IMG/VR virus record: IMGVR_UViG_3300009078_000003
Location: 90 to 64,089 of that record
Direction: 5' to 3' (one strand)
Source of the DNA: a virus
Taxonomy: Duplodnaviria; Caudoviricetes
Length of the DNA: 64,000 nt
In this document: piece by piece, positions 1 through 64,000 of the stretch
How positions within the stretch are numbered: position 1 is the stretch's first letter
Layout: each line of letters begins with the position of its first letter
Translations under genes and position numbers: made by a program
The notes under the pieces: model-generated
The model's input: only the letters and a program-made list of their open reading frames with translations
What the model was told of the DNA's origin: nothing
The model's database searches: none

Positions 1-382
1 CATGAGGCCCCCTAACAGGATCTTGATACCATATATCTCCAAAGGCCCATGGGTGCTTCTCATTTTCAGGTATCTTCCCCTTTTTATATTCGTCATATCT
101 GCGCCTTACTATATCAGCATGAAGTAATAAGGCAAAATCATCACAATTTTCTATCTCGTCTATATATTCATATCTTATAACCGGAGAGTTAAAAACTGCC
201 CACTCAAGTTCGTTCTCCAATGGCATGACATAGTCAGTGTCAGCAGGCCATAACCTGCCTGGATTCAGCCAGGGCCATGCCTCAAGGAGCTTATTCAGTA
301 CCTTGTTTATAGGCAGAACAACCGAAGTATCCACTACAACAGGTTCTTTCTTCCGTTTATGCCAGTTAAATAGATTCCACAT
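1..382 (-). CDS. Partial ORF (runs off window): papain/transglutaminase-like Cys-His protein (MOA lectin C-terminal-like)
   Basis: Not in ORF track; translated by hand from ATG at 382: MWNLFNWHKRK...ENCDDFALLLHAD...PWAFGDIWYQDPVRGPH. The CDDFA motif and downstream His fit a papain-like catalytic pair. Confidence 0.55.
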   Translation of the reverse strand, partial: MWNLFNWHKRKKEPVVVDTSVVLPINKVLNKLLEAWPWLNPGRLWPADTDYVMPLENELEWAVFNSPVIRYEYIDEIENCDDFALLLHADIVRRRYDEYKKGKIPENEKHPWAFGDIWYQDPVRGPH

Positions 383-443
383 TTACCTGTTCTTCCAGCT
401 ATACCTGATATGCTGCACTGTAGTCATACTTTACTCCTGTTTC

Positions 444-875
444 TTATTCAGTATTAATCAGAAAGGGATCTAAAAACCCCTTAATCAGAGATCGAGATCG
501 AAAAGGACGTACTTTGATATAGGCATTCTGATCAGAAGCATTTTGCTCAGTTAAGGTACTGCTCCCCCCTCCGGAGGCCCCTATTGACAATTCATTATCC
601 AGACACAACTCTACATGAATCACTTTACCAGAACCATTTTCCCAAAAGACCAGGCAGCCTTCATAAGGATGTTCAACCAGTCTGTCCTTAAAGAGCTCCC
701 AGAGGCTGTGAGCAGTCCAGTCTCCCTTACGTGGCAGTGCCCCCACACTCTTTAATATTTCTACAACCATACCCGAACAGTCAAACGACTCTATGGGATC
801 ATCCCCACCCCATTTATAGGGCAGACCCCACATCTTCCAGGCTATAGCTACGGCTATCTTTCTTTTCTTTTCCAT
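444..875 (-). CDS. NlpC/P60 cell-wall peptidase, putative endolysin
   Basis: PYKWGG...FDCSG and VIHV motifs; at distal end of late region. Confidence 0.85.
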   Translation of the reverse strand: MEKKRKIAVAIAWKMWGLPYKWGGDDPIESFDCSGMVVEILKSVGALPRKGDWTAHSLWELFKDRLVEHPYEGCLVFWENGSGKVIHVELCLDNELSIGASGGGSSTLTEQNASDQNAYIKVRPFRSRSLIKGFLDPFLINTE

Positions 876-877
876 TT

Positions 878-1528
878 CTACCTGTTTTTAGACTGAGCAA
901 TCCTTGACAACGTATCCTGGACCCCCTTCAAAGAACAGGTTCTCTGGTGATCACAGAACAAATCAAAATCTATAAACAGCTCATACCCAAGCTTCTCAGC
1001 CTTTTGAAAAATATGGAAATCACAAGTCAGGCTGAGAGTTCCATCCGGGTAGTACAAAAACTCATAGGGTCTCTCAATCTTCTCAAAGATCTCCCTGCGG
1101 AACATTACACAGGCGCCCCCCGTAGCATCAACCCGCTCAATTCCCTTGCCATAGTAAACCGTATACTGCTTCTCTTCGTTATACCGCAGAGTTACCGGAT
1201 ATGGAAAGTATTCCCCATTGTCAGCCTTCATTGAGAAGCAGGTGGCTCCTATTATATCTTTCTCTGCACTGACCAATCTATGCAGGGCTTCTGGTGATGG
1301 GACGATGTCAGCGTCTATAAACCAAAGATAATCTGCGTTGGTCTCCAGAAATGCCTTAACACACCTGTTTCTTGCAGAGTCCAACGGGAATATGCCCTCC
1401 GGCATATAGGGAGTCGGAACTATGTACCTGGTATCATGGGTCCAGTAAATCAGATTGGATACTAACCCTGGCACAATATTTCCCATATTCGGGACTGCTA
1501 TAAAGATCCTCTTTTTCATGTTTAACAT
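878..1528 (-). CDS. GT-A (GT2-like) glycosyltransferase
   Basis: IFIAVP, SARN, YLWFIDAD (DxD), GGACVMFRREIF, DF.IF..A...G. Confidence 0.8.
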   Translation of the reverse strand: MLNMKKRIFIAVPNMGNIVPGLVSNLIYWTHDTRYIVPTPYMPEGIFPLDSARNRCVKAFLETNADYLWFIDADIVPSPEALHRLVSAEKDIIGATCFSMKADNGEYFPYPVTLRYNEEKQYTVYYGKGIERVDATGGACVMFRREIFEKIERPYEFLYYPDGTLSLTCDFHIFQKAEKLGYELFIDFDLFCDHQRTCSLKGVQDTLSRIAQSKNR

Positions 1529-2169
1529 CCTATATTTTCATGTGAAATTCCCTTCACCATCCCCCCTGGACTGCTAAAACTGTCCAAAATAGTTGCGGTA
1601 AAGCCATTGTGTTTATAAATCCTGGATCCTGAATCCCAACCTGGGCTTGTTGTAGTATAAGTATTTATACCATCCCAATCTAATCCAAAAACGCTGGCAA
1701 GGTTAGGTTCAAAACTGTCCAGAATTGTGGCTGAAAAGCCGTTATGTTTGTAAACCTTATGTACAGAAGCATCTATGCTAAGTAAATTTGGGCTGTCCCA
1801 ACACAATTCAGTCGGGTAGGTATTTGGGCTGCTGAAGCTGTCAAGTATGGTACTTGAAAAGCCGTCATGCTTGTAAATCTTAGTAGCTCCTTGATCGCTG
1901 CTAAGAATGTTTGTCCCATCCCAACTTACACCCATAGGGTTTGTAGTAGGAGTGCTGAAACTGTCCAAAATTGAGGCTGAAAATCCATCATGTTTGTAAA
2001 TCTTATCTGCCGTATATACATCAGTACTTAAAATATTTGCTCCATCCCAAGATAGCCCATACGGATAACCTTCAGGGGAGCTAAAGCTATCTAATATTGT
2101 GGTTGAAAAACCACTATGCTTATAGATTTTATTAACCTGGTCATCTGCACTAAACAGATTTATAGCCAT
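1522..2169 (-). CDS. 5-repeat beta-propeller protein, paralog 4
   Basis: Five ~42-aa repeats KIYKHxGFSxTILDSFSSP...GxxWDG; start MAINLFS after GAGG RBS; ends NIGC. Confidence 0.8.
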   Translation of the reverse strand: MAINLFSADDQVNKIYKHSGFSTTILDSFSSPEGYPYGLSWDGANILSTDVYTADKIYKHDGFSASILDSFSTPTTNPMGVSWDGTNILSSDQGATKIYKHDGFSSTILDSFSSPNTYPTELCWDSPNLLSIDASVHKVYKHNGFSATILDSFEPNLASVFGLDWDGINTYTTTSPGWDSGSRIYKHNGFTATILDSFSSPGGMVKGISHENIGC

Positions 2170-2182
2170 CTTAATTACCTCC

Positions 2183-2818
2183 TCAACACCCTGTGTACTC
2201 AAGTGCTAGCCCATAAGAATAAGTTGACGGGCTGCTGAAACTGTCTAGTATTGTGCTTGAGAAGCCATCGTGCTTGTAAATCTTATCTGTTCCAGAGTCA
2301 GTGCTATAAATATTTGTGCCATCCCACGAAATACCATGGAGAACACCCCCCGGACTGCTAAAGCTGTCCAGTATGGTGTTTGAAAAACCATTGTGTTTGT
2401 AAATCTTACCAGTTCCGAAATCTGAACTGTAAATATTTGTTCCATCCCAAACCAAACCTTCTGGATAGTGGCCAGGACTGCTGAAGCTGCTGAGGATACT
2501 GTTTGAAAAGCCATTATGTTTATACAGCTTCTCCCCCCAGCTTCCAGCACTGTACAGATTGGTCCCATCCCAGGCCAGACCAGTGTAACCCTCAGCGTAT
2601 GAACAGTTAAAACTGTCAAGTATCGTTGCGCTGAACCCCTGGTGCTTGAATATAGTTCCTTCACCATAATCAGAACTTAAGAGATTGGAGCCTTCCCAAG
2701 CCAGACCCCAGGGTTGATATAATGGGGCACTGAAACTGTCTAGAATAGAAGTGGAGAACCCATCGTGCTTATAAATCTTGTGGGAATCTTCATCAGTACT
2801 GAACAGATTTACAGCCAT
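2183..2818 (-). CDS. 5-repeat beta-propeller protein, paralog 3
   Basis: Same repeat; MAVNLFS...YTGC. Confidence 0.8.
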   Translation of the reverse strand: MAVNLFSTDEDSHKIYKHDGFSTSILDSFSAPLYQPWGLAWEGSNLLSSDYGEGTIFKHQGFSATILDSFNCSYAEGYTGLAWDGTNLYSAGSWGEKLYKHNGFSNSILSSFSSPGHYPEGLVWDGTNIYSSDFGTGKIYKHNGFSNTILDSFSSPGGVLHGISWDGTNIYSTDSGTDKIYKHDGFSSTILDSFSSPSTYSYGLALEYTGC

Positions 2819-2819
2819 C

Positions 2820-3458
2820 TTAACACCCTATATTTTCATTAGTTAATCCGGTTGGAGTTCCAGAGGGACTGCTAAAACTATCCAAAATAGTACTTGAAAT
2901 ACCACTGTGTTTGTACAGCTTGTCAGTACCTGTATCTGCGCTATATAGGTTCGTTCCATCAAAAGTTAGTCCAGATGGCAAACCCCCCGGACTGCTGAAA
3001 CTGCCTAATATTGAAACCGAAAAGCCATTGTGCTTGTAAATCTTATCTGAATAGCATGAGTCGCTTATGAGATTCCCACTAGCCCAAGTAATACCCTGGT
3101 CTGCCACACCCCCTACTGGATCATTAAAAGAACTTAAAATAGTACTGGAGAAGCCATTATGCTTATAAATATGGCTACTCCCCTGATCGACAGAATAAAG
3201 ATTGCTGCCATCCCAAGCCAGATCACGTGGGCCTGTCCCAGGACTGCTGAAACTATCCAGTATTGAAGAGGTAAAGCCGTCATGTTTGTAAAGTTTGTCT
3301 GTGGTTGCATCAGAACTATACAAATTCGTTCCATCAAAAGTCAGCCCCTGCAAGAGAGTACTAGGGCTACTGAAACTGTCTAATATTGAGGCTGAAAAGC
3401 CATCATGTTTGTAGATTTTGTTCGTTGTCCTATCTGCACTAAATATATTTATAGCCAT
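2820..3458 (-). CDS. 5-repeat beta-propeller protein, paralog 2
   Basis: Same repeat; MAINIFS...NIGC; start placed after GGAGGT RBS. Confidence 0.8.
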   Translation of the reverse strand: MAINIFSADRTTNKIYKHDGFSASILDSFSSPSTLLQGLTFDGTNLYSSDATTDKLYKHDGFTSSILDSFSSPGTGPRDLAWDGSNLYSVDQGSSHIYKHNGFSSTILSSFNDPVGGVADQGITWASGNLISDSCYSDKIYKHNGFSVSILGSFSSPGGLPSGLTFDGTNLYSADTGTDKLYKHSGISSTILDSFSSPSGTPTGLTNENIGC

Positions 3459-3463
3459 CTTGA

Positions 3464-3970
3464 TTACCTCCAGCTCTTCCACTGAGCGACTGGATTAAAA
3501 TACTCAGCACCGCAGTGTGTATTATAAGGTACCTCCAAGTGCCCATCAAACCACTTGATTGTAGTCTGGTGGGCTATCCCGGCAAAGCCAAGCTTCCTTA
3601 ATATTCCTTCAGTCTTGGCCAACACTCTAAATCCTGGAGGCCGGTACAGGAAATTCTCTGGCAGGAAAGGTTTCAGGATATTGGTGGCTGCTTGGATATA
3701 AGCCTCCTGATCCTCCCTGAAACCTTCCTGCGGTCTCAGATGATCATAGCCATGTACCCCAACTGTAACCCAGTCTTTGTTGGCTACCCACCAATCGAAG
3801 AACTCAGAACTCCTGGATATGTTCTCTATCCCCCGATAGTTGGCAATCACAAAAGCTATCAGTTTTGTCTCAGGATACTGCTCTTTGATCTCAAGCCAGT
3901 AATTCCAATACTTGAGATTGGAAGGGCAAACATCATCCGTAGTGAGGACTTTATTTTGCCAGGGCCTCAT
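3464..3970 (-). CDS. Polysaccharide deacetylase (NodB/CE4, DUF2334-like)
   Basis: TTDDV, FVI, GVHGYDH, YRPPG motifs. Confidence 0.75.
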   Translation of the reverse strand: MRPWQNKVLTTDDVCPSNLKYWNYWLEIKEQYPETKLIAFVIANYRGIENISRSSEFFDWWVANKDWVTVGVHGYDHLRPQEGFREDQEAYIQAATNILKPFLPENFLYRPPGFRVLAKTEGILRKLGFAGIAHQTTIKWFDGHLEVPYNTHCGAEYFNPVAQWKSWR

Positions 3971-4400
3971 CTAGAACCTCTTTGAAGGATCTACTCTTCG
4001 TTATTCCGGGTTCCTTACTTTCAGGATCAAGGGCCTCTTTCTCCTTCTTACTCAGAGATTCCCCCCTAGCCACCTTTGCACTGATCGCAATAACCTTTGC
4101 AGAGTCAGTTATTCTCTCAACCTGCTCAGTCCAGTCATCCCCCAAAGCCAGAGCATCATCATACGGAACCTCCTGAGCAGTGGGGTTCGCCAGGAACTGC
4201 ACTGCATCGGCATCGTCCACCCCAATTAGAATAGACTCGTCCCGATCCCCTCTGGCCACGACTTTGTCAAAGTTCTTCTTTAAAGAACTCTCGTATACCG
4301 GGCCAAACCGGACCTTCCTGGCGTCATACTCTTTCGGGTACACATAGCTTGTTTTCTCTGGTGTACGATTCCTTCCAATGGACATCTTGATTAATTTCAT
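3951..4400 (-). CDS. Hypothetical protein within propeller cluster
   Basis: 149-aa ORF with GGAGG RBS, in operon. Confidence 0.6.
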   Translation of the reverse strand: MKLIKMSIGRNRTPEKTSYVYPKEYDARKVRFGPVYESSLKKNFDKVVARGDRDESILIGVDDADAVQFLANPTAQEVPYDDALALGDDWTEQVERITDSAKVIAISAKVARGESLSKKEKEALDPESKEPGITKSRSFKEVLDEALAK

Positions 4401-4412
4401 ATTATTTCCTCC

Positions 4413-5039
4413 TTAACAACCTGTTTGTTCTAAAGACAAACCCCATGAAAAAGTACCTGGACCACTAAAACTGTCCAGAATAGTTGTGGAAAAACCATTG
4501 TGCTTGTAAATCCTATCTACACCACTATCTGCACTATACAAATCAGTTCCATCCCATGTTATACCACGAGGCTCTTCACCAGGACTGCTGAAGCTATCCA
4601 AAACAGTAGCTGAAAAGCCACTGTATTTATAAATCTTATCGGTTGATAGATTTGAACAAAGAGTATTTGTGCCATCCCAAGCAACACCCTGCACACCTAT
4701 TCCTGAACCCTGGGCAAAACTATCCAATATGGTATTAGAGAAACCATTATGCTTATAGACTTTACCGACCCCATAATCAGTACTGAGGAGATTAGTACCA
4801 TCCCATTCCAAACCTTGATTATAGTGATCCGATCGTAAAAAACTGTCTATAATAGAAGCTGAAAAGCCATCGTGTTTGTAAATTTTATCCCAATAATCAC
4901 TGTTACTAAGCATATTAGTACCATCCCAGGCTACATCAACAGCACCATACTTACCAGCACAGCTGTCCAGAATTGAGGCTGAAAAGCCATCGTGTTTATA
5001 AATCTTATTTGAGTCTTGACTGAATAGATTTATAGCCAT
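4413..5039 (-). CDS. 5-repeat beta-propeller protein, paralog 1
   Basis: Same repeat; MAINLFS...QTGC. Confidence 0.8.
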   Translation of the reverse strand: MAINLFSQDSNKIYKHDGFSASILDSCAGKYGAVDVAWDGTNMLSNSDYWDKIYKHDGFSASIIDSFLRSDHYNQGLEWDGTNLLSTDYGVGKVYKHNGFSNTILDSFAQGSGIGVQGVAWDGTNTLCSNLSTDKIYKYSGFSATVLDSFSSPGEEPRGITWDGTDLYSADSGVDRIYKHNGFSTTILDSFSGPGTFSWGLSLEQTGC

Positions 5040-5048
5040 AACTTCCTC

Positions 5049-6383
5049 CTACGAAAGCAGATCCTCTTCTCTAATTAACGAATGCCGCTGTATCTGGTCA
5101 GGATTAAACTGAGCTTCCTCAACCAGTCTCTTCAAACTCAGGACTTTGTCAGAGGGAATCAAGCCAGCCCTATTTGCCAGGTAAGATAATATCTGATCCG
5201 GGGTCTTACATTTGAGATATTCTACTGCCGGCACACTGTTCCTAAACTTTGAAAACTTGTAATAATCAGAATCCAGAATCTCCCCATGCATGATATTGTT
5301 TGGCACATAATTGATCAGCTTGCCAGCTTCCGCTTCCAACAAAGTAAATGGCTCAATATCATAACCCCTGAAAGTGTGAGTAACCCGGAACTCCTGGTCA
5401 TCTATCGCTGAAGTAAGAGCCAGATCTGCCACACTGTAAATCCACAATACAGTGTCCGGGATCTCCAGATTATGAGCGATTGTCCGAACAACTGTCTCTG
5501 GCTTATCAAGATCCAAGTAAGGAATATGCCTGTTTCTGCAAAAACCGTCATAGCAGTACTCTCTCCTAACAGTCCGCATATATTTAATGGGTATTATCAA
5601 CAGCTCTTCACACTCAACAGGAGCAAACGATACTGAATCTTCAAAATCCGATGCATAGGGAAAATCCCCACCCACCGGGTGATAGCAAAACTTATTTGGC
5701 TTAATTACCCTAGCTACCTCCTGTTTGTCAGCCATAACTTTCCATTCCCGCCATGGATAGTCTTTATAGATAATCGTAACATGCTGCACCCAGGTCTTTT
5801 CTTCAAACGCAATTCTTATAATAGGCGTTTCATCACCAAAATACCCAACGTCATACGGCTGCCAGTATTCACTAGGGTCCTTGTTCAGTACATTTTCGAT
5901 GGGATCTCGGGTTGTAGACAAATTCGCAGAAATACTAGTTCCAGGCACAGTGTTCAGCACATTCTGCTTGTTAAAATTGAAAACCTTTATCTGAACAATA
6001 GCCGAAGGCGCAGGGTATTTTTCATCCCTACTCATAATCCTAACCGGGGACCCTTCACTAGCTCTTCGTGTTATATCTGCTGCAGAACAATCGCAGAAAT
6101 AGACATCCGGCCTGTCAAGCAATTCCACCATCTTCTGCCTGTATAATTCTCTCCGATCAGACTGCTTCACCACGAAATCAGGTGTAATTCCAAAAGCAAT
6201 CAGATCCTCCAGAAAGTAATTCTGCAGGCTTACACGCTCCCCAGTAAGCTTGATCCCATCCAGTCTGAGAAAGAAGGTCCCCTTATTCTGCTTTGCCCAG
6301 ATATAGTTATACAGGACATTAACCAAATGTCCGATGTGCAAACGTCCAGAGAGTGAAGGTGCAAATCTTGTGGTTACTTTCAA
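5049..6383 (-). CDS. Class I glutamyl-tRNA synthetase/GluQ-like catalytic domain with inserted discoidin (F5/8 type C)-like domain
   Basis: TTRFAPSLSGRLHIGH, FFLRLD, QSDR, YFCDC, YDGFCR, THTFRGYD, KFSK; ~150-aa insert between CDC and YDGFC; no full anticodon-binding domain. Confidence 0.8.
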   Translation of the reverse strand: MKVTTRFAPSLSGRLHIGHLVNVLYNYIWAKQNKGTFFLRLDGIKLTGERVSLQNYFLEDLIAFGITPDFVVKQSDRRELYRQKMVELLDRPDVYFCDCSAADITRRASEGSPVRIMSRDEKYPAPSAIVQIKVFNFNKQNVLNTVPGTSISANLSTTRDPIENVLNKDPSEYWQPYDVGYFGDETPIIRIAFEEKTWVQHVTIIYKDYPWREWKVMADKQEVARVIKPNKFCYHPVGGDFPYASDFEDSVSFAPVECEELLIIPIKYMRTVRREYCYDGFCRNRHIPYLDLDKPETVVRTIAHNLEIPDTVLWIYSVADLALTSAIDDQEFRVTHTFRGYDIEPFTLLEAEAGKLINYVPNNIMHGEILDSDYYKFSKFRNSVPAVEYLKCKTPDQILSYLANRAGLIPSDKVLSLKRLVEEAQFNPDQIQRHSLIREEDLLS

Positions 6384-7417
6384 TGCAGGACCTCCACAAC
6401 CTTCTCAATAAGCTGGGTCATATTCAATCTCTGCGAAGAAGGAACTACAGGCACCTCATAAGAATACCCCAAAGGAAACTGCACCGTAATCCTGGAATTG
6501 GAAGGCCAGAAGTTCTTATCCGGTATCACTGTCAGTATCCTGGAATCCAAAGGCAGTATTCTAACACTGACAGCATCCATCATCCCTGCCAGCAACCCCA
6601 TGTGGAGCCTTCCACTAAGAACTTCTGGCCTTCCAAACATGTGAAGTGCCATCCAATCAAGATCTGAAACATACCTAGCATTCTCCAAACCCAAAGTTAC
6701 CGCTGAGTAGGTATCCTCCGCAGAGACTGAATAAACGTCCGCCCCTTTTGTTTTAGCATACTCCACCTGGATACGCAAAAACTCATTTAGGTAGCCCTCT
6801 GGCAAAGAATTCTTAGACAAAGAATATCTTGGATCTTGAAAAATACAAAGGGGGCTACTTATAAATCCCCTTCTTCGGAGCGTTTGTAGTGCCCACCTGG
6901 AGGTATCTTTTGACAGATATGATTGTATACCCAATTTACTAAACACAGCCTGAGCCATTGCGTCTCTGGTTACAACCAAATCAAATCCCCCAAAAAGAGT
7001 TGAGATATAGTTTATCGTCTGTGGGAATAGCACCAGCTCACTGTAAACCTGGTCAAAAGAATCAAACTTTACTAGTCTGCTGGAATCAACAGCATATAAG
7101 GGAAAACAGGAACCTACACCTAAAGCTATCTTCTTGGCCTGGGGGAACCTTAGTATAGCTTTCAAGAGAACCTGAGCCTTCAAAGAATGCTCAAGACCAA
7201 ACCATAACCAAGGAGAGCCTGCCAAAACCAAGATGTCCACATCTCCCCAATAAAATTGGCTCATGTAGGTATCCAACTCTTTCTCAGCCCTAAGAGCATC
7301 AAACATCAGGAACTCTACATCCGGGTCTACTGTCCTCAGAATCTCTTGGGTACCCCTGTAAGTAAGCAGGTCCCCGATATTATAATTTGAAGTTGGGTGC
7401 AGAACTAAGACTCTCAC
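6380..7417 (-). CDS. Polysaccharide pyruvyl transferase family protein
   Basis: NIGDLL, AGSP, ALGVG, VTRD, KDT, SGRLH motifs. Confidence 0.75.
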   Translation of the reverse strand: MRVLVLHPTSNYNIGDLLTYRGTQEILRTVDPDVEFLMFDALRAEKELDTYMSQFYWGDVDILVLAGSPWLWFGLEHSLKAQVLLKAILRFPQAKKIALGVGSCFPLYAVDSSRLVKFDSFDQVYSELVLFPQTINYISTLFGGFDLVVTRDAMAQAVFSKLGIQSYLSKDTSRWALQTLRRRGFISSPLCIFQDPRYSLSKNSLPEGYLNEFLRIQVEYAKTKGADVYSVSAEDTYSAVTLGLENARYVSDLDWMALHMFGRPEVLSGRLHMGLLAGMMDAVSVRILPLDSRILTVIPDKNFWPSNSRITVQFPLGYSYEVPVVPSSQRLNMTQLIEKVVEVLH

Positions 7418-9243
7418 AATTTACTCCTTATTCTGTCATACAGCTGATGTGTAGCTTCCAGCTGCTCTGGTGTCTTAACTGCCCTGTCAAAGTGGTACAA
7501 ATGAGGGACCATGGCCTTACCTACCAAAGCCTCCGGCCTAAAACCTTCATGTAGCTTCCCAAACCACCGGACTTTCCCATCCACCCTTAACAACTTGGGA
7601 TTCTGGGAAGGATACGACTCAGGCCACATAACCTGGGTTCTTTCCAGATCAGCATAGTACCTGTGTGGCAATTTCCACCCATCGTAGTTGTTACTCTCCA
7701 ACAGAGGCCAGATCTCCGGGAAGTCTTCCCCTACCTGCATATCAGAGTCAACATAAAGCGCCCATTCTGTTTCTACAAATTCCAGTGCCTTATTTCTTAC
7801 CGCAGCAAAGTCATCCACCCAGTCAATGTGCTCTACTCTTATCCTATAGGTTCTTACAATCTCTACAGTATCATCCGTAGACCCGGTATCACACACCAGG
7901 ACTTCCACCCCATTAAACCCGACAACATTATCCAGACAATATCTTATATAGTTTCCATTGTTCTTTGTAAGGACAACAACAGTCAGCTTACCCTTAGCTC
8001 CCGTCTGTCTGTTCCGTTTGTACTGCCCAGGCAGGAACCAGCTGTTAGTGATTCTTTTGACCTCATCTATAATCCCGCAATATTCAAGATAGCTGGCATC
8101 AAGGAGCCTGGGGTTATGGTAGTCATACAAACTCAGGGAGCCAAAATCCATATTGTCATGAACAGTCCCCCGCTTCTTTGCAATATCCCAGAACTCTGTC
8201 CCTGGATAAGGAGTGGCTACATGGAACCAAAATTTGCCGGTCTTTACTTCCTGGCACCAGCGCATCAGATCGAGTGTCTGGTTCATATCTTCTATGGTCT
8301 CTGTGGGAGCGCCAAACATATAACTGCCATTTACGTTGATATGGTTTTCCAGGGCTGTAAGGGTGTTCTGTTTGAGGTTAGCAACACTAGCTCTTTTACT
8401 GGCCTTCAGGTACTTCAAGATCCTATCAGACCCAGACTCAAATCCAGTGTTAATATTTGTAACCTTTAACCTCTTCAAGCGTTCCCACAGGTCTGGCGAG
8501 AGAGGATCACAGAACCTTGCCTGAATGTGCATATACTTAATTTTATCCAGCAACCCTTCCCGCACCAGGGCATCATACAATTCGTCAAGCCGGGACTCCC
8601 CTATGAAAGCGTCATCCCAGATACCCAACCCCTGACCATATTTGAGGGCACTGGCTATTTGCTTGATAAGCTTATCCATACTCAGCTTCCGGTAGCCTTT
8701 CTCAAACTCTGTAGAACAGAAAACACACCGGAAGGGGCAGCCTCTGGCTGTCATTGTCCATATTATTTCAGACCTACGCACAAACTTATCATAGTTCAAG
8801 CTAGGGAGCTCTGCCTCTGTAAGTTTACCCACACTGCCAACTTTAAATCCCTTAATGTGGGCATTCTCAATCTCCTCAAGAGGTACTCCTTTAATCAGTT
8901 GCTCCACAGCCTTCTCAGCGTCTCCCCTAATAACAGCATCAAACACTGTACCCCGCAAAGAGGCCGGCAAAGGAGTTGTGTGGTGGCCCCCAATCACCAT
9001 AAGACCACCAAATCCCTGGTCCCTGAACTCCCCGGCCAGCTTGGCAACAACATTAAAATCAACAGTACTGCTGTAGAAACCCAGGATGTCCGGCTGAAAT
9101 GTTCTAACATCCTGCTGCAGCTTGTGCTTAGGCCCATAGGAAACCTGGATATGAGCATCATCATCTATATAGCTAAGGATAGATAACGCTCCCAAATAAG
9201 AGGCTCCAAGCCAGTCCGGGACCATGAGCAGGAATTTCTTCAT
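7414..9243 (-). CDS. B12-binding radical SAM enzyme fused to C-terminal GT2 glycosyltransferase
   Basis: GGHHTT cobalamin-domain motif, RGCPFRCVFC (CxxxCxxC), GFESGS, TPYPGT; then VVLTKN...DTGSTDDT...DFAAVRN...YVDSD...LHE. Confidence 0.88.
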   Translation of the reverse strand: MKKFLLMVPDWLGASYLGALSILSYIDDDAHIQVSYGPKHKLQQDVRTFQPDILGFYSSTVDFNVVAKLAGEFRDQGFGGLMVIGGHHTTPLPASLRGTVFDAVIRGDAEKAVEQLIKGVPLEEIENAHIKGFKVGSVGKLTEAELPSLNYDKFVRRSEIIWTMTARGCPFRCVFCSTEFEKGYRKLSMDKLIKQIASALKYGQGLGIWDDAFIGESRLDELYDALVREGLLDKIKYMHIQARFCDPLSPDLWERLKRLKVTNINTGFESGSDRILKYLKASKRASVANLKQNTLTALENHINVNGSYMFGAPTETIEDMNQTLDLMRWCQEVKTGKFWFHVATPYPGTEFWDIAKKRGTVHDNMDFGSLSLYDYHNPRLLDASYLEYCGIIDEVKRITNSWFLPGQYKRNRQTGAKGKLTVVVLTKNNGNYIRYCLDNVVGFNGVEVLVCDTGSTDDTVEIVRTYRIRVEHIDWVDDFAAVRNKALEFVETEWALYVDSDMQVGEDFPEIWPLLESNNYDGWKLPHRYYADLERTQVMWPESYPSQNPKLLRVDGKVRWFGKLHEGFRPEALVGKAMVPHLYHFDRAVKTPEQLEATHQLYDRIRSKL

Positions 9244-9803
9244 GTAATACCCCCCTCTGCCACAAAAACACCAACTGTTCTAAAGGGGAACTGCCATAAA
9301 AAGGGTCCAAGGGTCTTGAGGAGCTCCTCATACTGCCACTCATAAAGATGCTTCTCATAGATGTTCTCTTTGTAATCTGTCTCTGGCTGCCCTAAATGAC
9401 CGTACCCCCGGAACCAGGGCCTAAAAGGTGCCAAAGGAAGAGACAACCACAAGAACTTGGTCCTCTGCTTAAGCCTTACCCAAGTCTGTATAGCCTCATC
9501 TTTATTAAGGTGTTCCAGGACATCGCCAAGAATAATGAGATCGTAAACTGTTTCTGCAAATGCAGCCTTCTGGATATCACAGACATAAATTGTGCCGTAC
9601 TTTTCCAGAAGGCAGTACCTGTCAACATAGGGAGCAAATATCTCTACGGCCTCAACACATGCCTCCGGCTTGACACTCTTTATTATATCACAGTAAATAC
9701 CCAACCCAGGCCCCACATCCAGCACTGTACTTATCTGGTCTTTGAAAGTCTGAAACCAGTCCTCAAATAAAAGTTTTCCTTCATTTGCACTGCTGGGCAT
9801 CAC
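9240..9803 (-). CDS. Class I SAM-dependent methyltransferase
   Basis: VLDVGPGLG, YDLIILGDVLEH. Confidence 0.85.
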   Translation of the reverse strand: MMPSSANEGKLLFEDWFQTFKDQISTVLDVGPGLGIYCDIIKSVKPEACVEAVEIFAPYVDRYCLLEKYGTIYVCDIQKAAFAETVYDLIILGDVLEHLNKDEAIQTWVRLKQRTKFLWLSLPLAPFRPWFRGYGHLGQPETDYKENIYEKHLYEWQYEELLKTLGPFLWQFPFRTVGVFVAEGGIT

Positions 9804-10318
9804 TTCACCTTCTTTATGATAATGTCAAAAGACCAGCGATTGTGAAGAGAATCAAAGCTCAGGAGTTCATACCTCCAACCCATACTGGATATGATTGAAA
9901 GCATATCCTCCGGCCAGTAGTCTCTGGTATGTGCCGGGTTGGCATCCGGGTGGCCCACGTGGGGGTAGTGGTCCCCATGGGGAGTCAGAGTAAACAACAC
10001 TCCCCCAGGTTTAAGTATACGCCAACACTCTTCAAGACCTTCTCTTGGGTCCACCAGATCTTCCAAAATGTGGGAAGCCACCACAAACTCAAACTGCTCA
10101 TCCTGAAACATGTGCAGGTTCCTGATATCTGCAACAATCTCAGGCTCTGCTCCAGGCCACTTATCCACTTCAGTCAGCCGGCCTCTCCACCATTGTTTAT
10201 CAGCATTCTTCGGATCTGACTGGTGTAGCGGCCCGCACCCCAGGTCCACCCCCGTCTTAGGGGTCACACCATACTCACCAAGATACTTCTCTAGTAATTC
10301 CCGCTCACTCTGTATCAT
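9800..10318 (-). CDS. Class I SAM-dependent methyltransferase (type 11-like)
   Basis: VDLGCG, FEFVVASHILED, RILKPGG. Confidence 0.85.
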   Translation of the reverse strand: MIQSERELLEKYLGEYGVTPKTGVDLGCGPLHQSDPKNADKQWWRGRLTEVDKWPGAEPEIVADIRNLHMFQDEQFEFVVASHILEDLVDPREGLEECWRILKPGGVLFTLTPHGDHYPHVGHPDANPAHTRDYWPEDMLSIISSMGWRYELLSFDSLHNRWSFDIIIKKVK

Positions 10319-10320
10319 AG

Positions 10321-11457
10321 CTATCTCATCATAAAGTCTTTCTGGCCTACCTGGCCAGCATCTGTCACCATGTACTTTGGATAGGTGTCAACTAACACCT
10401 CGTTCAAGAGTTCCTCCCCGTACATATTATAAAAGATAGCACCAGGAGGGGCTTTTCGTACTAGACTGTATCCCCCAGTAAGCCACACAACATGGACATC
10501 TTGGGCACCCTTATTGAACACATGCCACTGTACTTTGTCTGTGATCCACCGCTCCTCAACAGAACGGCTCGGCAAAGCCTTAATCTGCTTCTGGTATATA
10601 GAACCCTTTAGCATTCTCATCATGGTCTGCATTACATGGTAGCTTGGCCTCTTTTCCCCACTCTCAGCCACTAACCCCCACCCTTCGTACTGAAGGGCAA
10701 ACCATATTGAATAATCAATACCCATAGAATTAAACAGGATATTCTGCTCTAACAGAGAAACTGCCTGCCGCTCCGGAGTTTGTATTATATGATAAAATGC
10801 TGGATCCCCGGAACAGGGAACTCCAAACTCAGAGACCACTATAGGCTTAGAAACCTCCCACGTAGCAAGGAGTTCATTAACTTTTCCCATCCCAACGAAT
10901 ATGTTTTTGGTTCCCCCATAACCATAAACGTAAAAATTGAGACTAACAAAATCCAAAACATCACCTATCCAGTAACCTAGGCATTCTCGCAGAAAGCCAC
11001 TTCTGTCATCGTTCCCTAAGAGACCATTAAACGTGGGGGTAATCCAACCACAGCCCCCTATTGTGTTCTCAGGATCTATCTCTTTGCCTGTGTAATAAAA
11101 AGCTGACATCAAATCTACAAACTGCTTTGGGCTCCCCCCAAACCTGCACCCAGCCTGATCCGGTCTTGTTTCTGGCTCTCCACCAAAATCCCAGATACTG
11201 ATAAGCCCGTTGTACTTCTTGAACATATCAGCAAAATGGTTCTTTGGAACCTGAACCGTGTTCTTCGGCAGTACGAGCTTCCCAATCAACTTCGTCCCAG
11301 AATCAACTACCTCTTTGCAGACATCAATCGAGGGTTGATATATGTGTAGCGGCAGCTGAACCAGGTCCGGCTTCACTTCCAAAACCAGATTCTTGTACTT
11401 GTCCAAACTCCCCGCTAGAGCTACCCCATACTGACTGATCTCCCACTTTTGTATCAT
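10321..11457 (-). CDS. Clan GH-A glycoside hydrolase-like TIM barrel
   Basis: WDFGGEP (acid/base), DFVSLNFY, KPIVVSEFG (nucleophile), WGLV...KRPSY. Confidence 0.65.
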   Translation of the reverse strand: MIQKWEISQYGVALAGSLDKYKNLVLEVKPDLVQLPLHIYQPSIDVCKEVVDSGTKLIGKLVLPKNTVQVPKNHFADMFKKYNGLISIWDFGGEPETRPDQAGCRFGGSPKQFVDLMSAFYYTGKEIDPENTIGGCGWITPTFNGLLGNDDRSGFLRECLGYWIGDVLDFVSLNFYVYGYGGTKNIFVGMGKVNELLATWEVSKPIVVSEFGVPCSGDPAFYHIIQTPERQAVSLLEQNILFNSMGIDYSIWFALQYEGWGLVAESGEKRPSYHVMQTMMRMLKGSIYQKQIKALPSRSVEERWITDKVQWHVFNKGAQDVHVVWLTGGYSLVRKAPPGAIFYNMYGEELLNEVLVDTYPKYMVTDAGQVGQKDFMMR

Positions 11458-12430
11458 CTTTCATCTCCTTACCGTTAGAAAGCAATTTTCTAAGAGAGGA
11501 CATTACCATCTCAGGTGTTATGCTCTTCATACAAACCATATAATAAGACACATCCCTACAGGCCCCCATCTGCCAATCCCAACAAGGGCAGATCTTGCAG
11601 GTATCCTTCAAGAATAAAATCTCCTTGCTGCCGTAATACTTTACCCGGAACCTAGGATCAATAGGGCCAAAAAGCCCAACAAAGGGGATACCCAGAAACC
11701 CACAAGCGTGGAGTATTCCTGAATCCACCACTATTGCAGCTGAACACTGAGAAAGAACAGAGAACAACTGCATGATATTAACCCTTCCAGTAAGATTTAT
11801 AAGACCAGCCCTCTTTTCAAGCTTAACAAACTGATTGTGCAGAAGAACAATGGCATACTCCCTACTCAGGAGGGTCCCAACAACCTCTTCCCAATTAGGC
11901 CAAGACCGTATTGGAGCAGTAGCCCAGGGAGCTAAGGCTATAATCCTGTTATTCCCAAACTCCTTCAGCTGGGTTCTTCCCCAATCCCCCCAGGCAGGGT
12001 CTACCTTAATCCTGTAATTAGCAACAACATCAGAAGGTCTAAGACCAACACCCATAGCCATAAGATCAAGTCTATGGTAAGCAGCACAGTGGGGCAAGTA
12101 ATCTACCTTGTCCTGAAGATTAACTATAAAGGAACCAGTAGAACTACCATCCAAACAGACAGAGTCTACCAATTTCAGTTTTGTTATAAGTTTTTTGTAC
12201 GGTGGGCTGGTTATCAGATGGACTTTACAAAACTTTGGGGGCAGTTTTCTACGCAGACTGTGGGAAACCAGAGCAGCCATCAGGACATCCCCTAAGCCTT
12301 TCGTTCTCCTAATATAAACGTCCAGCTTTTTATGACAAGAAAGCTCTGCCAGGGTACCCTCAGCTACCCCATGAATGAATAAAGACTTTCCAGGAGTAGC
12401 CGGTGGGGCAGGCTTATGGAAAGTTGGCAT
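11324..12430 (-). CDS. GT9 (heptosyltransferase-like) glycosyltransferase
   Basis: GLGDVLM, RSWP, NLTG, VDSGILH, IPFVGLFGP, CxPC, CMxxI. Confidence 0.88.
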   Translation of the reverse strand: MPTFHKPAPPATPGKSLFIHGVAEGTLAELSCHKKLDVYIRRTKGLGDVLMAALVSHSLRRKLPPKFCKVHLITSPPYKKLITKLKLVDSVCLDGSSTGSFIVNLQDKVDYLPHCAAYHRLDLMAMGVGLRPSDVVANYRIKVDPAWGDWGRTQLKEFGNNRIIALAPWATAPIRSWPNWEEVVGTLLSREYAIVLLHNQFVKLEKRAGLINLTGRVNIMQLFSVLSQCSAAIVVDSGILHACGFLGIPFVGLFGPIDPRFRVKYYGSKEILFLKDTCKICPCWDWQMGACRDVSYYMVCMKSITPEMVMSSLRKLLSNGKEMKDDTKVGDQSVWGSSSGEFGQVQESGFGSEAGPGSAAATHISTLD

Positions 12431-12445
12431 CTCCCGAGCCTCCTG

Positions 12446-12889
12446 CTATCTGCTATTGGCAACCACTTCTACGTAGATATCAACCGCCCCGCTTATTGGT
12501 GGGTTTTCAAAGTATATTTTGTCCACTAGAAAGTCATCTTCCTCAGTAAACTCCCAGATATACCCCATGGCAGTTACATCAAAGACAACCATATCCCCAG
12601 TTGGGGAGTTAAATCGCATGTTAACCGTAGCCGAGGTCCTGATATGCCCGGACTTCGCTTTCAGGACAGCCCCAATATCAACCAAGTTATCAGCAAATGT
12701 TGACCCTACTGCCACAGTAATATTCCAGGAAGCAGGGTTGGCTGGGGCATCCAGTGTCTTCACAAAATCAGAGTGTGCAGCCAGAGAGTATGGGGTGGCT
12801 ATGGATTCCCCAGGCTGAACCACTTGTTTCTGGCGGTCCACATCTCTGACTTTGTAGGTAACAGAACCATCATTTCTATAGGTTGGCAT
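12446..12889 (-). CDS. Hypothetical protein, probably virion-associated
   Basis: 147-aa beta-rich ORF with AGGAGG RBS. Confidence 0.55.
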   Translation of the reverse strand: MPTYRNDGSVTYKVRDVDRQKQVVQPGESIATPYSLAAHSDFVKTLDAPANPASWNITVAVGSTFADNLVDIGAVLKAKSGHIRTSATVNMRFNSPTGDMVVFDVTAMGYIWEFTEEDDFLVDKIYFENPPISGAVDIYVEVVANSR

Positions 12890-12943
12890 TATTATAAACC
12901 TCCTTGTAGTATTCTATCCACATCCCTATGGGGGTGATAAATC

Positions 12944-13219
12944 TCAGTTCTTCCTTGAATGACCTACCTTAGAAAGCCTCCCTGAAATGGAGATCAATCT
13001 TCTCCGGTAGAATAGCTTAGTTTCCAAATAATGTACACAAACATACTCCCTGGTTTTCAGAACATCCAGCCATAAAGTTTTTATGTACTCCTTCCACTCC
13101 CTGTAAAGACATTTGTAATAGAGATCATCTTTTATGGAATCCTCATAAAGACCATCTGGTTCATAAGAGTCAAAACCAAAGCAATTATTTCCATCTGTAC
13201 TGCAATCGTAAGTGATCAT
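12944..13219 (-). CDS. Hypothetical protein
   Basis: 91-aa ORF, AGGAG RBS, in operon. Confidence 0.5.
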   Translation of the reverse strand: MITYDCSTDGNNCFGFDSYEPDGLYEDSIKDDLYYKCLYREWKEYIKTLWLDVLKTREYVCVHYLETKLFYRRRLISISGRLSKVGHSRKN

Positions 13220-13229
13220 CCATTTCTCC

Positions 13230-14843
13230 TTAAAATCTACTTTCTGGCGTTAAAGCCATACTAAATTCAGTCTCACTGTCATTAGAATAATCAATGGTCC
13301 CTGAGTATATTGCATACAATAAGATCCAAGAACCAAAAATATTTCTCCTGTAACAGCCCTGATTACAGGTTATCGAACGAGTAAAAATAAGCTCCGGGGC
13401 TGTGTAAGCAGGTAAACAGCCAAATAAATCAGATAGGATACATATATTCTCTTTTGCAAATGTATCGCTTGGGAGCCACCTACTAGATCCCCAAGTTGTA
13501 ATTAAAGCATGATCATAATAAGAGTCTACACAGGGTGGGCAAAGATTAACTTTTATCTCATAACCAGATACATTTGGGCAGTAACCAGAGGGTTCTTTAG
13601 ACACCTCCCGCACATACCGCTGATCACACACTTCTGGGGAGATATACTCTGCGGTGTCACATACAAGCGAACAAGGATCAGACCAATGAGGATCTTTTTC
13701 CAACATTCTGCTCTCACTCCTGTACAGGAGATTCAGGTTAGTAAAATCAACTAAGTAAACCACATAAGATTTACTATCAATTATCTCCGTTGTCTTAACA
13801 CAACTCCCTAGAGGAATATCATGGAGCCTCTCTCGTACAAGGACAGCATTCAAGTCTATATCCGGTGCCCCCAGAGCCACCTTCTGTACCTCTAAAGAGA
13901 AATGCCCAGAAACTTCAGTAAACTGTATATTAAAATGGATGATCTCCCCCTCTACCACCCAAAGCACACCACCATCTTCAATCGTAGAACCTGCCGAAGG
14001 CCAAACAGGTTCTATATCCCAAGTTACCCCTCCTGACACACAACGACACAAACGAGATATCCCAGAAACAACCACATCTATGAGATCTCCCTCAGCTTTT
14101 ACTGTACCTGCAGCCCATCCAGGAGTCCCTACAGGCACTTCAAAATAATGAGTAAAATATTTACTAAGGGCACCATTGTTCAGGAAGATCTGCTCTTCCC
14201 CAGTCCCAGACCCTTCCATAAATGGGCCACAAAGCCCCCCAGGTTCTACAATGTTAGACTCACTATCCTCTCCAAGGCTTACTGTAATCTCCTCTCCCCC
14301 AAGAGCAGGTGTAAACCCATTGAAAGTCAATCTGAGATAATACTCACAGGCTCTCGGAAGCAAATCCTCAAAACCAACAATATAGTACCTACTGCTACCC
14401 ACCTCACTGGCCTTTGCCAACAAAACCCTATCCCCCTCATGGAACGCAGAGGCACCCCCTTCTGTATTGCCTGGGGAACAGTGATAGAAAAAGGGGACCC
14501 TCTCCATCCAGGTCTCTAAATCATATACCCCAGTATCCCTCCAAAGAACCCCACCATCTATTATAACCCCACCATCTGTAACCCAGTGAGGCTCGGTATC
14601 CCCTGTCATACCCGCCACAATACAAACATACTCATGGTTATTATCCGCACTGGGGCCTACTTTGTTTCCAACAACCTTAGTAGTATAGACTTCCCAAGGG
14701 GTTGTTTCGTAAGGCTGATCTTTATCAATACGGACATTAGCTGTGATTGGGTCAGATGAATTCATCTCTTTGATCTCCCCAACCAAGATGTCCTGATCAT
14801 AGGTTTGTGCTATCCTAACCTGGTTCTTTCTCAAGCTATCCAC
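13230..14843 (-). CDS. Cys-rich tail/virion protein
   Basis: Position after tail-tip genes; two copies of C..xG.T.D.EP.W.......DGGVLW. Confidence 0.55.
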   Translation of the reverse strand: MDSLRKNQVRIAQTYDQDILVGEIKEMNSSDPITANVRIDKDQPYETTPWEVYTTKVVGNKVGPSADNNHEYVCIVAGMTGDTEPHWVTDGGVIIDGGVLWRDTGVYDLETWMERVPFFYHCSPGNTEGGASAFHEGDRVLLAKASEVGSSRYYIVGFEDLLPRACEYYLRLTFNGFTPALGGEEITVSLGEDSESNIVEPGGLCGPFMEGSGTGEEQIFLNNGALSKYFTHYFEVPVGTPGWAAGTVKAEGDLIDVVVSGISRLCRCVSGGVTWDIEPVWPSAGSTIEDGGVLWVVEGEIIHFNIQFTEVSGHFSLEVQKVALGAPDIDLNAVLVRERLHDIPLGSCVKTTEIIDSKSYVVYLVDFTNLNLLYRSESRMLEKDPHWSDPCSLVCDTAEYISPEVCDQRYVREVSKEPSGYCPNVSGYEIKVNLCPPCVDSYYDHALITTWGSSRWLPSDTFAKENICILSDLFGCLPAYTAPELIFTRSITCNQGCYRRNIFGSWILLYAIYSGTIDYSNDSETEFSMALTPESRF

Positions 14844-16359
14844 CCATACTCATCACATGCCAAGGCATGATAACCACATCACCCCCAGGCTCACTCTTCT
14901 TTGTGTAACTACACACAATATCTACAACCTCATCCCTTTCACCACTTGGAGCTATAGTCCAGCAAAGGGGGACTACCCACTCCCCAGTAGCTAAGTTAAT
15001 CTGGCCAGAAGTACAATCCCCACTACAAACCCCACTAGGGTCAACCACAACAGTCATCTCAGTTGTGAGCCAAGCAGGAAATATCCCCATAACTGGCCCT
15101 GGCAGAAGGGTGTCATAGCTTGTCTTAATTGTAATCGGAGAGTTAGGGTCTATCGGAGCCCTGGAAAGATTAGACAGATTGGGGTAACAGGTACCATCAG
15201 ACTCTCCCAGTTTCTCTAATGCTACTGTTTCTGCTGGAGTATCCTCACCAACACCTAAACATGAGTCAGAAAAGGGTTCTCCATACCTCTTTCCCAGTTT
15301 CTTGAGGAAGACGTGGGTGCCTATTGCATACCCAGCAAAGTCGGTAGCAGTAACCTCTATAGTCTCTCCTTCTGCTTGAACTTTATATTTTAAAGACAAA
15401 TCCCCATAAACACCACATACAGGGTATGTCTTGTCCCCCTCTTCCAATCCTGCCCAACCCAGAGAGTCTGTGTAGTAGTCAAGCAATTTTCCCCCAGTCC
15501 AGGTTGGGGTTGCAAAGAATGTCATACCCACAGTCCAAAATTTCCCAGATGTGTGGTAACTATACTCTCTAAAAAAGCAACAATCCCCATCCGAGACATC
15601 ACACATTTTAACCGGGCATGTTGGTTTAGATATCTCCATACCCCCACTCCCACCAACTACAATTAAAGCAAACAGTGCTTCTCCCGGCAAAGGCAGATCC
15701 TTTCTATGGACCTTCCACTGAAGCTCCCCCGTCTTACGCAGCTGCCCGGACTCTTCAGATCTTTCCCAAACCTCCTCCCCAACATAAGCATCAAAACCTA
15801 AACTACCCAACAAGTACGCCCTCTTTGGCAATGCTCCAGAAGGAAAGCACTCAGAGCAAGCTCTTTTAATAACCCACCCATCAGGGACACGACACTTAAA
15901 AATCCAGTACTCAGTAGTCTTAGTTGACGGCCCAAATGCTGTGTATTCAAGAGTGACTTCCTGTTCCCATCTTATAGTCTCCAACTCAGCACTTTCAAAT
16001 GGATCACAGTCACCTGGAGAAAGTGGCACCTCCCAAAAATCACCAACCCTGGGCTCATTTGTAGTAGACTGCAATGGAATTGTATATACAGGAACAGATA
16101 ATATTTCATCTTCAGAAGGCCGGTCTTCCAGTGCGCACTTGGCTGCCAACTCACACAACTCAAGACTTCTTTCAAGGTATTCTACTTTTTCAGTATCCCC
16201 CAAAGCCTCATACATTTCTATAAGTGCTTGAATAAATGAACAAAAATCAGAGATAGTATCCTGACTCCCCCTTTCAGCCGAGGGCAAAGAATCGTGAGTT
16301 TTCTCTATTGCTTTCCCTTTCGGCTCTCGTGGACAAAGATTTATTGTGTATTCACTCAT
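14836..16359 (-). CDS. Cys-rich tail/virion protein
   Basis: 507 aa; C-terminal domain similar to part of 21226-22644. Confidence 0.55.
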   Translation of the reverse strand: MSEYTINLCPREPKGKAIEKTHDSLPSAERGSQDTISDFCSFIQALIEMYEALGDTEKVEYLERSLELCELAAKCALEDRPSEDEILSVPVYTIPLQSTTNEPRVGDFWEVPLSPGDCDPFESAELETIRWEQEVTLEYTAFGPSTKTTEYWIFKCRVPDGWVIKRACSECFPSGALPKRAYLLGSLGFDAYVGEEVWERSEESGQLRKTGELQWKVHRKDLPLPGEALFALIVVGGSGGMEISKPTCPVKMCDVSDGDCCFFREYSYHTSGKFWTVGMTFFATPTWTGGKLLDYYTDSLGWAGLEEGDKTYPVCGVYGDLSLKYKVQAEGETIEVTATDFAGYAIGTHVFLKKLGKRYGEPFSDSCLGVGEDTPAETVALEKLGESDGTCYPNLSNLSRAPIDPNSPITIKTSYDTLLPGPVMGIFPAWLTTEMTVVVDPSGVCSGDCTSGQINLATGEWVVPLCWTIAPSGERDEVVDIVCSYTKKSEPGGDVVIMPWHVMSMGG

Positions 16360-17150
16360 CCCACTACTATAGAATCATTTTCCAGTAAATCCGCATCACT
16401 CGGCGTGTACCCAGGAGCAGTAACCCTTATAGTATGAACTCCTTTTGCCAGCAGCCCAACATTAATTCTCCCATCCTCACCAGAAACAGAGTTAATCAAG
16501 TTTCCATCCACAACTACCTGGGCTCCTTCAACTTTATAGTTACTGTCACAAGCATCAACTATAACCAAAATAACATCTTCAAAAACTGCATCTGCTACCT
16601 CCAGCTCATAAAAGGCACATGCCTCTTTCCCTACTTCCTCACAATTTCTACAAACCAGGATAGATTGACGCCCTGACTTTACCGGGGAAAAGGCAAGTGA
16701 GGCATAAGAATATCCATAAGTAACCTCAAGCACACCATAAACAGCTATAGACAATGTAACTGTGTCACTCCCCTTTTTTGCAATAACCGAGGGCAGTATT
16801 TTGCTATGAGGAAACTCAGCATCCAAAGCAGAACCTATCCACTTATACGAAAAAGACCCAGACAAGAGGTATGTAAGATTGGCCTCCGTTTCCCCATCAA
16901 AGGTAAGCTCCTCTGTGTGTGTCCCTACTTTGTTTGGAGATAAAATAGAAAAAGTGCCCCCAAGAGTAGAGTAAAAAAGATAGCTGTCAGTAGGGTAGAC
17001 TTTAAAAAATATCTGCTCTCCCAATTCAAACTCAGAGCTGCCACCATTTAACACATCGTCCAGCTCCATGGAGATTTCACAGCTCTGCTCTGCCTGCTCT
17101 GCCTCCTCACATGACGCCTTAAAAGTTACTGAGAGAGATTCACTAGACAT
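16356..17150 (-). CDS. Minor tail protein with C-terminal Ig/PEGA-like domain
   Basis: VEGAQVVVDG...GVHTIRVTAPGY; N-terminal part paralogous to 17143-17625. Confidence 0.55.
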   Translation of the reverse strand: MSSESLSVTFKASCEEAEQAEQSCEISMELDDVLNGGSSEFELGEQIFFKVYPTDSYLFYSTLGGTFSILSPNKVGTHTEELTFDGETEANLTYLLSGSFSYKWIGSALDAEFPHSKILPSVIAKKGSDTVTLSIAVYGVLEVTYGYSYASLAFSPVKSGRQSILVCRNCEEVGKEACAFYELEVADAVFEDVILVIVDACDSNYKVEGAQVVVDGNLINSVSGEDGRINVGLLAKGVHTIRVTAPGYTPSDADLLENDSIVVG

Positions 17151-17625
17151 TGCCGGACACCAGAACCAGTACAGGATATTCCTCTACACCCTTGTCTGAC
17201 AGAATCAAAGAGTACACATCATACTGAGTTGTGTAACTGACAGCTGCTACAGCCACTCCTGTTTTGGCTGCTCTGATTGAGGTGTCCCCAGTTTTCAATA
17301 TTGTACCAAGAGACCGACCAAACCATGAATAGCTCGTAATCGACTTAATAAATTTACTCAGGCTCCCAATGTTTTCATTGGCAAAAGAGACATTCTCTGT
17401 CAGACTCTCTATAGAATTTACAGACTCTAAAAAGATCGTACCATCAGATGACCCAACAGTTATAGTTAAATTAGGGGAATGGTAAATTCGGAAGTAGACT
17501 TTCTCCCCATACAAAAAACAGGACCTGTCTCCATTAAGCTCATCATCCAATTCCACTGACAAGTAACCGTCAGCCGATTCACAACTAGTCTTAAATTCTA
17601 CAAGTATACTGCTTTCAATAGTCAT
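17143..17625 (-). CDS. Minor tail protein
   Basis: Paralogous to N-terminal part of 16356-17150. Confidence 0.5.
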   Translation of the reverse strand: MTIESSILVEFKTSCESADGYLSVELDDELNGDRSCFLYGEKVYFRIYHSPNLTITVGSSDGTIFLESVNSIESLTENVSFANENIGSLSKFIKSITSYSWFGRSLGTILKTGDTSIRAAKTGVAVAAVSYTTQYDVYSLILSDKGVEEYPVLVLVSGNV

Positions 17626-17876
17626 CCCGATATTCTTACCCTCACTACTGATGGATTAGAAAACATGCTGGAATCCAGAACCACCCACCCTTCAGAAGAT
17701 TTACCCACAGTTACTCTCTGCTTTGGAAGGAGTTCTTTTGAAGAAGAAGCCAAAAGCATCATGTTCCCTGTAGCTATCTGCCACTTCCCATTTTTCTTTG
17801 CCTTATACACCCTCCCAGGCTTGATTGTCTGGGGCTTCACAAGCAACACAGATAAATTATTTAGATTATGTCCCAT
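17622..17876 (-). CDS. Small hypothetical tail-region protein
   Basis: 84-aa ORF overlapping neighbour. Confidence 0.5.
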   Translation of the reverse strand: MGHNLNNLSVLLVKPQTIKPGRVYKAKKNGKWQIATGNMMLLASSSKELLPKQRVTVGKSSEGWVVLDSSMFSNPSVVRVRISG

Positions 17877-17878
17877 AC

Positions 17879-20497
17879 CTACCTCTCAAACTGGATAGCC
17901 TGAATATTAGAGCAAACCTTAAGAACACCAGAGACCCTGGACGCCTCTATACTATGGCTGTCCACAAGAGCATTGCCAAACACATTAGATTCCTCACTAA
18001 TTATAGACACAACCTCCCCATCCATGGCTGTACTACAGGGCACATAGATACTCCGGATCAGCTTCGTGTAAGCATTATCATCAAGCCAGGCAGTACCAGC
18101 CTCTATTGCTGCCTCAATAGAGGTAAGAATTGGCCTGTCCAAACTCTCAGCTTCCAAATCTCCATCATCCCAGTACACAAGGGCAACAATTCCACCACTC
18201 TCGCTTGGGACACAGACAATCAGAATAGACCCTTCACTACTTCGGGTTATTTTCCAGACATCATAACTAGTTGTATATCGAACCTCCCCCAAAGCAGCCA
18301 CAGTATCATCCATCAGGGTTATCTCATTCTGCCTGCTTACATAATCAAACCCCGAAGGGGATATCCCATCCCAGGCTATACTTTCCAAATCTGTTATAGG
18401 ATACCGAACAGACCCCTTACCCCCAACGAAAGATACAACCTCTGTCTGTTTGATAGCTTCCTTATACAAGTACACCGGGGTTCCCATAGAAGATACCAAA
18501 GTATAACCAACCCCACCTAAAGCGGGGTACACCTTAATCCTGGCATCCTGCCCCACAACCGTACAGCTATCTGCCTCCAAATTTATGGAATAATTACTTA
18601 AATCAGAGTAACCATATACTGTAACAGCATTCTCCCCAGTCCCTAAAATTCTGGAAACACTTAAGGATATAAGGTTGGAATTCCTGTCAAAGGTATCAAC
18701 AGCAGCAACGTAGGGCAGATCCACAGGTCTGACAGTATATCTTTTTTCAACATGTAAACCAGTACCATCCGGGTAGGTCCTAATTACCGCACCAACAGCA
18801 CTTGCCAACTCCTGCAGATTCTGAACAGGAGTACCCGTTACTGTCCAGCCTTCAGGGACCATCCAATCAACTACATTCCAGGTTATCGCCAACTCTGGAA
18901 CCAGATTTGCTGCAACAACAGAGGCAAGGGTATCTGTTTCCAAAACATAACTACTTTTGATTTTAAAAGGAGTGTCACACTTAGCCGCAGCTATAGACCT
19001 TCCCCAAACAGAAAAGCTCCGCTCATAATTAGAAACTTCCTCTACCAAAAAGAACCAGGCAGTTCCTTTATAAATAACCTCAATGTATGAAGTCTCACTC
19101 CCCACAAGACCCTGCAAATCCAAATAAAAAGCTGAGTCAATACTGTTTATAGACAGAGTATCAAATAATGTCTCTCTACCCATTATTAAAGATAGGGATT
19201 GAATTTTATTGGTAACGGGAACTCCATTCAAATACACTTCTATGGAGCAGTCCGGATACAAAGCTGGCTGATCCTCCATAGAACCAAGAACAGAGAAAAT
19301 CGTCTGGATGTCATTCTGCAAAGCCAACTCACCAATCAAAGAGTTCCTTACTGTAAGACTATCACTCAAAGAGGCTATAAGCGCCTGAGTTTTACTCAAA
19401 GAATCAGAAAGATCCAGTAAAGGCCACTGACTAAGAAAATCAGATTGAATTGAAGAAAGGAGATCCCGTTTAAAACTGAAGGGATCTCCGGCAGACAGTG
19501 AGTTTAAGAGTTTTTGACTACTATTCAGATAGTCTGATAACGTGTTAATAAAAGATTTGACTTCTATCTCTGCCAGTGGGACAACTGTGAAGTGCTCCAA
19601 GGAGTCCCCCATGGGATTGAACAAACTGAAAGCATCATTTACTCCGAGAGCAGATAGAAAACTTACTCTAGATAAGATAGCCTCTACCGGAGGAACCCCT
19701 AAGCCATACTCCTCTGTTATATTCACATAGGTAGATGAGTAACCCCCAAAACTCAGGGCCTCCGTCATAATCCCGCAACCACCAAGGGATAACCTAGCTG
19801 TACTCAAGTCTCCCCCAGCTGTCCAGGTAGTTCCGTCATACTCCTCAGTTGAAACCAGAAGGCTTGAGTTATACCCACCAAAACACAGGCCCGCTGCCTG
19901 CAAACCGCAACTCGCTCTGGAGTATCCTCCAGTCAGCAAATCCGATACAGTAGCCCAACTTGTACCGTCATACTCCTCCGTCCGCTTCATATAGGAGTAC
20001 CCACCTATACACAGGCCCGCTGTCTGCAAACCACAACCTGACAGAGAATGCCTGGCTACTGATATATTCCCCCCAGAAGACCAGACTGTACCATCATACT
20101 CTATGGAAGTATTCGTTGTTGAGTAGCCGTAATAACCACCAAACCCCAACCCAGCTGTCTGAGTACCGCAGCTTCCATGTTTTGATCTGGCTGCTGGCAG
20201 GACTCCCCCCAAAGACCAAGCAGTTCCGTCATACTCCTCAGTAATATCAGTCTTACCCGCACTGACATAACCACCAAAACAGAGACCTGCTATCTGGGTA
20301 CCGCAGCCACCAGGGTACTCTGTAGCCGTTAATAAATCCCCTCCGGAAGCCCAAGATGTCCCATCATACTCCTCAGTAACAGTTAAATAGGTAGTAGAGT
20401 AGCCCCCAAAGCTGAGGCCGGCAGTAAGCAACCCACAACCAGCCACACCCTGACGGGCAGTAATAAGATTACCTCCTGCAGACCAGATCCCTGGCAT
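17879..20497 (-). CDS. Tail tip/hub protein with N-terminal Kelch-like propeller
   Basis: About six repeats W..GG.L..AR....GCG..TAGL.FGGY...TEEYDG; central hub-like region (IEVYLNG...VWGRS...LASAVGAVI). Confidence 0.65.
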   Translation of the reverse strand: MPGIWSAGGNLITARQGVAGCGLLTAGLSFGGYSTTYLTVTEEYDGTSWASGGDLLTATEYPGGCGTQIAGLCFGGYVSAGKTDITEEYDGTAWSLGGVLPAARSKHGSCGTQTAGLGFGGYYGYSTTNTSIEYDGTVWSSGGNISVARHSLSGCGLQTAGLCIGGYSYMKRTEEYDGTSWATVSDLLTGGYSRASCGLQAAGLCFGGYNSSLLVSTEEYDGTTWTAGGDLSTARLSLGGCGIMTEALSFGGYSSTYVNITEEYGLGVPPVEAILSRVSFLSALGVNDAFSLFNPMGDSLEHFTVVPLAEIEVKSFINTLSDYLNSSQKLLNSLSAGDPFSFKRDLLSSIQSDFLSQWPLLDLSDSLSKTQALIASLSDSLTVRNSLIGELALQNDIQTIFSVLGSMEDQPALYPDCSIEVYLNGVPVTNKIQSLSLIMGRETLFDTLSINSIDSAFYLDLQGLVGSETSYIEVIYKGTAWFFLVEEVSNYERSFSVWGRSIAAAKCDTPFKIKSSYVLETDTLASVVAANLVPELAITWNVVDWMVPEGWTVTGTPVQNLQELASAVGAVIRTYPDGTGLHVEKRYTVRPVDLPYVAAVDTFDRNSNLISLSVSRILGTGENAVTVYGYSDLSNYSINLEADSCTVVGQDARIKVYPALGGVGYTLVSSMGTPVYLYKEAIKQTEVVSFVGGKGSVRYPITDLESIAWDGISPSGFDYVSRQNEITLMDDTVAALGEVRYTTSYDVWKITRSSEGSILIVCVPSESGGIVALVYWDDGDLEAESLDRPILTSIEAAIEAGTAWLDDNAYTKLIRSIYVPCSTAMDGEVVSIISEESNVFGNALVDSHSIEASRVSGVLKVCSNIQAIQFER

Positions 20498-20499
20498 AG

Positions 20500-21216
20500 C
20501 TAAATCTTATACTCTGCTTTAATTTGTTTTTGAACACTGGGATCCAACCCCTTTAAAACAGCATCAACCAAACCTTTTTCAATACATACAAGCATCCCTG
20601 TCCGGAGCTGTCCAAAAAGATTCTGCCGTTCAGAGGGGCTTCCCCCACTCCCCATAACTATAGCCTGGTTAATCCAACGCCTCGTGTACCCGAGCAACTG
20701 AGAGTTATCAACATCTTCCAGATCCTCCTGGCTCATCCTACTGGCCTCTCGCTCTTTGATCTCTGACCAGTTTTTCAGTTCCCGGACCCGAGCTTTAGCC
20801 ACTCTCTCCTGCTGTGCCCTGATAAAGTTTCGCTTATCCCACTCTACCTGTAGCAATTCTTTTTGAAGAGCATCTCCAAGGCTTTCCACATCCCTCTTGA
20901 TCATCTTCATTTCAATCAAGTTCTTACGATACTCAAATGAGAGCATCATAAGTTCTGAAAACATCACATTCTGCTCTCGCATCGCCTGCCAATACTTAAT
21001 TGCGGGGGTGGGAAATTTGATCTCATTAAGCACAGAGACTTCCATCTCTGTCCTAGTCCTAAAGAGCTGAGTTTTATTAGCAGTTTCCAGTAACTCCTCA
21101 GCCATACCCTGAAGGACCTGTTGATCTTCTTTAGAAAGCACAACCAGGTTTTCTTCTGGAAACAGAGTTGGGATACTTGAATCCTTACTCCTACTTACAA
21201 AGTCAACCACTTTCAT
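20500..21216 (-). CDS. Coiled-coil protein adjacent to Kelch-repeat tail protein
   Basis: FRTRTEM.VSVL...PTPA.KYWQ..REQ motif; helical. Confidence 0.55.
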   Translation of the reverse strand: MKVVDFVSRSKDSSIPTLFPEENLVVLSKEDQQVLQGMAEELLETANKTQLFRTRTEMEVSVLNEIKFPTPAIKYWQAMREQNVMFSELMMLSFEYRKNLIEMKMIKRDVESLGDALQKELLQVEWDKRNFIRAQQERVAKARVRELKNWSEIKEREASRMSQEDLEDVDNSQLLGYTRRWINQAIVMGSGGSPSERQNLFGQLRTGMLVCIEKGLVDAVLKGLDPSVQKQIKAEYKI

Positions 21217-21225
21217 AGGTTTCTC

Positions 21226-22644
21226 CTATTCACAGTAGAGTCCCAAAACCAACAAGTTAAAAGGCTCTGCCGCAGTAAGAGCTGGAACTATTTCTTTTAA
21301 CCAAACCCCCACCGCAGAAGCTACAGTCTTAAATGTTACTGTATCCCCTAATACCCAAGACCCACTCCAACCGTCTTTATCTAAAGTAAAATAGGGCAGC
21401 CCAGTATTCGGGTTAATAGGGGCAAAGTCTGATGTCACTATCCCACTTCCAAGACTCCCTTCAGCAACCCCGGCACAGCCAAAATGCGTTGCGTCCGTAA
21501 AGGTGATAGTAAATGAGTCCGTAACAGTCCCAAGATTGCTCAGCACCAAAGGATAAGTTGATTCATCATACGTTCCGGCTGATGAGATCTCCACCCAATC
21601 TAAAAAGACAGGCTCGATATCCCCAAGCTCCAGACATATTCCCACATAGGTCTCCGCAGCCAAGTAGTTATTTGCCAGCATATCATCCAAAGCAATGGTA
21701 ACTACACTGCCTGACCAGGTATGTGCCCTCTCGTGGTACGTAACTAAGATGTCCTGTGCATTCTTCGGAGCAGATGTCCAGGTAATATCTACAGTCCAGA
21801 CTCCAGTTTCCATATTCAGGGTCCCAGCAGAGCAATCCCCTGAGCAGGTACCATCAGCAGCTACATTCACAGTCATAGCCACATCCGCTCCATCAAGCGT
21901 AGTCACAACAGGGAGCTTGTCTGAGTCCAGACAAATTGGCACGTTGGCCAGGGTTGTCAGTGGTGGGGCTGTATCAACCCCGTCACCAGTGCCTATGTCC
22001 TCAGCGGTATACACCGGATCAGCGATACGAAGCCACTCTTCCGTGTCCGTAGGCTGGATAGTCATTACCTTTGAACCACCCAGGTACAAGCCATTCGGAT
22101 AGATAACATCATCCGTATGAGCTATCGGCATCCACTTGGAAAGGGGGACACTGTACTCTACAGAATCCCCTATCCGGGCAGTGGTATCCACCGTCCCAGA
22201 CTCATACTTATTCGCAATATGGATTAATCCACCATTCAAAATATCAACATCTGTGTTCTCCATGGCAATCGCCACAGTCACACCCCCCGCAGACACCCCT
22301 GCATTAAGTGGCCCGCAAGAGGCCCACTTATAGGTACTATCAAGGTCATTCTGGGTGTCCTCTTTTGTACCTAAAGCGGCCAGAATACGGTCTCCTGCAT
22401 TGGTAGGGAACTCCAGGTATACCAAAGCAGAGTAGGCAATCTCATCAGCAGAGTTTTCATTACAAATAAACTGCTTCCGGTATCTAGTAACCCCCGCAGT
22501 CCGTTCTGACTTAGTCACTCTGGGAAACAAATTATGCTTCACCCCAGACAGTATTTGCACATAGCCAACTCTTCCACCATTGGCCACAGTATCAGTCACC
22601 ACAACTGACTTTCTAAATTTTATATCATCTGCTGAAACGCTCAT
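21226..22644 (-). CDS. Minor tail protein
   Basis: NGGR...NLFP.V...ER.AG.TRYRK.F motif of siphophage tail proteins; position. Confidence 0.65.
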   Translation of the reverse strand: MSVSADDIKFRKSVVVTDTVANGGRVGYVQILSGVKHNLFPRVTKSERTAGVTRYRKQFICNENSADEIAYSALVYLEFPTNAGDRILAALGTKEDTQNDLDSTYKWASCGPLNAGVSAGGVTVAIAMENTDVDILNGGLIHIANKYESGTVDTTARIGDSVEYSVPLSKWMPIAHTDDVIYPNGLYLGGSKVMTIQPTDTEEWLRIADPVYTAEDIGTGDGVDTAPPLTTLANVPICLDSDKLPVVTTLDGADVAMTVNVAADGTCSGDCSAGTLNMETGVWTVDITWTSAPKNAQDILVTYHERAHTWSGSVVTIALDDMLANNYLAAETYVGICLELGDIEPVFLDWVEISSAGTYDESTYPLVLSNLGTVTDSFTITFTDATHFGCAGVAEGSLGSGIVTSDFAPINPNTGLPYFTLDKDGWSGSWVLGDTVTFKTVASAVGVWLKEIVPALTAAEPFNLLVLGLYCE

Positions 22645-22655
22645 GGCTCATCTCC

Positions 22656-23045
22656 TTATGGTAAAACAAAAAGTTTTATCTTCCCAAAGAAATAGGAATG
22701 GGAATCATCAGTCCGCTCCTTTCTTGGGATTATAGGTTCTATATCCAAAACCGGGGGATCCTCACTTCTAAACCTGACTGTGAAAGTCTCAGTCCGGTAA
22801 ACCAAAGTGTAGGTAGCCTTAGCTACAGAAGCAAGGGCTTTAATCTGCATCAAAACAGAATAGGAAATCCACCCCATACTAGCTGTACAAACAAGGTCAA
22901 AGACCTCCCCTCCTTGGATATTATTCTCCCAGATAATCAGGCTGCTCCCTAGCGACCGCTCTACCTCAGCAACTACTCCAGTCCAACCATGAGCAGGTAC
23001 TATGTACATATCATTAGGGAGAGTTATTCCTCCTAAAGTAATCAT
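22656..23045 (-). CDS. Distal tail-like protein
   Basis: ITLGGITLP start; immediately after tape measure. Confidence 0.55.
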   Translation of the reverse strand: MITLGGITLPNDMYIVPAHGWTGVVAEVERSLGSSLIIWENNIQGGEVFDLVCTASMGWISYSVLMQIKALASVAKATYTLVYRTETFTVRFRSEDPPVLDIEPIIPRKERTDDSHSYFFGKIKLFVLP

Positions 23046-26000
23046 GCCGGCAATCCTCTAACAAGCTCCTGCCTTCTCAACTCCGACTGGAACCTGTCCA
23101 GTACACTCTTGGTTGTTCTTCCAGAAAGAACTGCGCTACCAATATTCAGAACAAATTCATACCTACCAAGCGTTTCCCCTTCTTTACTCGCAACAGCCGG
23201 CTGAGCTGGGACTCTGGTGAGTTTGTCTGCAAGATTGATTATAGAACTGACCATTTTACGCAGGCTCTTAGTATCAACAGGCTGCTCCAGTAAAAGATTA
23301 CTACCACCAACCACGCCACCAGCCTCAAACTTGGCGAGCTTACTGAGTTTTAATAAACCAGCATTCAAGGCTGACAAGAATGGAACCCCAAATTTACTTA
23401 CACTGTCCTTTTTAACAACAAACTCTCCCGGAGTAAGCATAGCCGGGACAGTATCCCCGGTGCCAGTACCCGGCACTGTCCCCCCAGATGCTCTGGTGAT
23501 CACACCTCCCTTAGCTTTATTCAGGGTGTCCGGCCTGTTAACCTCATCATAATAAACAGTTATGGTCATACTCCGATCACGGACTATCTCATCCAGGTTT
23601 TTTCCAATTTCAACAAACCTGGTGTTGAGCATATCGGCAACAAGCTTCCATTGATCTGCCCTCTCCTGAGCAACCTCTATCTCTTTCTTCTTTGCAATCT
23701 CTGCCAGATCACCTGCTTTCTCTTGAGCAGCTATAATCTGATCCTCAACAGCCTTTATTGCATCCTCGGCAGCTTTAGGGGTAACTGGAAGCTTGATCTT
23801 CTCCTTGTTTATTGCATCAATTTTTTCTTTCCACTCATCATAAAGTTTCTTTGCTTCCTTCTTGTGCCCTTCCCCCCAAAGCTTGTCTGCCTTAAGCTTC
23901 AGGTCATAGGCTTCCTTAAGTGCGTCAACTTCTTTTTTATGAGCCTGAGCAGCTGCCACCCCCAAATCAGCCATGGCTTCCTGATATTCCTGGTACAGTT
24001 TTATAGCTTTATCAACATTTGCGGCCACCTCAGTAGCCATAAGTTCATCTGCCTGGGTTTTCTTTTTACAAGCCTCTGCATAATCACTGGCAGCCTTCTG
24101 AGCCTCAGTCATACCTGCCTGGGCAACTTTAAGAAGCAAGTTCTTTGTCTTCTCAGTTGTTGCCTCCAACTGCTCAGCTGTTTTTCTACGGATATCCTGA
24201 ATATCCTGCTCAAGTTTTATAACAGCAAGAGCGTACTCCCGAGTATGCTCAACAGCCGTATCATACTTATCCTTGAGGTAATCAGACCACTCTGTCAGGA
24301 GCTCATACCTGGCTTCCACCGATTCTTTACTGATCTCGACAAGCTTTTCATTTAACTCTGCTTCTGCCTCTCCCCGCTTTTCATCATCCTCCTTGTACAG
24401 CTCCAGGGCTCTATCTAAAGAATCCTCAGCAATCTGGACCCTCCGCTTGTGGTACACATCCTCATCAATCAATCTTTTGGAGAAAGATTCTTCCGCAATG
24501 GCTGCTATCTCATTATAGCGGGCCTGCTCCAGGGAGACCAAAGCACCCCCCAATTCAGCTATCTCTCTAAGACGGCCACCTTCCAGGTTTACAAGAGTCT
24601 CCCCGGTAGCTCTCTTGTGTTCCAACTGAGCCTCTGTCTTTGCTATCTCAAAATCATAATAGCTGTTTACATCAGCCGTTCTCCGATCAATACTCTCCTT
24701 ATAACTGTCTGCCTCCCTCTTATAAGCAGCCTCAGCCCTAGAAAGTCTCTCATCCATCATTCCATTCAAAAGTGCGTTAGCCTCTGCAAATATTGCCACC
24801 TTCCGGTTAGCTGTGGTTTTCTCCAGGTCAGCTATACTATCCTGCATTTTTTCAGCAGACATCCCGGAATTCAGAATAAGCTGCTTTTCCTTCTCATACC
24901 CCATTTCTAAGATAGTAAGTTTCTTCTTAGCCTTTTCTGCAACAATATCAGCAATCCGATCATATACTTTACCTGAAAGGTCAGGCAGCCTTTTGGCTCT
25001 TTCTATCTCTTCATCATAGGCTTCACTGACTATCTTTAACCGATCTGAATGGGCTTCCCGAACAGCAATTATCTCTTTATTAAGGAGGGCCTCCTTGGTG
25101 TGTGTCAGTTTGTAAAACAAATCCAAAGCCTTCTTCACACCCTTTTTCTCCTGCTCTGTGTACCCATCCCGAGCAGCCAGGAGTTCCAGGTACATCTTAA
25201 GGTGTTCCTCGGTAATCAAAGCAGTAGCATCTGTTACTAGATGTTCAATTCCCTCATAAGAAGCCCCAGCCTGAACCATTTGGGCAGCCCACACTTTCTG
25301 GGTCATATCACCAAATTTCATCAGGCCAGTCGCCATCTTCCCATGGGCTTTTGTGTGCTCATCTGCCAGTTTGTTATACCCTTCCGTCCTATCTTCAAGA
25401 GCAGCTGCCAACTCTTTCTGGCGAGATATCATAGTCAACAAGGGAGCATCAAGACTCTTAGCCCAATCTACAGTTGTTTCATAAACACCCTTCTCACTCT
25501 CAGAAAGACCCTCCTGTGCCAGCTTAGCTTCATTTACCAGCTTAATCTGTTCCTTAAGAGCCGCTTCAGTATCCTCATACACCTGAACAGCTTCTAACAG
25601 CTGAGTAACCATTGCAGAGTTGTCAAAAGCACCAAGAGCATCTTCCCACTCATCCAACCGATCCTTATTTTCTGAGATAACCTCTTCCTGATTTTTAATT
25701 ATCCCAGTAGACTTATCTACTTCAAGATTAAGATCCCCCATCGTTGCCTGAAGTTCTAAAAGAGCATCTGATCGCCTTCTTTCACTAACTGTCTCATCCC
25801 GGATAAGGGTCACTAAGTTTCTAAGCTTTTCCAGCCTTTTACGCTCTTCCGCCCTAACTGCTTCAGCAGCCTTCACCCAATCAGTACTTACCTCAACATT
25901 TTTCTCAGCAGATCCAAACAGCAATTTGTAAAGCCCATACAGTATACCAGCAGCTATTGCTATTAAAACAAACCGCTTGCTCAGGGCTGCCAGAGCCAAT

Positions 26001-28726
26001 TCCCAAGCTCCCGTTGCTGTGGTAACACAGCCTATATTCACAGCAAGAGCCATAACAGATGCAGCCATAGCCTCTATTTTCAAAAGCCCCCAGACAGCTT
26101 TCACAGCATATAGAGCAGCTACCCAAGCACCTATAGACAGGACTGCCTCACCAACCCCAGAACCTACAAAACGGATCAGCTGATCCAAAACCCACTGCAG
26201 ACTATTCCCAAGCACCCTAAGTGCCCCAGTAACCCCAGCCTTTCCGAGAGCAAGAGCCAAATCCGTGGCCTTATCCATAGCCTGCTTGTAAATAAGGCCA
26301 AGACCTTCCAACTGCTTTGCCTGCATTTCCAAAGCAGATCCAGTTCTCTTTGTTGCTGAAAGCAGAGCATCGAAACCAGCTACACCCTTTGACGAAAGGG
26401 CTGCAACCACAGAAGCGGATCTCAGTGCAAACATCTTAAAAGCTGCTTCCGCATCAGGGACAACAATAGACAGCCTTCTGATAATATCCCGCATGGAATT
26501 CGTTTGGGTATTGAAATCTTCCGTAGTATAGCCAGCCGCTTCCAAAGCCGCCTTAAAAGCCTCAGTAGGCTGAATCAACTGTTGGATAGTCCTGCGGAGA
26601 CCAGTTCCCATCGTGCTTGCCCGGATACCAGCATTGGCCAACAGCATGGTCATAGCTGTCGTTTCCTCTATTTCTATACCTGCCTCAGCAGCAATCGGGC
26701 CAATATAGTTGAAGGCTATCCTTAATTTATCAATCGTCAGTTTTGATCTGTTCACTGCGTTGGCAAAGATATCAGTTACCCGAGTAGCTTCAGAGGTTTC
26801 CAGATCAAAGGCCCTTATGGCAGTCGTGATAAGATCCACCACAAGATCTATATTAGTTAGGGTCCCTGCAGCCAAAGCAGCCACAGAATCTATAGACCCC
26901 AAAGCCTCTGTTGCAGTAAAGCCAGCCTGACCCAGGGTCCTCATAGCTGCAGCCACTTCGATTGCAGAGAACTTTGTTGTCCGACCAACCTCCCGGATCT
27001 TGTCATTCATCAAAGCGACTTCCCTGTCTGTAGACTGGGTAATGGCCTGAAGATCATACAGAGCCTGGTTATATTTAACCACAGCTGAAATGGCAAAACC
27101 AAAGGTAGCAACTACTGCTGATATGATGGTGGCCGCAGCAGCATACGCAGCAAAACTCTTCATGTGGGACACTAAAGAAGACATAGCCCTGCTAAGGAGG
27201 GAAGCCTTAACAGTTGTCTGACCCATCCCAGCACGCATCTGGTTGAGCAGTTTATCAGCTGTGGCTACTGGCATGTGGCCTGCTGCCACTTTCTGGGAGA
27301 GGTAGGACACCTCCTTACTTAACATGGGATACTTTCTGGCCAGACCCTCCAGACTTTTGGTAGTGCCCTCAATCGCTGCTATGTTCTTTAATTTTATCCT
27401 ACCTAAAGCATCAATTTCCCCAGCCAGACTCTTGTTGGTTTTTCTCAACTCATCAGAGGCTTTAGAAACTCGACCAATCTGACCAGCAGCCGTGGAATGT
27501 TTTTTAGTCAAGGCATCCAGATGTTGGCTTACTTCCGCATAAGACGCCCCCTGGGCCTGCATTCGTTTGGTTATCTCTTGTATACTACTAATCCGGGCAC
27601 CAGTAGCCTTAGCTAAAGCTGCCTCTTTCTTTACAACATCACCCTGCTCCTTAACTGTGGCTTTATAAGCTGCAGTTTGTTTGTTAATCTCTGTGACAGC
27701 TCCAGAAATAGACTTTGTTCTCCCATACATAGCATTGGTTTCTGCCTGTATGGTTGATAAGGACTTACCGGAAACAGCAGCCAGTTTTTCCTCAGCCTTG
27801 TTCAAAACAGCCATGGACTTTGTGTGCTGGTCCAACTCTACCCTAGCAGCTTTGTTATAATTGGCAGCATTGAGGAGTTCCCCATTGCTTACTTTTATTC
27901 TTTTCCCTAATTCCCTGGCAGACAAGCCAAGATGCTGGTAAGAGTCATACATCTTCTGGGCCTGCTGGGTAGTAATAGTGCCGGCCCGATGCAGAGAGGT
28001 AACATGCTCTCTCCAAGTATTATCTACTTTGGTGAGGGTAGCTACCTGACTTTTAAAAGCTGCTCCCTGAGTCCCAACAGCTCCAGATATTTTCTCGATC
28101 TCTGACCGGAAAGCAGGGCTTCTCCCAAGGGCCTTCTCCATAGCCTTGTCATAGTCAGTAAGACCTGATCTGGTGCTCTTGAGCCCTTGTGCGAGGTTCC
28201 GGTTTGTCCGGTCAAAAAGCTCCTGACCAGTCACATGGGCAGAAACAGCCATACCAGAGGCTACCATGGCTGCCTTCTGTTTATTAATTTCTGTTAGGGA
28301 GGCCCTTAGAGCAGGCACCCAGGCTTTCTGGGCATTAGCTGAGTAGGTGTACTTCTGGCCGAGCATACCTACAGCTTTAGATAAACCTTGAATTTCCCCA
28401 CCACCAAACTTCCACTCAGCAGCCAGCTGTTCTGTTATCAGTTTCTGCTTCTCGGAAGCCTTGGTCAGTGAACCTACAGTCTGAGCAGCTAGGGTGGCAT
28501 TGGTGGCCAAGCTCTTAACCCCACCAGAAGCCTTAACAGCTCCCTGGGCAACCCTCCCCATGGCCATGGACATGTGCCCAAGGGCATTAGCTGTTGCTGT
28601 GTCTCCCATCTTTGCAAGTTCTACAGCTGTTTCCCTGAACTCCTGCTGGAGTTTGTTCAACATGCGTATAGAACCTGCTGAGACGATAGCAGTTATGGTT
28701 CCCTTTACATCAAAGTTTGTACTCAT
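23042..28726 (-). CDS. Tail tape measure protein (TP901 family core)
   Basis: 1894 aa, Ala-rich helical; TTKFSA.EVA.A...LGQAGF, GIRASTMGTGLR; C-terminal GTGDTVPAMLTPGEFVV. Confidence 0.93.
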   Translation of the reverse strand: MSTNFDVKGTITAIVSAGSIRMLNKLQQEFRETAVELAKMGDTATANALGHMSMAMGRVAQGAVKASGGVKSLATNATLAAQTVGSLTKASEKQKLITEQLAAEWKFGGGEIQGLSKAVGMLGQKYTYSANAQKAWVPALRASLTEINKQKAAMVASGMAVSAHVTGQELFDRTNRNLAQGLKSTRSGLTDYDKAMEKALGRSPAFRSEIEKISGAVGTQGAAFKSQVATLTKVDNTWREHVTSLHRAGTITTQQAQKMYDSYQHLGLSARELGKRIKVSNGELLNAANYNKAARVELDQHTKSMAVLNKAEEKLAAVSGKSLSTIQAETNAMYGRTKSISGAVTEINKQTAAYKATVKEQGDVVKKEAALAKATGARISSIQEITKRMQAQGASYAEVSQHLDALTKKHSTAAGQIGRVSKASDELRKTNKSLAGEIDALGRIKLKNIAAIEGTTKSLEGLARKYPMLSKEVSYLSQKVAAGHMPVATADKLLNQMRAGMGQTTVKASLLSRAMSSLVSHMKSFAAYAAAATIISAVVATFGFAISAVVKYNQALYDLQAITQSTDREVALMNDKIREVGRTTKFSAIEVAAAMRTLGQAGFTATEALGSIDSVAALAAGTLTNIDLVVDLITTAIRAFDLETSEATRVTDIFANAVNRSKLTIDKLRIAFNYIGPIAAEAGIEIEETTAMTMLLANAGIRASTMGTGLRRTIQQLIQPTEAFKAALEAAGYTTEDFNTQTNSMRDIIRRLSIVVPDAEAAFKMFALRSASVVAALSSKGVAGFDALLSATKRTGSALEMQAKQLEGLGLIYKQAMDKATDLALALGKAGVTGALRVLGNSLQWVLDQLIRFVGSGVGEAVLSIGAWVAALYAVKAVWGLLKIEAMAASVMALAVNIGCVTTATGAWELALAALSKRFVLIAIAAGILYGLYKLLFGSAEKNVEVSTDWVKAAEAVRAEERKRLEKLRNLVTLIRDETVSERRRSDALLELQATMGDLNLEVDKSTGIIKNQEEVISENKDRLDEWEDALGAFDNSAMVTQLLEAVQVYEDTEAALKEQIKLVNEAKLAQEGLSESEKGVYETTVDWAKSLDAPLLTMISRQKELAAALEDRTEGYNKLADEHTKAHGKMATGLMKFGDMTQKVWAAQMVQAGASYEGIEHLVTDATALITEEHLKMYLELLAARDGYTEQEKKGVKKALDLFYKLTHTKEALLNKEIIAVREAHSDRLKIVSEAYDEEIERAKRLPDLSGKVYDRIADIVAEKAKKKLTILEMGYEKEKQLILNSGMSAEKMQDSIADLEKTTANRKVAIFAEANALLNGMMDERLSRAEAAYKREADSYKESIDRRTADVNSYYDFEIAKTEAQLEHKRATGETLVNLEGGRLREIAELGGALVSLEQARYNEIAAIAEESFSKRLIDEDVYHKRRVQIAEDSLDRALELYKEDDEKRGEAEAELNEKLVEISKESVEARYELLTEWSDYLKDKYDTAVEHTREYALAVIKLEQDIQDIRRKTAEQLEATTEKTKNLLLKVAQAGMTEAQKAASDYAEACKKKTQADELMATEVAANVDKAIKLYQEYQEAMADLGVAAAQAHKKEVDALKEAYDLKLKADKLWGEGHKKEAKKLYDEWKEKIDAINKEKIKLPVTPKAAEDAIKAVEDQIIAAQEKAGDLAEIAKKKEIEVAQERADQWKLVADMLNTRFVEIGKNLDEIVRDRSMTITVYYDEVNRPDTLNKAKGGVITRASGGTVPGTGTGDTVPAMLTPGEFVVKKDSVSKFGVPFLSALNAGLLKLSKLAKFEAGGVVGGSNLLLEQPVDTKSLRKMVSSIINLADKLTRVPAQPAVASKEGETLGRYEFVLNIGSAVLSGRTTKSVLDRFQSELRRQELVRGLPA

Positions 28727-28731
28727 AATAG

Positions 28732-29121
28732 CTAGATAGCCTGCTTAGCCCAGATCTTGTGCTTACCCAGCATTTTCTGGGTCAGCTCTTCCCGCTCTTC
28801 CGGGGACATGTGCTCATATTCTTTAGGATCACCAAACATTGGAACCCTCTTATCCTCATTTTTTACACTGTCAGAACCACCAAGCTTAACTCCATGAAGG
28901 GCAGCATCAATACGAAGCCTACCCTCATCTTCTTCAAGTTTATACTCATATAAAGCTACTGCCTGTTTGAGTGTTAGCCCCCCCTCAAGAAAAGTTTTAG
29001 AATAAAAATCCTCTAACCGATATCCTCCGTACCACCGGCAGACTGCAGCGATGACCTCCTCTGTACTGACCCCCGACCTCCCTGATTCTGTGCCCTCTTC
29101 CAGAGGGCTATCAAGTTTTTT
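28732..29121 (-). CDS. -1 frameshift extension of tail assembly chaperone (gpGT-like)
   Basis: Hand translation: -1 frame open from slippery A AAA AAC (29121-29115) to TAG at 28734-28732, just upstream of tape measure ATG. Confidence 0.8.
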   Translation of the reverse strand, partial: KKLDSPLEEGTESGRSGVSTEEVIAAVCRWYGGYRLEDFYSKTFLEGGLTLKQAVALYEYKLEEDEGRLRIDAALHGVKLGGSDSVKNEDKRVPMFGDPKEYEHMSPEEREELTQKMLGKHKIWAKQAI

Positions 29122-29534
29122 GAGGGGCTTTCATAGTTAACTTCGTAGATGATATCAGCAATCTCTGACAACTGCAGATTGGTAATAGCTTCCAAAGAAG
29201 CCTCCTCCTCCGGGGGCAAAACCAACTTTAGAATGGCAGCCAGGTTTTCTTTAATAATGTCAACCACAATCTTTATGCCTTCAAAATTGGAGAGCTGCCC
29301 AGACACCTTCTTGACATCAAGAACACTGTCAGGGTTCTCTGGAAGGAATTCCCCAGCATTTCCCAGGGTAGATAAATTTGTTATGATACTTGTGAAAGCT
29401 TCTGAAAGCAGATCAGACATCTTCATCTGATCAGCAAGTGAGAGGGGGTAAATAGTTATTGGCCTGAGTTCCCGAACACCAATAAGAGTTTCCCTGGTTT
29501 GAGGGTTTAACTTTAAAACAGTTCTTGTTACCAT
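29013..29534 (-). CDS. Tail assembly chaperone (gpG-like)
   Basis: Between major tail and tape measure; slippery site at ...PSKN... Confidence 0.8.
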   Translation of the reverse strand: MVTRTVLKLNPQTRETLIGVRELRPITIYPLSLADQMKMSDLLSEAFTSIITNLSTLGNAGEFLPENPDSVLDVKKVSGQLSNFEGIKIVVDIIKENLAAILKLVLPPEEEASLEAITNLQLSEIADIIYEVNYESPSKNLIALWKRAQNQGGRGSVQRRSSLQSAGGTEDIG

Positions 29535-29631
29535 GGTAAATTCTCCTTAGAGATTATATTATTAGAAGCAAGGTCTTTACATTGCTTCGAGGTACTCCTT
29601 AAAAGGATTGAGAAACTAAATTTTAATTTAT

Positions 29632-29898
29632 CTACAGCTCTTCTTCGATAATATCCTCCGGGGTCTCCAATAATCCAGGCAGCTCCTGTTGCACCAGAGT
29701 CCCTGGGCTACCTACAGCTATTACTCGACACACCGCCCGGCAGGACATTCCATAATAGGCAGCTATCTCCCTAATAGGAACTTGGTCAGCTGCCTGAGAC
29801 AAGATATCAGCGTCCCTCTCACTCAGCCCTGCTGGTGTGTCTCTAACTTCCGTCTTCTTTTTTTTCTTAGTCATTTTTACACCTATATATGTTTCCAA
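29632..29898 (-). CDS. Small HTH-like protein
   Basis: LSERDADIL...IREIAAYYGMSCRAVCRVI. Confidence 0.5.
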   Translation of the reverse strand: METYIGVKMTKKKKKTEVRDTPAGLSERDADILSQAADQVPIREIAAYYGMSCRAVCRVIAVGSPGTLVQQELPGLLETPEDIIEEEL

Positions 29899-31010
29899 GA
29901 AATTCCCAATTTTATTCGACTTATCATTTCACGAGAAACGCCAAACTGCCTAGCAATTTCACTACCGGATAGTCCATCGTTTAACAGAGCTTTTATCTTC
30001 AAAACATTTTGCCTTGCCAATTTAATTACTGGCCTATCTGGTCTCTCCTTTACCTTACCTGGGTAGCCCCAACAAACTTTTCTCCTTGCCCACTCTAAGA
30101 GCCCCTCTGGAACTCCAAACTCTTTAGATATCTCCTTAGTTAGTTTACCTTTTAAGAAAGAAAGCTTAACCAACCGAACCTTGTTTTCTGATAACCCACC
30201 TTCTTTCTGTAAGTGTTCACTAACCTCAGCATCATCCCTATTAGATTTGTAAGACCCTAGATACATGTGAGTGGGAGAAATGCAATTCCGTCTATCGCAA
30301 ACATGACACACCAGCTTTCCTTTAGGAACATCCCCAACAAAAGTTGCGTAAGACAATCGAGTAACACTAAACCTTTTCTGCCCTATCCCTAATTCCAAAG
30401 ATTTTCCCTCCCAAAGCCAACAATGGGATTCCGGGTCAATCTGTACTCTTGATAAAAGTATCTGAGCCAGATCAGTTTTCCTTTTAACAGATATTGCTTT
30501 ATATCTTGTTCCCTCAATAGCCCCTTTAGGCATATCCACCAGTCCCTCTGGGTCACCTGAGCGCCTCCAACGATCATAATGCACATTACAATACCCATGA
30601 GCATGAGCAGGCTCTGAGCAGCCTTTAACAGAACATTCCCCACGTACCCGAGAGAAGTTTGCCAGAGGGTCTCCATACAACTCCCACCTCTTATAGTGCT
30701 TTGAACACAACCCACGGGCCTGAACAGGGTTCTCACAACCCTCAATAGAGCAAATAGGATTTTCCTTTCTTGATATCCCGCCATAATTAATCTTTAAAGG
30801 ATCCCCATATTTTTTAAAGCGCTCATAATGTTTTCTACAATAACCTTTACCAAAGTGCTTTCCATCACAACCCTCAACAAGGCACCCTATCCGAGGACCT
30901 GGAAAGACAATCTCAGGATCACCATATTTTCTAAACCTTTCGTAATGATAACTACAATAACCTTTTGCATAGTGCTTTTGATCACATCCAACAATTGAAC
31001 ACTTTTTCAT
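29883..31010 (-). CDS. HNH homing endonuclease with four CxxxGC..(H)...G.C..HY zinc-finger repeats and C-terminal HTH
   Basis: Four Cys/His repeats; CWLW...VCHVCDRRNCISPTHMYLG...N; EIARQFGVSREMIS. Confidence 0.85.
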   Translation of the reverse strand: MKKCSIVGCDQKHYAKGYCSYHYERFRKYGDPEIVFPGPRIGCLVEGCDGKHFGKGYCRKHYERFKKYGDPLKINYGGISRKENPICSIEGCENPVQARGLCSKHYKRWELYGDPLANFSRVRGECSVKGCSEPAHAHGYCNVHYDRWRRSGDPEGLVDMPKGAIEGTRYKAISVKRKTDLAQILLSRVQIDPESHCWLWEGKSLELGIGQKRFSVTRLSYATFVGDVPKGKLVCHVCDRRNCISPTHMYLGSYKSNRDDAEVSEHLQKEGGLSENKVRLVKLSFLKGKLTKEISKEFGVPEGLLEWARRKVCWGYPGKVKERPDRPVIKLARQNVLKIKALLNDGLSGSEIARQFGVSREMISRIKLGISWKHI

Positions 31011-31039
31011 AAGGACCTCCTGCTATAGTTTTTAGAGTT

Positions 31040-31068
31040 ACCATAGCAGAAGGTTCATTAGTTGTCAA
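31040..31068 (-). promoter_or_regulatory. Sigma70-type promoter for HNH gene overlapping an RBS-occluding hairpin
   Basis: TTGACA-N17-TATGGT with TGn extended -10. Confidence 0.65.
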
Positions 31069-31075
31069 CTCCTAA

Positions 31076-31969
31076 TCAATCGAAAAGTATAACCCCGATT
31101 GGCATAGAATTCCATACGGCGTTGCCTCCAACTACACCATCGTCACTCCTTTTGCCCTCGAAAATTATTGGCGCAGCTATCGTATCCTCTGCAGCCCAGT
31201 CAATCTCCACTGAAGAGGTGACATTGGCCCTCGGGAAGATAACATACATGTGGTTAGTCTGGTTGGGGTAGGTATACACAGCCTCCATCCGGACAAAGTC
31301 AGGGGACCTTAGATCCCCAAGTTTGACAGTTCCAGAGTGGGCAGATGAATACCCACCATCAGCCACATAAGCTGTGGTCTTAAAAGTGTAGGTCTCATCA
31401 GCCAGCCAGTTTGCATCAAAATAGGCAGCCGGAATGGTGAAGTAAGGATGCCCACCATTATCGGGCGCACAGGCAGCTGAAATAAGAGTTCCTACACATA
31501 GAACTCCAGTGGCCAATCCAAATACTGAATAATGAGTGGCATCATCAAAAGTAACAACCCAGGTGTCACTTACCACACCTCCAGTGTTGTCTACCGTGAT
31601 AGCCCCAACAATGCCACCACCTACTGTAACAGACCCCAGCAGTTCTATGGTGGCAGCTACTGCAGCTGACGGGTCTATACCACGAGCCAGCGCCAGGTTG
31701 TATGGAGTAAGTTCTTTGAAAGCACACTCCAGTGATGCAGATTCTCTAATTGGAATAGAGAGATCCTCCAAAAGTGGGAAGCCTGATTCAAGTTTCCAAT
31801 AATCAATGGCTCCCGTAAACTTAGTGTTTGCAAGGGCACCAATCGAAGCTGCCGCCAATAGGACTGAGGTAATGCTAGCTATGTTTGCAGCACTGTTCCC
31901 CACCCGAATTTGAGCGAGCCCTAAAGGGATAGTCGAGGTATCCTTAGTTGTGGGGCCTGATCTCGCCAT
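31076..31969 (-). CDS. Major tail (tube) protein
   Basis: Position between neck genes and chaperone; beta-rich; IFPRA.V.S...I.W...P..FEG. Confidence 0.75.
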   Translation of the reverse strand: MARSGPTTKDTSTIPLGLAQIRVGNSAANIASITSVLLAAASIGALANTKFTGAIDYWKLESGFPLLEDLSIPIRESASLECAFKELTPYNLALARGIDPSAAVAATIELLGSVTVGGGIVGAITVDNTGGVVSDTWVVTFDDATHYSVFGLATGVLCVGTLISAACAPDNGGHPYFTIPAAYFDANWLADETYTFKTTAYVADGGYSSAHSGTVKLGDLRSPDFVRMEAVYTYPNQTNHMYVIFPRANVTSSVEIDWAAEDTIAAPIIFEGKRSDDGVVGGNAVWNSMPIGVILFD

Positions 31970-32638
31970 AATTTATTCTCCTCATAAGATATTCAAACAG
32001 GCAAACTCACCAAAATATTTTTCAGCTGCTTCATTGTAAGCCAGAGCTGCTTCCTTCTCTGTAAGGAATGAACCTAAATAAATACACATACCATCCAGGT
32101 AAATCCTTGCGTAGTAGGGCTTTGACCTATCTTGTAACACAACACCTTTATATCTTGATAGCCCACCTCTTTGAGGTTTCTGGTTAAATTGATTTTGTTG
32201 ATTTGTACAGGGTCTAAGATTCAACCGCCTGTTATTCAGACTGTCTCCATCTATATGATCCACCCACCTAGTATGCAAAAGTAGTTGGTGCAAAAATGCA
32301 AAACCTTCTTTGGATTTCCCAGAAATACGTACATACTTTCTTCCTGAAAAATTATACTTATAAGGTTTTACAATCTCATAATCAGCCCTATCCACAACAG
32401 CACTTGCTATTTTATTTCCACTCCTGTCATACAAAAGAATGTGACAGTCATTTCCATAAAACTCAAATTCCTGTGGGAGGCTTCTATTCCTTGCAATCGG
32501 AAGTATTTTACCAAACCTTCTCATTTGCAAATAATGACGGTTACAATAACCTAATTTACCGTCATCCCCTTTGCACCAATGAACTTTACACATACCTACA
32601 GCTCCACCGGACCACTTCTCGCCATAATTTATTCTCCT
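31961..32638. repeat. 22-bp direct repeat (RBS plus first codons of major tail gene) flanking the HNH-AP2 gene
   Basis: tctcgccataatttattctcct at 31961-31982 and 32617-32638. Confidence 0.9.
31982..32593 (-). CDS. HNH-AP2 homing endonuclease
   Basis: LH..L...VDHIDGDSLNNRRLNLR..T..QNQFN; SRYKGV...YLGSF..EKEAALAYNEAA..YFGEFA. Confidence 0.92.
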   Translation of the reverse strand: MCKVHWCKGDDGKLGYCNRHYLQMRRFGKILPIARNRSLPQEFEFYGNDCHILLYDRSGNKIASAVVDRADYEIVKPYKYNFSGRKYVRISGKSKEGFAFLHQLLLHTRWVDHIDGDSLNNRRLNLRPCTNQQNQFNQKPQRGGLSRYKGVVLQDRSKPYYARIYLDGMCIYLGSFLTEKEAALAYNEAAEKYFGEFACLNIL

Positions 32639-32647
32639 TATGCTGTA

Positions 32648-32920
32648 TTATTTCCTTGGTGGAATTGAAAGCGCAGCCTCTTCAGGCTTCTCAGAACGAG
32701 ATTGCATAACGAAAGTATCAGGAAAAAAGTTTAATATATTTACATGCCCACATGATCTTCTCGTGCATTTAAAGCTTAGACTACCATAGATAAGAATGTC
32801 AACTACTGGTTTCCCGTCCTTAGCAGTCTTCCCAAATTTGAAATGCCACATCCCATTTGAGTATCTCTCCAATAACTTCTTCCCGCATTTCTCACAGCAT
32901 ACAAAGGAAACCTTAGCCAT
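32648..32920 (-). CDS. Zinc-ribbon protein (Mu Com-like)
   Basis: CEKCGKKLL...FKCTRRSCGHVN. Confidence 0.6.
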   Translation of the reverse strand: MAKVSFVCCEKCGKKLLERYSNGMWHFKFGKTAKDGKPVVDILIYGSLSFKCTRRSCGHVNILNFFPDTFVMQSRSEKPEEAALSIPPRK

Positions 32921-33403
32921 CTAAACTTTAGCACCCCATTTAAACTCCAGGGAGAAGTACCTGAATTTTGTACCATCCTCCGCCTCATAGTTAGAGGAGT
33001 CAGCCCTGCCGGCAGGTACAATAATAACTCCTTTCCCAATGCTTACCCAACTTACAGGGTTGGAGGTGTCATATAAAGTAACCCTGGCGAGCCCATCTGT
33101 CTGGGTTGTATCAATCAGGTAATTGAATATTTTGTCCCTCAATAAATAGAGGTTTGCAGCCTCCGGATCTCTTCGACTGAACATGTAAATAGAGAACCTG
33201 AGCTCTGACAGCGTATCTACTACCACTGGGTCAAAGGCTATTATAGCCCACTGATCCACCCTGTCCGGGAGGGCTTTGTATACTTCCTCATAGGATTTCC
33301 CGAACTCTACATGAATGGACTCTGCTGTATACAAACTATCCACAAAGTACTTCTTCAGGGAGTTTACTATGTTAGAGAGCTTTGCTGTGTTATCCAGCGG
33401 CAC
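32921..33403 (-). CDS. Putative tail terminator
   Basis: Size and position upstream of major tail. Confidence 0.55.
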   Translation of the reverse strand: MPLDNTAKLSNIVNSLKKYFVDSLYTAESIHVEFGKSYEEVYKALPDRVDQWAIIAFDPVVVDTLSELRFSIYMFSRRDPEAANLYLLRDKIFNYLIDTTQTDGLARVTLYDTSNPVSWVSIGKGVIIVPAGRADSSNYEAEDGTKFRYFSLEFKWGAKV

Positions 33404-33602
33404 CTTTCAAATCCTCAATTAAATCTTTCAAAGCTGGCCATAACTTTTTAACTACATACTCCTGAGCCTTTTCCTGAAAATCATTTTTCCCATCATACGT
33501 CAGCTCACAATTACTCAAAAACCATTCCAGCATAATAACTTCTTCCGGGGTGAACTCTACATTTACCACTACCTGCTTTACTGTTATCCCTTTTACAAGC
33601 AT
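33390..33602 (-). CDS. Hypothetical protein
   Basis: 70-aa ORF in operon. Confidence 0.5.
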   Translation of the reverse strand: MLVKGITVKQVVVNVEFTPEEVIMLEWFLSNCELTYDGKNDFQEKAQEYVVKKLWPALKDLIEDLKGAAG

Positions 33603-33605
33603 AGG

Positions 33606-34508
33606 TTACTTCTTTTCAGGTCCTCCCCTTCTCCACTTGATAGCCCCGGTTTCCCTCATTTTCAACCCAGCAACCTCAGCAAACTTATCCTCATAAATAA
33701 ATGTGGAGATCTCCCCTCCCAGCTTAACCCCAGGTAAGGCCCCCCGCTTATGCCCTTTCCCCAATTTACCAGCATAACCAACCCCACCAATTCCACTAGT
33801 CTTTGCAAGGTTTCTACTAAGTCTTTTAAAATCCTCTAGAAGGGAAGCCCTAATAGCCTTAGTCAACTCCGGAAGGTGGTCCTTCGTAAACTGAAAAAAT
33901 GTAGGGGTAAACAATGGCCTAGGGGGCTGCCCCCCAGAATACTGAGTTGCCCTGGTTCCAAATTCATTCCAGAAAGCATAGGTAGAAGGACGAACTTTTG
34001 TCCGCTTCAGCTTGATCTTCTCTCCGGTCTCCCGGTACTTCCTTATACTAAAACCCCCAGCTTCCCCCCTCATTATAGAATAGTTAATTCTAGTTACTGG
34101 AGTATTATATAAAATCCCAACGCTTCTTCCAGCCTCCATCCTCCGCTTCTGAACACCAATACTATTAAAAATAGTCCCAGAGAGATCCCATTGACCCTTA
34201 TCCGGGGCATACTCTCTCTTAAGTGTATCGTACACTGGAGACAAAGCCGGCCACTGAACCGGCAGCCGTGCCCCCCCAGTAGCAATATTCTCCTTGATCA
34301 TCCCAACAACCAGCTCACAACAGGAAGCCGTAAATCTCTCCCCCCCAACTAAGTTATCACACGTAGCATCCGAGAAAGAAGCAAAGTGGTATTTAGAAAG
34401 GTTAAGGGCCTGTTCAACCTGGGTAATCTTCCCTACAAATTGGCCAATGGCTTCCCTACCCAAGGTAAATAACCGACCAGAAGAGCTTTTACCTACCAAA
34501 CTCTGCAT
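33606..34508 (-). CDS. Putative neck/tail completion protein
   Basis: WPALSP.Y, YA.WNEFGT...QPPRPLF.P motifs of HK97 gp10/Mu gpG-like proteins. Confidence 0.65.
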   Translation of the reverse strand: MQSLVGKSSSGRLFTLGREAIGQFVGKITQVEQALNLSKYHFASFSDATCDNLVGGERFTASCCELVVGMIKENIATGGARLPVQWPALSPVYDTLKREYAPDKGQWDLSGTIFNSIGVQKRRMEAGRSVGILYNTPVTRINYSIMRGEAGGFSIRKYRETGEKIKLKRTKVRPSTYAFWNEFGTRATQYSGGQPPRPLFTPTFFQFTKDHLPELTKAIRASLLEDFKRLSRNLAKTSGIGGVGYAGKLGKGHKRGALPGVKLGGEISTFIYEDKFAEVAGLKMRETGAIKWRRGGPEKK

Positions 34509-34723
34509 TAAATTCGATACTCCTCTGGAATGGTAAGCCTACTCCCAGTTCTCGTAATAGTGATGAGGGGGTTCTCCACCTTAACAGTATAGTTAGACCC
34601 CCCAACAATAATCACATGAACACCATCAGGAAGCCTGCTATCAACCACATGCTTCACAATAGCTTGTTTCTCTTTCTTACTGACTAACCTGCCCATCAAC
34701 GGGTATCCTCCGATATTCCACAA
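34508..34723 (-). CDS. Hypothetical protein
   Basis: Short ORF in operon; start probably MGRLV. Confidence 0.45.
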   Translation of the reverse strand: MWNIGGYPLMGRLVSKKEKQAIVKHVVDSRLPDGVHVIIVGGSNYTVKVENPLITITRTGSRLTIPEEYRI

Positions 34724-35319
34724 GCATAAACAGCATCAAATTTCCTCTTCTCCACGAAGTCCACCTTATAGTACTCAGTACCAGAAATCCATATCCTATC
34801 CAGGGGTTTAACACCATAATATGCCGGGATGTACACCTGACTGTCTAGTATATCAAATTCCAAAAGGTCCTTTGGCTCCAGAAGCTTAAGGTTAGTCCCA
34901 AAGAAACGCTCAGTAAGCAGGACTGGAATATTTGTATAAATATCCGTCCAGGTTATCTCCCTCTGATAGGAACCGGACCAACCAGTCTTGGCTGGCCGCT
35001 TTACTGTAATGACCTCATTGCATTTATACATAACAGCATTGTAGGATATTATTTCATTTTCAAACATCTCCCCAGTGAGATTCATTATCAGAAACTTTCG
35101 ACCATCAGCACTGAAAGTCAACACATCCCCGCTCGCAGCTCCCGTATTATAGGCAAAGGTAGATTCTATGAAAAACTCCCGGATGAAGGGCTTAGTAACC
35201 TGCCTGTTTATATCAAAATCAATATACTCAGAAATCGAAACCCCCGTAGCCGGATGAAAGATGCTCACAAGAATACCCACTTCCGGGAGGATCTCAGCTA
35301 TGTCTGGCCCAATAGTCAC
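34696..35319 (-). CDS. Putative head closure/head-tail protein
   Basis: Position; two beta-barrel-like halves. Confidence 0.55.
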   Translation of the reverse strand: MTIGPDIAEILPEVGILVSIFHPATGVSISEYIDFDINRQVTKPFIREFFIESTFAYNTGAASGDVLTFSADGRKFLIMNLTGEMFENEIISYNAVMYKCNEVITVKRPAKTGWSGSYQREITWTDIYTNIPVLLTERFFGTNLKLLEPKDLLEFDILDSQVYIPAYYGVKPLDRIWISGTEYYKVDFVEKRKFDAVYACGISEDTR

Positions 35320-35765
35320 TATGCTACCTCAGTCTCCTCTTCATTATCTATCCCCATAAAGTCATAAGAGAACGTATTGGAAATATAATCCGGGAACCCC
35401 CACCCACCATCAGGCACCGGGAATAGAGCTGGGTTGTCCTTTGCAGCTTCCAGGAATTGCTTGTCCATCAATTCCAGCAATTTGAAATAGTGCTCAAACC
35501 TATGCTGAAGATTTATCTGCTTATACTTAAACTTCTTGGCAGACTCGATCAGGAAGATCTGCATCAGGTGGCGTTTGCCCCTCTCCAGAAACCAATAAAC
35601 TTTAAATGCGTCTGTAATAGGGTAAGTCCACTCTCCCAAGAACTCAGCTATTGTCTTATCACTAGCCTGATCACACCAGCCAACCCCGATACTACCAGAT
35701 AAGCCACCCATCTCCAGAGAGACTTTGGTAGTAAAATCTGCAAGATCATTTATAGAAACAGTCAT
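35319..35765 (-). CDS. Putative head-tail adaptor
   Basis: Helical, position after capsid. Confidence 0.55.
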   Translation of the reverse strand: MTVSINDLADFTTKVSLEMGGLSGSIGVGWCDQASDKTIAEFLGEWTYPITDAFKVYWFLERGKRHLMQIFLIESAKKFKYKQINLQHRFEHYFKLLELMDKQFLEAAKDNPALFPVPDGGWGFPDYISNTFSYDFMGIDNEEETEVA

Positions 35766-35777
35766 GAGACAACCCCT

Positions 35778-36173
35778 TTATATGGTGTTCAGCTTGTTCC
35801 TTAATTTACCTTTCTTGGTCTTCTTCTTCTTTTGGGTAACTGGGGTATTGCTTTCTGGGGGGTTTCTCCACTTCGGCTTAGACTCCTCTACACCCTTTGC
35901 TTCTTCCACAACTTCAGAAGGGGCCTCTGCCATCCTCTCTGGCTCCACTGGAACCTCCGGGGTGACCCTGATCTCTTCTACTATTTTCTGCACCACCCTA
36001 CCTAGCTTCGTGTCTTCCTCAACAATCTCAAAAAGGCCACTGCCCTTTGCCAGCTCATCCAGGATAAACTGCGGGATAGGGTCCCCAACCACAGCGTTCA
36101 TGGCAATTATTCCCCGGTTAAACCGATCCTTAACCGAACTGTTCTTTATCGTTCGTAAAGCCTTTACCTTCAT
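35778..36173 (-). CDS. Hypothetical protein following capsid gene
   Basis: MKVKALRTIK start after GGAGG; Glu/Lys-rich tail. Confidence 0.55.
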   Translation of the reverse strand: MKVKALRTIKNSSVKDRFNRGIIAMNAVVGDPIPQFILDELAKGSGLFEIVEEDTKLGRVVQKIVEEIRVTPEVPVEPERMAEAPSEVVEEAKGVEESKPKWRNPPESNTPVTQKKKKTKKGKLRNKLNTI

Positions 36174-36206
36174 TTTCCCTCCAGAAATTGAATTGAACTC
36201 CTCAAG

Positions 36207-36235
36207 CAAAAAGAGCCTGTATTAAACAGGCTCTT
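36207..36235 (-). terminator. Intrinsic terminator after major capsid gene
   Basis: AAGAGCCTGT-ttaat-ACAGGCTCTT running into a T-tract on minus strand. Confidence 0.75.
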
Positions 36236-36265
36236 ATGTATTCCACTTTACCACCACAGTGTCTA

Positions 36266-37492
36266 CTAATACACTGTCAGTTTGTAAGAAGTATCCGGGT
36301 GATACAACACCGGGATTCCTTTATCCTGTAGACGCAAATAGATGCCCTCCGGATCCCACTGATCCTTGGTATCAGCATACATGCCCCAATGCCTGCCAAG
36401 TCCAAAAGGAGCTTCCATAAACTCAGCGATCTTCTCCCCTTGAGCAGTATCAGCAAACATGAAGAAGACGTTATCCGGAATAAACTTCTTCCGCATAACT
36501 ACCTTATCCTCATTTGCCTTAAAGGACATCGTAGGAGCCACAGATACTGTAACTGTCCCGGCAACCACATCCACAGAAGCTATGGTTTCATCTTCCCAGG
36601 TATTAACTTCTGACATGTCAATAAAGCGGAGGGTCCCCCCAGCCTCAAAGTCAGAAGCGTCATCCACAGGAATAGCTACAGTGGCACCACCAGTAACATT
36701 TCCAGTCAGCCACCCCGTGACCTCAAACATCTCATCATATACCACAAGCGGCCCAACCCCCAATAGGGTTCCAATAACCATAGAGGGGTTCTTAAACAGG
36801 TCCCCGTCCCCAAAGGCGCTGCTCTTCAGAAGGTCCTGAATAGATGCCTTCATAAGAAGAACCTTCAGCAGCTCACTATTTAAAACAGCATAGTTTGGCT
36901 GCGACAAGGAGTCTTCTGAGATAACCTTCTTCCCATCAAAGACATCCTCTACAGGCTGGGAATCGGCATGGGTGACATTCCAACGATCATTGCCTGTAAG
37001 GGTAACTTGGTGGGTAGTGGGGACACCATAACTGATACTGAACCTGGTCCCACCCTTCTGAAGATAAGAGAGGGTCCCATTTATCAGCATATTAGCGGTC
37101 ATCCATTCCCGCCGGCGGTCACAACGGTTACGGAGCTTCATAGCCCCACGGGCCAGCTTTCTTTCAGCTGTCTGATATGTAGCCCAGGTTCCGGGCTCCC
37201 GCAGGTTGTTGAGAAACTCCTCGTCAAAGTACATTTTTTCTTTCCAATAAGCAGCCTTCGCAGACGCTTCCCCAACCCCGTCTATCCCAATCGCTGGGGC
37301 AATAGAGCCCGGAGCAACAAACGGGGTCATCCCGGATGTGCCATACTCTATCTCCCATTTAATGGAATCAGAGTCATACGGTTGGGTAGGAAACAAGTTC
37401 GAGAAGAACATAGAAGGCGCTCTGTCAAACTTGCTGATCAATTTATTAAGCGTTACCAGCTCTAATGCTGGTATGCCAGCTGATCCTTTCAT
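36266..37492 (-). CDS. Major capsid protein (lambda gpE-like) with insertion domain
   Basis: LFP...MTPFVAPG, RRREWM..ML.G, SYGVP, W...DP; position. Confidence 0.88.
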   Translation of the reverse strand: MKGSAGIPALELVTLNKLISKFDRAPSMFFSNLFPTQPYDSDSIKWEIEYGTSGMTPFVAPGSIAPAIGIDGVGEASAKAAYWKEKMYFDEEFLNNLREPGTWATYQTAERKLARGAMKLRNRCDRRREWMTANMLINGTLSYLQKGGTRFSISYGVPTTHQVTLTGNDRWNVTHADSQPVEDVFDGKKVISEDSLSQPNYAVLNSELLKVLLMKASIQDLLKSSAFGDGDLFKNPSMVIGTLLGVGPLVVYDEMFEVTGWLTGNVTGGATVAIPVDDASDFEAGGTLRFIDMSEVNTWEDETIASVDVVAGTVTVSVAPTMSFKANEDKVVMRKKFIPDNVFFMFADTAQGEKIAEFMEAPFGLGRHWGMYADTKDQWDPEGIYLRLQDKGIPVLYHPDTSYKLTVY

Positions 37493-37507
37493 TATACAAG
37501 CACCTCC

Positions 37508-38206
37508 TTATTTAAGAATTGTGAACTGCCCATCATCTACAGTCCCGAGGGCTGTAGCTGCAGCAGCGTCAAAATAGACCAGGGAGTTGGTGTACAGAAT
37601 GGCGTTAGACACTAGAACCGGGGTGATAGCTCCCTTGGCATTCGACCCCTTACCAGTATCAACGTCTTTGTCCAGAATGTATTTAGCGGTAGACAACTTT
37701 CCAGAAGCCCCCGCCGCTACATAGCAGCCCACACCATTTGCCACAGTCCACTTTCCAGTAGAGGTGGTCAGTGTCGTGAAAGTGATCACTGCATAATGTG
37801 GATAAGTTGTTCGATCAATGGTTACAATGGCTCCACCATCATGGTAGGCAGGTCCGTCACTCTGTGCAATTATGAGATCATCCCCAACAGTAAACTTGTA
37901 GGAATCATCCATCAGCACATTAATGGTGGTGGCACCATCCCCAACATTGGCAACTGCAAAAGCCCTGCCAACATCCAGCTGATCAAAAGCAGTCATGGCA
38001 TAAGGTACTAACTTCCCCTTGTTGCCTGCTGCTGAGACATTCTCAGCCAGGATGGTCCCTGCCCTCAAGACCCCGTAACCGGCCTGAATAGTTTTATCTA
38101 GTAAGAGTGCAATCTCACGAATTGAGTAGTACAGCCTTTTGTATCCAGGCTGTTCTGGTCCCCAATTCTGTTGAGGGATGCTCCCCCCTAAAGCTCCACT
38201 TGACAT
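37508..38206 (-). CDS. Head decoration protein (gpD-like) with insertion
   Basis: GYGVLRAGTILA...GKLVPY...YILDKDVDT; between protease and capsid. Confidence 0.7.
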   Translation of the reverse strand: MSSGALGGSIPQQNWGPEQPGYKRLYYSIREIALLLDKTIQAGYGVLRAGTILAENVSAAGNKGKLVPYAMTAFDQLDVGRAFAVANVGDGATTINVLMDDSYKFTVGDDLIIAQSDGPAYHDGGAIVTIDRTTYPHYAVITFTTLTTSTGKWTVANGVGCYVAAGASGKLSTAKYILDKDVDTGKGSNAKGAITPVLVSNAILYTNSLVYFDAAAATALGTVDDGQFTILK

Positions 38207-38232
38207 AAGTAAACCTCCTTATAGATGCCTAA

Positions 38233-39720
38233 TTAGTGAGTTGTGTCCGGATGGCTCTGGCCTACATAGCCCAACATCCTGTCAACCATAGCATCACTGT
38301 CTAATTTCTCGTGGGAACTTCCCCCTTCTACACTCCTTCCCAAGAGAGAGAAACCTTGCACGTCCTCCTGGGAAACGTGAGACCCCCAATCCTTTATCTC
38401 AGCCTTAACAGCCTCAGTAAAGGCTTCAACATTGAAGCCCCCGTCTTCCCCCATGAAAGATGCCCGCTGAACATGCTTTTGAACCTTTGCATGTAACCAT
38501 TCTGGCAAACCACTGTTGGCCAACTCAGATTTCCAGATACTGGCAGCTTTAAAATTCATAGCTTCCTCTTCTCTGAGGACATCCTTCTTCTCCAAAGCCA
38601 GGACTCTGGCCTCGGTTGTCTGCAAAGTCACAGTGAGGGTTTCTTTTTCGGCTGCCAAAGAAGAAATTTCACCATCTTTCCCAGCGAGCTTGCTTGTAAA
38701 GGCGTCTTCCAGCTCCTTAGCTGCCGCCTCTTTGGCCTCAGCCATCAGAGCCTCATACTCCTCTGGGGACTCTTCTTTAAGCTTTTCAAGATCCATACCG
38801 AATACCTCCATTTTGTCATTTGTTAATTCTTGTTCCTCAACCGTCCTGATACTTTCTACTTCCATATCCAAGTGCTGGCCATTGTCTGAGAAGACCTGCG
38901 CTATGGTCTTATCATCATAACCGAAAACACATATTGAACATTCCATATATTCTGTCTTCCTCCAGACAGTCCCTGGTCCCTTAAGAGTCAGGCCATTAAC
39001 TTTTACAGACTGACCCTCAGCGATCTTTTCTATAACCAGGGGCTTACCATAAATGGACGCCTGGTAAGGAAAACCTTTAAAAGCATTTTCAACAAATTTA
39101 ACGGCCTCTTCATTTTCCAGAAGGGTAGCATTTTTGTTTGTAAATACCAGACCTTTCCCAGCCTCTACAGCAGGCTTCTTGGAAAAGCCAATCTCCCGGT
39201 TGGTGTCATGGTCCCTCAGAATAGGATACTTCGGCTTGTTAAAAAGGAAACCAGCCAGGTCTATGGCCAGATTACCCCAGTACCAATGGTTCTTTATAAT
39301 ACCCCCGGAGTAACCTATCATAGAAAAGTTATAGCTGGCACCCTCTCCCTCTTCCTTCTTAAACAGACACTCATGAATCTCAGGGTCCATAATGTGTAGA
39401 GCATTAATCCCTACATTAAGGGTCTCCATATCTATCTGCTGTTTCTTTTTGTCTTCGCCCATCCCAATATCCTTTGCATGTTTATTTATGTGTGAGCTGA
39501 CCTTTGTAGAAGCCTTCTTTCCTGACCGGGCTCCGCCAGCCGCCGACCTAGCTGCAGCAAGTCCTCCCCTGTGCAGGTACATCACCCCACCAGAAATCCA
39601 GTGGTGCGGGTATTTTCTGTTTTTGCTATCTGCAAACGCACTGTCAGGTAACTTTGTTTTGTCCACAGATCCCCATGAGGGTTCTTTCTTTGCCACCTTT
39701 GAAGTGTGTGCGTATGCCAT
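38233..39720 (-). CDS. Prohead protease/scaffold fusion with basic N-terminal domain
   Basis: IDLAG...PILRDHD...IG, FPYQASI, ECSICVFGYD; acidic coiled-coil C-terminus. Confidence 0.8.
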   Translation of the reverse strand: MAYAHTSKVAKKEPSWGSVDKTKLPDSAFADSKNRKYPHHWISGGVMYLHRGGLAAARSAAGGARSGKKASTKVSSHINKHAKDIGMGEDKKKQQIDMETLNVGINALHIMDPEIHECLFKKEEGEGASYNFSMIGYSGGIIKNHWYWGNLAIDLAGFLFNKPKYPILRDHDTNREIGFSKKPAVEAGKGLVFTNKNATLLENEEAVKFVENAFKGFPYQASIYGKPLVIEKIAEGQSVKVNGLTLKGPGTVWRKTEYMECSICVFGYDDKTIAQVFSDNGQHLDMEVESIRTVEEQELTNDKMEVFGMDLEKLKEESPEEYEALMAEAKEAAAKELEDAFTSKLAGKDGEISSLAAEKETLTVTLQTTEARVLALEKKDVLREEEAMNFKAASIWKSELANSGLPEWLHAKVQKHVQRASFMGEDGGFNVEAFTEAVKAEIKDWGSHVSQEDVQGFSLLGRSVEGGSSHEKLDSDAMVDRMLGYVGQSHPDTTH

Positions 39721-39723
39721 AAG

Positions 39724-41358
39724 CTAATCCTCCTCATCTCCAGAAGGTTTCTCTTCCTTCTCTTCCTTCTTCTTCTTCTTTGGTTCAGCAGCAGACTCCG
39801 CCTCTCCTGTTACTAGAGTCGGGGGGAGATTAAGCTCCTCCTCCGCTGCCTCATATCTCAATTTCCTGTAATTACTGAAACCCAACTTCTGAGCAACCGC
39901 CTTTTTAGATATCCCCAAAGTCTCAACCACTGAACCATGCTTAACACCCAAAAGAGACTTTGTAGATCCTTCCATATTAGAGATCTCAGACTGTGGAAAA
40001 CTGACCTCCACAAGTTTGTGCGGGGATTTCCGAACCCATCTGGTAATAGGTTCCTTCTTCTTATTAAAACCTATGACCTCCTGCACCCTGAACTTGTCCG
40101 GGAAGCCTGTCGCAGCAGAGTGTAAGAAAAATATAGCTCTCCAGAAATCCAGAAGCAGAAATCTCTTAAAATAAGAAAGGTCATCCTGAAGCCTGTCAGC
40201 CTGCGGCCCTCTGGTTGCCTTTATACCTGCAAAGGTGGTCCCGGAGGACACCCCGGTAATCATATCCTCTGGCCGGTTCAGTCCTGATACAGCCATCCGC
40301 ATAATATCAGTGTCCGCCCCAGATATGTTTGTAAGCTGTGGGTTAATACATTGGAGCTTCATACCCGGAGGGACTACCAAAGTACCACCTGGGGTTTTCT
40401 TGGCCATCAACCCAGTCTCAGCCTTTTCGTCTGTGGACAGAGCCATCCAAGTTCTAAAAGCCCGCATATCCTCAAACATAGCCACCCACAAATAAGCCCC
40501 TGAAGACTTTTTGTGGTCAATTTCATATTTCTTTAAAGTTTCATAGTGGTTAAGCCATTCTATAGTAGTCCTTATGTGGGACACGTTGCGAGGGGTAAGG
40601 TACCCTTTATTCCAGGAGACTATGAAGGTGTTGAAACCCCCAAAGGCGCTATAAGGCTTCCCTGCTTTCTTGGAGTATTTTACATTTCTGCCTGTCAAAC
40701 TCTGGTGGCCCTTTATCAAATCATAAAGACCGGGGTAATAAGCCAGGTAGATAGAAGGGTAAGCATGCACCTCTGTACCATGAGCTGTGCTGACATTAAA
40801 CAGGTACATTAAAGGCATAGTAGGCTTTTTGGGATGGAAAACTATCCCACTGTTCCTGTCCCCTCCCCCCCGCAAAGAGGAGGGGTCAGCAAAATCCACC
40901 TCGACAAACCCATCCTGGTGCAGAGTTACAGGCAGGAATAGTTCCCCTTCCACCTCAGACCTGGCAACGTACTTTGTAAGATTGACCATGAGGCTGTTCC
41001 GGGGGTCATCTATTATGAGGTCAAGTACATCGTTTATTTCAACTATTTCTGAGGAGAAACCAAAACCAAAACCAGTAAGATTACCAGCGTAATCCCTTAC
41101 GTAGGAGTTTATCTGTGGATTCCGGACGAACTTAGTCCAGCATTGTTTTTGAAGAAGGTGAAAAGAAGAAAAATCAGTTGCGGAGGCTAGTAAGGGAAAG
41201 CCATCTTCATCAACACTGTCTTTCCCCACATCTATGGTCTCCCCGATGAATGGGTTTACAGCAAAGGCCAACCGCTGCAGGACCTCATCAGGGATATCTG
41301 CTACTTCCTCCTCCATACCAGTGAACAACTTGGCAATATCTATAACCTTACTTCCCAT
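39724..41358 (-). CDS. Portal protein
   Basis: ~545 aa between terminase and protease; NPQ, VEGELF, PGGTLVVPPG. Confidence 0.75.
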   Translation of the reverse strand: MGSKVIDIAKLFTGMEEEVADIPDEVLQRLAFAVNPFIGETIDVGKDSVDEDGFPLLASATDFSSFHLLQKQCWTKFVRNPQINSYVRDYAGNLTGFGFGFSSEIVEINDVLDLIIDDPRNSLMVNLTKYVARSEVEGELFLPVTLHQDGFVEVDFADPSSLRGGGDRNSGIVFHPKKPTMPLMYLFNVSTAHGTEVHAYPSIYLAYYPGLYDLIKGHQSLTGRNVKYSKKAGKPYSAFGGFNTFIVSWNKGYLTPRNVSHIRTTIEWLNHYETLKKYEIDHKKSSGAYLWVAMFEDMRAFRTWMALSTDEKAETGLMAKKTPGGTLVVPPGMKLQCINPQLTNISGADTDIMRMAVSGLNRPEDMITGVSSGTTFAGIKATRGPQADRLQDDLSYFKRFLLLDFWRAIFFLHSAATGFPDKFRVQEVIGFNKKKEPITRWVRKSPHKLVEVSFPQSEISNMEGSTKSLLGVKHGSVVETLGISKKAVAQKLGFSNYRKLRYEAAEEELNLPPTLVTGEAESAAEPKKKKKEEKEEKPSGDEED

Positions 41359-41418
41359 GGGAGTACCCCCAATAATGTAGTACAACAAAGAAAAACAAAC
41401 TGTCAAGCATTATCTAAA

Positions 41419-41775
41419 TTATTTTAGCAATTCCCAGGTTCCATTAACTAAGGCTTCCACCTTTAAATTCTCGGGGAGCATCATCTCTGCCACAAGTTCC
41501 TCAAGAGTTTTCCCCTGAATAACCTCATCTGCCTTACGATTAAGCCACAACTTAAATTCCTGGTTACTAGCAAGATTCTTAAAAGCTTCTCTGATGTTGG
41601 ACTGCCTATCCCGATTAGACTGGCCTGTGACAACAACACCAGATTCAGAGTGTGTTATACGGACACAATTCTGGTGCTTGTTCCTGTATTGACCACCAGC
41701 ACCAGTACCGGAATAATAGTCTATTCTCAAATCTTTCTTAGTAACTGAAAACAGTAATTCTCTTTTGATGCTCAT
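41419..41775 (-). CDS. GGQ peptide chain release factor-domain protein (ArfB/RF-1 domain-like)
   Basis: YYSGTGAGGQYRNKHQNCVRITHSESG...RQSNIREAF; ATG overlaps tnpB stop (ATGA). Confidence 0.85.
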   Translation of the reverse strand: MSIKRELLFSVTKKDLRIDYYSGTGAGGQYRNKHQNCVRITHSESGVVVTGQSNRDRQSNIREAFKNLASNQEFKLWLNRKADEVIQGKTLEELVAEMMLPENLKVEALVNGTWELLK

Positions 41776-42839
41776 CGGGCACCGCCCGACGATTCCAGAA
41801 CTCCGAGGCTGCACCCCAGCCCAGACTTGAGAATTACTTTAGCCGCATTGACGTCGCGGTCGTGTTGCGCCCCACAAGCGCCACATTTCCAAGTCCTTAC
41901 AACAAGCCCGCTTAATCCAGTAGGTCCTGTTAAGGAACCACAAATTGAACAGGTCATGGTGGTGTATTTCGAATCAACCAAGACAACTTTTCTACTGTGC
42001 TGAGCACCCTTGTAGATAAGGAATTGTCTTAATTGAGAAATACCCGCGTCTGAAACCGACTTGCCAAATATTTTGGCTTGTCCACGCAGGTTATCGTTGG
42101 TGATGTAAATTTCTTTAAAGTTTTGAACTATTTGTCGAGAAACTTTATGGTTATAATCCTTCCGTCTACTTGAAATTCGTTCGTACAGTCTTGCAGCAAG
42201 TTTCTTTCTACCACCGCGTTGTGCTTGAGCAAGTCGTTTTTGTCCTTTGACAAACTCCCTGCCGTTGGAAAACTTCTTACCAGTGGATAGTATGGCTAAG
42301 TCTTTGAATCCAGTGTCAATACCGACTGCTTCGTCAGTGTTTTCAACTGGAAAAATGTGGACTGTATCAATACAGATCTGACAATACCAACCCAAGGCGC
42401 GCTTAACTATGCGAGCTTGCTTGATTGAACCTTCCGGCAAGTCTTGTTTGTAGAAACGAACACTTTTTAATCCAGGCAGAGAAATTCTATTTTCGGAAAT
42501 ACGCTTTCCATTTAGTGGGTCTGGAAAACAAATTGACCGCAGCTTGTTTCTAACGGACTTAAGTTTGGGTTGTTTAGAAACCTTCTTAAAACACCTCTCC
42601 CATGCATTATAAGCCTGAAGAATAGTAGCCTGTATTGTGTGAGAAGGAATGTCCAACTTTTTGGACACACCAGAGAGGCTGTTTTGGAAGGCTAACTTTC
42701 TGTGATAAATTTTGTCTTGCGCATCCAGCTCTATCTTTCGAGAAGCCCAATTATAAACACCAGTAAGACACCACAACCACTCGTTGAGTGTAGCTTCCTG
42801 TCTTTTTGTTGGTTTAAGTTTTAATTCTCTTACAAGCAT
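41772..42839 (-). CDS. tnpB: TnpB/IS605 OrfB-family RNA-guided nuclease homolog (no tnpA nearby)
   Basis: LKLKPT..Q...VYNW, VGIDTG.KDLA, YTTMTCSICG...WKCGACG..HDRDVNAA. Confidence 0.9.
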   Translation of the reverse strand: MLVRELKLKPTKRQEATLNEWLWCLTGVYNWASRKIELDAQDKIYHRKLAFQNSLSGVSKKLDIPSHTIQATILQAYNAWERCFKKVSKQPKLKSVRNKLRSICFPDPLNGKRISENRISLPGLKSVRFYKQDLPEGSIKQARIVKRALGWYCQICIDTVHIFPVENTDEAVGIDTGFKDLAILSTGKKFSNGREFVKGQKRLAQAQRGGRKKLAARLYERISSRRKDYNHKVSRQIVQNFKEIYITNDNLRGQAKIFGKSVSDAGISQLRQFLIYKGAQHSRKVVLVDSKYTTMTCSICGSLTGPTGLSGLVVRTWKCGACGAQHDRDVNAAKVILKSGLGCSLGVLESSGGAR

Positions 42840-43384
42840 TTTTGTCACTTCCAAAATCACCCACCCAAAAACTAGACTACTTTCTATGGATAAAGAACCC
42901 CTCTGACCCCTAATATGCCTGGATAGAAATTGACAACAAACCTTGAGGCTACCGAGCCTGAGAAAACAAAGAACTTTAAGAGTAAGAAGTTTTCAAAAGT
43001 AAGTTATCAAAAATGCTAAGCATAAACCTGGGCTGATGGATTCCGGCAGTATTAAAGGGTGTAGTGGTTTCTGTCATATTGTCAGCAGGAGTTTTTACGG
43101 TATACTCGAACCACCGGCCTGGTGTCTCACAAACACACATTCCCCAACAAGGAATGGGCCTCTCAGACACAGAGCTTTCTTCTCTCTCCAAGGAGGGTTC
43201 CTCTACCCTGCAGAGCTTCCGGTTCCTTTTTGCTGAAGCAGAGAAAAGAGAAGTTTCCAACTTTCGTATGGGGGAGGACATGTACCAGGTTTTATCCTTG
43301 AAAACCGCAGGTATTTGAAAGGTAGCCTGACTATCCCGGCCTGTACGGGGGGATAACTCGGCAGGAATAAATATGGTATTGCTC

Positions 43385-43413
43385 TTGACAACATGGGTAT
43401 CATGCTGTATTAT
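43385..43413 (+). promoter_or_regulatory. Sigma70-type promoter, antisense to late operon
   Basis: TTGACA-N17-TATTAT. Confidence 0.6.
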
Positions 43414-43419
43414 ATGCAC

Positions 43420-43570
43420 ATTGGCATATATACTGCTATTTTTCAACATGCTCTGCACCCAACAGAGTTGTTGCCAGCCGGGTCAGCTGGTGACAGAAAC
43501 CGTGGCCAGGATGAGAAATCGTCCTGGCTATTTTTGTTTTGGGGACCCTGCCCAAAACAAGCCTGTTTTT
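43420..43570 (+). ncRNA. Candidate structured small RNA
   Basis: Consecutive stems at 43451-43467, 43469-43495, 43503-43530 (GAAA tetraloop, followed by U-run) and 43534-43560; G-U pairs favour plus strand. Confidence 0.45.
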
Positions 43571-43653
43571 ATTCTTACAAAAAGAATCCATAAAGAGTTA
43601 TTTATTACATTTTAATTTAAAAAACAAGCATATTTTCTTAAAAAATATCCTGA

Positions 43654-45489
43654 TTAATATTTACCATAGACCGGCTCCCTGAAGAATTCCCCGAAGACCA
43701 TATTGGAGGATCTTGGTCTGAAGTTCTCCACAGTAAAGTTCTTCCCACTCCAGACCCCCCATCCCAGTGCAAAGACAGAGTCATCCTGTATCCCATACTT
43801 TTCATGTTTGTTCGGGGAACCATAGGTGCCCTTCCTGGGGTTGTAGTCGAAGTTCAGCACTTCTTCCTTGAGGATATCCCTTCCCCTGACTCCCGGCACC
43901 TTGATCTGGGGGACTTTGATCATCCCACCTTTATAAAGCTGGTACAGTTCTGTGAACGCTTCTTTCTGCCTGTTCGTGGTCGGGTTTATCGGGATAAATA
44001 AAATCTCATTATCTTCGCACCAGGTTGCCAGATCCCACAAACCCCACCGCTCTCCGCCGACCACGTCTATGCCGTCATATTCCGAGTGCACGCAGGACAG
44101 CTCCAGCTTTATGTCTTCCATCCCGGCTGAGGCTATGTGTGCCAGGTGGAGGATAAAGTAAACATAACTGTGCACACCAAGGTTAAGCATCATTGAAGGG
44201 TCAGACCTGCTGCCAGGCAGACCCTTGGCCATAGCAACAAGAATAGTCCTTGCTCCGGAAACTCTTTTCAATGGATCACTCCGGTCCAGGCCAACCAGGA
44301 TCGCCCAGTCAGTGTCATACAACCTGGTAAGCGCTTCCAGCTCCTGCTTGGTAGCCATCCTGGGGGTTTCTCCATCGCACAACTGATAAACATCGCTTAC
44401 TTTCCTCAAAGGAGTAGTAGCTGCCCTGATTCTGCCTTCCAGATCCTCTATGGCCATGGACTTGCCCCTTCTTTTAAGATCCAGGTTCCGGAGCCGGGCA
44501 ATGGTGTTCTTGCTCTTTACATAAGTTTTGAGTGCATTGATAACAGCTCCCTGCATCCCGAGGCTTTTGTCATACCCGATAATATTGGAAGCCAGGACCA
44601 GCTCCGGCTCTATCAGGTGGTGGGAGCCGGCAGACCATGTATTCCTGAAATACTGGTTGAACTCCTGAGCGGGGAACTTGGCCTGGTAAGAGTCAAGCTG
44701 CTGCTGTGTCATAGCCGGGTGCCAGAAATCCCGGTAGTCTGCCTCGGGGGAAGACCTGTGAGAGAAGAACAGGGTCGGGTCTTTCTTCTCCAGCCATAAC
44801 TTGTACAATCGAAACAGGATATGTTCCTTGCCGGAGACAGTGGTGTCTATAATTCCAAGGGCATTGGGAATATTCCGGATGCTCCCGTCCAGCTGGTAAA
44901 AGAACTTGGGGTTCTTGAGATCGAATATTTCAGAAAACGTATACCCGGTGATGTTGGACACAATTCCAGAGAAAGAAGATATGGACCGGATAGTGCTTTT
45001 GACAATGCCATCCTGATCCCTGAGCCGGATTTCCTTCTCCTGGATATTTTTCCTTCCGGTGATCCTCAGCAGTTTGGGGGAATTAAGAATAATATCCCTC
45101 ATAATGTCAAAGTGGACAAACTTAACCTGGTCCCTTGAATTAGCCCCGAGGGCAATCAGCTGTGCAGGGAAGTTATAAAACTTCCACAGCTGGACAAGGC
45201 AGGTAAGGAGAGATTTCCCTTCACCCCGTTCCCAGCAGAAAACTATCAACCGATGATTAAACTGACCGATCTCGTTAACCGCCAGGGCCTCCCTGACAAC
45301 CGTGCACATATTATCCCAGAAACTCTTCGGAGACCTGAGAGTTTCCGGATCAGGCCAATCCGGCAGATCTGATATGGGAGTCCAGACCGGGAGGACACTG
45401 TTACGGGTATAGACTGGTATGCAGACCTCATTCCGGCACCATTTGACAAACCCCTCCCCGCCAAACCGATACTCCTCTATTTTGCCCAT
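43654..45489 (-). CDS. terL: Terminase large subunit
   Basis: Walker A ERGEGKS, Walker B-like FSEIFD, nuclease VGLD...DDSVFA. Confidence 0.88.
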   Translation of the reverse strand: MGKIEEYRFGGEGFVKWCRNEVCIPVYTRNSVLPVWTPISDLPDWPDPETLRSPKSFWDNMCTVVREALAVNEIGQFNHRLIVFCWERGEGKSLLTCLVQLWKFYNFPAQLIALGANSRDQVKFVHFDIMRDIILNSPKLLRITGRKNIQEKEIRLRDQDGIVKSTIRSISSFSGIVSNITGYTFSEIFDLKNPKFFYQLDGSIRNIPNALGIIDTTVSGKEHILFRLYKLWLEKKDPTLFFSHRSSPEADYRDFWHPAMTQQQLDSYQAKFPAQEFNQYFRNTWSAGSHHLIEPELVLASNIIGYDKSLGMQGAVINALKTYVKSKNTIARLRNLDLKRRGKSMAIEDLEGRIRAATTPLRKVSDVYQLCDGETPRMATKQELEALTRLYDTDWAILVGLDRSDPLKRVSGARTILVAMAKGLPGSRSDPSMMLNLGVHSYVYFILHLAHIASAGMEDIKLELSCVHSEYDGIDVVGGERWGLWDLATWCEDNEILFIPINPTTNRQKEAFTELYQLYKGGMIKVPQIKVPGVRGRDILKEEVLNFDYNPRKGTYGSPNKHEKYGIQDDSVFALGWGVWSGKNFTVENFRPRSSNMVFGEFFREPVYGKY

Positions 45490-46028
45490 TTCCCACCCTT
45501 GACAAGACGGCTGACTCCAGGAGGCCGGCCCCTCCTCTTCTGCAGGGGCCTATCCACTGCAACCACCTCCTCAGGTATATCACCAGCAGCCCCGGCCTTT
45601 TCCATAAGCCGGTAATAATCCCCGGCATCACTGCCAGGAGTTTCCCGCTTTCCGCTGGCCTTTCTGGGAAGGGTCCTCAAAACCGCCTCAATGGAACGTA
45701 AGACCTCCCGCACCTCCCGGCCATGGGCAGAAGACTCATCCTTCATAAACTTCATCTTGGCAAGAAACAACTGGTTAAACAGGGGACAGAGCATAGTCCC
45801 GATCTTGAGCTGGGTAAGGCTGTCCCTGGACAAGGACCTTGTCAGCATGATCACAACCGACCGGATATATGTTTTCCTGAACCCACACTTCCCTACCTTG
45901 GGAAACAGACACTTATCATAAATTATGCACTTCTTCCCGGTACACTCAGGAACCCCTTCCCACAGAATCTGAACACCCCCGTAAGTATGACAGGGAGTTC
46001 CCATAAGCATGTTCTTTCTTCTATCCAT
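45477..46028 (-). CDS. Putative terminase small subunit (Cys-cluster N-terminus)
   Basis: Immediately upstream of terL; C..KKC.IYDKC...C; RRGRP tail. Confidence 0.5.
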   Translation of the reverse strand: MDRRKNMLMGTPCHTYGGVQILWEGVPECTGKKCIIYDKCLFPKVGKCGFRKTYIRSVVIMLTRSLSRDSLTQLKIGTMLCPLFNQLFLAKMKFMKDESSAHGREVREVLRSIEAVLRTLPRKASGKRETPGSDAGDYYRLMEKAGAAGDIPEEVVAVDRPLQKRRGRPPGVSRLVKGGKWAK

Positions 46029-46332
46029 AACCCCTCATTCCGGTACTCTTTTTCCTGAACTTCTCTACCCCCTTAATCTGCAGGATACCTTTTCGCACAG
46101 TAGCAGGATCCATATCAGCTATATCACACCAGAAAGAAAAATCCTTACTGAACCGATCTGCAAATATCCAGTTCTCCGCTTTGCTCCTTATATCAGCATT
46201 CCTGCGGATAAGGTCCTTAACCGCCCCGGCAATAACAGCAACAGCCAGCTTCTGACACTGTCTTACATTATCCTGCATAGTTTCAGTATAGAGATGCTGG
46301 TCCCCCTGTGCAAGTCTTTTTGCACAATTCAC
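46021..46332 (-). CDS. Hypothetical phage protein
   Basis: LA.AVI..AV.DL...AENWIF...F.FWC..AD.DP motif. Confidence 0.6.
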   Translation of the reverse strand: MNCAKRLAQGDQHLYTETMQDNVRQCQKLAVAVIAGAVKDLIRRNADIRSKAENWIFADRFSKDFSFWCDIADMDPATVRKGILQIKGVEKFRKKSTGMRGYG

Positions 46333-46371
46333 TAGTAAAACTTTATAAACAGGGTGTTTTACTAGTGAATT
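46326..46371. repeat. 16-bp perfect inverted repeat
   Basis: aattcactagtaaaac ... gttttactagtgaatt. Confidence 0.85.
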
Positions 46372-46443
46372 CTATCTGAAAATTCAGAATTATGAGTAGG
46401 CCCCCCTGTCTGAATCTGAGGGAAAAGCCCCATAGTAGATTTC

Positions 46444-46537
46444 CCCCTAGTGAATCCTGTCTAAAAAATCCGCAAAAATAAATGTGGAGAAAACCCCTAG
46501 TAAATCCCATCTAAAAAATCCGCAAAAACAATTGTGG
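46444..46537. repeat. Two ~44-bp imperfect direct repeats, 50-bp period
   Basis: cccctagtRaatcc..tctaaaaaatccgcaaaaa.aa.tgtgg twice. Confidence 0.85.
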
Positions 46538-46638
46538 TTGCGTCCCCTCCCGTTTAAAAAAAGGGTAGGTGTAAAAAAATAACTGGTATGGGGATCGCAC
46601 ATTGTAGGAAACATACCACAAAGGGAGGTATCAATTAT

Positions 46639-46731
46639 ATGTCAGTAGAATTCGGTTTGTTGGTCCTGATTAGCTTTTGTCTTGGAGTGCTTCTCTTAAT
46701 CGTATGGCATACTGCCAAGGCAATGCCATGA
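46639..46731 (+). CDS. 30-aa hydrophobic peptide
   Basis: GGAGG RBS; MSVEFGLLVLISFCLGVLLLIVWHTAKAMP; stop overlaps next ATG. Confidence 0.5.
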   Translation: MSVEFGLLVLISFCLGVLLLIVWHTAKAMP

Positions 46732-46922
46732 GTAGCAGCACGGTTACATACTATCGGTGGATTGAGGCCATGCGCAAGCGGGTAGCTACCTTAACGCTTA
46801 CATACAAGGACATGGCACAATTAGAAGAGATATCAAGGTCCAAAAAGCACAAATTTCAGATACCGGCGGATTATGTTCGAGCTGCTGTTATTTGCAGCAA
46901 TACGCTTAGTGGATTGCGATAG
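46728..46922 (+). CDS. Small hypothetical protein
   Basis: MSSSTVTYYRW...; ATGA-coupled to upstream peptide. Confidence 0.45.
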   Translation: MSSSTVTYYRWIEAMRKRVATLTLTYKDMAQLEEISRSKKHKFQIPADYVRAAVICSNTLSGLR

Positions 46923-47539
46923 TATCTATATATGTTAGTATGCAGTGTATTGTTGTACTGCATACAATAGATATATAAATACATACCTACATTGATATCC
47001 TATCAATATCAATAGTAGTAAGCTTGTACATGCTTGACAATCGTATATATCCGATTGTCAGTGCTTTGATTACAAGCTGCTGATAGCAAGTGCAAACAGA
47101 ATGCAGCAATCAACGCTTGCTATAATAACACAATGTTGATTAACTCATTAACCATATTAATTAGATAATGAGTTATGTTTGTTGTATAGTTTAGTTGTTA
47201 GATATAGTGCTATTGCAGCTTAATACTGACATATAGGTTATATTATAGATATCAATAGATATCGTGTTGCTATTGATTGCCAATATAGTTTATATGTATC
47301 CAGCTATAACTAATAACTTATCATTCTATGTGACACATGTAACTGCTAATTAATAGCTTATGTTTAAAATAAGTTTGTATCTCTTCATCCAATAAGAGGC
47401 TGGTTATATATATCAATACATATATGTTTGATAAACATGTAGTATTGCTTTATATAGGGCATTATCACTGTATCGTAATAAGAGATACAATAGTTTAGTG
47501 AGCTATTGTTTATGTGCTCTATTGTATAGACGTTTAGCT

Positions 47540-47655
47540 TGACCTTGGCCTTGGCTTGGCCTTATGGCTTGGCCTTATGGCTTGGCCTTGGCTTGGCCTT
47601 ATGGCTTGGCCTTGGCTTGGCCTTGGCTTGGCCTTATGGCTTGGCCTTGGCCTTA
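47540..47655. repeat. Tandem repeat of CCTTGG/CTTGG/CCTTATGG units
   Basis: Directly visible; about ten GGCC sites in ~115 bp. Confidence 0.9.
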
Positions 47656-47684
47656 ACGTCCAACAATATAGGAGTATATATATC

Positions 47685-47930
47685 ATGGCAAGTAAAAGGA
47701 TAAAGATCCAATACGTAACGAAGGAAGTAGCTGTTAATCCAACTGCATTAAGCAATGGTAATTCCACTTTTACTATAGATAATGACGGGAATTATACAAT
47801 GTCGGGGAATATCAATTCACCAGTAAGACCATCTAATTCAGGGAAGAGTCTGCTGGTAGCTACAAAAAATTGCCCGTATGAACATAAGGGAATTGCCTAC
47901 CGAATCAACTGGAATTTCTCTAAAGTATAG
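47685..47930 (+). CDS. Small beta-rich hypothetical protein
   Basis: AGGAG RBS; MASKRIKIQY...RPSNSGKSLLVAT. Confidence 0.65.
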   Translation: MASKRIKIQYVTKEVAVNPTALSNGNSTFTIDNDGNYTMSGNINSPVRPSNSGKSLLVATKNCPYEHKGIAYRINWNFSKV

Positions 47931-48149
47931 CTTTTAACATTGCTAAACGTCTATACAGTAGAGCACATAAACAATTAGTATTCAGTTACTGAATATTATA
48001 CTGCATGTGATATATATCACAATACATAATAGATCAGTTAACATATCAGTAACTGTATACTCATCCACATGCGCAAGATGTGAGTATGGCGTACTATGAG
48101 GGATAAACAATCAGGGCAAGCCCCACTTGCCTAAGACCAGGAGCCCTTA

Positions 48150-48530
48150 TCCATAGAGGACCAGACCCACCTTGTAAGAGTGGACAGGTAGGTAAAGACC
48201 CTAAAGGCCAAAAGGGACAGGTAGGTCAGCGCCCTAAAAGCCAAAAGGGAAAATCAGGCTCGAAAGGAGGTGATCCGAAAGGGCGTAGTAGGCCAAGACC
48301 CGGACAGGCCGAAAGGGCGTAGTAGGACAGGAATCTGAACCGCCCTGATGGACAGGTAGGCTCTGTGGACAGGACTATTGTGGGGATAGATCCGTCCACA
48401 GCGAACCCTGGATTGGAGTATAGACAGGACTTTAGACAGCCCTGATTGGCGCTTAGACAGGCCCTGGGGAAGCCCCGATTGCGGGCTGGGACAGGCCCTG
48501 TGGAGGCCCTGATTGGGACATAGACAGAAA
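48150..48530 (+). repeat. GC-rich array of GACAG(G) motifs with internal duplications
   Basis: ggacaggtagg three times, ccgaaagggcgtagtagg twice, gccctgattgg twice. Confidence 0.8.
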
Positions 48531-48544
48531 CTTAGGAGACAGAG

Positions 48545-48760
48545 ATGATAGAGTTCCCGACAACATGCCAGAATTGTGGAAAGACCTTCCCTGGCAAAGA
48601 AGGGTTCTGCACAAGGGCAGGAAAGTACTTCTGTAGTCAGGAGTGCCTTAAGGCAGGCGATCCTGATGCCCTACAGAAGGAAGAGCATTACAAGTACACA
48701 CAGGTGATGGCTGACAAGATCAGAAAAGCCCGCCGTTACAGGATAGGAGAGACAAGATGA
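48545..48760 (+). CDS. Small zinc-finger protein (TRASH/MYM-like)
   Basis: CQNCGK...YFCSQEC. Confidence 0.6.
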   Translation: MIEFPTTCQNCGKTFPGKEGFCTRAGKYFCSQECLKAGDPDALQKEEHYKYTQVMADKIRKARRYRIGETR

Positions 48761-48969
48761 CAAACAACAGCAACCGAATATTTGCAATCCCCTGTAAGAA
48801 ACATTACAGGGATCTGGGGTTTGGAATTGCCCAGTTGAAGACTCAGCCAGGGCAGATAGCAGAAGTTCACCCGATAGTGAATAATAAGACACAGCTATAC
48901 ACTATCCCAGCCAGGAGAACCTGGGAAGAGGCTGATGACCGAATCCTGTGGGAGCCTATAGGAGAATAA
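48757..48969 (+). CDS. Hypothetical protein
   Basis: AGGAG RBS, ATGA overlap. Confidence 0.55.
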   Translation: MTNNSNRIFAIPCKKHYRDLGFGIAQLKTQPGQIAEVHPIVNNKTQLYTIPARRTWEEADDRILWEPIGE

Positions 48970-48972
48970 TCC

Positions 48973-49152
48973 ATGAAGAGAGTTAAGGACATGAGTTATG
49001 GGGAGCTTCTGGTGGCGATTACAAACGCCAGAAAATCACTCACCACCACGGGGATATATTTAAAAACCCTGGAAGCCAGAAAAGAAAATCTGGCCACCTC
49101 CGTAACTCACCGGAGGAAATCCCCTGGGAAAAAGATAATCCTGGTATACTGA
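48973..49152 (+). CDS. Small basic hypothetical protein (59 aa)
   Basis: AGGAG RBS; MKRVKDMSYGELL... Confidence 0.5.
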   Translation: MKRVKDMSYGELLVAITNARKSLTTTGIYLKTLEARKENLATSVTHRRKSPGKKIILVY

Positions 49153-49543
49153 GAAAATAATCAGGGGTAATTACTTTGAGAAAATAATCCAGAAAATACC
49201 CTAATTCGACTCCCTCGGGAAAAATGTCAGGAAAATCCCCGAAAATATCATTCCCAATAATATCAGGAAATTAAGTGATCCAAAAAGTGGGTCAGACCCC
49301 CACTTATCATAGGAAAATCCATTTTTGGGAAATCATGAATTCCGGCCACATGTAATAATATCAGCATGTTACCAGAAAACATCCTGAGACAGGACCAGAA
49401 ATCTGGAAAATCCAGAAAATCCCTGAAAATATTTTCCTGAATAATATCAGGGGGGTTTACTAGGTCGGAAAGTGGGCTGGACCCTGTAGATCATTGGGGA
49501 AAAATTCATAGAGGAAAAGGAGGAAAATATAAAGACTTTTTGA

Positions 49544-49675
49544 GTGTAGAACGGTATGAATTATTCATACCAATAGCGTGTAGAACGGTATGAATTATTC
49601 ATACCGATAGAGGGAAAATATAGTAAGAATGGGCGTATGCTCAAAAAAAGGGTAGGTATGATGATTTATCATACC
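49544..49675. promoter_or_regulatory. Tandem 33-bp duplication with operator-like palindromes
   Basis: gtgtagaacGGTATGAATtATTCATACCratag at 49544 and 49578; related GGTATGAT-gattt-ATCATACC at 49655. Confidence 0.65.
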
Positions 49676-49893
49676 GGCTGAGTCCCTACTCCCATGCGGG
49701 TTTCAGCCCGTCATTCCCCCCTATGCATAACGATCTAACCCTCAAGGTGGACTCTTACTGCTTCTAATGTTTATCTATCCCACAAAGGGCAGAAAAGCCC
49801 AGAAAAGCCCACAAAGGGCAGAAAAGCCCTACCACAGGGTATTACTCAGGAGGAAAATTATGTTTAAGCAAAGGTTCCTTAAAGGAGGAAATC

Positions 49894-50124
49894 ATGAATA
49901 GTCTACGGGATGTTATGAAGGACAGGCTTATGGAAACGCTTCTTAAAGCGTTTCCTGAACTTGGGGAAGAGGTTATGAACAGGGTTGTTTATGACTTGGC
50001 TGATGTAGCCTTTGATACCCTGGGGGTACCCTCAGAAACACAGGATCTTGTATATGTGGAGGGGTTTAGCAATGGAGTTTGTAGACCCCTGGTATTTGGG
50101 GGGAATTTGGAGGAGGATCTTTAA
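49894..50124 (+). CDS. Hypothetical early protein
   Basis: AGGAGG RBS. Confidence 0.6.
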   Translation: MNSLRDVMKDRLMETLLKAFPELGEEVMNRVVYDLADVAFDTLGVPSETQDLVYVEGFSNGVCRPLVFGGNLEEDL

Positions 50125-50181
50125 CTAGGTCTAGTAGAATTGGAGAATATAGACGAGGATCTTTAACAAGGAGGAAACAAC

Positions 50182-50367
50182 ATGAGGAAAATCAAAGAAG
50201 TAAGTTACTCAAAGAAAATGGCGAAAACAATCACCAGCTTGTGTGTTGACTACACACTTGACCAGATCACTGAAGGTACCTTCATAATAAATCTGGACAC
50301 TATGGTGCGTGCCATGAAGGAGAATCTTATGAACAGCAGGATGCAGAGAAAAAACAGTACATTGTAG
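50182..50367 (+). CDS. Hypothetical early protein
   Basis: AGGAGG RBS. Confidence 0.55.
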   Translation: MRKIKEVSYSKKMAKTITSLCVDYTLDQITEGTFIINLDTMVRAMKENLMNSRMQRKNSTL

Positions 50368-50388
50368 GAAAAAACAGGAGGAAATACC

Positions 50389-50562
50389 ATGAAAAGAGAA
50401 TTTGAGATTTACTATCGGGATTTGAATGTAACGGCCAAAGAACGACTTCTTCAGGAGTTTGAGACTTCCGAAGAGGAAGAAAATTGGGAAGTTATGCCTC
50501 TCGCTGTTATTGAGCGGGAGATGATTGATGGTGAATACGTAGAAGTTTCCGGTACAGAATGA
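50389..50562 (+). CDS. Small acidic hypothetical protein (57 aa)
   Basis: AGGAGG RBS; MKREFEIYYRDLN...EEEENWEVMPLA. Confidence 0.6.
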   Translation: MKREFEIYYRDLNVTAKERLLQEFETSEEEENWEVMPLAVIEREMIDGEYVEVSGTE

Positions 50563-50579
50563 GTTTAAGGAGAAAAACT

Positions 50580-50834
50580 ATGCTGGAAAAAAGGGATTAT
50601 GCAAATGCGGTAATGGTACAGAACGCCTGCAATTTATCCGGGGTTGTCCGGGAGTTTGCTATTGTTTGTAAGAAAATCTGGGACGAAGCCTGGGAAAAGG
50701 GGCATGGAACTACATGGGTGAATACTCACCCAATCTGCCGGATGTATGCCGAACAGATTAACTTTCTGGCCTCTGGAAGAGATTATATGGAGGCTTATGA
50801 GGAATGTGAGAAAAAAGGAGGATTAAAACCATGA
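50580..50834 (+). CDS. Hypothetical early protein
   Basis: VQNACNLSGVV...WVNTHPI; RBS. Confidence 0.6.
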   Translation: MLEKRDYANAVMVQNACNLSGVVREFAIVCKKIWDEAWEKGHGTTWVNTHPICRMYAEQINFLASGRDYMEAYEECEKKGGLKP

Positions 50835-51202
50835 AAAGAGAAGAAGTATTAGATCGTTTCTGTTACCTCAAGATAAAGAAAGAAGAGATTGAGGAGGAGC
50901 TGGCGAAGCTCCAGGGAACTATGCTGGGGTGGAAAAACAGGGTTGAGAAGGAAAAAGTCCCCCCTTATGGAACCCTTACCCTGATCAAGAGAAGTAATTG
51001 GAAGATTTTAGATATCCCTGGAGTGTTTAAGAAGTTGGGGAGGGAGACATTCCTGGGAATTTGCAGCGTTCCGGCAGGGAAACTCCAAAAGGTTGTTGGG
51101 GATATCGGGTTTGACAAACTTCAGGAATTGGGAATTGTCAAACAGGATGAGGATACGGAGTACTATACCCTGAAGAAGAATGGGGTGTTCAAGAACAAAT
51201 AA
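50831..51202 (+). CDS. Hypothetical protein
   Basis: AGGAGG RBS, 123 aa. Confidence 0.6.
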   Translation: MKREEVLDRFCYLKIKKEEIEEELAKLQGTMLGWKNRVEKEKVPPYGTLTLIKRSNWKILDIPGVFKKLGRETFLGICSVPAGKLQKVVGDIGFDKLQELGIVKQDEDTEYYTLKKNGVFKNK

Positions 51203-51254
51203 CAGGAAGCAATGGAAATTCCTTGCTTCAAACAATGTAGTAAGGAGGAAGAAT

Positions 51255-51536
51255 ATGACACCTGAAGAGAAAAGAGAAATCAAGGAGCTGGCAAACAAGC
51301 TGTCAAGGTTTGTCAATGGTTGTACTCAGGATGGAGTAGTGGCTTTGGCCGATGAGATCCTTCGTGAGCACAGGACGCTACAACAGCAGACCTTCGGGCT
51401 CTTCCTGACATGTATCAGGAAGTGGGCTGCTCTGGGAGAGGGCTGGTACGACCTGAGAAATGAATGGACGGTGCAGACCTGCAAGAAAATCGTGGAAAAG
51501 GTGGAGGATGTTCAGTACTCCCCACCATTTGTATAG
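51255..51536 (+). CDS. Hypothetical protein
   Basis: AGGAGG RBS before MTPEEK; EHRTLQQ...YDLRNE. Confidence 0.6.
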   Translation: MTPEEKREIKELANKLSRFVNGCTQDGVVALADEILREHRTLQQQTFGLFLTCIRKWAALGEGWYDLRNEWTVQTCKKIVEKVEDVQYSPPFV

Positions 51537-51552
51537 AGGGAGGGAATAAGAG

Positions 51553-52020
51553 ATGAAGAGAGAACCAGGGATTTTAGTAAGCAGGGAACATGGAGTGAAC
51601 CCCTCAATGGGAGTTTGCGTTAATTGTGGAGAGTCTACAGGAGAAATTATCCTGGTGGGGAAGTGCAACAAGCACATTTGCAGAAATTGCAAACTGGAAA
51701 TCTACCAGAACGGAACACCTCAGAAGTGTCCCCGTTGCGGATCAGGGGATACTTTCCTGAAGGAGGTAGACGTTGCTGCTCCCAGGGAAATGCCTCATGG
51801 CCTCTGTGACAAGTGCAAGGCAGACAATGAGAGAATGGGAGCCTTAGTCCGGCAGGGGGGAATCTACTGGAGATGCCCTGCATGTGGGTCTAATGGGGTT
51901 ATCCTACCAGGGAAACCCTTGGCCTTGGCAGTGAGGCACCAGCTACAACTTGCAGCCCCGAAACCCTGTGGGGTTGAGCTAACACCAGAGCAGTGCCCAG
52001 TCTGCTCTAAAAGGAGGTAG
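51553..52020 (+). CDS. Multi-CxxC zinc-ribbon protein
   Basis: HGVNPS..VCVNCG and five further CxxC pairs. Confidence 0.65.
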   Translation: MKREPGILVSREHGVNPSMGVCVNCGESTGEIILVGKCNKHICRNCKLEIYQNGTPQKCPRCGSGDTFLKEVDVAAPREMPHGLCDKCKADNERMGALVRQGGIYWRCPACGSNGVILPGKPLALAVRHQLQLAAPKPCGVELTPEQCPVCSKRR

Positions 52021-52025
52021 AAAAT

Positions 52026-52364
52026 ATGGATAGTGCAGAAATAGGAAAAGATTTACGGATTTTACAGAATCTTGCATGGGCTTTGGATAAGCCCCTGGAA
52101 GAGGCGCTTTCCATAGTCATTCAAAATGCAGTGAGAAAGAGAGACTACCCGAAGATCTGTTTAGCCTGCAAAAGGCCGGACAGTTGCTCAGGGTGTTTCT
52201 TTCAGCCCAAGGATCCCTTGAGTATTGAAGAAATCAGGGATTGGCTGTGGCATCACCCCTGGAGTCACCCCGATTGGTTGTATGCCAAACAGGGGACAGA
52301 TAAATACATAGAGATGAACAGGGAGAGGTTGTCCCAGTTTATCCAAAAGGAGGAAAGATTATGA
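52026..52364 (+). CDS. Hypothetical protein
   Basis: AGGAGG RBS; CxxC...CxxC. Confidence 0.55.
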   Translation: MDSAEIGKDLRILQNLAWALDKPLEEALSIVIQNAVRKRDYPKICLACKRPDSCSGCFFQPKDPLSIEEIRDWLWHHPWSHPDWLYAKQGTDKYIEMNRERLSQFIQKEERL

Positions 52365-53365
52365 AGGCAAGTATGGTAGAAGTTCTCCTGGAGAAGGCTA
52401 TTCGGGGTTTCCGGCCAGTCCTTCTTGTAGGAGCGCCTGGTGTAGGGAAAACAAGCCTGACAGATCAGGTGAGAGATCGCCTGAAATGTGACATGCTGGT
52501 TTCCCACCCGGTTGTAAATGATCCAACAGATGCAAAAGGAATGCCTGCCATAGTGAAGGGCAAGGCTCTATTCCTTCCCTTTGGAGATCTGGAGTATGTC
52601 ATATCCTACAAGGGAGAACTGTTGATCTGGTTGTTAGATGATATTGGACAGGCCCCTCCAGCAGTTCAGGCCAGCTATATGCAGCTGCTCTTGGCCAGGA
52701 GAATCAACGGCCACAAACTCCCCAATTCAGTGGTGTTTGTTGCAGCCACAAACAGGAGGGGAGATCGAGCTGGAGTCTCGGGGGTTCTGGAGCCAGTAAA
52801 AAGCAGGTTCCACATGATTATTGAGTTGGAGGCAGACGCTGAAGACTTGATAAAGTGGGGGATGAAAACAGGGAAGCTCAGAAAAGAAGTCTGTGCTCTT
52901 CTCAGGCTATTCCCGGAGTTGCTGATAGAGCCCCCGGCCAAGGACATAAAGCCAAGTGTGTGCCCAAGGGTATGGGAATTCTGCTCACAAACTCTGGATG
53001 ACTTTGACAACACAGAACATCTGTTTAGTGCTCTGTGTTCCACAATAGGGGATGGGCCGGCTGCTCAGTTATATGGACTGATGACAGTATTCAGGGATCT
53101 TCCCACTGTGGCCTCTATAAAGAAATCCCCAGAGGGAGCCAAGTTACCGGAGAAGCCTTCAGGGTTTCACGCAATGAGCACTGTACTCAGCAAGCACTTG
53201 GGGAAACACCCAGAAGATGTCTCCCCAATATTCTCCTATGTAGAGAGAATGCCTGGAGACTTTGCGGTGTGCACTATCAGAGATACCCTGACAATAAGGC
53301 CAGAACTGGCTGATACTGAGGCGTTTCAGAAGTGGAACGCAAAGAATGTCGGCTTGTTCATATAA
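52361..53365 (+). CDS. MoxR-like AAA+ ATPase
   Basis: GAPGVGKT, LLDDI, AATNR..DR, SRF, PR.WE. Confidence 0.88.
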   Translation: MKASMVEVLLEKAIRGFRPVLLVGAPGVGKTSLTDQVRDRLKCDMLVSHPVVNDPTDAKGMPAIVKGKALFLPFGDLEYVISYKGELLIWLLDDIGQAPPAVQASYMQLLLARRINGHKLPNSVVFVAATNRRGDRAGVSGVLEPVKSRFHMIIELEADAEDLIKWGMKTGKLRKEVCALLRLFPELLIEPPAKDIKPSVCPRVWEFCSQTLDDFDNTEHLFSALCSTIGDGPAAQLYGLMTVFRDLPTVASIKKSPEGAKLPEKPSGFHAMSTVLSKHLGKHPEDVSPIFSYVERMPGDFAVCTIRDTLTIRPELADTEAFQKWNAKNVGLFI

Positions 53366-53386
53366 CAAATAATAGGAGGCAGTATT

Positions 53387-53692
53387 ATGTATGAAATTCA
53401 CATTACAGAGACAGCAAGAAACTCTCTCAAAGAAGAAGCTCACAGTTTCAATAGTTTCCGGCGGGAGCTCCCTGATATTGATTCAGTCAAGGGTGCTCTG
53501 ATTGATATGTATGGAAAACTCCCAAAGGGAAGGCAAAAGGTGTACATAGACACACTTTCCGGCGAAACACAGGAAGTTGGCTTCCTACACTCTTTCTGGA
53601 ACAGAGACGTTTCTCACAACTCAAAATCCTGGTACCAAACCGACTGGATTTCTATATACGAGGTAACAAGAAAGCCAGTCAAAATTATCTAA
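53387..53692 (+). CDS. Hypothetical protein
   Basis: AGGAGG RBS, 101 aa. Confidence 0.6.
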   Translation: MYEIHITETARNSLKEEAHSFNSFRRELPDIDSVKGALIDMYGKLPKGRQKVYIDTLSGETQEVGFLHSFWNRDVSHNSKSWYQTDWISIYEVTRKPVKII

Positions 53693-53723
53693 CCCTAACA
53701 GGCAGCATAATCAGGAGGTTATT

Positions 53724-54629
53724 ATGCCAAACATCTCAGAAAAAGCGGTTCTTGTCAGGTTGAGTCTGTCCCAGTGGACAGCAAGGAAATACGACAAACG
53801 TGTTTCCTTGGAGATTGCCGGACAGCATGGAATCGATGCGGATCTCGGGAGATATAACAAGGTGCTGGTGGACAGCAATGAGATCAAGAAGATTTCCAAG
53901 GTGGCCAATGCCACCAGAACTTTCTTCTATACAAACACCCTCCCCTGGTCAGCTGAGTACTGGATACGTCCTACTCAGGGGTACATGCAGTTTATGACAT
54001 ACCTGGGGGAATATAGGGCAGAGTTTGATTCCAAAGTCCGGGACTTCTGTGGACTGTATGAACAACTGAGGGAAGATGCCCGAAGGAACCTGAAGGGGAT
54101 ATTTAATCCCAGTGACTATCCCCCTGTAGGAGCTATTAGCAATAAGTTCGGGTTCAGCGTAAATGTAATGCCCTTGGCAGGGGCGAAGGACTTCAGGATT
54201 GACCTATCCCAGGAAGAGGTTGATCAGATGGGCAGGGCTCTGGAAGCTCAGAATAAACGGGCTGTCCAACAGGCCATGAAAACAGCCTGGTACAGACTAT
54301 ATGAGGCTGTGGCCCACATGTCAACCAAGCTGAATGACACAGGGAGCAAGCAGATATTCCGGGATTCCCTGGTAGGAAACCTTGAGGAACTGACAAAGAT
54401 TCTACCTGTGCTCAACGTAGCCAATGACCCAGAGCTTACAAGGATGTGTGATGAGGTAGAGCACCAGCTCTGTAGCTTTGATCCTGAAAATCTGAGGGCA
54501 GATGACAAAGCAAGGCAGACCACCGGAAGGGCAGCTATGTCTCTGGCAAAGGAACTGGAAGAGATAATAGACAAGCAGGTGGTAACTGAGGAGGCAGACC
54601 TGCTTGACAGTATTATAAATGGCCTGTAA
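53724..54629 (+). CDS. DUF3150-like protein
   Basis: LV.LS.S.WTARK.D, NTLPW, F...DYP, FRDSLV.NL, LN..NDP.L. Confidence 0.7.
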   Translation: MPNISEKAVLVRLSLSQWTARKYDKRVSLEIAGQHGIDADLGRYNKVLVDSNEIKKISKVANATRTFFYTNTLPWSAEYWIRPTQGYMQFMTYLGEYRAEFDSKVRDFCGLYEQLREDARRNLKGIFNPSDYPPVGAISNKFGFSVNVMPLAGAKDFRIDLSQEEVDQMGRALEAQNKRAVQQAMKTAWYRLYEAVAHMSTKLNDTGSKQIFRDSLVGNLEELTKILPVLNVANDPELTRMCDEVEHQLCSFDPENLRADDKARQTTGRAAMSLAKELEEIIDKQVVTEEADLLDSIINGL

Positions 54630-54693
54630 TTTAACAGATCACTTGAAGCAATGAAAATACACTGCTTCAAGTGATTAAGTGAGGAGAACAAAT

Positions 54694-55812
54694 ATGACAA
54701 TAGAACAAGAAGTAATGAAGGCAAAGATTGCCTTGCTACTCAAGGAGAGATTGTTCGGGGGTTTAGTTACATTCCTGGATATCTATTCTACAAAGGACAG
54801 TGAGGTTATCACTGCTTGTACTGATGGGGAGGTGATAGAGTACTCCCCCAAATTTTTCAAGCAATGCACCAGGTCACAAATAGTTGCTGTCCTGGCCCAT
54901 GAGGTCCTGCACTGCGTTTTCGGGCACCATATATACAGGGACAACAGAGACCTTAAACTTTGGAATCAGGCTGGAGACTATGTAATCAATCCCATTCTGG
55001 TAGATAGCTATTTTGAACTACCAGGGGAGCCTTTACTGGATAATCGGTTCCGGGGAATGAATACAGTTCAGGTGTATAATATCTTGGCAAAAGAGCAGGG
55101 TTTACCCAAAGATGGTGGGACAGGAGGATCTCCCTCCCCAGGGGAAGTTACAGACTCCCCGTCCAAGAGCAACCATGAAAAACTGAATCAGGAAGAGCAG
55201 GTCTGGAAACAGAGAGTTGCTCAAGCTCTGACAAACGCAAAACTGGCAGGAGCTATCCCCTCCGGACTGGAAAGGGCGCTCTCTACTCTACTTATCCCAA
55301 AGGTATCCTGGAGAGAGGCTCTTTGGGAGGTGGTACAAGAGAAAGCCCAGGATGACTACAGTTTCCTCAAACCGAACAGGAAGTATACTGCCGGCTCTAT
55401 AATCCTGCCCAGTCTATTCAGTGAAAGGATTAAGGCCATCGTGGTAGCAGTTGATACTTCCGGCTCTGTCTCTACAGAAGAGCTTACCCAGTTTGCCTCA
55501 GAAATTGAGGAAATACAGGCAGTAATGGGCACAGATATAGCTGTGGTTTACTGTGATACCAAAGTTCAAAACTTCCAGAAGTTTGAACCTGGAGACCCAA
55601 TAAAACTGGAGCCCAAAGGTGGAGGTGGTACAAGATACTCCCCAGTATTCTCCTGGGTAGAGAAGGAAGAGATTAACCCCTCCTGCCTAATCTATCTTAC
55701 AGACGGCCAGTGTTCAGACTTTCCCAAGGAGGCTCCCTATGATTTCCCAACCCTTTGGGTTACTAACCGGAGTGGGTGGAAACCCCCATTTGGGACTGTA
55801 GTTGAGTTTTAA
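54694..55812 (+). CDS. HExxH metallopeptidase plus VWA-like domain protein (DUF2201-like)
   Basis: TACTDG, LAHEVLH..GH, WN.AGD..IN; VAVDTSGS, GGGGT, YLTDG. Confidence 0.88.
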   Translation: MTIEQEVMKAKIALLLKERLFGGLVTFLDIYSTKDSEVITACTDGEVIEYSPKFFKQCTRSQIVAVLAHEVLHCVFGHHIYRDNRDLKLWNQAGDYVINPILVDSYFELPGEPLLDNRFRGMNTVQVYNILAKEQGLPKDGGTGGSPSPGEVTDSPSKSNHEKLNQEEQVWKQRVAQALTNAKLAGAIPSGLERALSTLLIPKVSWREALWEVVQEKAQDDYSFLKPNRKYTAGSIILPSLFSERIKAIVVAVDTSGSVSTEELTQFASEIEEIQAVMGTDIAVVYCDTKVQNFQKFEPGDPIKLEPKGGGGTRYSPVFSWVEKEEINPSCLIYLTDGQCSDFPKEAPYDFPTLWVTNRSGWKPPFGTVVEF

Positions 55813-55915
55813 ACTGGGTAGCTCGTTATGCATAGTTGGGAATAACGGTCTGAAACCCACAAGGAGAAAAGCAAGTCAGGATTAAACAAATAATAACACA
55901 CCAGGAGGAAAAGAC

Positions 55916-56197
55916 ATGAAGCGAGTTATCAACAAAAAACTGTATGACACAAGCACAGCGGAACTTATAGCAAACAATGAGTTCCAGGATGGGGCAAACA
56001 AATTTAATCAGGGCAGAGCAGTCTACCTCTACCGTACCAGGAAAGGGCAGTTCTTTGCTCACTATGTCACTTGCTGGCAGGGAGAACAGGACTCAATAGA
56101 ATCCCTAACTATTCCAGAGGCTATAGAACTCTTTGAGTTTATACCCGGAAACCCGGATGTCTGGCCGGAGGAGTTCGGACCGCTCGAAGATGCATAA
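55916..56197 (+). CDS. Hypothetical protein
   Basis: IN.K.YDT.TA...LYRTRKG.FF motif. Confidence 0.65.
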   Translation: MKRVINKKLYDTSTAELIANNEFQDGANKFNQGRAVYLYRTRKGQFFAHYVTCWQGEQDSIESLTIPEAIELFEFIPGNPDVWPEEFGPLEDA

Positions 56198-56227
56198 ATA
56201 AGATAATACATCAGGAGGAAAAAGACC

Positions 56228-56779
56228 ATGACTATGTCACACCAACAGGTAGCAGAAGAATTTGCCCACGGAGCCACGAAGGGGCAGGGCTCCAGGATGT
56301 TCATAGAGGGGGACACCATTTACAGCTATGGACATCACTTCCCAATCGCAAAAAGATACAAAGGTGGGTACGTTTTTACAGAGGACGGATACTCATCCTC
56401 AACAAACCACCACAAATCTATAGTTCAACAAGCCATTCACTATGGAATCCTCTGGTACGCACCAGGCTGTAACGAATTACGGATCGTAGAGGGGGCTGCT
56501 GCTACCCTAGAGCATAATCTGAATAGGATACCCCAAAGCAGGTCACTGTTCTCTCACTATGTTCAGGGAGCTAGGCAGGCTGTCAGTGTAGCCCAAATAG
56601 CATCAGAAAGTCTAGGGTTAAGCATGGCCCCCATGTACAAGGTAATGGCTACGGAGAAAGCAACTCAGGCCATAAAAAAGATAAGCAGGAAGGCCCCGGA
56701 GGAGCTGGAACTTATCTACCTTTACGGTAAGGCTCAGTTCTTAGCCAACCGAAAAGGCACAGTTTTAGCTGACCTGTAA
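56228..56779 (+). CDS. Hypothetical early protein, paralog A
   Basis: IYSYGHHFPIA...YSSST..H. Confidence 0.65.
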   Translation: MTMSHQQVAEEFAHGATKGQGSRMFIEGDTIYSYGHHFPIAKRYKGGYVFTEDGYSSSTNHHKSIVQQAIHYGILWYAPGCNELRIVEGAAATLEHNLNRIPQSRSLFSHYVQGARQAVSVAQIASESLGLSMAPMYKVMATEKATQAIKKISRKAPEELELIYLYGKAQFLANRKGTVLADL

Positions 56780-56866
56780 AGAAAGAGTAAGTATTAGCCG
56801 GCAGTACCGCATTCTACCACGGGTATATATACCTGTGGTAGAAAATACATAAACAAGGAGCAGACC

Positions 56867-57508
56867 ATGGAAAACAGTCCAGTAATCACCGAAGAGTATA
56901 AAGGATACACAGTAGAAGTGCACTATGATGATGATGCAGAATCCCCCCGAATGTGGAGCAATCTTGGAACTATGGTGTGTTTCCACCGTAGATATTCTCT
57001 AGGGGATGTAGAAAAAATATACTCTTCCCCGGAGGAGTTTGTTCTGCACCTGGCACGAAACTATATGAACCAGCACATCGCTGAGTCAGACTATGAAAAC
57101 CTTTCTGACAGGGCATTTATAACTAAATATATGAAGTTGCTTGACAGGTACATCATTTCCCTCCCTTTGTACCTCTATGACCACAGTGGAATTACCATAA
57201 GCACAGCTCCCTTTAACTGCTCCTGGGATAGTGGACAGGTTGGGTGGATATTTATTGCCAGAGAGTCTGTTAGAGAAGAGTTCAAGGTCCAGAGGATCGG
57301 CCCGAAGCTGAAGAAGAAAACCCTTGCTGCTCTAAGGGGTGAGGTAGAAGTCTATGACCAGTTTCTCCAAGGAGAGGTCTATGGGTATGCAGTCAAGGAC
57401 TCCGAAGATAAGGATGTGGATTCCTGCTGGGGATTTTTTGACTCCCCTGATAAGGTCCTGGTAGAAGGCAAAGAAGTTGTGGACGCCATAATAAAACACG
57501 GAAAATAA
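56867..57508 (+). CDS. Conserved phage hypothetical protein
   Basis: SPR.W.NLGTM.C.H.RY.LGD, LYLYDHSGITI, WDSGQVG, GEVYGY, DSCWGF. Confidence 0.7.
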   Translation: MENSPVITEEYKGYTVEVHYDDDAESPRMWSNLGTMVCFHRRYSLGDVEKIYSSPEEFVLHLARNYMNQHIAESDYENLSDRAFITKYMKLLDRYIISLPLYLYDHSGITISTAPFNCSWDSGQVGWIFIARESVREEFKVQRIGPKLKKKTLAALRGEVEVYDQFLQGEVYGYAVKDSEDKDVDSCWGFFDSPDKVLVEGKEVVDAIIKHGK

Positions 57509-57538
57509 CACTTAAGAAAACAACAGGAGGAGCAAACT

Positions 57539-57754
57539 ATGGCACTATACCTGGTAGTAATACACGGGGATGTTGACCCTGGGTTAGAAGGACCCTTTAA
57601 CTCAGAGGATGAGCGGGACAAGCGGGCTCTGGAGTTCCGGGAAGAGTATGGGGATTCCAGTGGGGTGTACATGCTGGATGTTAATTATCCGGGACCCATA
57701 CTCCAAAATGCTGTAGAAATATCAGCCTATACCGGGGGGTTCTTTGAGCCATGA
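57539..57754 (+). CDS. Hypothetical protein
   Basis: AGGAGG RBS. Confidence 0.55.
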   Translation: MALYLVVIHGDVDPGLEGPFNSEDERDKRALEFREEYGDSSGVYMLDVNYPGPILQNAVEISAYTGGFFEP

Positions 57755-58002
57755 ATACTCGACAATGTGCAGTATGTGGGGAAACCCGACCAGTAAAGGA
57801 ATGTGGGGATGGTATTCATGTACCAAAGACTACCTGTCTGTGGTGTATGAAAGAGAAATATGACTACATCCCATTGTTTGTATCCTTCCCCCCTCAAGTG
57901 AAGAAAAAGAAAAAGAGGAAACCACTCAAAGCCCTGGCTGCTTTGGCTAAAAAGAGAAAAGCTCTGGCTGCCAAGAGGGAGGAAAATGCTGACCTAAAAT
58001 AG
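57751..58002 (+). CDS. Small zinc-finger, Lys-rich protein
   Basis: CAVC...CLWC; ATGA overlap. Confidence 0.55.
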   Translation: MNTRQCAVCGETRPVKECGDGIHVPKTTCLWCMKEKYDYIPLFVSFPPQVKKKKKRKPLKALAALAKKRKALAAKREENADLK

Positions 58003-58095
58003 GTATCAGCACATTAATATATAAAAGACATGGTACATGTCTCCTATAAAAGCCCTGGGGCACGGCGATAAAAGGCCCCAAAGGAGGTAACTTCA

Positions 58096-58776
58096 ATGCC
58101 ATCTAATGAGGAATTGATTGACATGTTTGTTGCTGGGGTTCGGGTTAAAATTCCTCTGAGGAGCTACAGCTTGAGCTTACTAAGAGATCACCTGGTTATT
58201 CGCATACATCCCACTCCTGATACATATCAAAGCTCTGTTTATTGGTGGGGAGACCCAACCCTTATGAGAAGATACCCGGAAGGGATCATTATAAGTCCTA
58301 TAAATGTTCCCCAAAAGAAAGTTGCACTAGAGAAACTAACATCCCGGAGAGTCCCTTTTTGGGAAGCTCCAAACTGTGAGAAGGATAGTCTAATCGGGTA
58401 TCAGGTAGATAATATTTTAGTCCTGTTAATTAAGATTGTAAACCTGAATGGGGGCAGTCCCAAAGGAGTTTTTCTTCCTCAACCACTGATCCCTTATACG
58501 TCTGTCTTAAGCAACACCCCAAAGAAAAAGGACTTTATATCTTTTGCTAAAGAAACACAGGCTCTGATCAGGCTAGCCCAAACAACGGCAAAGCACTGGG
58601 GACTACCCCTACATCTCTTGTACTCTCTCCTAAGAACTAACACATCAGTAACAGCTTTTTCCATATTAAGAGAACTGGGATACTTGCCCTTAGAACTTGC
58701 AACAGAGTTTTCCAAAGCCCAGATAATGCCAGAAAAGTCCACGTATTTTACAATTCAGGGGGTTCTCGTTCCATAA
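58096..58776 (+). CDS. Hypothetical early protein, paralog B
   Basis: AGGAGG RBS; similarity to 56228-56779. Confidence 0.6.
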   Translation: MPSNEELIDMFVAGVRVKIPLRSYSLSLLRDHLVIRIHPTPDTYQSSVYWWGDPTLMRRYPEGIIISPINVPQKKVALEKLTSRRVPFWEAPNCEKDSLIGYQVDNILVLLIKIVNLNGGSPKGVFLPQPLIPYTSVLSNTPKKKDFISFAKETQALIRLAQTTAKHWGLPLHLLYSLLRTNTSVTAFSILRELGYLPLELATEFSKAQIMPEKSTYFTIQGVLVP

Positions 58777-58884
58777 TCAACCGAATAACAAGGAGGAATA
58801 AACCATGAAAAAAGTAACTGCTGTAAACAAACTGGAAAAGGAAAGAGACAAACAAATCGAGGATGACCAAGAAGGAGGCACAGT

Positions 58885-59064
58885 ATGGCTTTCTTAATAG
58901 GCGCAGCAACCAAAGAAGAAATTAAGGAGATGGAAAGCCTTGGATGGGAAGTTGAGAAAGCCCCGGAGGCATTTGCAGATATAGCTGTGGGGGAGGACAA
59001 GGCGGTCCTGGTATACGTTGATAATGACATAGCAAAAATAATTGCAGACTGGAGTAAGGAGTAA
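58885..59064 (+). CDS. Small acidic hypothetical protein (59 aa)
   Basis: AGGAGG RBS; MAFLIGAATKEEI... Confidence 0.55.
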   Translation: MAFLIGAATKEEIKEMESLGWEVEKAPEAFADIAVGEDKAVLVYVDNDIAKIIADWSKE

Positions 59065-59214
59065 ATAATATGAAGCTGATAGTTCTTTTGATAATGCTGT
59101 GGGTTTTGTGCAAGTACGACAAGCCTACCAAAGGCGGGGGAAATCCGAACTACCAGAGGTATGCTATGAAGAACGATCTTATGAGAATGTTCAAATAGCT
59201 TTTAGGAGGAAACC

Positions 59215-59394
59215 ATGAGCTTTGGAAAGACCTTTCACACCTACAAAGAGGCGAAACACTACCTCAAAAAGAGGGAAGCCCGAAAGCTCCTCTATCCCAA
59301 AGAGACAATAAGGAAGCTCTCAAAGAAACTATTCCCCAGAAGGAGGAAACTTTACCATGTGGGAACATACATAGACTTCCTTAATTTTGATTAA
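59215..59394 (+). CDS. Small basic hypothetical protein (59 aa)
   Basis: AGGAGG RBS; MSFGKTFHTYKEA... Confidence 0.55.
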   Translation: MSFGKTFHTYKEAKHYLKKREARKLLYPKETIRKLSKKLFPRRRKLYHVGTYIDFLNFD

Positions 59395-59412
59395 CCCAGG
59401 AGGCAGTACCAA

Positions 59413-59988
59413 ATGACTAATGACCAGTTAATACACAGATTCCTTGACGGGAAAACCAAAGGAGGGGAACAGTCCTATGGCCTTTACGTAGAGGATAATA
59501 AACTGTTCTCCCGAGGGCGCAACCAGTGGCCAATAGCTACCAGGGAGATCTTGAAAGAGAAAGCGGTGTTCATCATTGAAAGTTATTACTTAAACTTAGC
59601 AGCGAGCCAGAAACATCGGGAACAGGTAAAAGCCCTAGCCCTGCTTGATCCCACCCGTATAGTCTATGAAGCCCCACATGCAGACCCAGCTAAAGTTGCA
59701 GATACACAAAAAATCCGCTTCCAAGTAGTACTACGCAGTATGCAAAGTTCTGTAAAGTGTGTCTTAGAGGATATCCCAACTGTACTGGAAGCTCTAAATA
59801 AAATAGAAGAATTTAAGAATCTTATGGGTCTAGATAAGAGGCTTGGCGTCCTTGAAAACCCTGCCGATTTTCAGGAGTTATTCAGTTGGCTGTTAGATAG
59901 CAACTCTTTAATTAATGAGGAGGATAGGGAAATACTGAGGAAACTGTGGACTATCTCTATGCTGTTCCAAAACAACAATCCAAAATAA
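59413..59988 (+). CDS. Hypothetical early protein, paralog C
   Basis: AGGAGG RBS; N-terminus similar to 56228-56779. Confidence 0.6.
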   Translation: MTNDQLIHRFLDGKTKGGEQSYGLYVEDNKLFSRGRNQWPIATREILKEKAVFIIESYYLNLAASQKHREQVKALALLDPTRIVYEAPHADPAKVADTQKIRFQVVLRSMQSSVKCVLEDIPTVLEALNKIEEFKNLMGLDKRLGVLENPADFQELFSWLLDSNSLINEEDREILRKLWTISMLFQNNNPK

Positions 59989-60075
59989 AATATAATCCCC
60001 TAAAGGCCAAGGCCAGTAAAGGTCAAGGCCAGTTAATAAGACAGGAACAATTTACTAAACACTGGAGGTAAGAAA

Positions 60076-60297
60076 ATGGCTAAGTTTGACGTGTACCTAC
60101 TGACCCCTACGGCCTCTTGGGAGGGTATTGAAGCCCCCACCGAAGAGGAAGCTATAAACATCGCAAGAGAAAGCGATCAACTGTTAGATTATGTTTACCA
60201 GGATTCTGGGGAACCCTACCAATATATTGCCCTACAAACAGATGATGACGAAGATATGGAGGAGGTGGAGAAGACAGAAGAGGCAGATAATAACTAG
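60076..60297 (+). CDS. Small acidic protein
   Basis: IEA.TEEEAI..A motif; GGAGG RBS. Confidence 0.6.
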   Translation: MAKFDVYLLTPTASWEGIEAPTEEEAINIARESDQLLDYVYQDSGEPYQYIALQTDDDEDMEEVEKTEEADNN

Positions 60298-60420
60298 CTA
60301 AAGAGTTGACAGACTCTATAAAACTATATATATAGATAAACCAATGGGGGCTGACAGGAAAAGTCCTCCTGCTCTTCCTATCTGATAGGGTCAGCAGCCC
60401 CCCTTCTAAAAGGAGAGACC

Positions 60421-61821
60421 ATGATAACTCTGAAAATATTAGACCCAGTTCATATAGAGACCAACATGGAGGGTAAGGCTAACCTGAATAAACTGCTCAG
60501 TTACCAAGCCTACTATTGGCACACAGGGAAAACCAAATCCGGGTACGGAAAGAAACGGGTGGACTACCCAGTGTACCTGATCCAGACTTTAAGTAACAGC
60601 AAACATATATTTCTTACAGGGTTCCTCCCCAAAGTTATCAACTTTCTGGAAGAATTGAAAATGCCCTATGAAATAACCGGGGAGATCCCAAAGGTGGCCT
60701 ATGATCCGCCAGATATCCCTGGCATAATATACAGACCAGACCAGAAAAGATTGATCGAAGCCGCTCTGGAGAATGGCAGAGGTGTACTTCAGGCACCTTG
60801 CGGGTCCGGTAAGGGCTTGATATTATTAGCTTTAGTTAAAGCCTTTGGACAAGAGAATATTCTATTCCTATGTCATAGTGTCACCATAATTTCCCAGTTC
60901 AAAGAGGAACTGCTCAAATGGGGGTTCAACCCCAAAGAAATTGGAGTTCTATCCGGGAGTCAGAATACCACCGGCAGGATTCAGCTGGCTTCTATACAGT
61001 CCTTCTCGAAGCTCATACCGAAAACTTATGTGGACAAATATGATGTGATCCTAACGGATGAGTGCCATGGTATTTCTAGCCTAAAAGGCATGTATGGGTT
61101 CGTTCTCCAGAGAACTCTGGCACCAGTCCGAATAGGAGTAACGGCTACGATGCCCTATAGAGATGAAGCAATATTCGCTCTTGAGGGATTGATAGGCCCG
61201 AAGCTGGGGGAACTTACTGTCAAGGAAGGGAATGAGATAGGGATTATAGCCAAACCAGAAATCCAAATCATAGAAGTCCCCACCATAGATGGCCTTGAGG
61301 AGTGTAGGAATTATCAGGATGTTTACCAGGTGGGGGTTGTTGAAAACTTCACCAGGAATATGCTGATTTTCGCTTTGGCTAAGAAGCAGGTTGAGAAGGG
61401 GAAGTCTGTACTGATCAATGTCAACCGGCTTGAGCATGGGTACAGACTGGAAGCCCTCGGCAATGAGTGGGGTCTGGAGTGCAAGTTTATCCATGGAGAT
61501 GCGGATGAGGATACCCGGAACAGAATCAAACATGCTCTGGACAGCAAGGAAACCATGTGTGTCATAGCCTCAACAATCTTCAAAGAGGGAGTAAACATCC
61601 GCTCACTGGACACCTGTATAAATGCTGCCGGCCAGAAGAGTGAGATAGCCACACTACAGGCCCTTGGCAGGGGGCTCAGGACCACTGAGGATAAAAAGAC
61701 TGTCCTTATCATAGACTTCAAAGACATGGGACATAAATACCTGAGAAGCCACTACAGAGCACGGTACGCAATTTACAAGAAGAACGGATGGATAGAAGAT
61801 CCAGAGGAAGGAGCAAAATGA
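60421..61821 (+). CDS. SF2 DExH helicase (UvsW/Rad25-like)
   Basis: YRPDQ, APCGSGKG, TDECH, VTAT, FKEGVNI, QALGRGLR. Confidence 0.92.
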   Translation: MITLKILDPVHIETNMEGKANLNKLLSYQAYYWHTGKTKSGYGKKRVDYPVYLIQTLSNSKHIFLTGFLPKVINFLEELKMPYEITGEIPKVAYDPPDIPGIIYRPDQKRLIEAALENGRGVLQAPCGSGKGLILLALVKAFGQENILFLCHSVTIISQFKEELLKWGFNPKEIGVLSGSQNTTGRIQLASIQSFSKLIPKTYVDKYDVILTDECHGISSLKGMYGFVLQRTLAPVRIGVTATMPYRDEAIFALEGLIGPKLGELTVKEGNEIGIIAKPEIQIIEVPTIDGLEECRNYQDVYQVGVVENFTRNMLIFALAKKQVEKGKSVLINVNRLEHGYRLEALGNEWGLECKFIHGDADEDTRNRIKHALDSKETMCVIASTIFKEGVNIRSLDTCINAAGQKSEIATLQALGRGLRTTEDKKTVLIIDFKDMGHKYLRSHYRARYAIYKKNGWIEDPEEGAK

Positions 61822-62069
61822 GTAAGGAAGACTGGAACACGCACACAGACCCACCCCCCTGGGAAGCGGAACCAAATTATATAACCCTGGTCTTTGACGA
61901 GTTGCTACACACCACAGCCAAGGCATACTTAATATCCTTTGGGGACAAAGAAATATGGGTGCCCAAAAGTATTTCTACGATCCGATCAACCAACCACCAA
62001 AACTTTATAGACATAAAAGAGTGGTTTGTAGAGCAAAACGAGTTGGAAATTTATGAGGAAGAGAAATAG
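61818..62069 (+). CDS. Small hypothetical protein
   Basis: TAKAYLI...IWVPKS...WF motif; ATGA overlap. Confidence 0.6.
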   Translation: MSKEDWNTHTDPPPWEAEPNYITLVFDELLHTTAKAYLISFGDKEIWVPKSISTIRSTNHQNFIDIKEWFVEQNELEIYEEEK

Positions 62070-62071
62070 AT

Positions 62072-62206
62072 ATGGCAAAAGAAATAGGAAAGAAAATGGT
62101 ATCTACCGGAGTAGGTATAGTAAAGGTTGGAGCAGCTATAATGGTAATTGGGATATCAATAATATTTATAGCTGTCTGCATTGTTGTTGCGATTGTATTA
62201 ACCTAG
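62072..62206 (+). CDS. Small membrane protein (44 aa)
   Basis: MAKEIGKK...IMVIGISIIFIAVCIVVAIVLT. Confidence 0.45.
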   Translation: MAKEIGKKMVSTGVGIVKVGAAIMVIGISIIFIAVCIVVAIVLT

Positions 62207-62217
62207 GGAGGGAAATT

Positions 62218-62367
62218 ATGGCCAGTTTTATGGAATGGTTAACAATAGCCCTGTTTATGTTTTCCATAACAGTTAACAGTATCCTACCTTGTATAATTCT
62301 GGTTTTGTTATCCCTATTCTCTGGGATATTGGGGTATAAATTATTTGGGTCCTGGAGAAGCTCATGA
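62218..62367 (+). CDS. Small membrane protein (49 aa)
   Basis: GGAGG RBS; hydrophobic. Confidence 0.45.
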   Translation: MASFMEWLTIALFMFSITVNSILPCIILVLLSLFSGILGYKLFGSWRSS

Positions 62368-63268
62368 AAAGAAAGGACTACTCTGACTTTGATATAGTAG
62401 CCTTCCTTGAAGATCAGGATATCTATCACAGATTTTCAGGGAAGAATGTTGGAAGGAATTGGGTAGGCTTCCAATGCCCTTTTGCGAAGGCCACGGAGAA
62501 CATGGGGGTGCCAGTCTTGACCATAAGACCTTCTCCTGCTGGCAATGCGGAGAAGGGGCATCCCCTCCAAAACTAGTCAAGCAAATTCTTGGGTGTTCCT
62601 GGGCAGAGGCTTATCGTACTGTTGAGCAGTACTCTCAACTGGACACAGACAGGCTCTTCACCCAGGTCCCAATATCTGAGAGAAAGAGCCTAGTAGAACT
62701 TCCACCTTTATCTGCCCCTCTGGTAGGTCCAGGTGGGGGGTATATCAAATCGAGGGGACTCGACCCTGGGGTTTTGGAGGCCGAGTATGGAGTAAAAGAG
62801 ATTGGGGTACTGGGAGACTACAGGCTCCGGCTTATTATACCAGTGTATGTAGACAATACCTTAGTAACCTTTACCACACGGAGGTATGTTGAAAACAGTG
62901 AACCCAAATACAAAGCTCAACCCCCAGAGAAAGCAATCATCCCAATCAAGCACTGCCTGTATAATATAGATACAGTTAAAGATCAGGCGATTATTGTTGA
63001 AGGCCCTGTGGACGTTTGGAAACTGGGAATAGGATCAGTGGCTCTGTTTGGAACATCCAGCACAGTAGAGCAGCAAGAGATGTTGGTAAACCGGGGAGTA
63101 AAAAGAGTTTTTATTATGCTGGACCCAGGTACAGAAAAGCCAGCAGAGAAACTTTACTTCTCTTTGATTTCCCTCATACGGGAAATAAAAATAGTAAGAC
63201 TGGAGGGCTTAGATCCTGGGGGCATGACACAGGAAGAGGCCATTAATCTTAAGTTACAGCTGCTTTAG
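62364..63268 (+). CDS. DnaG-type primase (Zn finger plus Toprim), split by a -1 frameshift at ~62480
   Basis: Frame A ...WVGFQCPF then frame B CEGH...H...CWQCG; RLIIP, KY, IIVEGPVD, MLD, DPG. Confidence 0.8.
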
Positions 63269-63272
63269 TAGC

Positions 63273-63301
63273 TTGACACAACAGGGGCTTTTTTATAGAT
63301 T
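63273..63301 (+). promoter_or_regulatory. Possible sigma70 promoter
   Basis: TTGACA-N17-TAGATT. Confidence 0.45.
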
Positions 63302-63350
63302 GAAACCTACCCTTAAGTACAAACTCCAAGGCAGATTAACGGAGTAGTCT

Positions 63351-64000
63351 ATGGAAGAAATCAAAACTTGGCAGGAGAAGATCCACAATCAAGGCAAGGT
63401 TATTAAAAGGAAGAGGCCATCTCTGGCAGATAGAGATGGCCCCAAAAACAGAAAGGCAAAACCAGTACCAAACACACCCAGATGTGTAAATATAAAATCA
63501 GAAGACACAACTGTCAAGCCCAAACTTAATAGATCTCTCTTTGCCAATCCGGCAGGGGCTAAATACAAGACTAAAGAACCAAAGAATCTACAGGCTACTA
63601 ATACTGTAAGAGAGTATATCACCATCTGGAACACCTCAAAATTCCCTAAATTAAGGGAGTTCAAACCTGGAGGATCCAAGGCTCAGACAAAAAGATTCAA
63701 AGAAACTGTAAGAGCCTTGAAACATCTGAACTCCGGGAAATTATTCTCCGGGGAAATTCCTGGTGTGCGGTTCCCCCCCTCCTTTAAACCCAGAGTACTT
63801 AAGATACCCCCGGATAGGTTCAAATTCCTGGTAGAAAATCTGGAAAAAAAGGCTTTTAATCCAGATTATTTGCCGAGAAACAAATCTTTCCTGGCAAAAA
63901 CCAACTTATTACTGTTCCTGGTAGGCAATGGGGCGTATGGGACAACCCCCAGTCTGTTGCTGGACCAGGGAATAACCCATGCAATACCAAATACCAGCGC
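63351..64000 (+). CDS. Partial hypothetical protein (runs off window)
   Basis: GGAG RBS, MEEIKTWQEK..., open to window end by hand translation. Confidence 0.6.
   Translation, partial: MEEIKTWQEKIHNQGKVIKRKRPSLADRDGPKNRKAKPVPNTPRCVNIKSEDTTVKPKLNRSLFANPAGAKYKTKEPKNLQATNTVREYITIWNTSKFPKLREFKPGGSKAQTKRFKETVRALKHLNSGKLFSGEIPGVRFPPSFKPRVLKIPPDRFKFLVENLEKKAFNPDYLPRNKSFLAKTNLLLFLVGNGAYGTTPSLLLDQGITHAIPNTS

Follow-up and report, generated by a model that had tools for sequence, protein, structure and literature searches.

Background

Among the closest described counterparts of the proteins reported here is the receptor-binding protein Gp45 of Staphylococcus phage phi11 (PDB 5efv), a siphophage tail protein that also contains a five-bladed propeller; a GlcNAc pocket has been proposed in this propeller, or "platform". 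In the 636-aa Gp45 trimer an N-terminal stem and C-terminal tower domains accompany the propeller, whereas the proteins of this study are bare propellers of 208-215 aa built from highly regular repeats. They consist of the propeller only, with no N-terminal anchoring or trimerisation region of the Gp45 type, and no sequence relation between the two was detected. At the level of the single blade, the likeness is to the propellers of the NHL, SGL, Vgb-lyase and glutaminyl-cyclase type, which we take to be the six-bladed propeller clan of Pfam: the blades are of about 40 aa and have the same four-strand topology, but NHL and SGL propellers have six of them, against five in the proteins described below.

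To our knowledge, only a handful of cultured phages have provided examples of tail propellers, and the same holds for protein glycosylation encoded by a phage; we know of no glycosyltransferase cassette linked to the phi11 protein. Phage-encoded glycosyltransferases glycosylate virions in mycobacteriophages, and glycosyltransferases dedicated to one adhesin occur in the pairs Aah/AIDA-I, HMW1C/HMW1 and GtfAB/serine-rich repeat adhesins. Finally, mycothiol synthesis combines a glycosyltransferase (MshA), a deacetylase (MshB) and an aminoacyl-tRNA-synthetase-like ligase (MshC).

Four propeller genes in a tail module

The window analysed here (the whole viral stretch of 64,000 nucleotides, IMGVR_UViG_3300009078_000003:90-64089) carries on its minus strand four paralogous ORFs, located where the initial annotation had placed them: paralog A (4413..5039, 208 aa, C-terminal LEQTGC), paralog B (2820..3458, 212 aa from the ATG at 3458, NENIGC), paralog C (2183..2818, 211 aa, LEYTGC) and paralog D (1522..2169, 215 aa from the ATG at 2169, HENIGC). 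Their pairwise identity is 55-60%, and all four begin with MA[IV]N[LI]FS and end with ExxGC. The ATGs at 2169 and 3458 are likely the true starts, each with a GGAGG 7 nt before it. The leader previously reported as common to two genes is that of B and D (40 nt at 93% identity) and corresponds to the Shine-Dalgarno site, the spacer and the first codons. The genes are tightly packed: the TAA stop of A is followed by the ribosome-binding site of the next gene, the TAA of B lies 1 nt ahead of the ATG of C, and D overlaps the start of a glycosyltransferase gene by 7 nt. The group is located downstream of the tape measure gene (23042-28726) and of tail genes, and upstream of an NlpC/P60 hydrolase gene, that is, in the tail/baseplate module.

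Each protein is made of five repeats of about 41 aa, 20 in all, each opening with K[ILV]YKH; repeats 1-4 have 40-45 aa, and the fifth has only 33 and terminates in GC. A repeat search on the DNA recovered a 123-nt periodicity with 19 copies of one repeat family, a pattern far above chance. Residues K4, G7 and S15 never vary, and 19 of the 20 repeats keep Y3, H5, F8, I12, L13 and F16. The two blade motifs proposed initially are consensus strings rather than literal ones: KIYKHxGFSxxILDSF is found to the letter in 7/20 repeats and in all 20 once conservative substitutions are allowed, and GxxWDGxNxxS in 6/20 to the letter and 16/20 in loose form, the four misses being the shortened fifth repeats.

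The existence of two variable segments per blade is borne out by the column entropy of the 20 repeats: there is one following DSF (columns 17-26, up to 3.4 bits) and one preceding KIYK (columns 38-43, up to 3.1 bits), and variation in repeat length is confined to them. These loops are rich in Ser, Thr, Pro and Gly (S+T 29-32%, Pro 15% in loop 1), and 13 of the 20 loop-1 segments open with S-x-P.

The AlphaFold2 model of paralog C is a confident five-bladed propeller (pLDDT 95.4, pTM 0.92, 20 strands), with five four-stranded antiparallel blades around a central axis, as had been expected from the sequence. The variable segments correspond to the D-to-A and B-to-C loops, and since these lie on one side of a four-stranded antiparallel blade, both would be placed on one face of the propeller, in line with the original prediction; by the same topological reasoning both chain ends are probably on the opposite face. 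The last strand is missing from repeat 5. The NLFSxD at the N-terminus can be aligned with the NLYSxD of the other repeats, and DSSP assigns strands at 2-9 and 201-208; the innermost strand of the blade begun by the N-terminus may be contributed by the C-terminal strand.

The structural class of the propellers is that of NHL, SGL and glutaminyl cyclase. Membership in the individual families is another matter: we rejected the NHL repeat family (PF01436), which gives no significant match and has six blades instead of five, and glutaminyl cyclase (PF05096), with no Pfam match at E<=0.01 and 15-16% identity in structural alignment. The signature Y-K-H-x-G-F-S-x-T-I-x-D-S-F ... W-D-G-T-N is specific to the present family. 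Tachylectin-2, a five-bladed lectin with one sugar site per blade, is not among the 50 matches listed in either PDB search, an absence that does not amount to exclusion.

Old copies rather than a generated repertoire

The initial annotation had seen in the loops an antibody-like, hypervariable repertoire, set in near-identical framework DNA through which blades could be shuffled by recombination. The data do not sustain this idea. At the DNA level the repeat frameworks are 60-86% identical, their longest exact common word is 20 nt, long identical tracts are absent, and same-position blades resemble each other hardly more than other pairs do (0.55 against 0.52). Synonymous divergence between the paralogs is saturated (pS 0.65-0.97), and loop dN/dS, where estimable, is 0.33-0.86, never above 1, so that no diversifying selection is seen. 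No reverse transcriptase was found among the window ORFs scanned, in a record about 51% complete, and no repeat of at least 45 nt joins 1522-5039 to the rest of the window. In 29 contig pieces that fall on 1400-5100 (4 runs, 4 studies) there are 0 differences, which is weak evidence, as contigs drop rare variants and the depth is 2-5. A hypervariable target of the diversity-generating retroelement type was rejected within the window, with no reverse transcriptase, template repeat or inter-sample loop variation; such an element could still be encoded elsewhere in the genome, as the record is only about 51% complete. The four genes are ancient paralogs, and their loops would differ because the copies are old rather than because the phage generates diversity.

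A large family of modular propellers

The family comprises 7,448 cluster representatives at E<=1e-3 (471 at E<=1e-30), mostly from uncultured phages (phage contigs from sediment, soil and groundwater metagenomes), with proteins of up to 6,267 aa. It has no match in 50,697 GenBank phage records, no Pfam model and no PHROG function; a Pfam scan of paralogs A-D gave nothing at E<=0.01, and distant relatives match the DUF6923, Vgb_lyase, SGL and Glu_cyclase_2 models.

With a blade HMM, 5, 10 or 50 blades were counted in all 14 complete ORFs of the viral loci, and 5, 10 or 20 in 34 of the 42 stop-terminated ORFs of the metagenome loci (the remaining 8 have 1, 3, 4 or 9). The five-blade unit is modular: it occurs singly, as up to ten beads on poly-Ser/Thr linkers (as in L013), or fused to tail domains, as found in two of the 16 fused forms tested (P0092, phrog_3475, E 9e-35; L039, phrog_13352, E 1e-23). 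Other homologs have acquired binding-type domains (Ig-like, SPRY), and in L062 a domain is inserted in a top-face loop. Genes near the propellers in other loci encode tape measure, minor tail, tail fibre, adaptor, portal and capsid proteins. The best explanation is that the five-blade unit is a display module in this family.

Linkage to a sugar-modifying cassette

Three genes accompany the propellers of the window, all on the minus strand. The first (X, 3951..4400) encodes a 149-aa protein of unassigned fold; it is the most constant neighbour of propeller genes, within three genes of one in 29 loci. The second (D, 3464..3970) encodes a 168-aa DUF2334/polysaccharide-deacetylase-like protein (PF10096, E 1.3e-6), homologs of which stand beside glycosyltransferase and propeller in L013, L027, L036, L046, L047, L053, L058, L060, L063, L064 and L071. 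The third (G, 878..1528), which overlaps the end of paralog D, encodes a small soluble GT-A glycosyltransferase (GT2/Anp1-like, phrog_1574) with an intact DxD motif (FIDADI); all of 15 homologs keep its aspartates, D72 and D74.

The order of this cassette, X of about 150 aa, deacetylase, glycosyltransferase and then propeller (P), is conserved. In 30 of 58 loci (about 24 of 52 without duplicates) the propeller has a glycosyltransferase of the same subfamily on its own strand and no more than 600 nt away. Contigs with differing structural genes repeat the order X-(D)-G-P, those genes including portal and major head protein (L014, L017) and a Mu-like Phage_tail_S with Gp36 (L042). The order is found again on a contig that had been binned with a Bipolaricaulota MAG, and in L071, a locus reached starting from the glycosyltransferase; L019, with X and P only, has a T7-like internal virion protein and a tail-fibre N-terminus. 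Conversely, 17 propeller loci whose upstream flank reaches 700 nt or more gave no glycosyltransferase match, and X is present without a glycosyltransferase in L019, L023, L024, L038 and L059, so that glycosylation cannot be obligatory for the fold. Among the more distant glycosyltransferase relatives (22-40% identity), 15 of 17 loci retrieved with the profile have no propeller nearby.

Upstream in the window, a sugar-tailoring group (6380..12430, minus strand) encodes a pyruvyl transferase (6380-7417), a B12-radical SAM protein fused to a GT2 (7414-9243), two methyltransferases (9240-10318), an unannotated ORF (10321-11457) and a GT9-like protein (11324-12430); both 9240-9803 and the GT9-like gene have homologs in L042. 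This clustering of sugar-tailoring with structural genes recalls phage virion glycosylation, and the soluble glycosyltransferase gene directly beside the gene of a repetitive, probable surface protein, together with the Ser/Thr-rich stretches of homologs, recalls the dedicated adhesin pairs. The window cassette differs from the latter by the addition of a deacetylase and of X, and from both by its putative acceptor, a propeller, where the known acceptors are a capsid or tail-tube tail, a beta-helix or a serine-rich repeat.

Glycosylated modules or bare lectins?

We tentatively favour, at somewhat less than even chances, the hypothesis that the propellers are surface or adhesin modules associated with the tail, and that the enzymes of the cassette glycosylate them. 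They would be made late, and the cassette glycosyltransferase would O-glycosylate them while still in the cytoplasm, the Ser/Thr-Pro-rich top-face loops being the candidate acceptor sites; the deacetylase would trim or tailor the sugar, with further tailoring in this phage by a GluRS-like ligase (see below), the pyruvyl transferase, the radical-SAM enzyme and the methyltransferases. The products, with X as a chaperone or adaptor, would then take their place at the virion's tail end, forming four surface or adhesin modules that differ in their top faces. Besides the loci without a glycosyltransferase match and the distant glycosyltransferase relatives without a propeller, two points count against this proposal: paralogs A-D have neither an anchoring extension nor a poly-Ser/Thr tail, and their conserved Ser/Thr residues may be purely structural.

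Alternatively, the propellers could be unglycosylated lectin-like receptor-binding subunits with four binding faces, the sugar enzymes acting elsewhere. (This is a sober form of the view taken in the initial annotation; the targets of the enzymes could be other virion proteins, host envelope glycans or a small molecule.) The predicted position of the variable loops on the canonical ligand-binding face of propellers, the Ig-like, SPRY and top-face-inserted domains of homologs and the place of the genes at the end of the tail module would all fit such a role. However, it leaves unexplained both the poly-Ser/Thr linkers and the adjacency or overlap with one glycosyltransferase subfamily in 30 of 58 loci with differing structural genes; aromatic residues are no commoner in the loops than in the framework (Y+W 8%), and neither diversifying selection nor population variation gives any sign. 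We consider it rather unlikely, at perhaps one chance in four.

The C-terminal Gly-Cys and the GluRS-like gene

The Gly-Cys ending, described initially as invariant, was proposed to be possibly a docking tag or a modification site, a view against which lack of conservation in homologs would speak. The ending is indeed invariant in the four paralogs, but its conservation does not extend beyond a small clade, with 2 of the 214 homologs collected and three metagenomic loci, which partly weakens that proposal. E-x-x-G-C recurs on other contigs (P0013, P0040, L031, L042, L062), always in stand-alone proteins without another anchoring extension; other stand-alone forms terminate at the same point with ...TWG, ...TFG, ...THT or ...DYMPI, so the Cys is not needed by the fold.

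What keeps the modification-site reading alive, as a minority one, is the neighbouring gene (5049..6383, minus strand), which by profile and motif match encodes a GluRS-like catalytic-domain protein with an insertion of about 220 aa and conserved HIGH-like and KMSKS-like motifs. Such a gene adjoins the propeller/glycosyltransferase pair in the window and in L042, the only GC-type loci whose flanks are long enough, the two proteins being 45% identical. A profile built from them matched no ORF in the rest of the 61 loci, and a search for further GluRS-like loci found none, so the association stays at n=2. The ending could thus be a functional handle, either for disulfide or metal docking at the bottom face or as acceptor of the GluRS-like ligase. 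We find this doubtful: beside the rarity of the ending and the two-locus association, the last residue of the model (211) has low confidence (pLDDT 48), and descent within one clade fits the data equally well.

The same genes invite an analogy with mycothiol, since a glycosyltransferase, a sugar deacetylase (DUF2334-like in the window, PIG-L in L042) and a class I aminoacyl-tRNA-synthetase-like domain come together in both loci. The window ligase is, however, GluRS-like with a large insertion, not CysRS-like, and no small-molecule thiol pathway is implied. In an improbable but specific version, the small glycosyltransferase would put an N-acetylhexosamine on the Ser/Thr-Pro loops of the top face, the deacetylase would free the amine, and the ligase, working independently of tRNA, would add glutamate in the GC-type phages, giving an amino-acid-decorated sugar on a phage structural protein; or else the ligase would load the thiol of the C-terminal Cys itself.

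Least probable of all, the propellers would be enzymes (glutaminyl-cyclase/lactonase-like or glycan-degrading), as the SGL, Vgb_lyase and Glu_cyclase_2 matches of distant relatives might suggest, yet paralogs A-D match no Pfam enzyme family at E<=0.01, the conserved residues are those of the repeat framework, the usual active-site face of propeller enzymes is here the variable one, and four divergent copies, or up to ten units with mucin-like linkers, better suit display modules.

Conclusion

What is new here is the large unnamed family, its modular unit and its linkage to the cassette: a five-blade module genetically tied to a dedicated glycosyltransferase, a deacetylase and X. The attractive idea of an antibody-like system is unsupported and is corrected by this analysis. 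If the amino-acid-sugar or Cys-loading version were true, this would be the first protein-directed truncated class I aminoacyl-tRNA synthetase in a phage, within a widespread unnamed "glyco-propeller" display system of environmental phages. If the propellers are glycosylated surface modules, as we tentatively favour, environmental phages would have a common means, not seen before, of dressing or targeting their particles, and the cassette would offer a compact system for protein glycosylation tests in a heterologous host.

A family of five-bladed propellers

The record that supplies the window is 64,089 nt long, with an estimated completeness of about 51%, and its minus-strand late region is siphovirus-like, with a terminase, portal-side genes, a protease, a major head protein, a 1,894-aa tape measure and tail proteins. 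Four paralogous propeller genes lie at the downstream end of this region, all on the minus strand: A (4413-5039), B (2820-3458), C (2183-2818) and D (1522-2169). The proteins have 208-215 aa, are 55-60% identical to each other, begin with MA[IV]N[LI]FS and contain five repeats each, all starting with K[ILV]YKH; repeats 1-4 are 40-45 aa long, and the fifth is shortened to 33 aa and ends in E-x-x-G-C. The initial annotation had described four repeat paralogs with two variable segments, and the coordinates, repeats, ends and entropy over the 20 repeats all confirm this: the framework is almost invariant, and the segment after DSF (loop 1) and the segment before KIYK vary in sequence and length. 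The two motifs that it proposed hold as consensus strings (20 and 16 of the 20 repeats when conservative substitutions are allowed) but not as literal ones (7/20 and 6/20). A leader common to two genes was correctly seen; it belongs to B and D, consists of a Shine-Dalgarno site plus spacer, and is 93% identical over 40 nt.

With A-D as queries, Pfam at E<=0.01 gave nothing beyond two sub-threshold, chance-like matches, PHROGs gave only fragmentary matches to families of unknown function, and tblastn against 50,697 GenBank phage records found no match to the propeller family. A word-indexed search returned 84 homologs; an exhaustive profile search returned 7,448 cluster representatives at E<=1e-3, of which 2,805 also pass E<=1e-10 and 471 pass E<=1e-30, the longest proteins reaching 6,267 aa. 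When one genome per prokaryotic species was scanned by pattern, just two MAG contigs were found, one belonging to Bipolaricaulota, the other to an uncultured archaeon.

A blade HMM counted 5, 10 or 50 blades in 14/14 complete ORFs of viral loci, and 5, 10 or 20 in 34 of the 42 stop-ended ORFs of metagenome loci (the other eight have 1, 3, 4 or 9). Since the counts are mostly 5, 10, 20 or 50, the five-blade unit is a module in this family. Ten such units, separated by long poly-Ser/Thr (TSSS)n linkers, make up a 3,664-aa protein of locus L013 (6800-17794, same contig as L052), whose gene directly follows that of a two-domain glycosyltransferase, with a cytidylyl/adenylyl-transferase gene nearby. 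Other members bear poly-Ser tails, Ig-like or SPRY domains. At metagenome locus L062 (1-1638), two propeller genes in tandem, each interrupted by an end of the contig, between them reveal an extra domain of roughly 190 aa that follows blade 2 in a top-face loop, which shows that this loop tolerates the insertion of a whole domain.

Tail-protein domains are fused to the propeller in 2 of 16 fused forms tested (P0092 and L039), and tape measure, minor tail, tail fibre, adaptor, portal and capsid genes are neighbours of propeller genes elsewhere. A head-tail adaptor likeness considered for the C-terminal domain of two homologs (P0003/P0004) was dropped, PHROGs giving no match. As to the host, the major capsid protein has matches of only 23-26% identity, to phages of unrelated hosts, and no tRNA genes were found. 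The late region of the window also contains, on the minus strand, a TnpB/Cas12f-like transposon protein gene (OrfB_IS605 + TNB domain) overlapping an RF-1-domain gene (ArfB-like peptidyl-tRNA hydrolase) at 41419-42860, with the portal-side genes on one side and the terminase on the other, and two HNH homing-endonuclease genes within the tail module (29883-31010 and 31982-32593), the first of which contains an 80-nt direct repeat (copies at 30798 and 30915, 79% identical).

Old paralogs with divergent loops

The initial annotation read the four genes as an antibody-like repertoire, with blades that recombination could shuffle, and this reading is not supported. In most pairs of paralogs, synonymous differences have reached saturation (pS 0.65-0.97), and non-synonymous differences rise from 0.16-0.22 in the framework to 0.45-0.77 in the loops. 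The dN/dS ratio, computable in just two or three of the six pairs per class because synonymous sites are saturated elsewhere, does not exceed 1 in either class (framework 0.10-0.14, loops 0.33-0.86); in C, our mask for loop 1 of blade 4 fell 4 residues short, which leaves the picture unaffected. No reverse transcriptase was detected among the scanned window ORFs, nor any repeat linking the propeller region to other parts of the window. The 29 contig pieces lying on 1400-5100 (four runs from four studies) contain no difference and no joint, an identity that is weak evidence because contigs mask rare variants. The loops are rich in Ser, Thr, Pro and Gly (S+T 29-32%; Pro 15% in loop 1, with 13/20 loop-1 segments starting S-x-P), and their aromatic content is that of the framework, 8%.

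Shuffling of blades fares no better: repeat-to-repeat DNA identity is 60-86%, the longest exact word in common is 20 nt, and blades at the same position in different genes are on average barely more alike (0.551) than blades at different positions of the same gene (0.518) or of different genes (0.519). The 20 blades of A-D give no signal of concerted evolution or recent exchange. The copies are old, and their loop differences would be those expected of old paralogs with relaxed loops. Three freshwater-sediment runs of 2017 and one soil run of 2024 contain the window genotype over 1400-5100, at low depth, and no RNA dataset is listed as containing it.

Fold and topology

The AlphaFold2 model of C (alignment of 45 sequences) has exactly 20 strands, with a pLDDT of 95.4 and a pTM of 0.92. 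In a structural search against representatives, five-bladed glutaminyl cyclases rank first, and Foldseek agrees; BFVD gave generic propeller matches only (TM up to 0.75). For the phi11 protein, a five-bladed propeller with a cavity of GlcNAc size is reported, and its best match is likewise said to be a glutaminyl cyclase (PMC4901313). Tachylectin-2 and other lectin propellers are absent among the PDB matches listed, which is uninformative either way. A less likely alternative to the reading proposed below is that the propellers are lectin-like receptor binders without any glycosylation; loops no more aromatic than their framework, and a glycosyltransferase gene that keeps company with the propeller gene, count against it.

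Each repeat has the strand order G-L-x-W-D-G, N-L-x-S-x-D, K-I-Y-K-H, T-I-L-D-S-F, from which the variable segments are the B-to-C and D-to-A connections. Both should therefore lie on one face, as an antiparallel blade requires, and the same strand order would place the two conserved turns, D-G-T-N and H-x-G-F-S, across from them on the other face. The N-terminal N-L-F-S-x-D probably supplies the second strand missing from the shortened fifth repeat, so that the C-terminal Gly-Cys would be next to the N-terminal Met where an innermost strand ends, both on the conserved face.

A recurrent cassette

Three neighbours of the propellers are more than incidental: a 149-aa protein, X (3951-4400, between A and B), a DUF2334-like deacetylase (3464-3970) and a small GT-A glycosyltransferase, G (878-1528, after propeller D). 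Profile searches over all fetched loci recover a recurring order X-(deacetylase)-(G)-propeller. G is found within 600 nt of the propeller gene and on the same strand in 30 of 58 loci (about 24/52 without duplicates), usually abutting or overlapping it; 27 loci have no G match at all (upstream flank <700 nt in 10, longer in 17), and at L008 the match is 7 kb away. X is present in 31/61 loci, within three genes of the propeller gene in 29, and five loci have X without G. The cassette occurs on contigs that differ in structural genes, among them those with a portal and a major head protein (L014, L017) and one with Mu-like Phage_tail_S and Gp36 (L042), and also on one binned with a Bipolaricaulota MAG; L019, with X and propeller only, is on a contig with a T7-like internal virion protein and a tail-fibre N-terminus.

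Both DxD aspartates of G are invariant in 15 members. The reciprocal search, made with a profile of 7 glycosyltransferase sequences (a 15-sequence alignment was too diverse), gave 17 loci, with cassette genes only in the two close ones (58-63% identity); L071, a locus reached starting from the glycosyltransferase, has the cassette. The 15 distant relatives (22-40% identity) have no propeller nearby, and the propeller link is therefore specific to one glycosyltransferase subfamily. Directly after G, a minus-strand gene (444-875) codes for a stand-alone 143-aa NlpC/P60 peptidase, which matches the hydrolase that large minor tail proteins (phrog_329) have at their C-terminal end.

The Gly-Cys end and a GluRS-like gene

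The Gly-Cys end, which had been taken as invariant, is so in the four window paralogs, but only 2 of the 214 collected homologs end in this way, to which three ORFs of metagenome loci L031, L042 and L062 can be added (at L062, the ORF that terminates inside the contig). All nine proteins of this type stand alone and have G-[LI]-x-x-E-x-x-G-C in common; other stand-alone members end at the same structural point with different residues, and fused members run on from it into linkers. Two Gly-Cys proteins have just 3 or 4 repeats (P0040, 127 aa, and L031 259-651); their starts may be truncated, or they may derive from deletions or be subunits that need to pair if a ring is to close.

In both Gly-Cys loci with enough flank, the window and L042, a GluRS-like gene adjoins the propeller/glycosyltransferase pair (window 5049-6383, minus strand, 444 aa; L042 10055-11329, on the Mu-like phage contig, 45% identical). 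An HMM built from these two proteins had no further match among the ORFs of the 61 loci, and a pattern scan of viral contigs found no relatives. The window protein matches the class I E/Q catalytic domain only over residues 2-109, with a weak second match at 326-422, where K-F-S-K-F stands at the place of the GluRS KLSKR; HIGH-like and K-[FL]-S-K motifs are retained, the two halves are separated by about 220 inserted aa at the position of the acceptor-binding insertion of GluRS, and an anticodon-binding domain is absent. The link with Gly-Cys propellers, seen at two loci, is suggestive. That the Gly-Cys end is a functional handle would sit well with such a partner gene; given how few homologs have this end, we regard the idea as rather improbable.

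Proposed function

Our preferred reading, offered tentatively and with not quite an even chance of being right, is that A-D are late, tail-associated surface or adhesin modules, glycosylated by the cassette glycosyltransferase, with a sugar tailored by neighbouring enzymes. The propellers themselves would be the glycan acceptors, modified by G in the cytoplasm before taking a place in the virion, and the deacetylase would trim the added sugar. In this phage, further tailoring would be carried out by upstream genes, namely the GluRS-like ligase, a pyruvyl transferase, a B12-radical SAM/GT2 fusion protein, two methyltransferases and a GT9-like protein. Each of the four copies would offer a top face of its own; the modules may have a binding activity, and X may be a chaperone or adaptor. 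The radical-SAM protein of this sugar-tailoring block is an unusual fusion, a B12-binding radical-SAM domain and a GT2 domain in a single 609-aa chain (7414-9243, minus strand). That the propellers are enzymes seems to us very improbable.

Tail-borne phage propellers and protein glycosylation encoded by phages are both known kinds. Pfam, PHROGs and GenBank phages yielded neither the repeat family nor its five-blade modularity nor the cassette, in which a glycosyltransferase and a deacetylase are joined by a protein of unknown fold, and no description of the family or cassette turned up in a full-text literature search judged from listings and abstracts. The cassette is widespread, testable and unannotated, and the finding therefore stays substantial even though the antibody-like idea fails.

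What the first reader, a model, noticed from the sequence alone, without database searches (positions are those of the whole stretch)
5049..6383. Phage aminoacyl-tRNA-synthetase-like ligase with a grafted carbohydrate-binding-type domain, inside a glycan-tailoring operon
Seen: the GluRS/GluQ catalytic motifs in order (RFAPS, HIGH, YxCxC, YxGxCR, RGxD, KFSK), no full anticodon-binding domain, and a ~150-aa insert in the zinc-binding region. The insert reads like a circularly permuted F5/8 type C (discoidin/CBM32-like) sandwich: IVQIKVF...P.ENVL...YWQP...IRIAF...FAPVECEELLI. Some substrate-pocket positions deviate (SPT to SLS, LRIED to LRLDG, and the Tyr normally preceding AxxxDD seems absent). 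Its start overlaps the stop of the pyruvyltransferase gene. Known: GluQ/YadB is a truncated GluRS that acylates the queuosine diol, and other aaRS paralogs acylate non-tRNA acceptors. Inference: this enzyme adenylates an amino or other acid and transfers it to a sugar or glycoprotein, i.e. a glycan aminoacylating enzyme rather than a translation factor.
Basis: partly seen in the sequence, partly recalled or inferred. Interest (0 to 1): 0.88.

Follow-up and report, generated by a model that had tools for sequence, protein, structure and literature searches.

The report
Phage GluRS-like ligase with lectin-type insert
A phage gene encodes a shortened glutamyl-tRNA-synthetase-type enzyme with a sugar-binding-type domain spliced into the part that normally positions tRNA, and because it always sits among sugar-building genes it probably attaches an amino acid to a sugar chain rather than to tRNA.

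Summary
The ORF is real: window 5049..6383, minus strand, 444 aa. Its TTG start overlaps the stop of the upstream gene.

What it is:
- It is a GluRS/GluQRS-type class I catalytic domain with no anticodon-binding domain. The model fits GluRS 5h4v at Z 27.4 and GluQRS 4a91 at Z 25.9.
- The HIGH and KxSK motifs are intact.
- A roughly 170-aa F5/8-type-C (CBM32/discoidin) jelly roll sits between the Zn ligands C97/C99 and Y278/C282. Its best match is CBM32 2j1a at Z 11.4.
- The insert is collinear with the Pfam profile.

The family:
- It is rare: 23 representatives at E<=1e-30 among 1.84 billion.
- I found it only on viral and metagenome contigs. No GenBank phage record holds it full-length.
- It forms its own clade, outside GluRS and apart from GluQRS-like proteins.
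- Of the six Glu-contacting residues of GluQRS, four are kept, including both arginines. Glu45 becomes Asp and Tyr172 becomes Leu in all 22 members.

Context: 9 of 10 dereplicated loci with at least 5 kb of flank carry a glycosyltransferase within 10 kb. A PslG-like hydrolase and small methyltransferases recur. There are no tRNA genes and no TGT.

Reading (about 50%): an ATP-dependent ligase that adenylates a Glu-like amino acid and acylates a glycan or glycoconjugate. The substrate and the acceptor are inferred, not shown.

The parts
5049..6383 (-). Whole ORF, 444 aa plus stop: GluRS/GluQRS-type catalytic domain with an inserted F5/8-type-C domain
6057..6383 (-). First half of the Rossmann fold (residues 1-109). 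It holds R6 and S10 (Glu contacts), HIGH at 16-19 and the RLDG motif (R40-G43).
   Evidence: Pfam PF00749 E 1.9e-24 on residues 2-109; alignments to 6b1p and 1nzj; group table
6087..6095 (-). C97-x-C99, the first two ligands of the GluQRS-type Zn motif
   Evidence: 22 of 22 family members have both Cys; motif CxCx11-28Yx3C from a passage of PMC4381286
5553..6056 (-). Insert, residues 110-277. A linker carries the invariant R119, K122, Y123 and P124, followed by an F5/8-type-C (CBM32/discoidin) jelly roll at about residues 129-272.
   Evidence: Separate AF2 model, pLDDT 86.1; VIA Z 11.4, rmsd 2.5 A over 114 aa to CBM32 2j1a; Foldseek 2v72 E 1.2e-4; PF00754 in 9 of 18 aligned inserts and collinear in 9 of 10
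5535..5552 (-). Y278-D-G-F-C282-R283, the second half of the Zn motif (Yx3C)
   Evidence: Y in 21 of 22 and C in 22 of 22 family members
5247..5534 (-). Second half of the Rossmann fold (residues 284-379). It holds D320, L321 (Tyr in GluRS and GluQRS), S325, D328-D329, R339-G-x-D342 and KFSK at 376-379.
5052..5246 (-). C-terminal helical tail (residues 380-444). It aligns to the end of GluQRS; there is no anticodon-binding domain.
6380..7417 (-). Upstream gene, polysaccharide pyruvyl-transferase family. Its stop overlaps the ligase start.
   Evidence: PF04230 E 8.8e-07, 29.5 bits against cut-off 25.3
7414..9243 (-). B12-binding radical SAM fused to a GT2 glycosyltransferase
10321..11457 (-). 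Clan GH-A-type (PslG-like) glycoside hydrolase with no Pfam match. It is a recurrent neighbour of the ligase family.
   Evidence: Profile A3 against PDB: PslG E 1.1e-06, GH10 xylanases; found in 6 loci and next to the insert-less relative L030
11324..12430 (-). GT9 (heptosyltransferase-family) glycosyltransferase
   Evidence: PF01075 E 2.8e-13
9240..10318 (-). Two SAM methyltransferases (9240..9803 and 9800..10318)
4413..5039 (-). Downstream gene, after a 9-nt gap: one of four paralogous repeat (beta-propeller-like) proteins. It is a possible glycoprotein target.
   Evidence: homologs lie next to the ligase gene in L009 and L024
3464..3970 (-). DUF2334 / polysaccharide-deacetylase-like gene

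Best explanation
The gene encodes an ATP-dependent amino-acid ligase derived from the GluRS/GluQRS catalytic domain. It works in the phage's glycan-building module, not in translation.

Proposed mechanism:
1. HIGH and KxSK bind ATP.
2. A pocket that keeps both carboxylate-clamping arginines (R6, R339), the backbone and Ser contacts (A8, S10) and an acidic residue for the alpha-amino group (D42) binds glutamate or a close anionic analogue.
3. An aminoacyl-adenylate forms.
4. The acyl group passes to a hydroxyl or amino group of a carbohydrate, which could be a free, lipid-linked or protein-linked glycan.
5. The acceptor is held by an F5/8-type-C (CBM32-like) domain. That domain is inserted in the Zn-binding module, the part that positions the tRNA acceptor arm in GluRS.

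Shown here: the fold, the motifs, the residue conservation, the position and fold of the insert, the family's separate clade, and the conserved gene neighbourhood.

Inferred: that the protein is catalytically active, which amino acid it uses, that the acceptor is a carbohydrate, and the chemistry of the bond.
For: Fold. The full AF2 model has pLDDT 90.9. It fits GluRS 5h4v at Z 27.4 (2.4 A over 277 aa) and GluQRS 4a91 at Z 25.9 (2.5 A over 262 of 290 aa). The nearest Atlas structure cluster is GluQRS.

Catalytic motifs, each in 22 of 22 family members: H16, G18, K376, K379, R40, G340, D342; S378 in 21 of 22; D328 in 20 and D329 in 21 of 22.

Glu pocket. The six Glu contacts of GluQRS 4A91 are Arg9, Ala11, Ser13, Glu45, Tyr172 and Arg190 (passages of PMC12736043). 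They map to R6 (22 of 22), A8 (21 of 22), S/T10 (19 of 22), D42 (22 of 22 Asp), L321 (22 of 22 Leu) and R339 (22 of 22), using the alignments.

Insert. It is a collinear F5/8-C/CBM32 domain. It lies between the GluQRS-type Zn ligands. [quoted passage not shown]

Changed positions. Residues that are acidic or Tyr in both tRNA-acting groups differ across the whole family. G43 (19 of 22) stands where GluRS has Asp (22 of 22) and GluQ-like proteins have Asp in 19 of 21. Position 45 is K, H, N or R where the others have Asp (22 of 22 and 20 of 21). L321 stands where they have Tyr.

Clade. The family, including its insert-less members, is one clade (SH-aLRT 100, branch length 1.03) outside the GluRS clade.

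Context. Of 10 dereplicated homolog groups with at least 5 kb of flank, 9 have a glycosyltransferase within 10 kb. The GH-A hydrolase is in 6 loci, and small methyltransferases recur. The insert-less relative L030 also sits beside GT9-like, GH-A-like and methyltransferase genes. There are 0 tRNA genes in the window and in 15 loci. TGT is in 0 of 6 viral records, while GT2 is in 4 of the 5 homolog-bearing records.

Operon. The gene is translationally coupled inside the glycan operon.
Against: - No activity, product or acceptor has been observed.
- F5/8-C/DOC-type domains also bind proteins and lipids: APC10 scores Z 10.4 and IFT25 scores Z 10.1.
- The window's own insert matches no Pfam model by itself.
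- The sugar-binding residues of the insert were not mapped. I had no model coordinates, so I could not check whether the insert faces the active site.
- One well-flanked group (L012/L016) has no glycosyltransferase nearby, only a methyltransferase.
- No background rate of glycosyltransferases near random phage genes was measured.
- Y172 to Leu and E45 to Asp may mean that the substrate is not glutamate.
- The architecture and the Zn motif are closest to GluQRS, which acts on tRNA.
Confidence: 0.5

Rival explanations
1. The enzyme aminoacylates a protein directly. The target would be a virion or tail protein encoded next to it: the propeller proteins, or the 752-aa protein in the second clade. 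The discoidin insert would then act as a protein-recognition (DOC/APC10-like) module.
For: The insert also matches the protein-binding discoidin folds APC10 (Z 10.4), IFT25 (Z 10.1) and the HECTD3 DOC domain (Z 9.6). The next gene downstream is a propeller protein in the window (9-nt gap). A propeller gene also lies directly upstream in L009 and 172 nt downstream in L024. A 752-aa protein lies 2-3 nt downstream in 6 of the 7 second-clade loci that carry it, and 914 nt away in the seventh. It gives a weak virion-structural match.
Against: The top structural and Pfam matches are carbohydrate-binding CBM32 and NedA-like galactose-binding domains. The neighbours that recur across all clades are glycan enzymes, not any one protein. 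No aaRS-type enzyme of class I is known to me to acylate a protein side chain (recalled).
Confidence: 0.15
2. It is a divergent GluQRS: it glutamylates a modified base (queuosine-like) in a tRNA, or in another RNA or DNA of the host or the phage.
For: It has the architecture of GluQRS: no anticodon-binding domain, and a Zn site of the Cys-Cys-Tyr-Cys type. GluQRS gives the best NCBIfam score (90.9 bits) and the nearest Atlas cluster. Both Glu-clamping arginines are kept.
Against: The score is far below the GluQRS cut-off (90.9 against 276.7 bits). The family is a separate clade. The Tyr172 equivalent is Leu, and the ED-x-D motif is DG-x-K/H, in the whole family. A 170-aa domain sits in the module that contacts the nucleic acid. 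No tRNA genes were found and no TGT or QueC. The neighbours are glycan enzymes.
Confidence: 0.15
3. It adenylates an amino acid and passes it to a small non-carbohydrate acceptor or a carrier, as a step in making a precursor. It could also be a non-catalytic scaffold or lectin that has kept an old fold.
For: Known aaRS paralogues have very diverse acceptors (table and passages of PMC9437257). The acceptor is not observed here.
Against: Strict conservation of HIGH, KxSK and the pocket arginines in 22 of 22 members argues for catalysis. The carbohydrate-type insert and the glycan neighbourhood argue for a sugar acceptor.
Confidence: 0.15
4. It is an ordinary phage-encoded glutamyl-tRNA synthetase used in translation.
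For: One source names a homolog 'glutamyl/glutaminyl-tRNA synthetase', and Pfam PF00749 matches.
Against: There is no anticodon-binding domain. The score is 74 bits against the gltX cut-off of 289.95. The protein lies outside the GluRS clade, and conserved GluRS residues are changed.
Confidence: 0.02

Closest known systems
Glutamyl-Q tRNA(Asp) synthetase (GluQRS / YadB; PDB 4a91, 1nzj)
   Same: It is a GluRS catalytic domain without an anticodon-binding domain, and 262 of its 290 residues superpose at 2.5 A (Z 25.9). HIGH and KxSK are present. The Zn ligands are of the Cys-Cys-Tyr-Cys type. Four of the six Glu contacts are kept. GluQRS is a precedent for moving Glu onto a diol that is not the tRNA 3' end (PMC9437257, passages).
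   Different: The family is a separate clade and scores 90.9 bits against a cut-off of 276.7. The Tyr172 equivalent is Leu, Glu45 is Asp, and the two following conserved Asp residues are Gly and Lys/His. The Zn motif spacing is 178 residues instead of 11-28, because a discoidin domain is inserted. The genes are carried by phages, in a glycan context, with no link to tRNA or queuosine.
Bacterial glutamyl-tRNA synthetase (GluRS; e.g. 5h4v, 1j09, 8i9i)
   Same: The catalytic domain fold matches (Z 27.4, 2.4 A over 277 aa). The Zn-binding domain is at the same place.
   Different: The anticodon-binding domains are missing. The protein lies outside the GluRS clade and is far below the equivalog cut-off.
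MshC (Cys:GlcN-Ins ligase of mycothiol synthesis), as a functional analogy only
   Same: It is a class I aaRS paralogue that uses ATP to ligate an amino acid to a sugar and not to tRNA (PMC9437257, table and passages). The window operon also holds a deacetylase-like gene, as the mycothiol pathway does. The pathway order is recalled, not tested.
   Different: MshC derives from CysRS, not GluRS. It is not known to me to carry a lectin-type insert (recalled, not tested here), and it is cellular and makes a small thiol. No sequence comparison with MshC was run here.
CBM32 / F5/8 type C (discoidin) domains of glycoside hydrolases (e.g. 2j1a, 2v72)
   Same: The insert has this fold (Z 11.4, 2.5 A over 114 aa). 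Relatives' inserts match PF00754 and PF22633.
   Different: Here the domain is nested inside the Zn knuckle of an aaRS-type enzyme instead of being appended to a hydrolase. Ligand-binding residues were not identified.

Membership tests
GluRS (glutamate--tRNA ligase) | Class I Rossmann catalytic domain with HIGH and KMSKS-type motifs | tested here: met
   PF00749 E 1.9e-24; Z 27.4 to 5h4v; HIGH at 16-19 and KFSK at 376-379
GluRS (glutamate--tRNA ligase) | C-terminal anticodon-binding domain(s) | tested here: not met
   No PF19269 match (and the listing for family members). The model aligns only to chain residues up to about 305-345 of GluRS.
GluRS (glutamate--tRNA ligase) | Reaches the curated equivalog score (TIGR00464 cut-off 289.95) | tested here: not met
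   74 bits
GluRS (glutamate--tRNA ligase) | Charges tRNA-Glu | not testable with these tools
   Needs an aminoacylation assay
GluQRS (tRNA glutamyl-Q34 synthetase) | GluRS catalytic domain alone, without an anticodon-binding domain | tested here: met
   Without the insert the protein is about 276 aa. 262 of the 290 residues of 4a91 align, over chain residues 4-294.
GluQRS (tRNA glutamyl-Q34 synthetase) | Zn motif CxCx11-28Yx3C (PMC4381286) | tested here: inconclusive
   The ligand residues are present and conserved (C97, C99, Y278, C282), but the spacing is 178 residues because of the insert. Zn binding was not tested.
GluQRS (tRNA glutamyl-Q34 synthetase) | The six Glu-contacting residues of 4A91 (Arg9, Ala11, Ser13, Glu45, Tyr172, Arg190) | tested here: not met
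   Four are kept. Glu45 is Asp and Tyr172 is Leu in 22 of 22 members.
GluQRS (tRNA glutamyl-Q34 synthetase) | Reaches the curated equivalog score (TIGR03838 cut-off 276.7) and groups with GluQRS in a tree | tested here: not met
   90.9 bits. The family is a separate clade with SH-aLRT 100 (quick search, midpoint root).
GluQRS (tRNA glutamyl-Q34 synthetase) | Glutamylates queuosine of tRNA-Asp | not testable with these tools
   Needs an assay. As context only: 0 tRNA genes and 0 of 6 records with TGT.
F5/8 type C / CBM32 (the insert only) | Galactose-binding-domain-like jelly-roll fold | tested here: met
   Z 11.4 to 2j1a, with 73 chains at Z>=8; Foldseek CBM32 hits at E 1e-4
F5/8 type C / CBM32 (the insert only) | Matches Pfam PF00754 above the gathering score | tested here: inconclusive
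   The window's own insert gives no match. 9 of 18 aligned relatives match at E<=1. Of 10 scanned singly, 9 match and 3 exceed 28.2 bits.
F5/8 type C / CBM32 (the insert only) | Binds a carbohydrate | not testable with these tools
   Needs a glycan array or ITC. The fold alone also occurs in protein and lipid binders.

The most novel reading that the evidence does not exclude
This is the founding member of a phage-specific third lineage of the GluRS catalytic domain, beside GluRS and GluQRS. In it, the tRNA-positioning Zn module has been rebuilt around a lectin domain, so that the enzyme esterifies or amidates a glycan on virion or tail proteins with glutamate or a related amino acid. That would be the first aaRS-derived glycan aminoacylase, and a new kind of virion glycan decoration.
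Probability: 0.33. Interest if true: 0.85.

Novelty: new variant of a known kind. Interest (0 to 1): 0.68.

Why it matters
aaRS paralogues that acylate something other than tRNA are few, and each one opened a new piece of biochemistry (GluQRS, MshC, PoxA-type enzymes; review PMC9437257).

In this case a lectin-type domain sits in the module that normally positions the acceptor arm, so it shows directly how an aaRS could be re-aimed at a new acceptor.

If the acceptor is a glycan, the enzyme would account for amino-acid decoration of phage or host glycans, for which I know of few assigned enzymes (recalled). It could also serve as a tool for site-specific aminoacylation of sugars.

The prediction can be tested with standard assays.

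Tried and rejected
I used the search for related loci instead, as the message itself advised.

2. Complex prediction of the ligase (A1) with the downstream propeller protein (A4) scored 0.00 and gave no verdict. I use it neither for nor against binding.

3. Net charge and pI of the catalytic core were compared across groups. The medians were 7.1 for the family, 7.9 for GluQ-like proteins and 6.4 for GluRS, with overlapping ranges. This says nothing about nucleic-acid binding.

4. The 'Mom family' Pfam hit next to a second-clade homolog first suggested a link to DNA modification. PHROGs shows that this protein is an HNH homing endonuclease (E 4e-106), so I dropped the idea.

5. I considered an alternative Zn motif, Y123-x3-C127. 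Position 127 is Cys in only 4 of 15 members of A1 and is Ser in the window. C282 is Cys in 22 of 22, so I rejected it.

6. Circular permutation of the insert is rejected.

7. A scan of one genome per prokaryote species found no full-length relative, only a weak insert-less match, L029. The scan works by peptide patterns, so absence is not proven.

8. GenBank phage records: 0 of 50,697 cover at least 80% of the protein. BFVD has no protein with this fused architecture among its listed hits.

9. Literature searches found no description of this family. Searches returned nothing, and the others returned nothing relevant by title and abstract. The library lacks most subscription journals, and supplements were closed, so 'not in print' holds only for these searches.

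10. I could not obtain model coordinates. The orientation of the insert relative to the active site was therefore not measured.

I corrected it and sent the same report again.
Full report
THE OBJECT

The finding's coordinates hold one ORF on the minus strand, 5049..6383, of 444 aa. Its TTG start overlaps the TGA of the upstream gene as TTGA, and a GGAGG lies 8 nt upstream. The next gene follows after 9 nt and has its own Shine-Dalgarno sequence. So the gene is embedded in a tightly packed, co-directional operon.

The window is an IMG/VR virus record of 64 kb with an estimated completeness of 51%. It carries major head protein, protease, terminase and tail genes, so it is a tailed phage.

CATALYTIC DOMAIN

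- Pfam finds tRNA-synt_1c on residues 2-109 only (E 1.9e-24).
- NCBIfam ranks GluQRS first (90.9 bits against cut-off 276.7) and bacterial GluRS next (74 bits against 289.95).
- A profile of 15 homologs aligns both halves of the Rossmann fold to GluRS and to E. coli GluQRS.
- The AF2 model (pLDDT 90.9, pTM 0.87) superposes on GluRS 5h4v at Z 27.4 (2.4 A over 277 residues; chain residues 2-305). It superposes on GluQRS 4a91 at Z 25.9 (2.5 A over 262 of 290 residues). Foldseek agrees, and so does the Atlas structure search (GluQRS cluster).
- No anticodon-binding domain is present.

THE INSERT

178 residues lie between C99 and Y278. I folded residues 110-277 alone with an alignment of 18 homologous inserts, which gave pLDDT 86.1.

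- An exhaustive structural comparison puts CBM32 and other galactose-binding-domain-like or discoidin domains on top. The best is 2j1a at Z 11.4 (2.5 A over 114 residues), and 73 chains reach Z>=8.
- Foldseek's best hits are CBM32 modules at E about 1e-4.
- By sequence, 9 of the 18 aligned inserts match PF00754 (best E 4e-08), and 9 match the NedA-like galactose-binding model.
- The window's own insert matches neither model by itself.
- Scanned singly, 9 of 10 relatives match PF00754 collinearly (for example residues 40-162 against profile positions 2-114 of 127), and 3 exceed the gathering score.

The domain is therefore an ordinary F5/8-type-C domain and is not circularly permuted.

The list of structural matches also contains protein-binding members of this fold: APC10/DOC, IFT25 and muskelin. 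The fold alone does not prove sugar binding.

WHERE THE INSERT SITS

GluQRS binds zinc through the motif CxCx11-28Yx3C, with three Cys and one Tyr (PMC4381286, passage seen). The same paper's abstract says that the Zn-binding domain of GluRS positions the tRNA acceptor arm and modulates the amino-acid site.

In the family C97, C99 and C282 are present in 22 of 22 members, and Y278 in 21 of 22. The jelly roll is therefore nested inside this module, which stretches the motif spacing to 178 residues.

Two insert-less relatives of 290-295 aa (P0137, P0138) keep the flanking family motifs with a short linker between them.

THE POCKET

A paper on PDB 4A91 lists six groups that contact glutamate in GluQRS: Arg9, Ala11 (carbonyl), Ser13, Glu45, Tyr172 and Arg190. 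The two arginines and Tyr172 hold the side-chain carboxylate (PMC12736043, passages).

Using the numbered alignment, these residues map to R6, A8, S10, D42, L321 and R339. I then compared 22 family members, 21 GluQRS-like short proteins and 22 GluRS.

- Both arginines are invariant in all three groups.
- Glu45 is Asp in all 22 family members. It is Glu in 17 of 21 GluQ-like proteins and 19 of 22 GluRS.
- Tyr172 is Leu in all 22 family members. It is Tyr in 21 of 21 and 22 of 22 of the others.
- The two following Asp residues of the ED-x-D motif are conserved in both tRNA-acting groups (Asp in 19-22 of 21-22 members at each position). In the family they are Gly (19 of 22) and Lys, His, Asn or Arg.
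- The Pro of SPTG is never Pro in the family.
- The HIGH and KxSK residues are invariant.

I read this as an active adenylating enzyme for an alpha-amino acid with an anionic side chain, either glutamate or a close analogue, with a remodelled acceptor side. This is inference.

THE FAMILY

- The word-indexed search found 15 full-length relatives at 37-73% identity, all from metagenomes.
- The exhaustive search of 1.84 billion representatives found 23 at E<=1e-30.
- A tree of 72 sequences (quick IQ-TREE, 303 columns, midpoint root) puts the 22 insert-bearing and 2 insert-less proteins in one clade. The clade has SH-aLRT 100 and a branch of 1.03, and it lies outside the GluRS clade (also 100) and apart from the GluQRS-like short proteins, which are not resolved as one group.
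- The insert-less pair is nested inside the family, so the insert was either lost once or gained more than once.
- Pattern scans found 4 loci in viral contigs, 23 in metagenome contigs, and only one weak insert-less match in one-genome-per-species prokaryote contigs.
- No GenBank phage record has a full-length match: 0 of 50,697 cover at least 80%.

NEIGHBOURHOOD

In the window, reading along the transcript, the operon holds these genes:
1. GT9.
2. A GH-A (PslG-like) hydrolase.
3. Two methyltransferases.
4. A B12-radical-SAM/GT2 fusion.
5. A pyruvyl-transferase-family protein.
6. The ligase.
7. A propeller protein.
8. An unknown gene.
9. A deacetylase-like protein.
10. Three more propeller proteins.
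11. A GT2.
12. An NlpC/P60-type protein.

I called ORFs in 22 sources and clustered them. The 22 ligase homologs collapse to 17 groups at 90% identity or more.

Ten groups have at least 5 kb of flanking sequence in total. Nine of these have a glycosyltransferase within 10 kb:
- GT2 is confirmed by Pfam in L004, L007 and L009.
- GT2 is confirmed by a family search in the records of L002 and L005/L013.
- GT1 and GT2 occur in the L017/L019/L023-L026 clade (and BLAST).

For the L013 group, the 'GT2 cluster' member is really a radical-SAM homolog.

The tenth group (L012/L016) has only a small methyltransferase, nucleotidyl-transferase, HD and GIY-YIG genes, and unknowns. The seven groups with shorter flanks were not counted.

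Other recurring neighbours:
- The GH-A hydrolase occurs in 6 loci.
- Propeller proteins occur in 6 loci. One is directly adjacent to the ligase gene in the window and in L009, and one lies 172 nt downstream in L024.
- In the second clade, an HATPase_c_3 protein lies immediately upstream in most loci. A 752-aa protein lies 2-3 nt downstream in 6 of the 7 loci that carry it (914 nt in L022). A xylose-isomerase-like protein and a collagen-like tail fibre are nearby.
- The insert-less relative on viral contig L030 also lies beside GT9-like, GH-A-like and methyltransferase genes.

There are no tRNA genes in the window or in 15 loci. TGT is absent from the window's record and from 5 other homolog-bearing viral records, while GT2 is present in 4 of those 5. 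QueC is absent from the window's record. These records are incomplete, so absence is weak evidence. I did not measure how often a glycosyltransferase lies near a random phage gene.

INTERPRETATION

The conserved adenylation machinery, the nearly intact Glu pocket and the family-wide changes on the acceptor side point one way. So do the lectin-type domain grafted into the acceptor-positioning module and the persistent linkage to glycan enzymes across homologs that are only 33-73% identical. Together they make an amino-acid:glycan (or glycoconjugate) ligase the best reading. I put it at about 0.5.

GluQRS moves Glu onto a diol of a modified base, and MshC moves Cys onto an amino sugar. Both are known precedents for this kind of re-aiming (PMC9437257, table and passages).

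Rivals:
- A protein acceptor: the discoidin fold can bind proteins, and structural genes are adjacent.
- A nucleic-acid acceptor, as in GluQRS.
- Another small acceptor, or a non-catalytic role.
- A translational GluRS, which is very unlikely.

The complex prediction with the propeller protein gave no verdict.

NOVELTY

I found no description of this family in eight literature searches. I saw titles and abstracts of the listed papers, and passages of three papers. Supplements were closed.

I rate it a new variant of a known kind: an aaRS paralogue with a non-tRNA acceptor, whose domain architecture I did not find in PDB, BFVD or GenBank phages.

The first-stage notes on the same window (e1-6206163, e1-6206164) described the operon and the propellers. 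I checked the GH-A call and the invariant C-terminal Cys of the propellers. The scan holds no note on this family from other DNA.

Noticed in passing
window 1522-5039 (four genes); L007:7944-8576, L009:2937-3446, L013:7827-8495: There are four paralogous repeat proteins of about 210-226 aa, each with five roughly 42-aa repeats. They weakly resemble designed and natural beta-propellers. Homologs from three other loci share a C-terminal Cys that is invariant in all 7 aligned sequences. In L005/L013 the propeller gene is flanked on both sides by paralogous 305-313-aa genes. The downstream one matches GT2 (29.2 bits).
   Followed up: partly
window 10321-11457; L002:5578-6726, L004:5127-6260, L013:933-2117, L026:4449-5420, L030:10849-11880: This is a 323-394-aa family with no Pfam match in any of 6 members. 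Its profile hits PslG (E 1.1e-06) and GH10 xylanases. Two Glu residues, E94 and E210, are invariant. It is probably an undescribed clan GH-A family specific to these phage glycan modules.
   Followed up: partly
window 11324-11457: The GT9 ORF (11324..12430) and the GH-A ORF (10321..11457) overlap by 134 nt. The GT9 tail over this stretch is low-complexity. The GH-A start seems real, because homologs align from residue 1.
   Followed up: no
window 7414-9243: A single ORF fuses a B12-binding domain, a radical SAM core and a GT2 glycosyltransferase. A separate B12/radical-SAM homolog lies near the ligase homolog in L005/L013.
   Followed up: no
window 11324-12430 (C-terminal third of the GT9 protein): The GT9-family protein carries a cluster of Cys residues near its C-terminus (translation). 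This recalls, from memory only, the metal-binding Cys motif of protein O-heptosyltransferases. If real, it would fit protein glycosylation.
   Followed up: no
L017:7965-9998, L023:8017-9996 and L023:11358-13616 (also L018-L022, L026): In the second clade the ligase gene is bracketed by two genes. A 655-677-aa HATPase_c_3 protein lies upstream, at 0-4 nt in 4 of the 6 loci that carry it (493 nt in L020, 1458 nt in L019). A 752-aa protein without a Pfam match lies 2-3 nt downstream in 6 of 7 loci (914 nt in L022). The role of a GHKL-type ATPase here is unexplained.
   Followed up: no
L017:6257-8032: A 591-aa HNH homing endonuclease with a Mom-like C-terminal region is inserted in this locus, between the xylose-isomerase-like gene and the HATPase gene. 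The closely related L023 has a 235-aa relative of it elsewhere in the locus.
   Followed up: no
window 29883-31010 and 54679-55812: There are two HNH endonuclease genes in the phage, one of them inside the structural module.
   Followed up: no
P0137, P0138; L030:8001-8864: Insert-less members of the ligase family (290-295 aa) nest inside the insert-bearing clade. They are natural controls for what the discoidin domain adds.
   Followed up: partly
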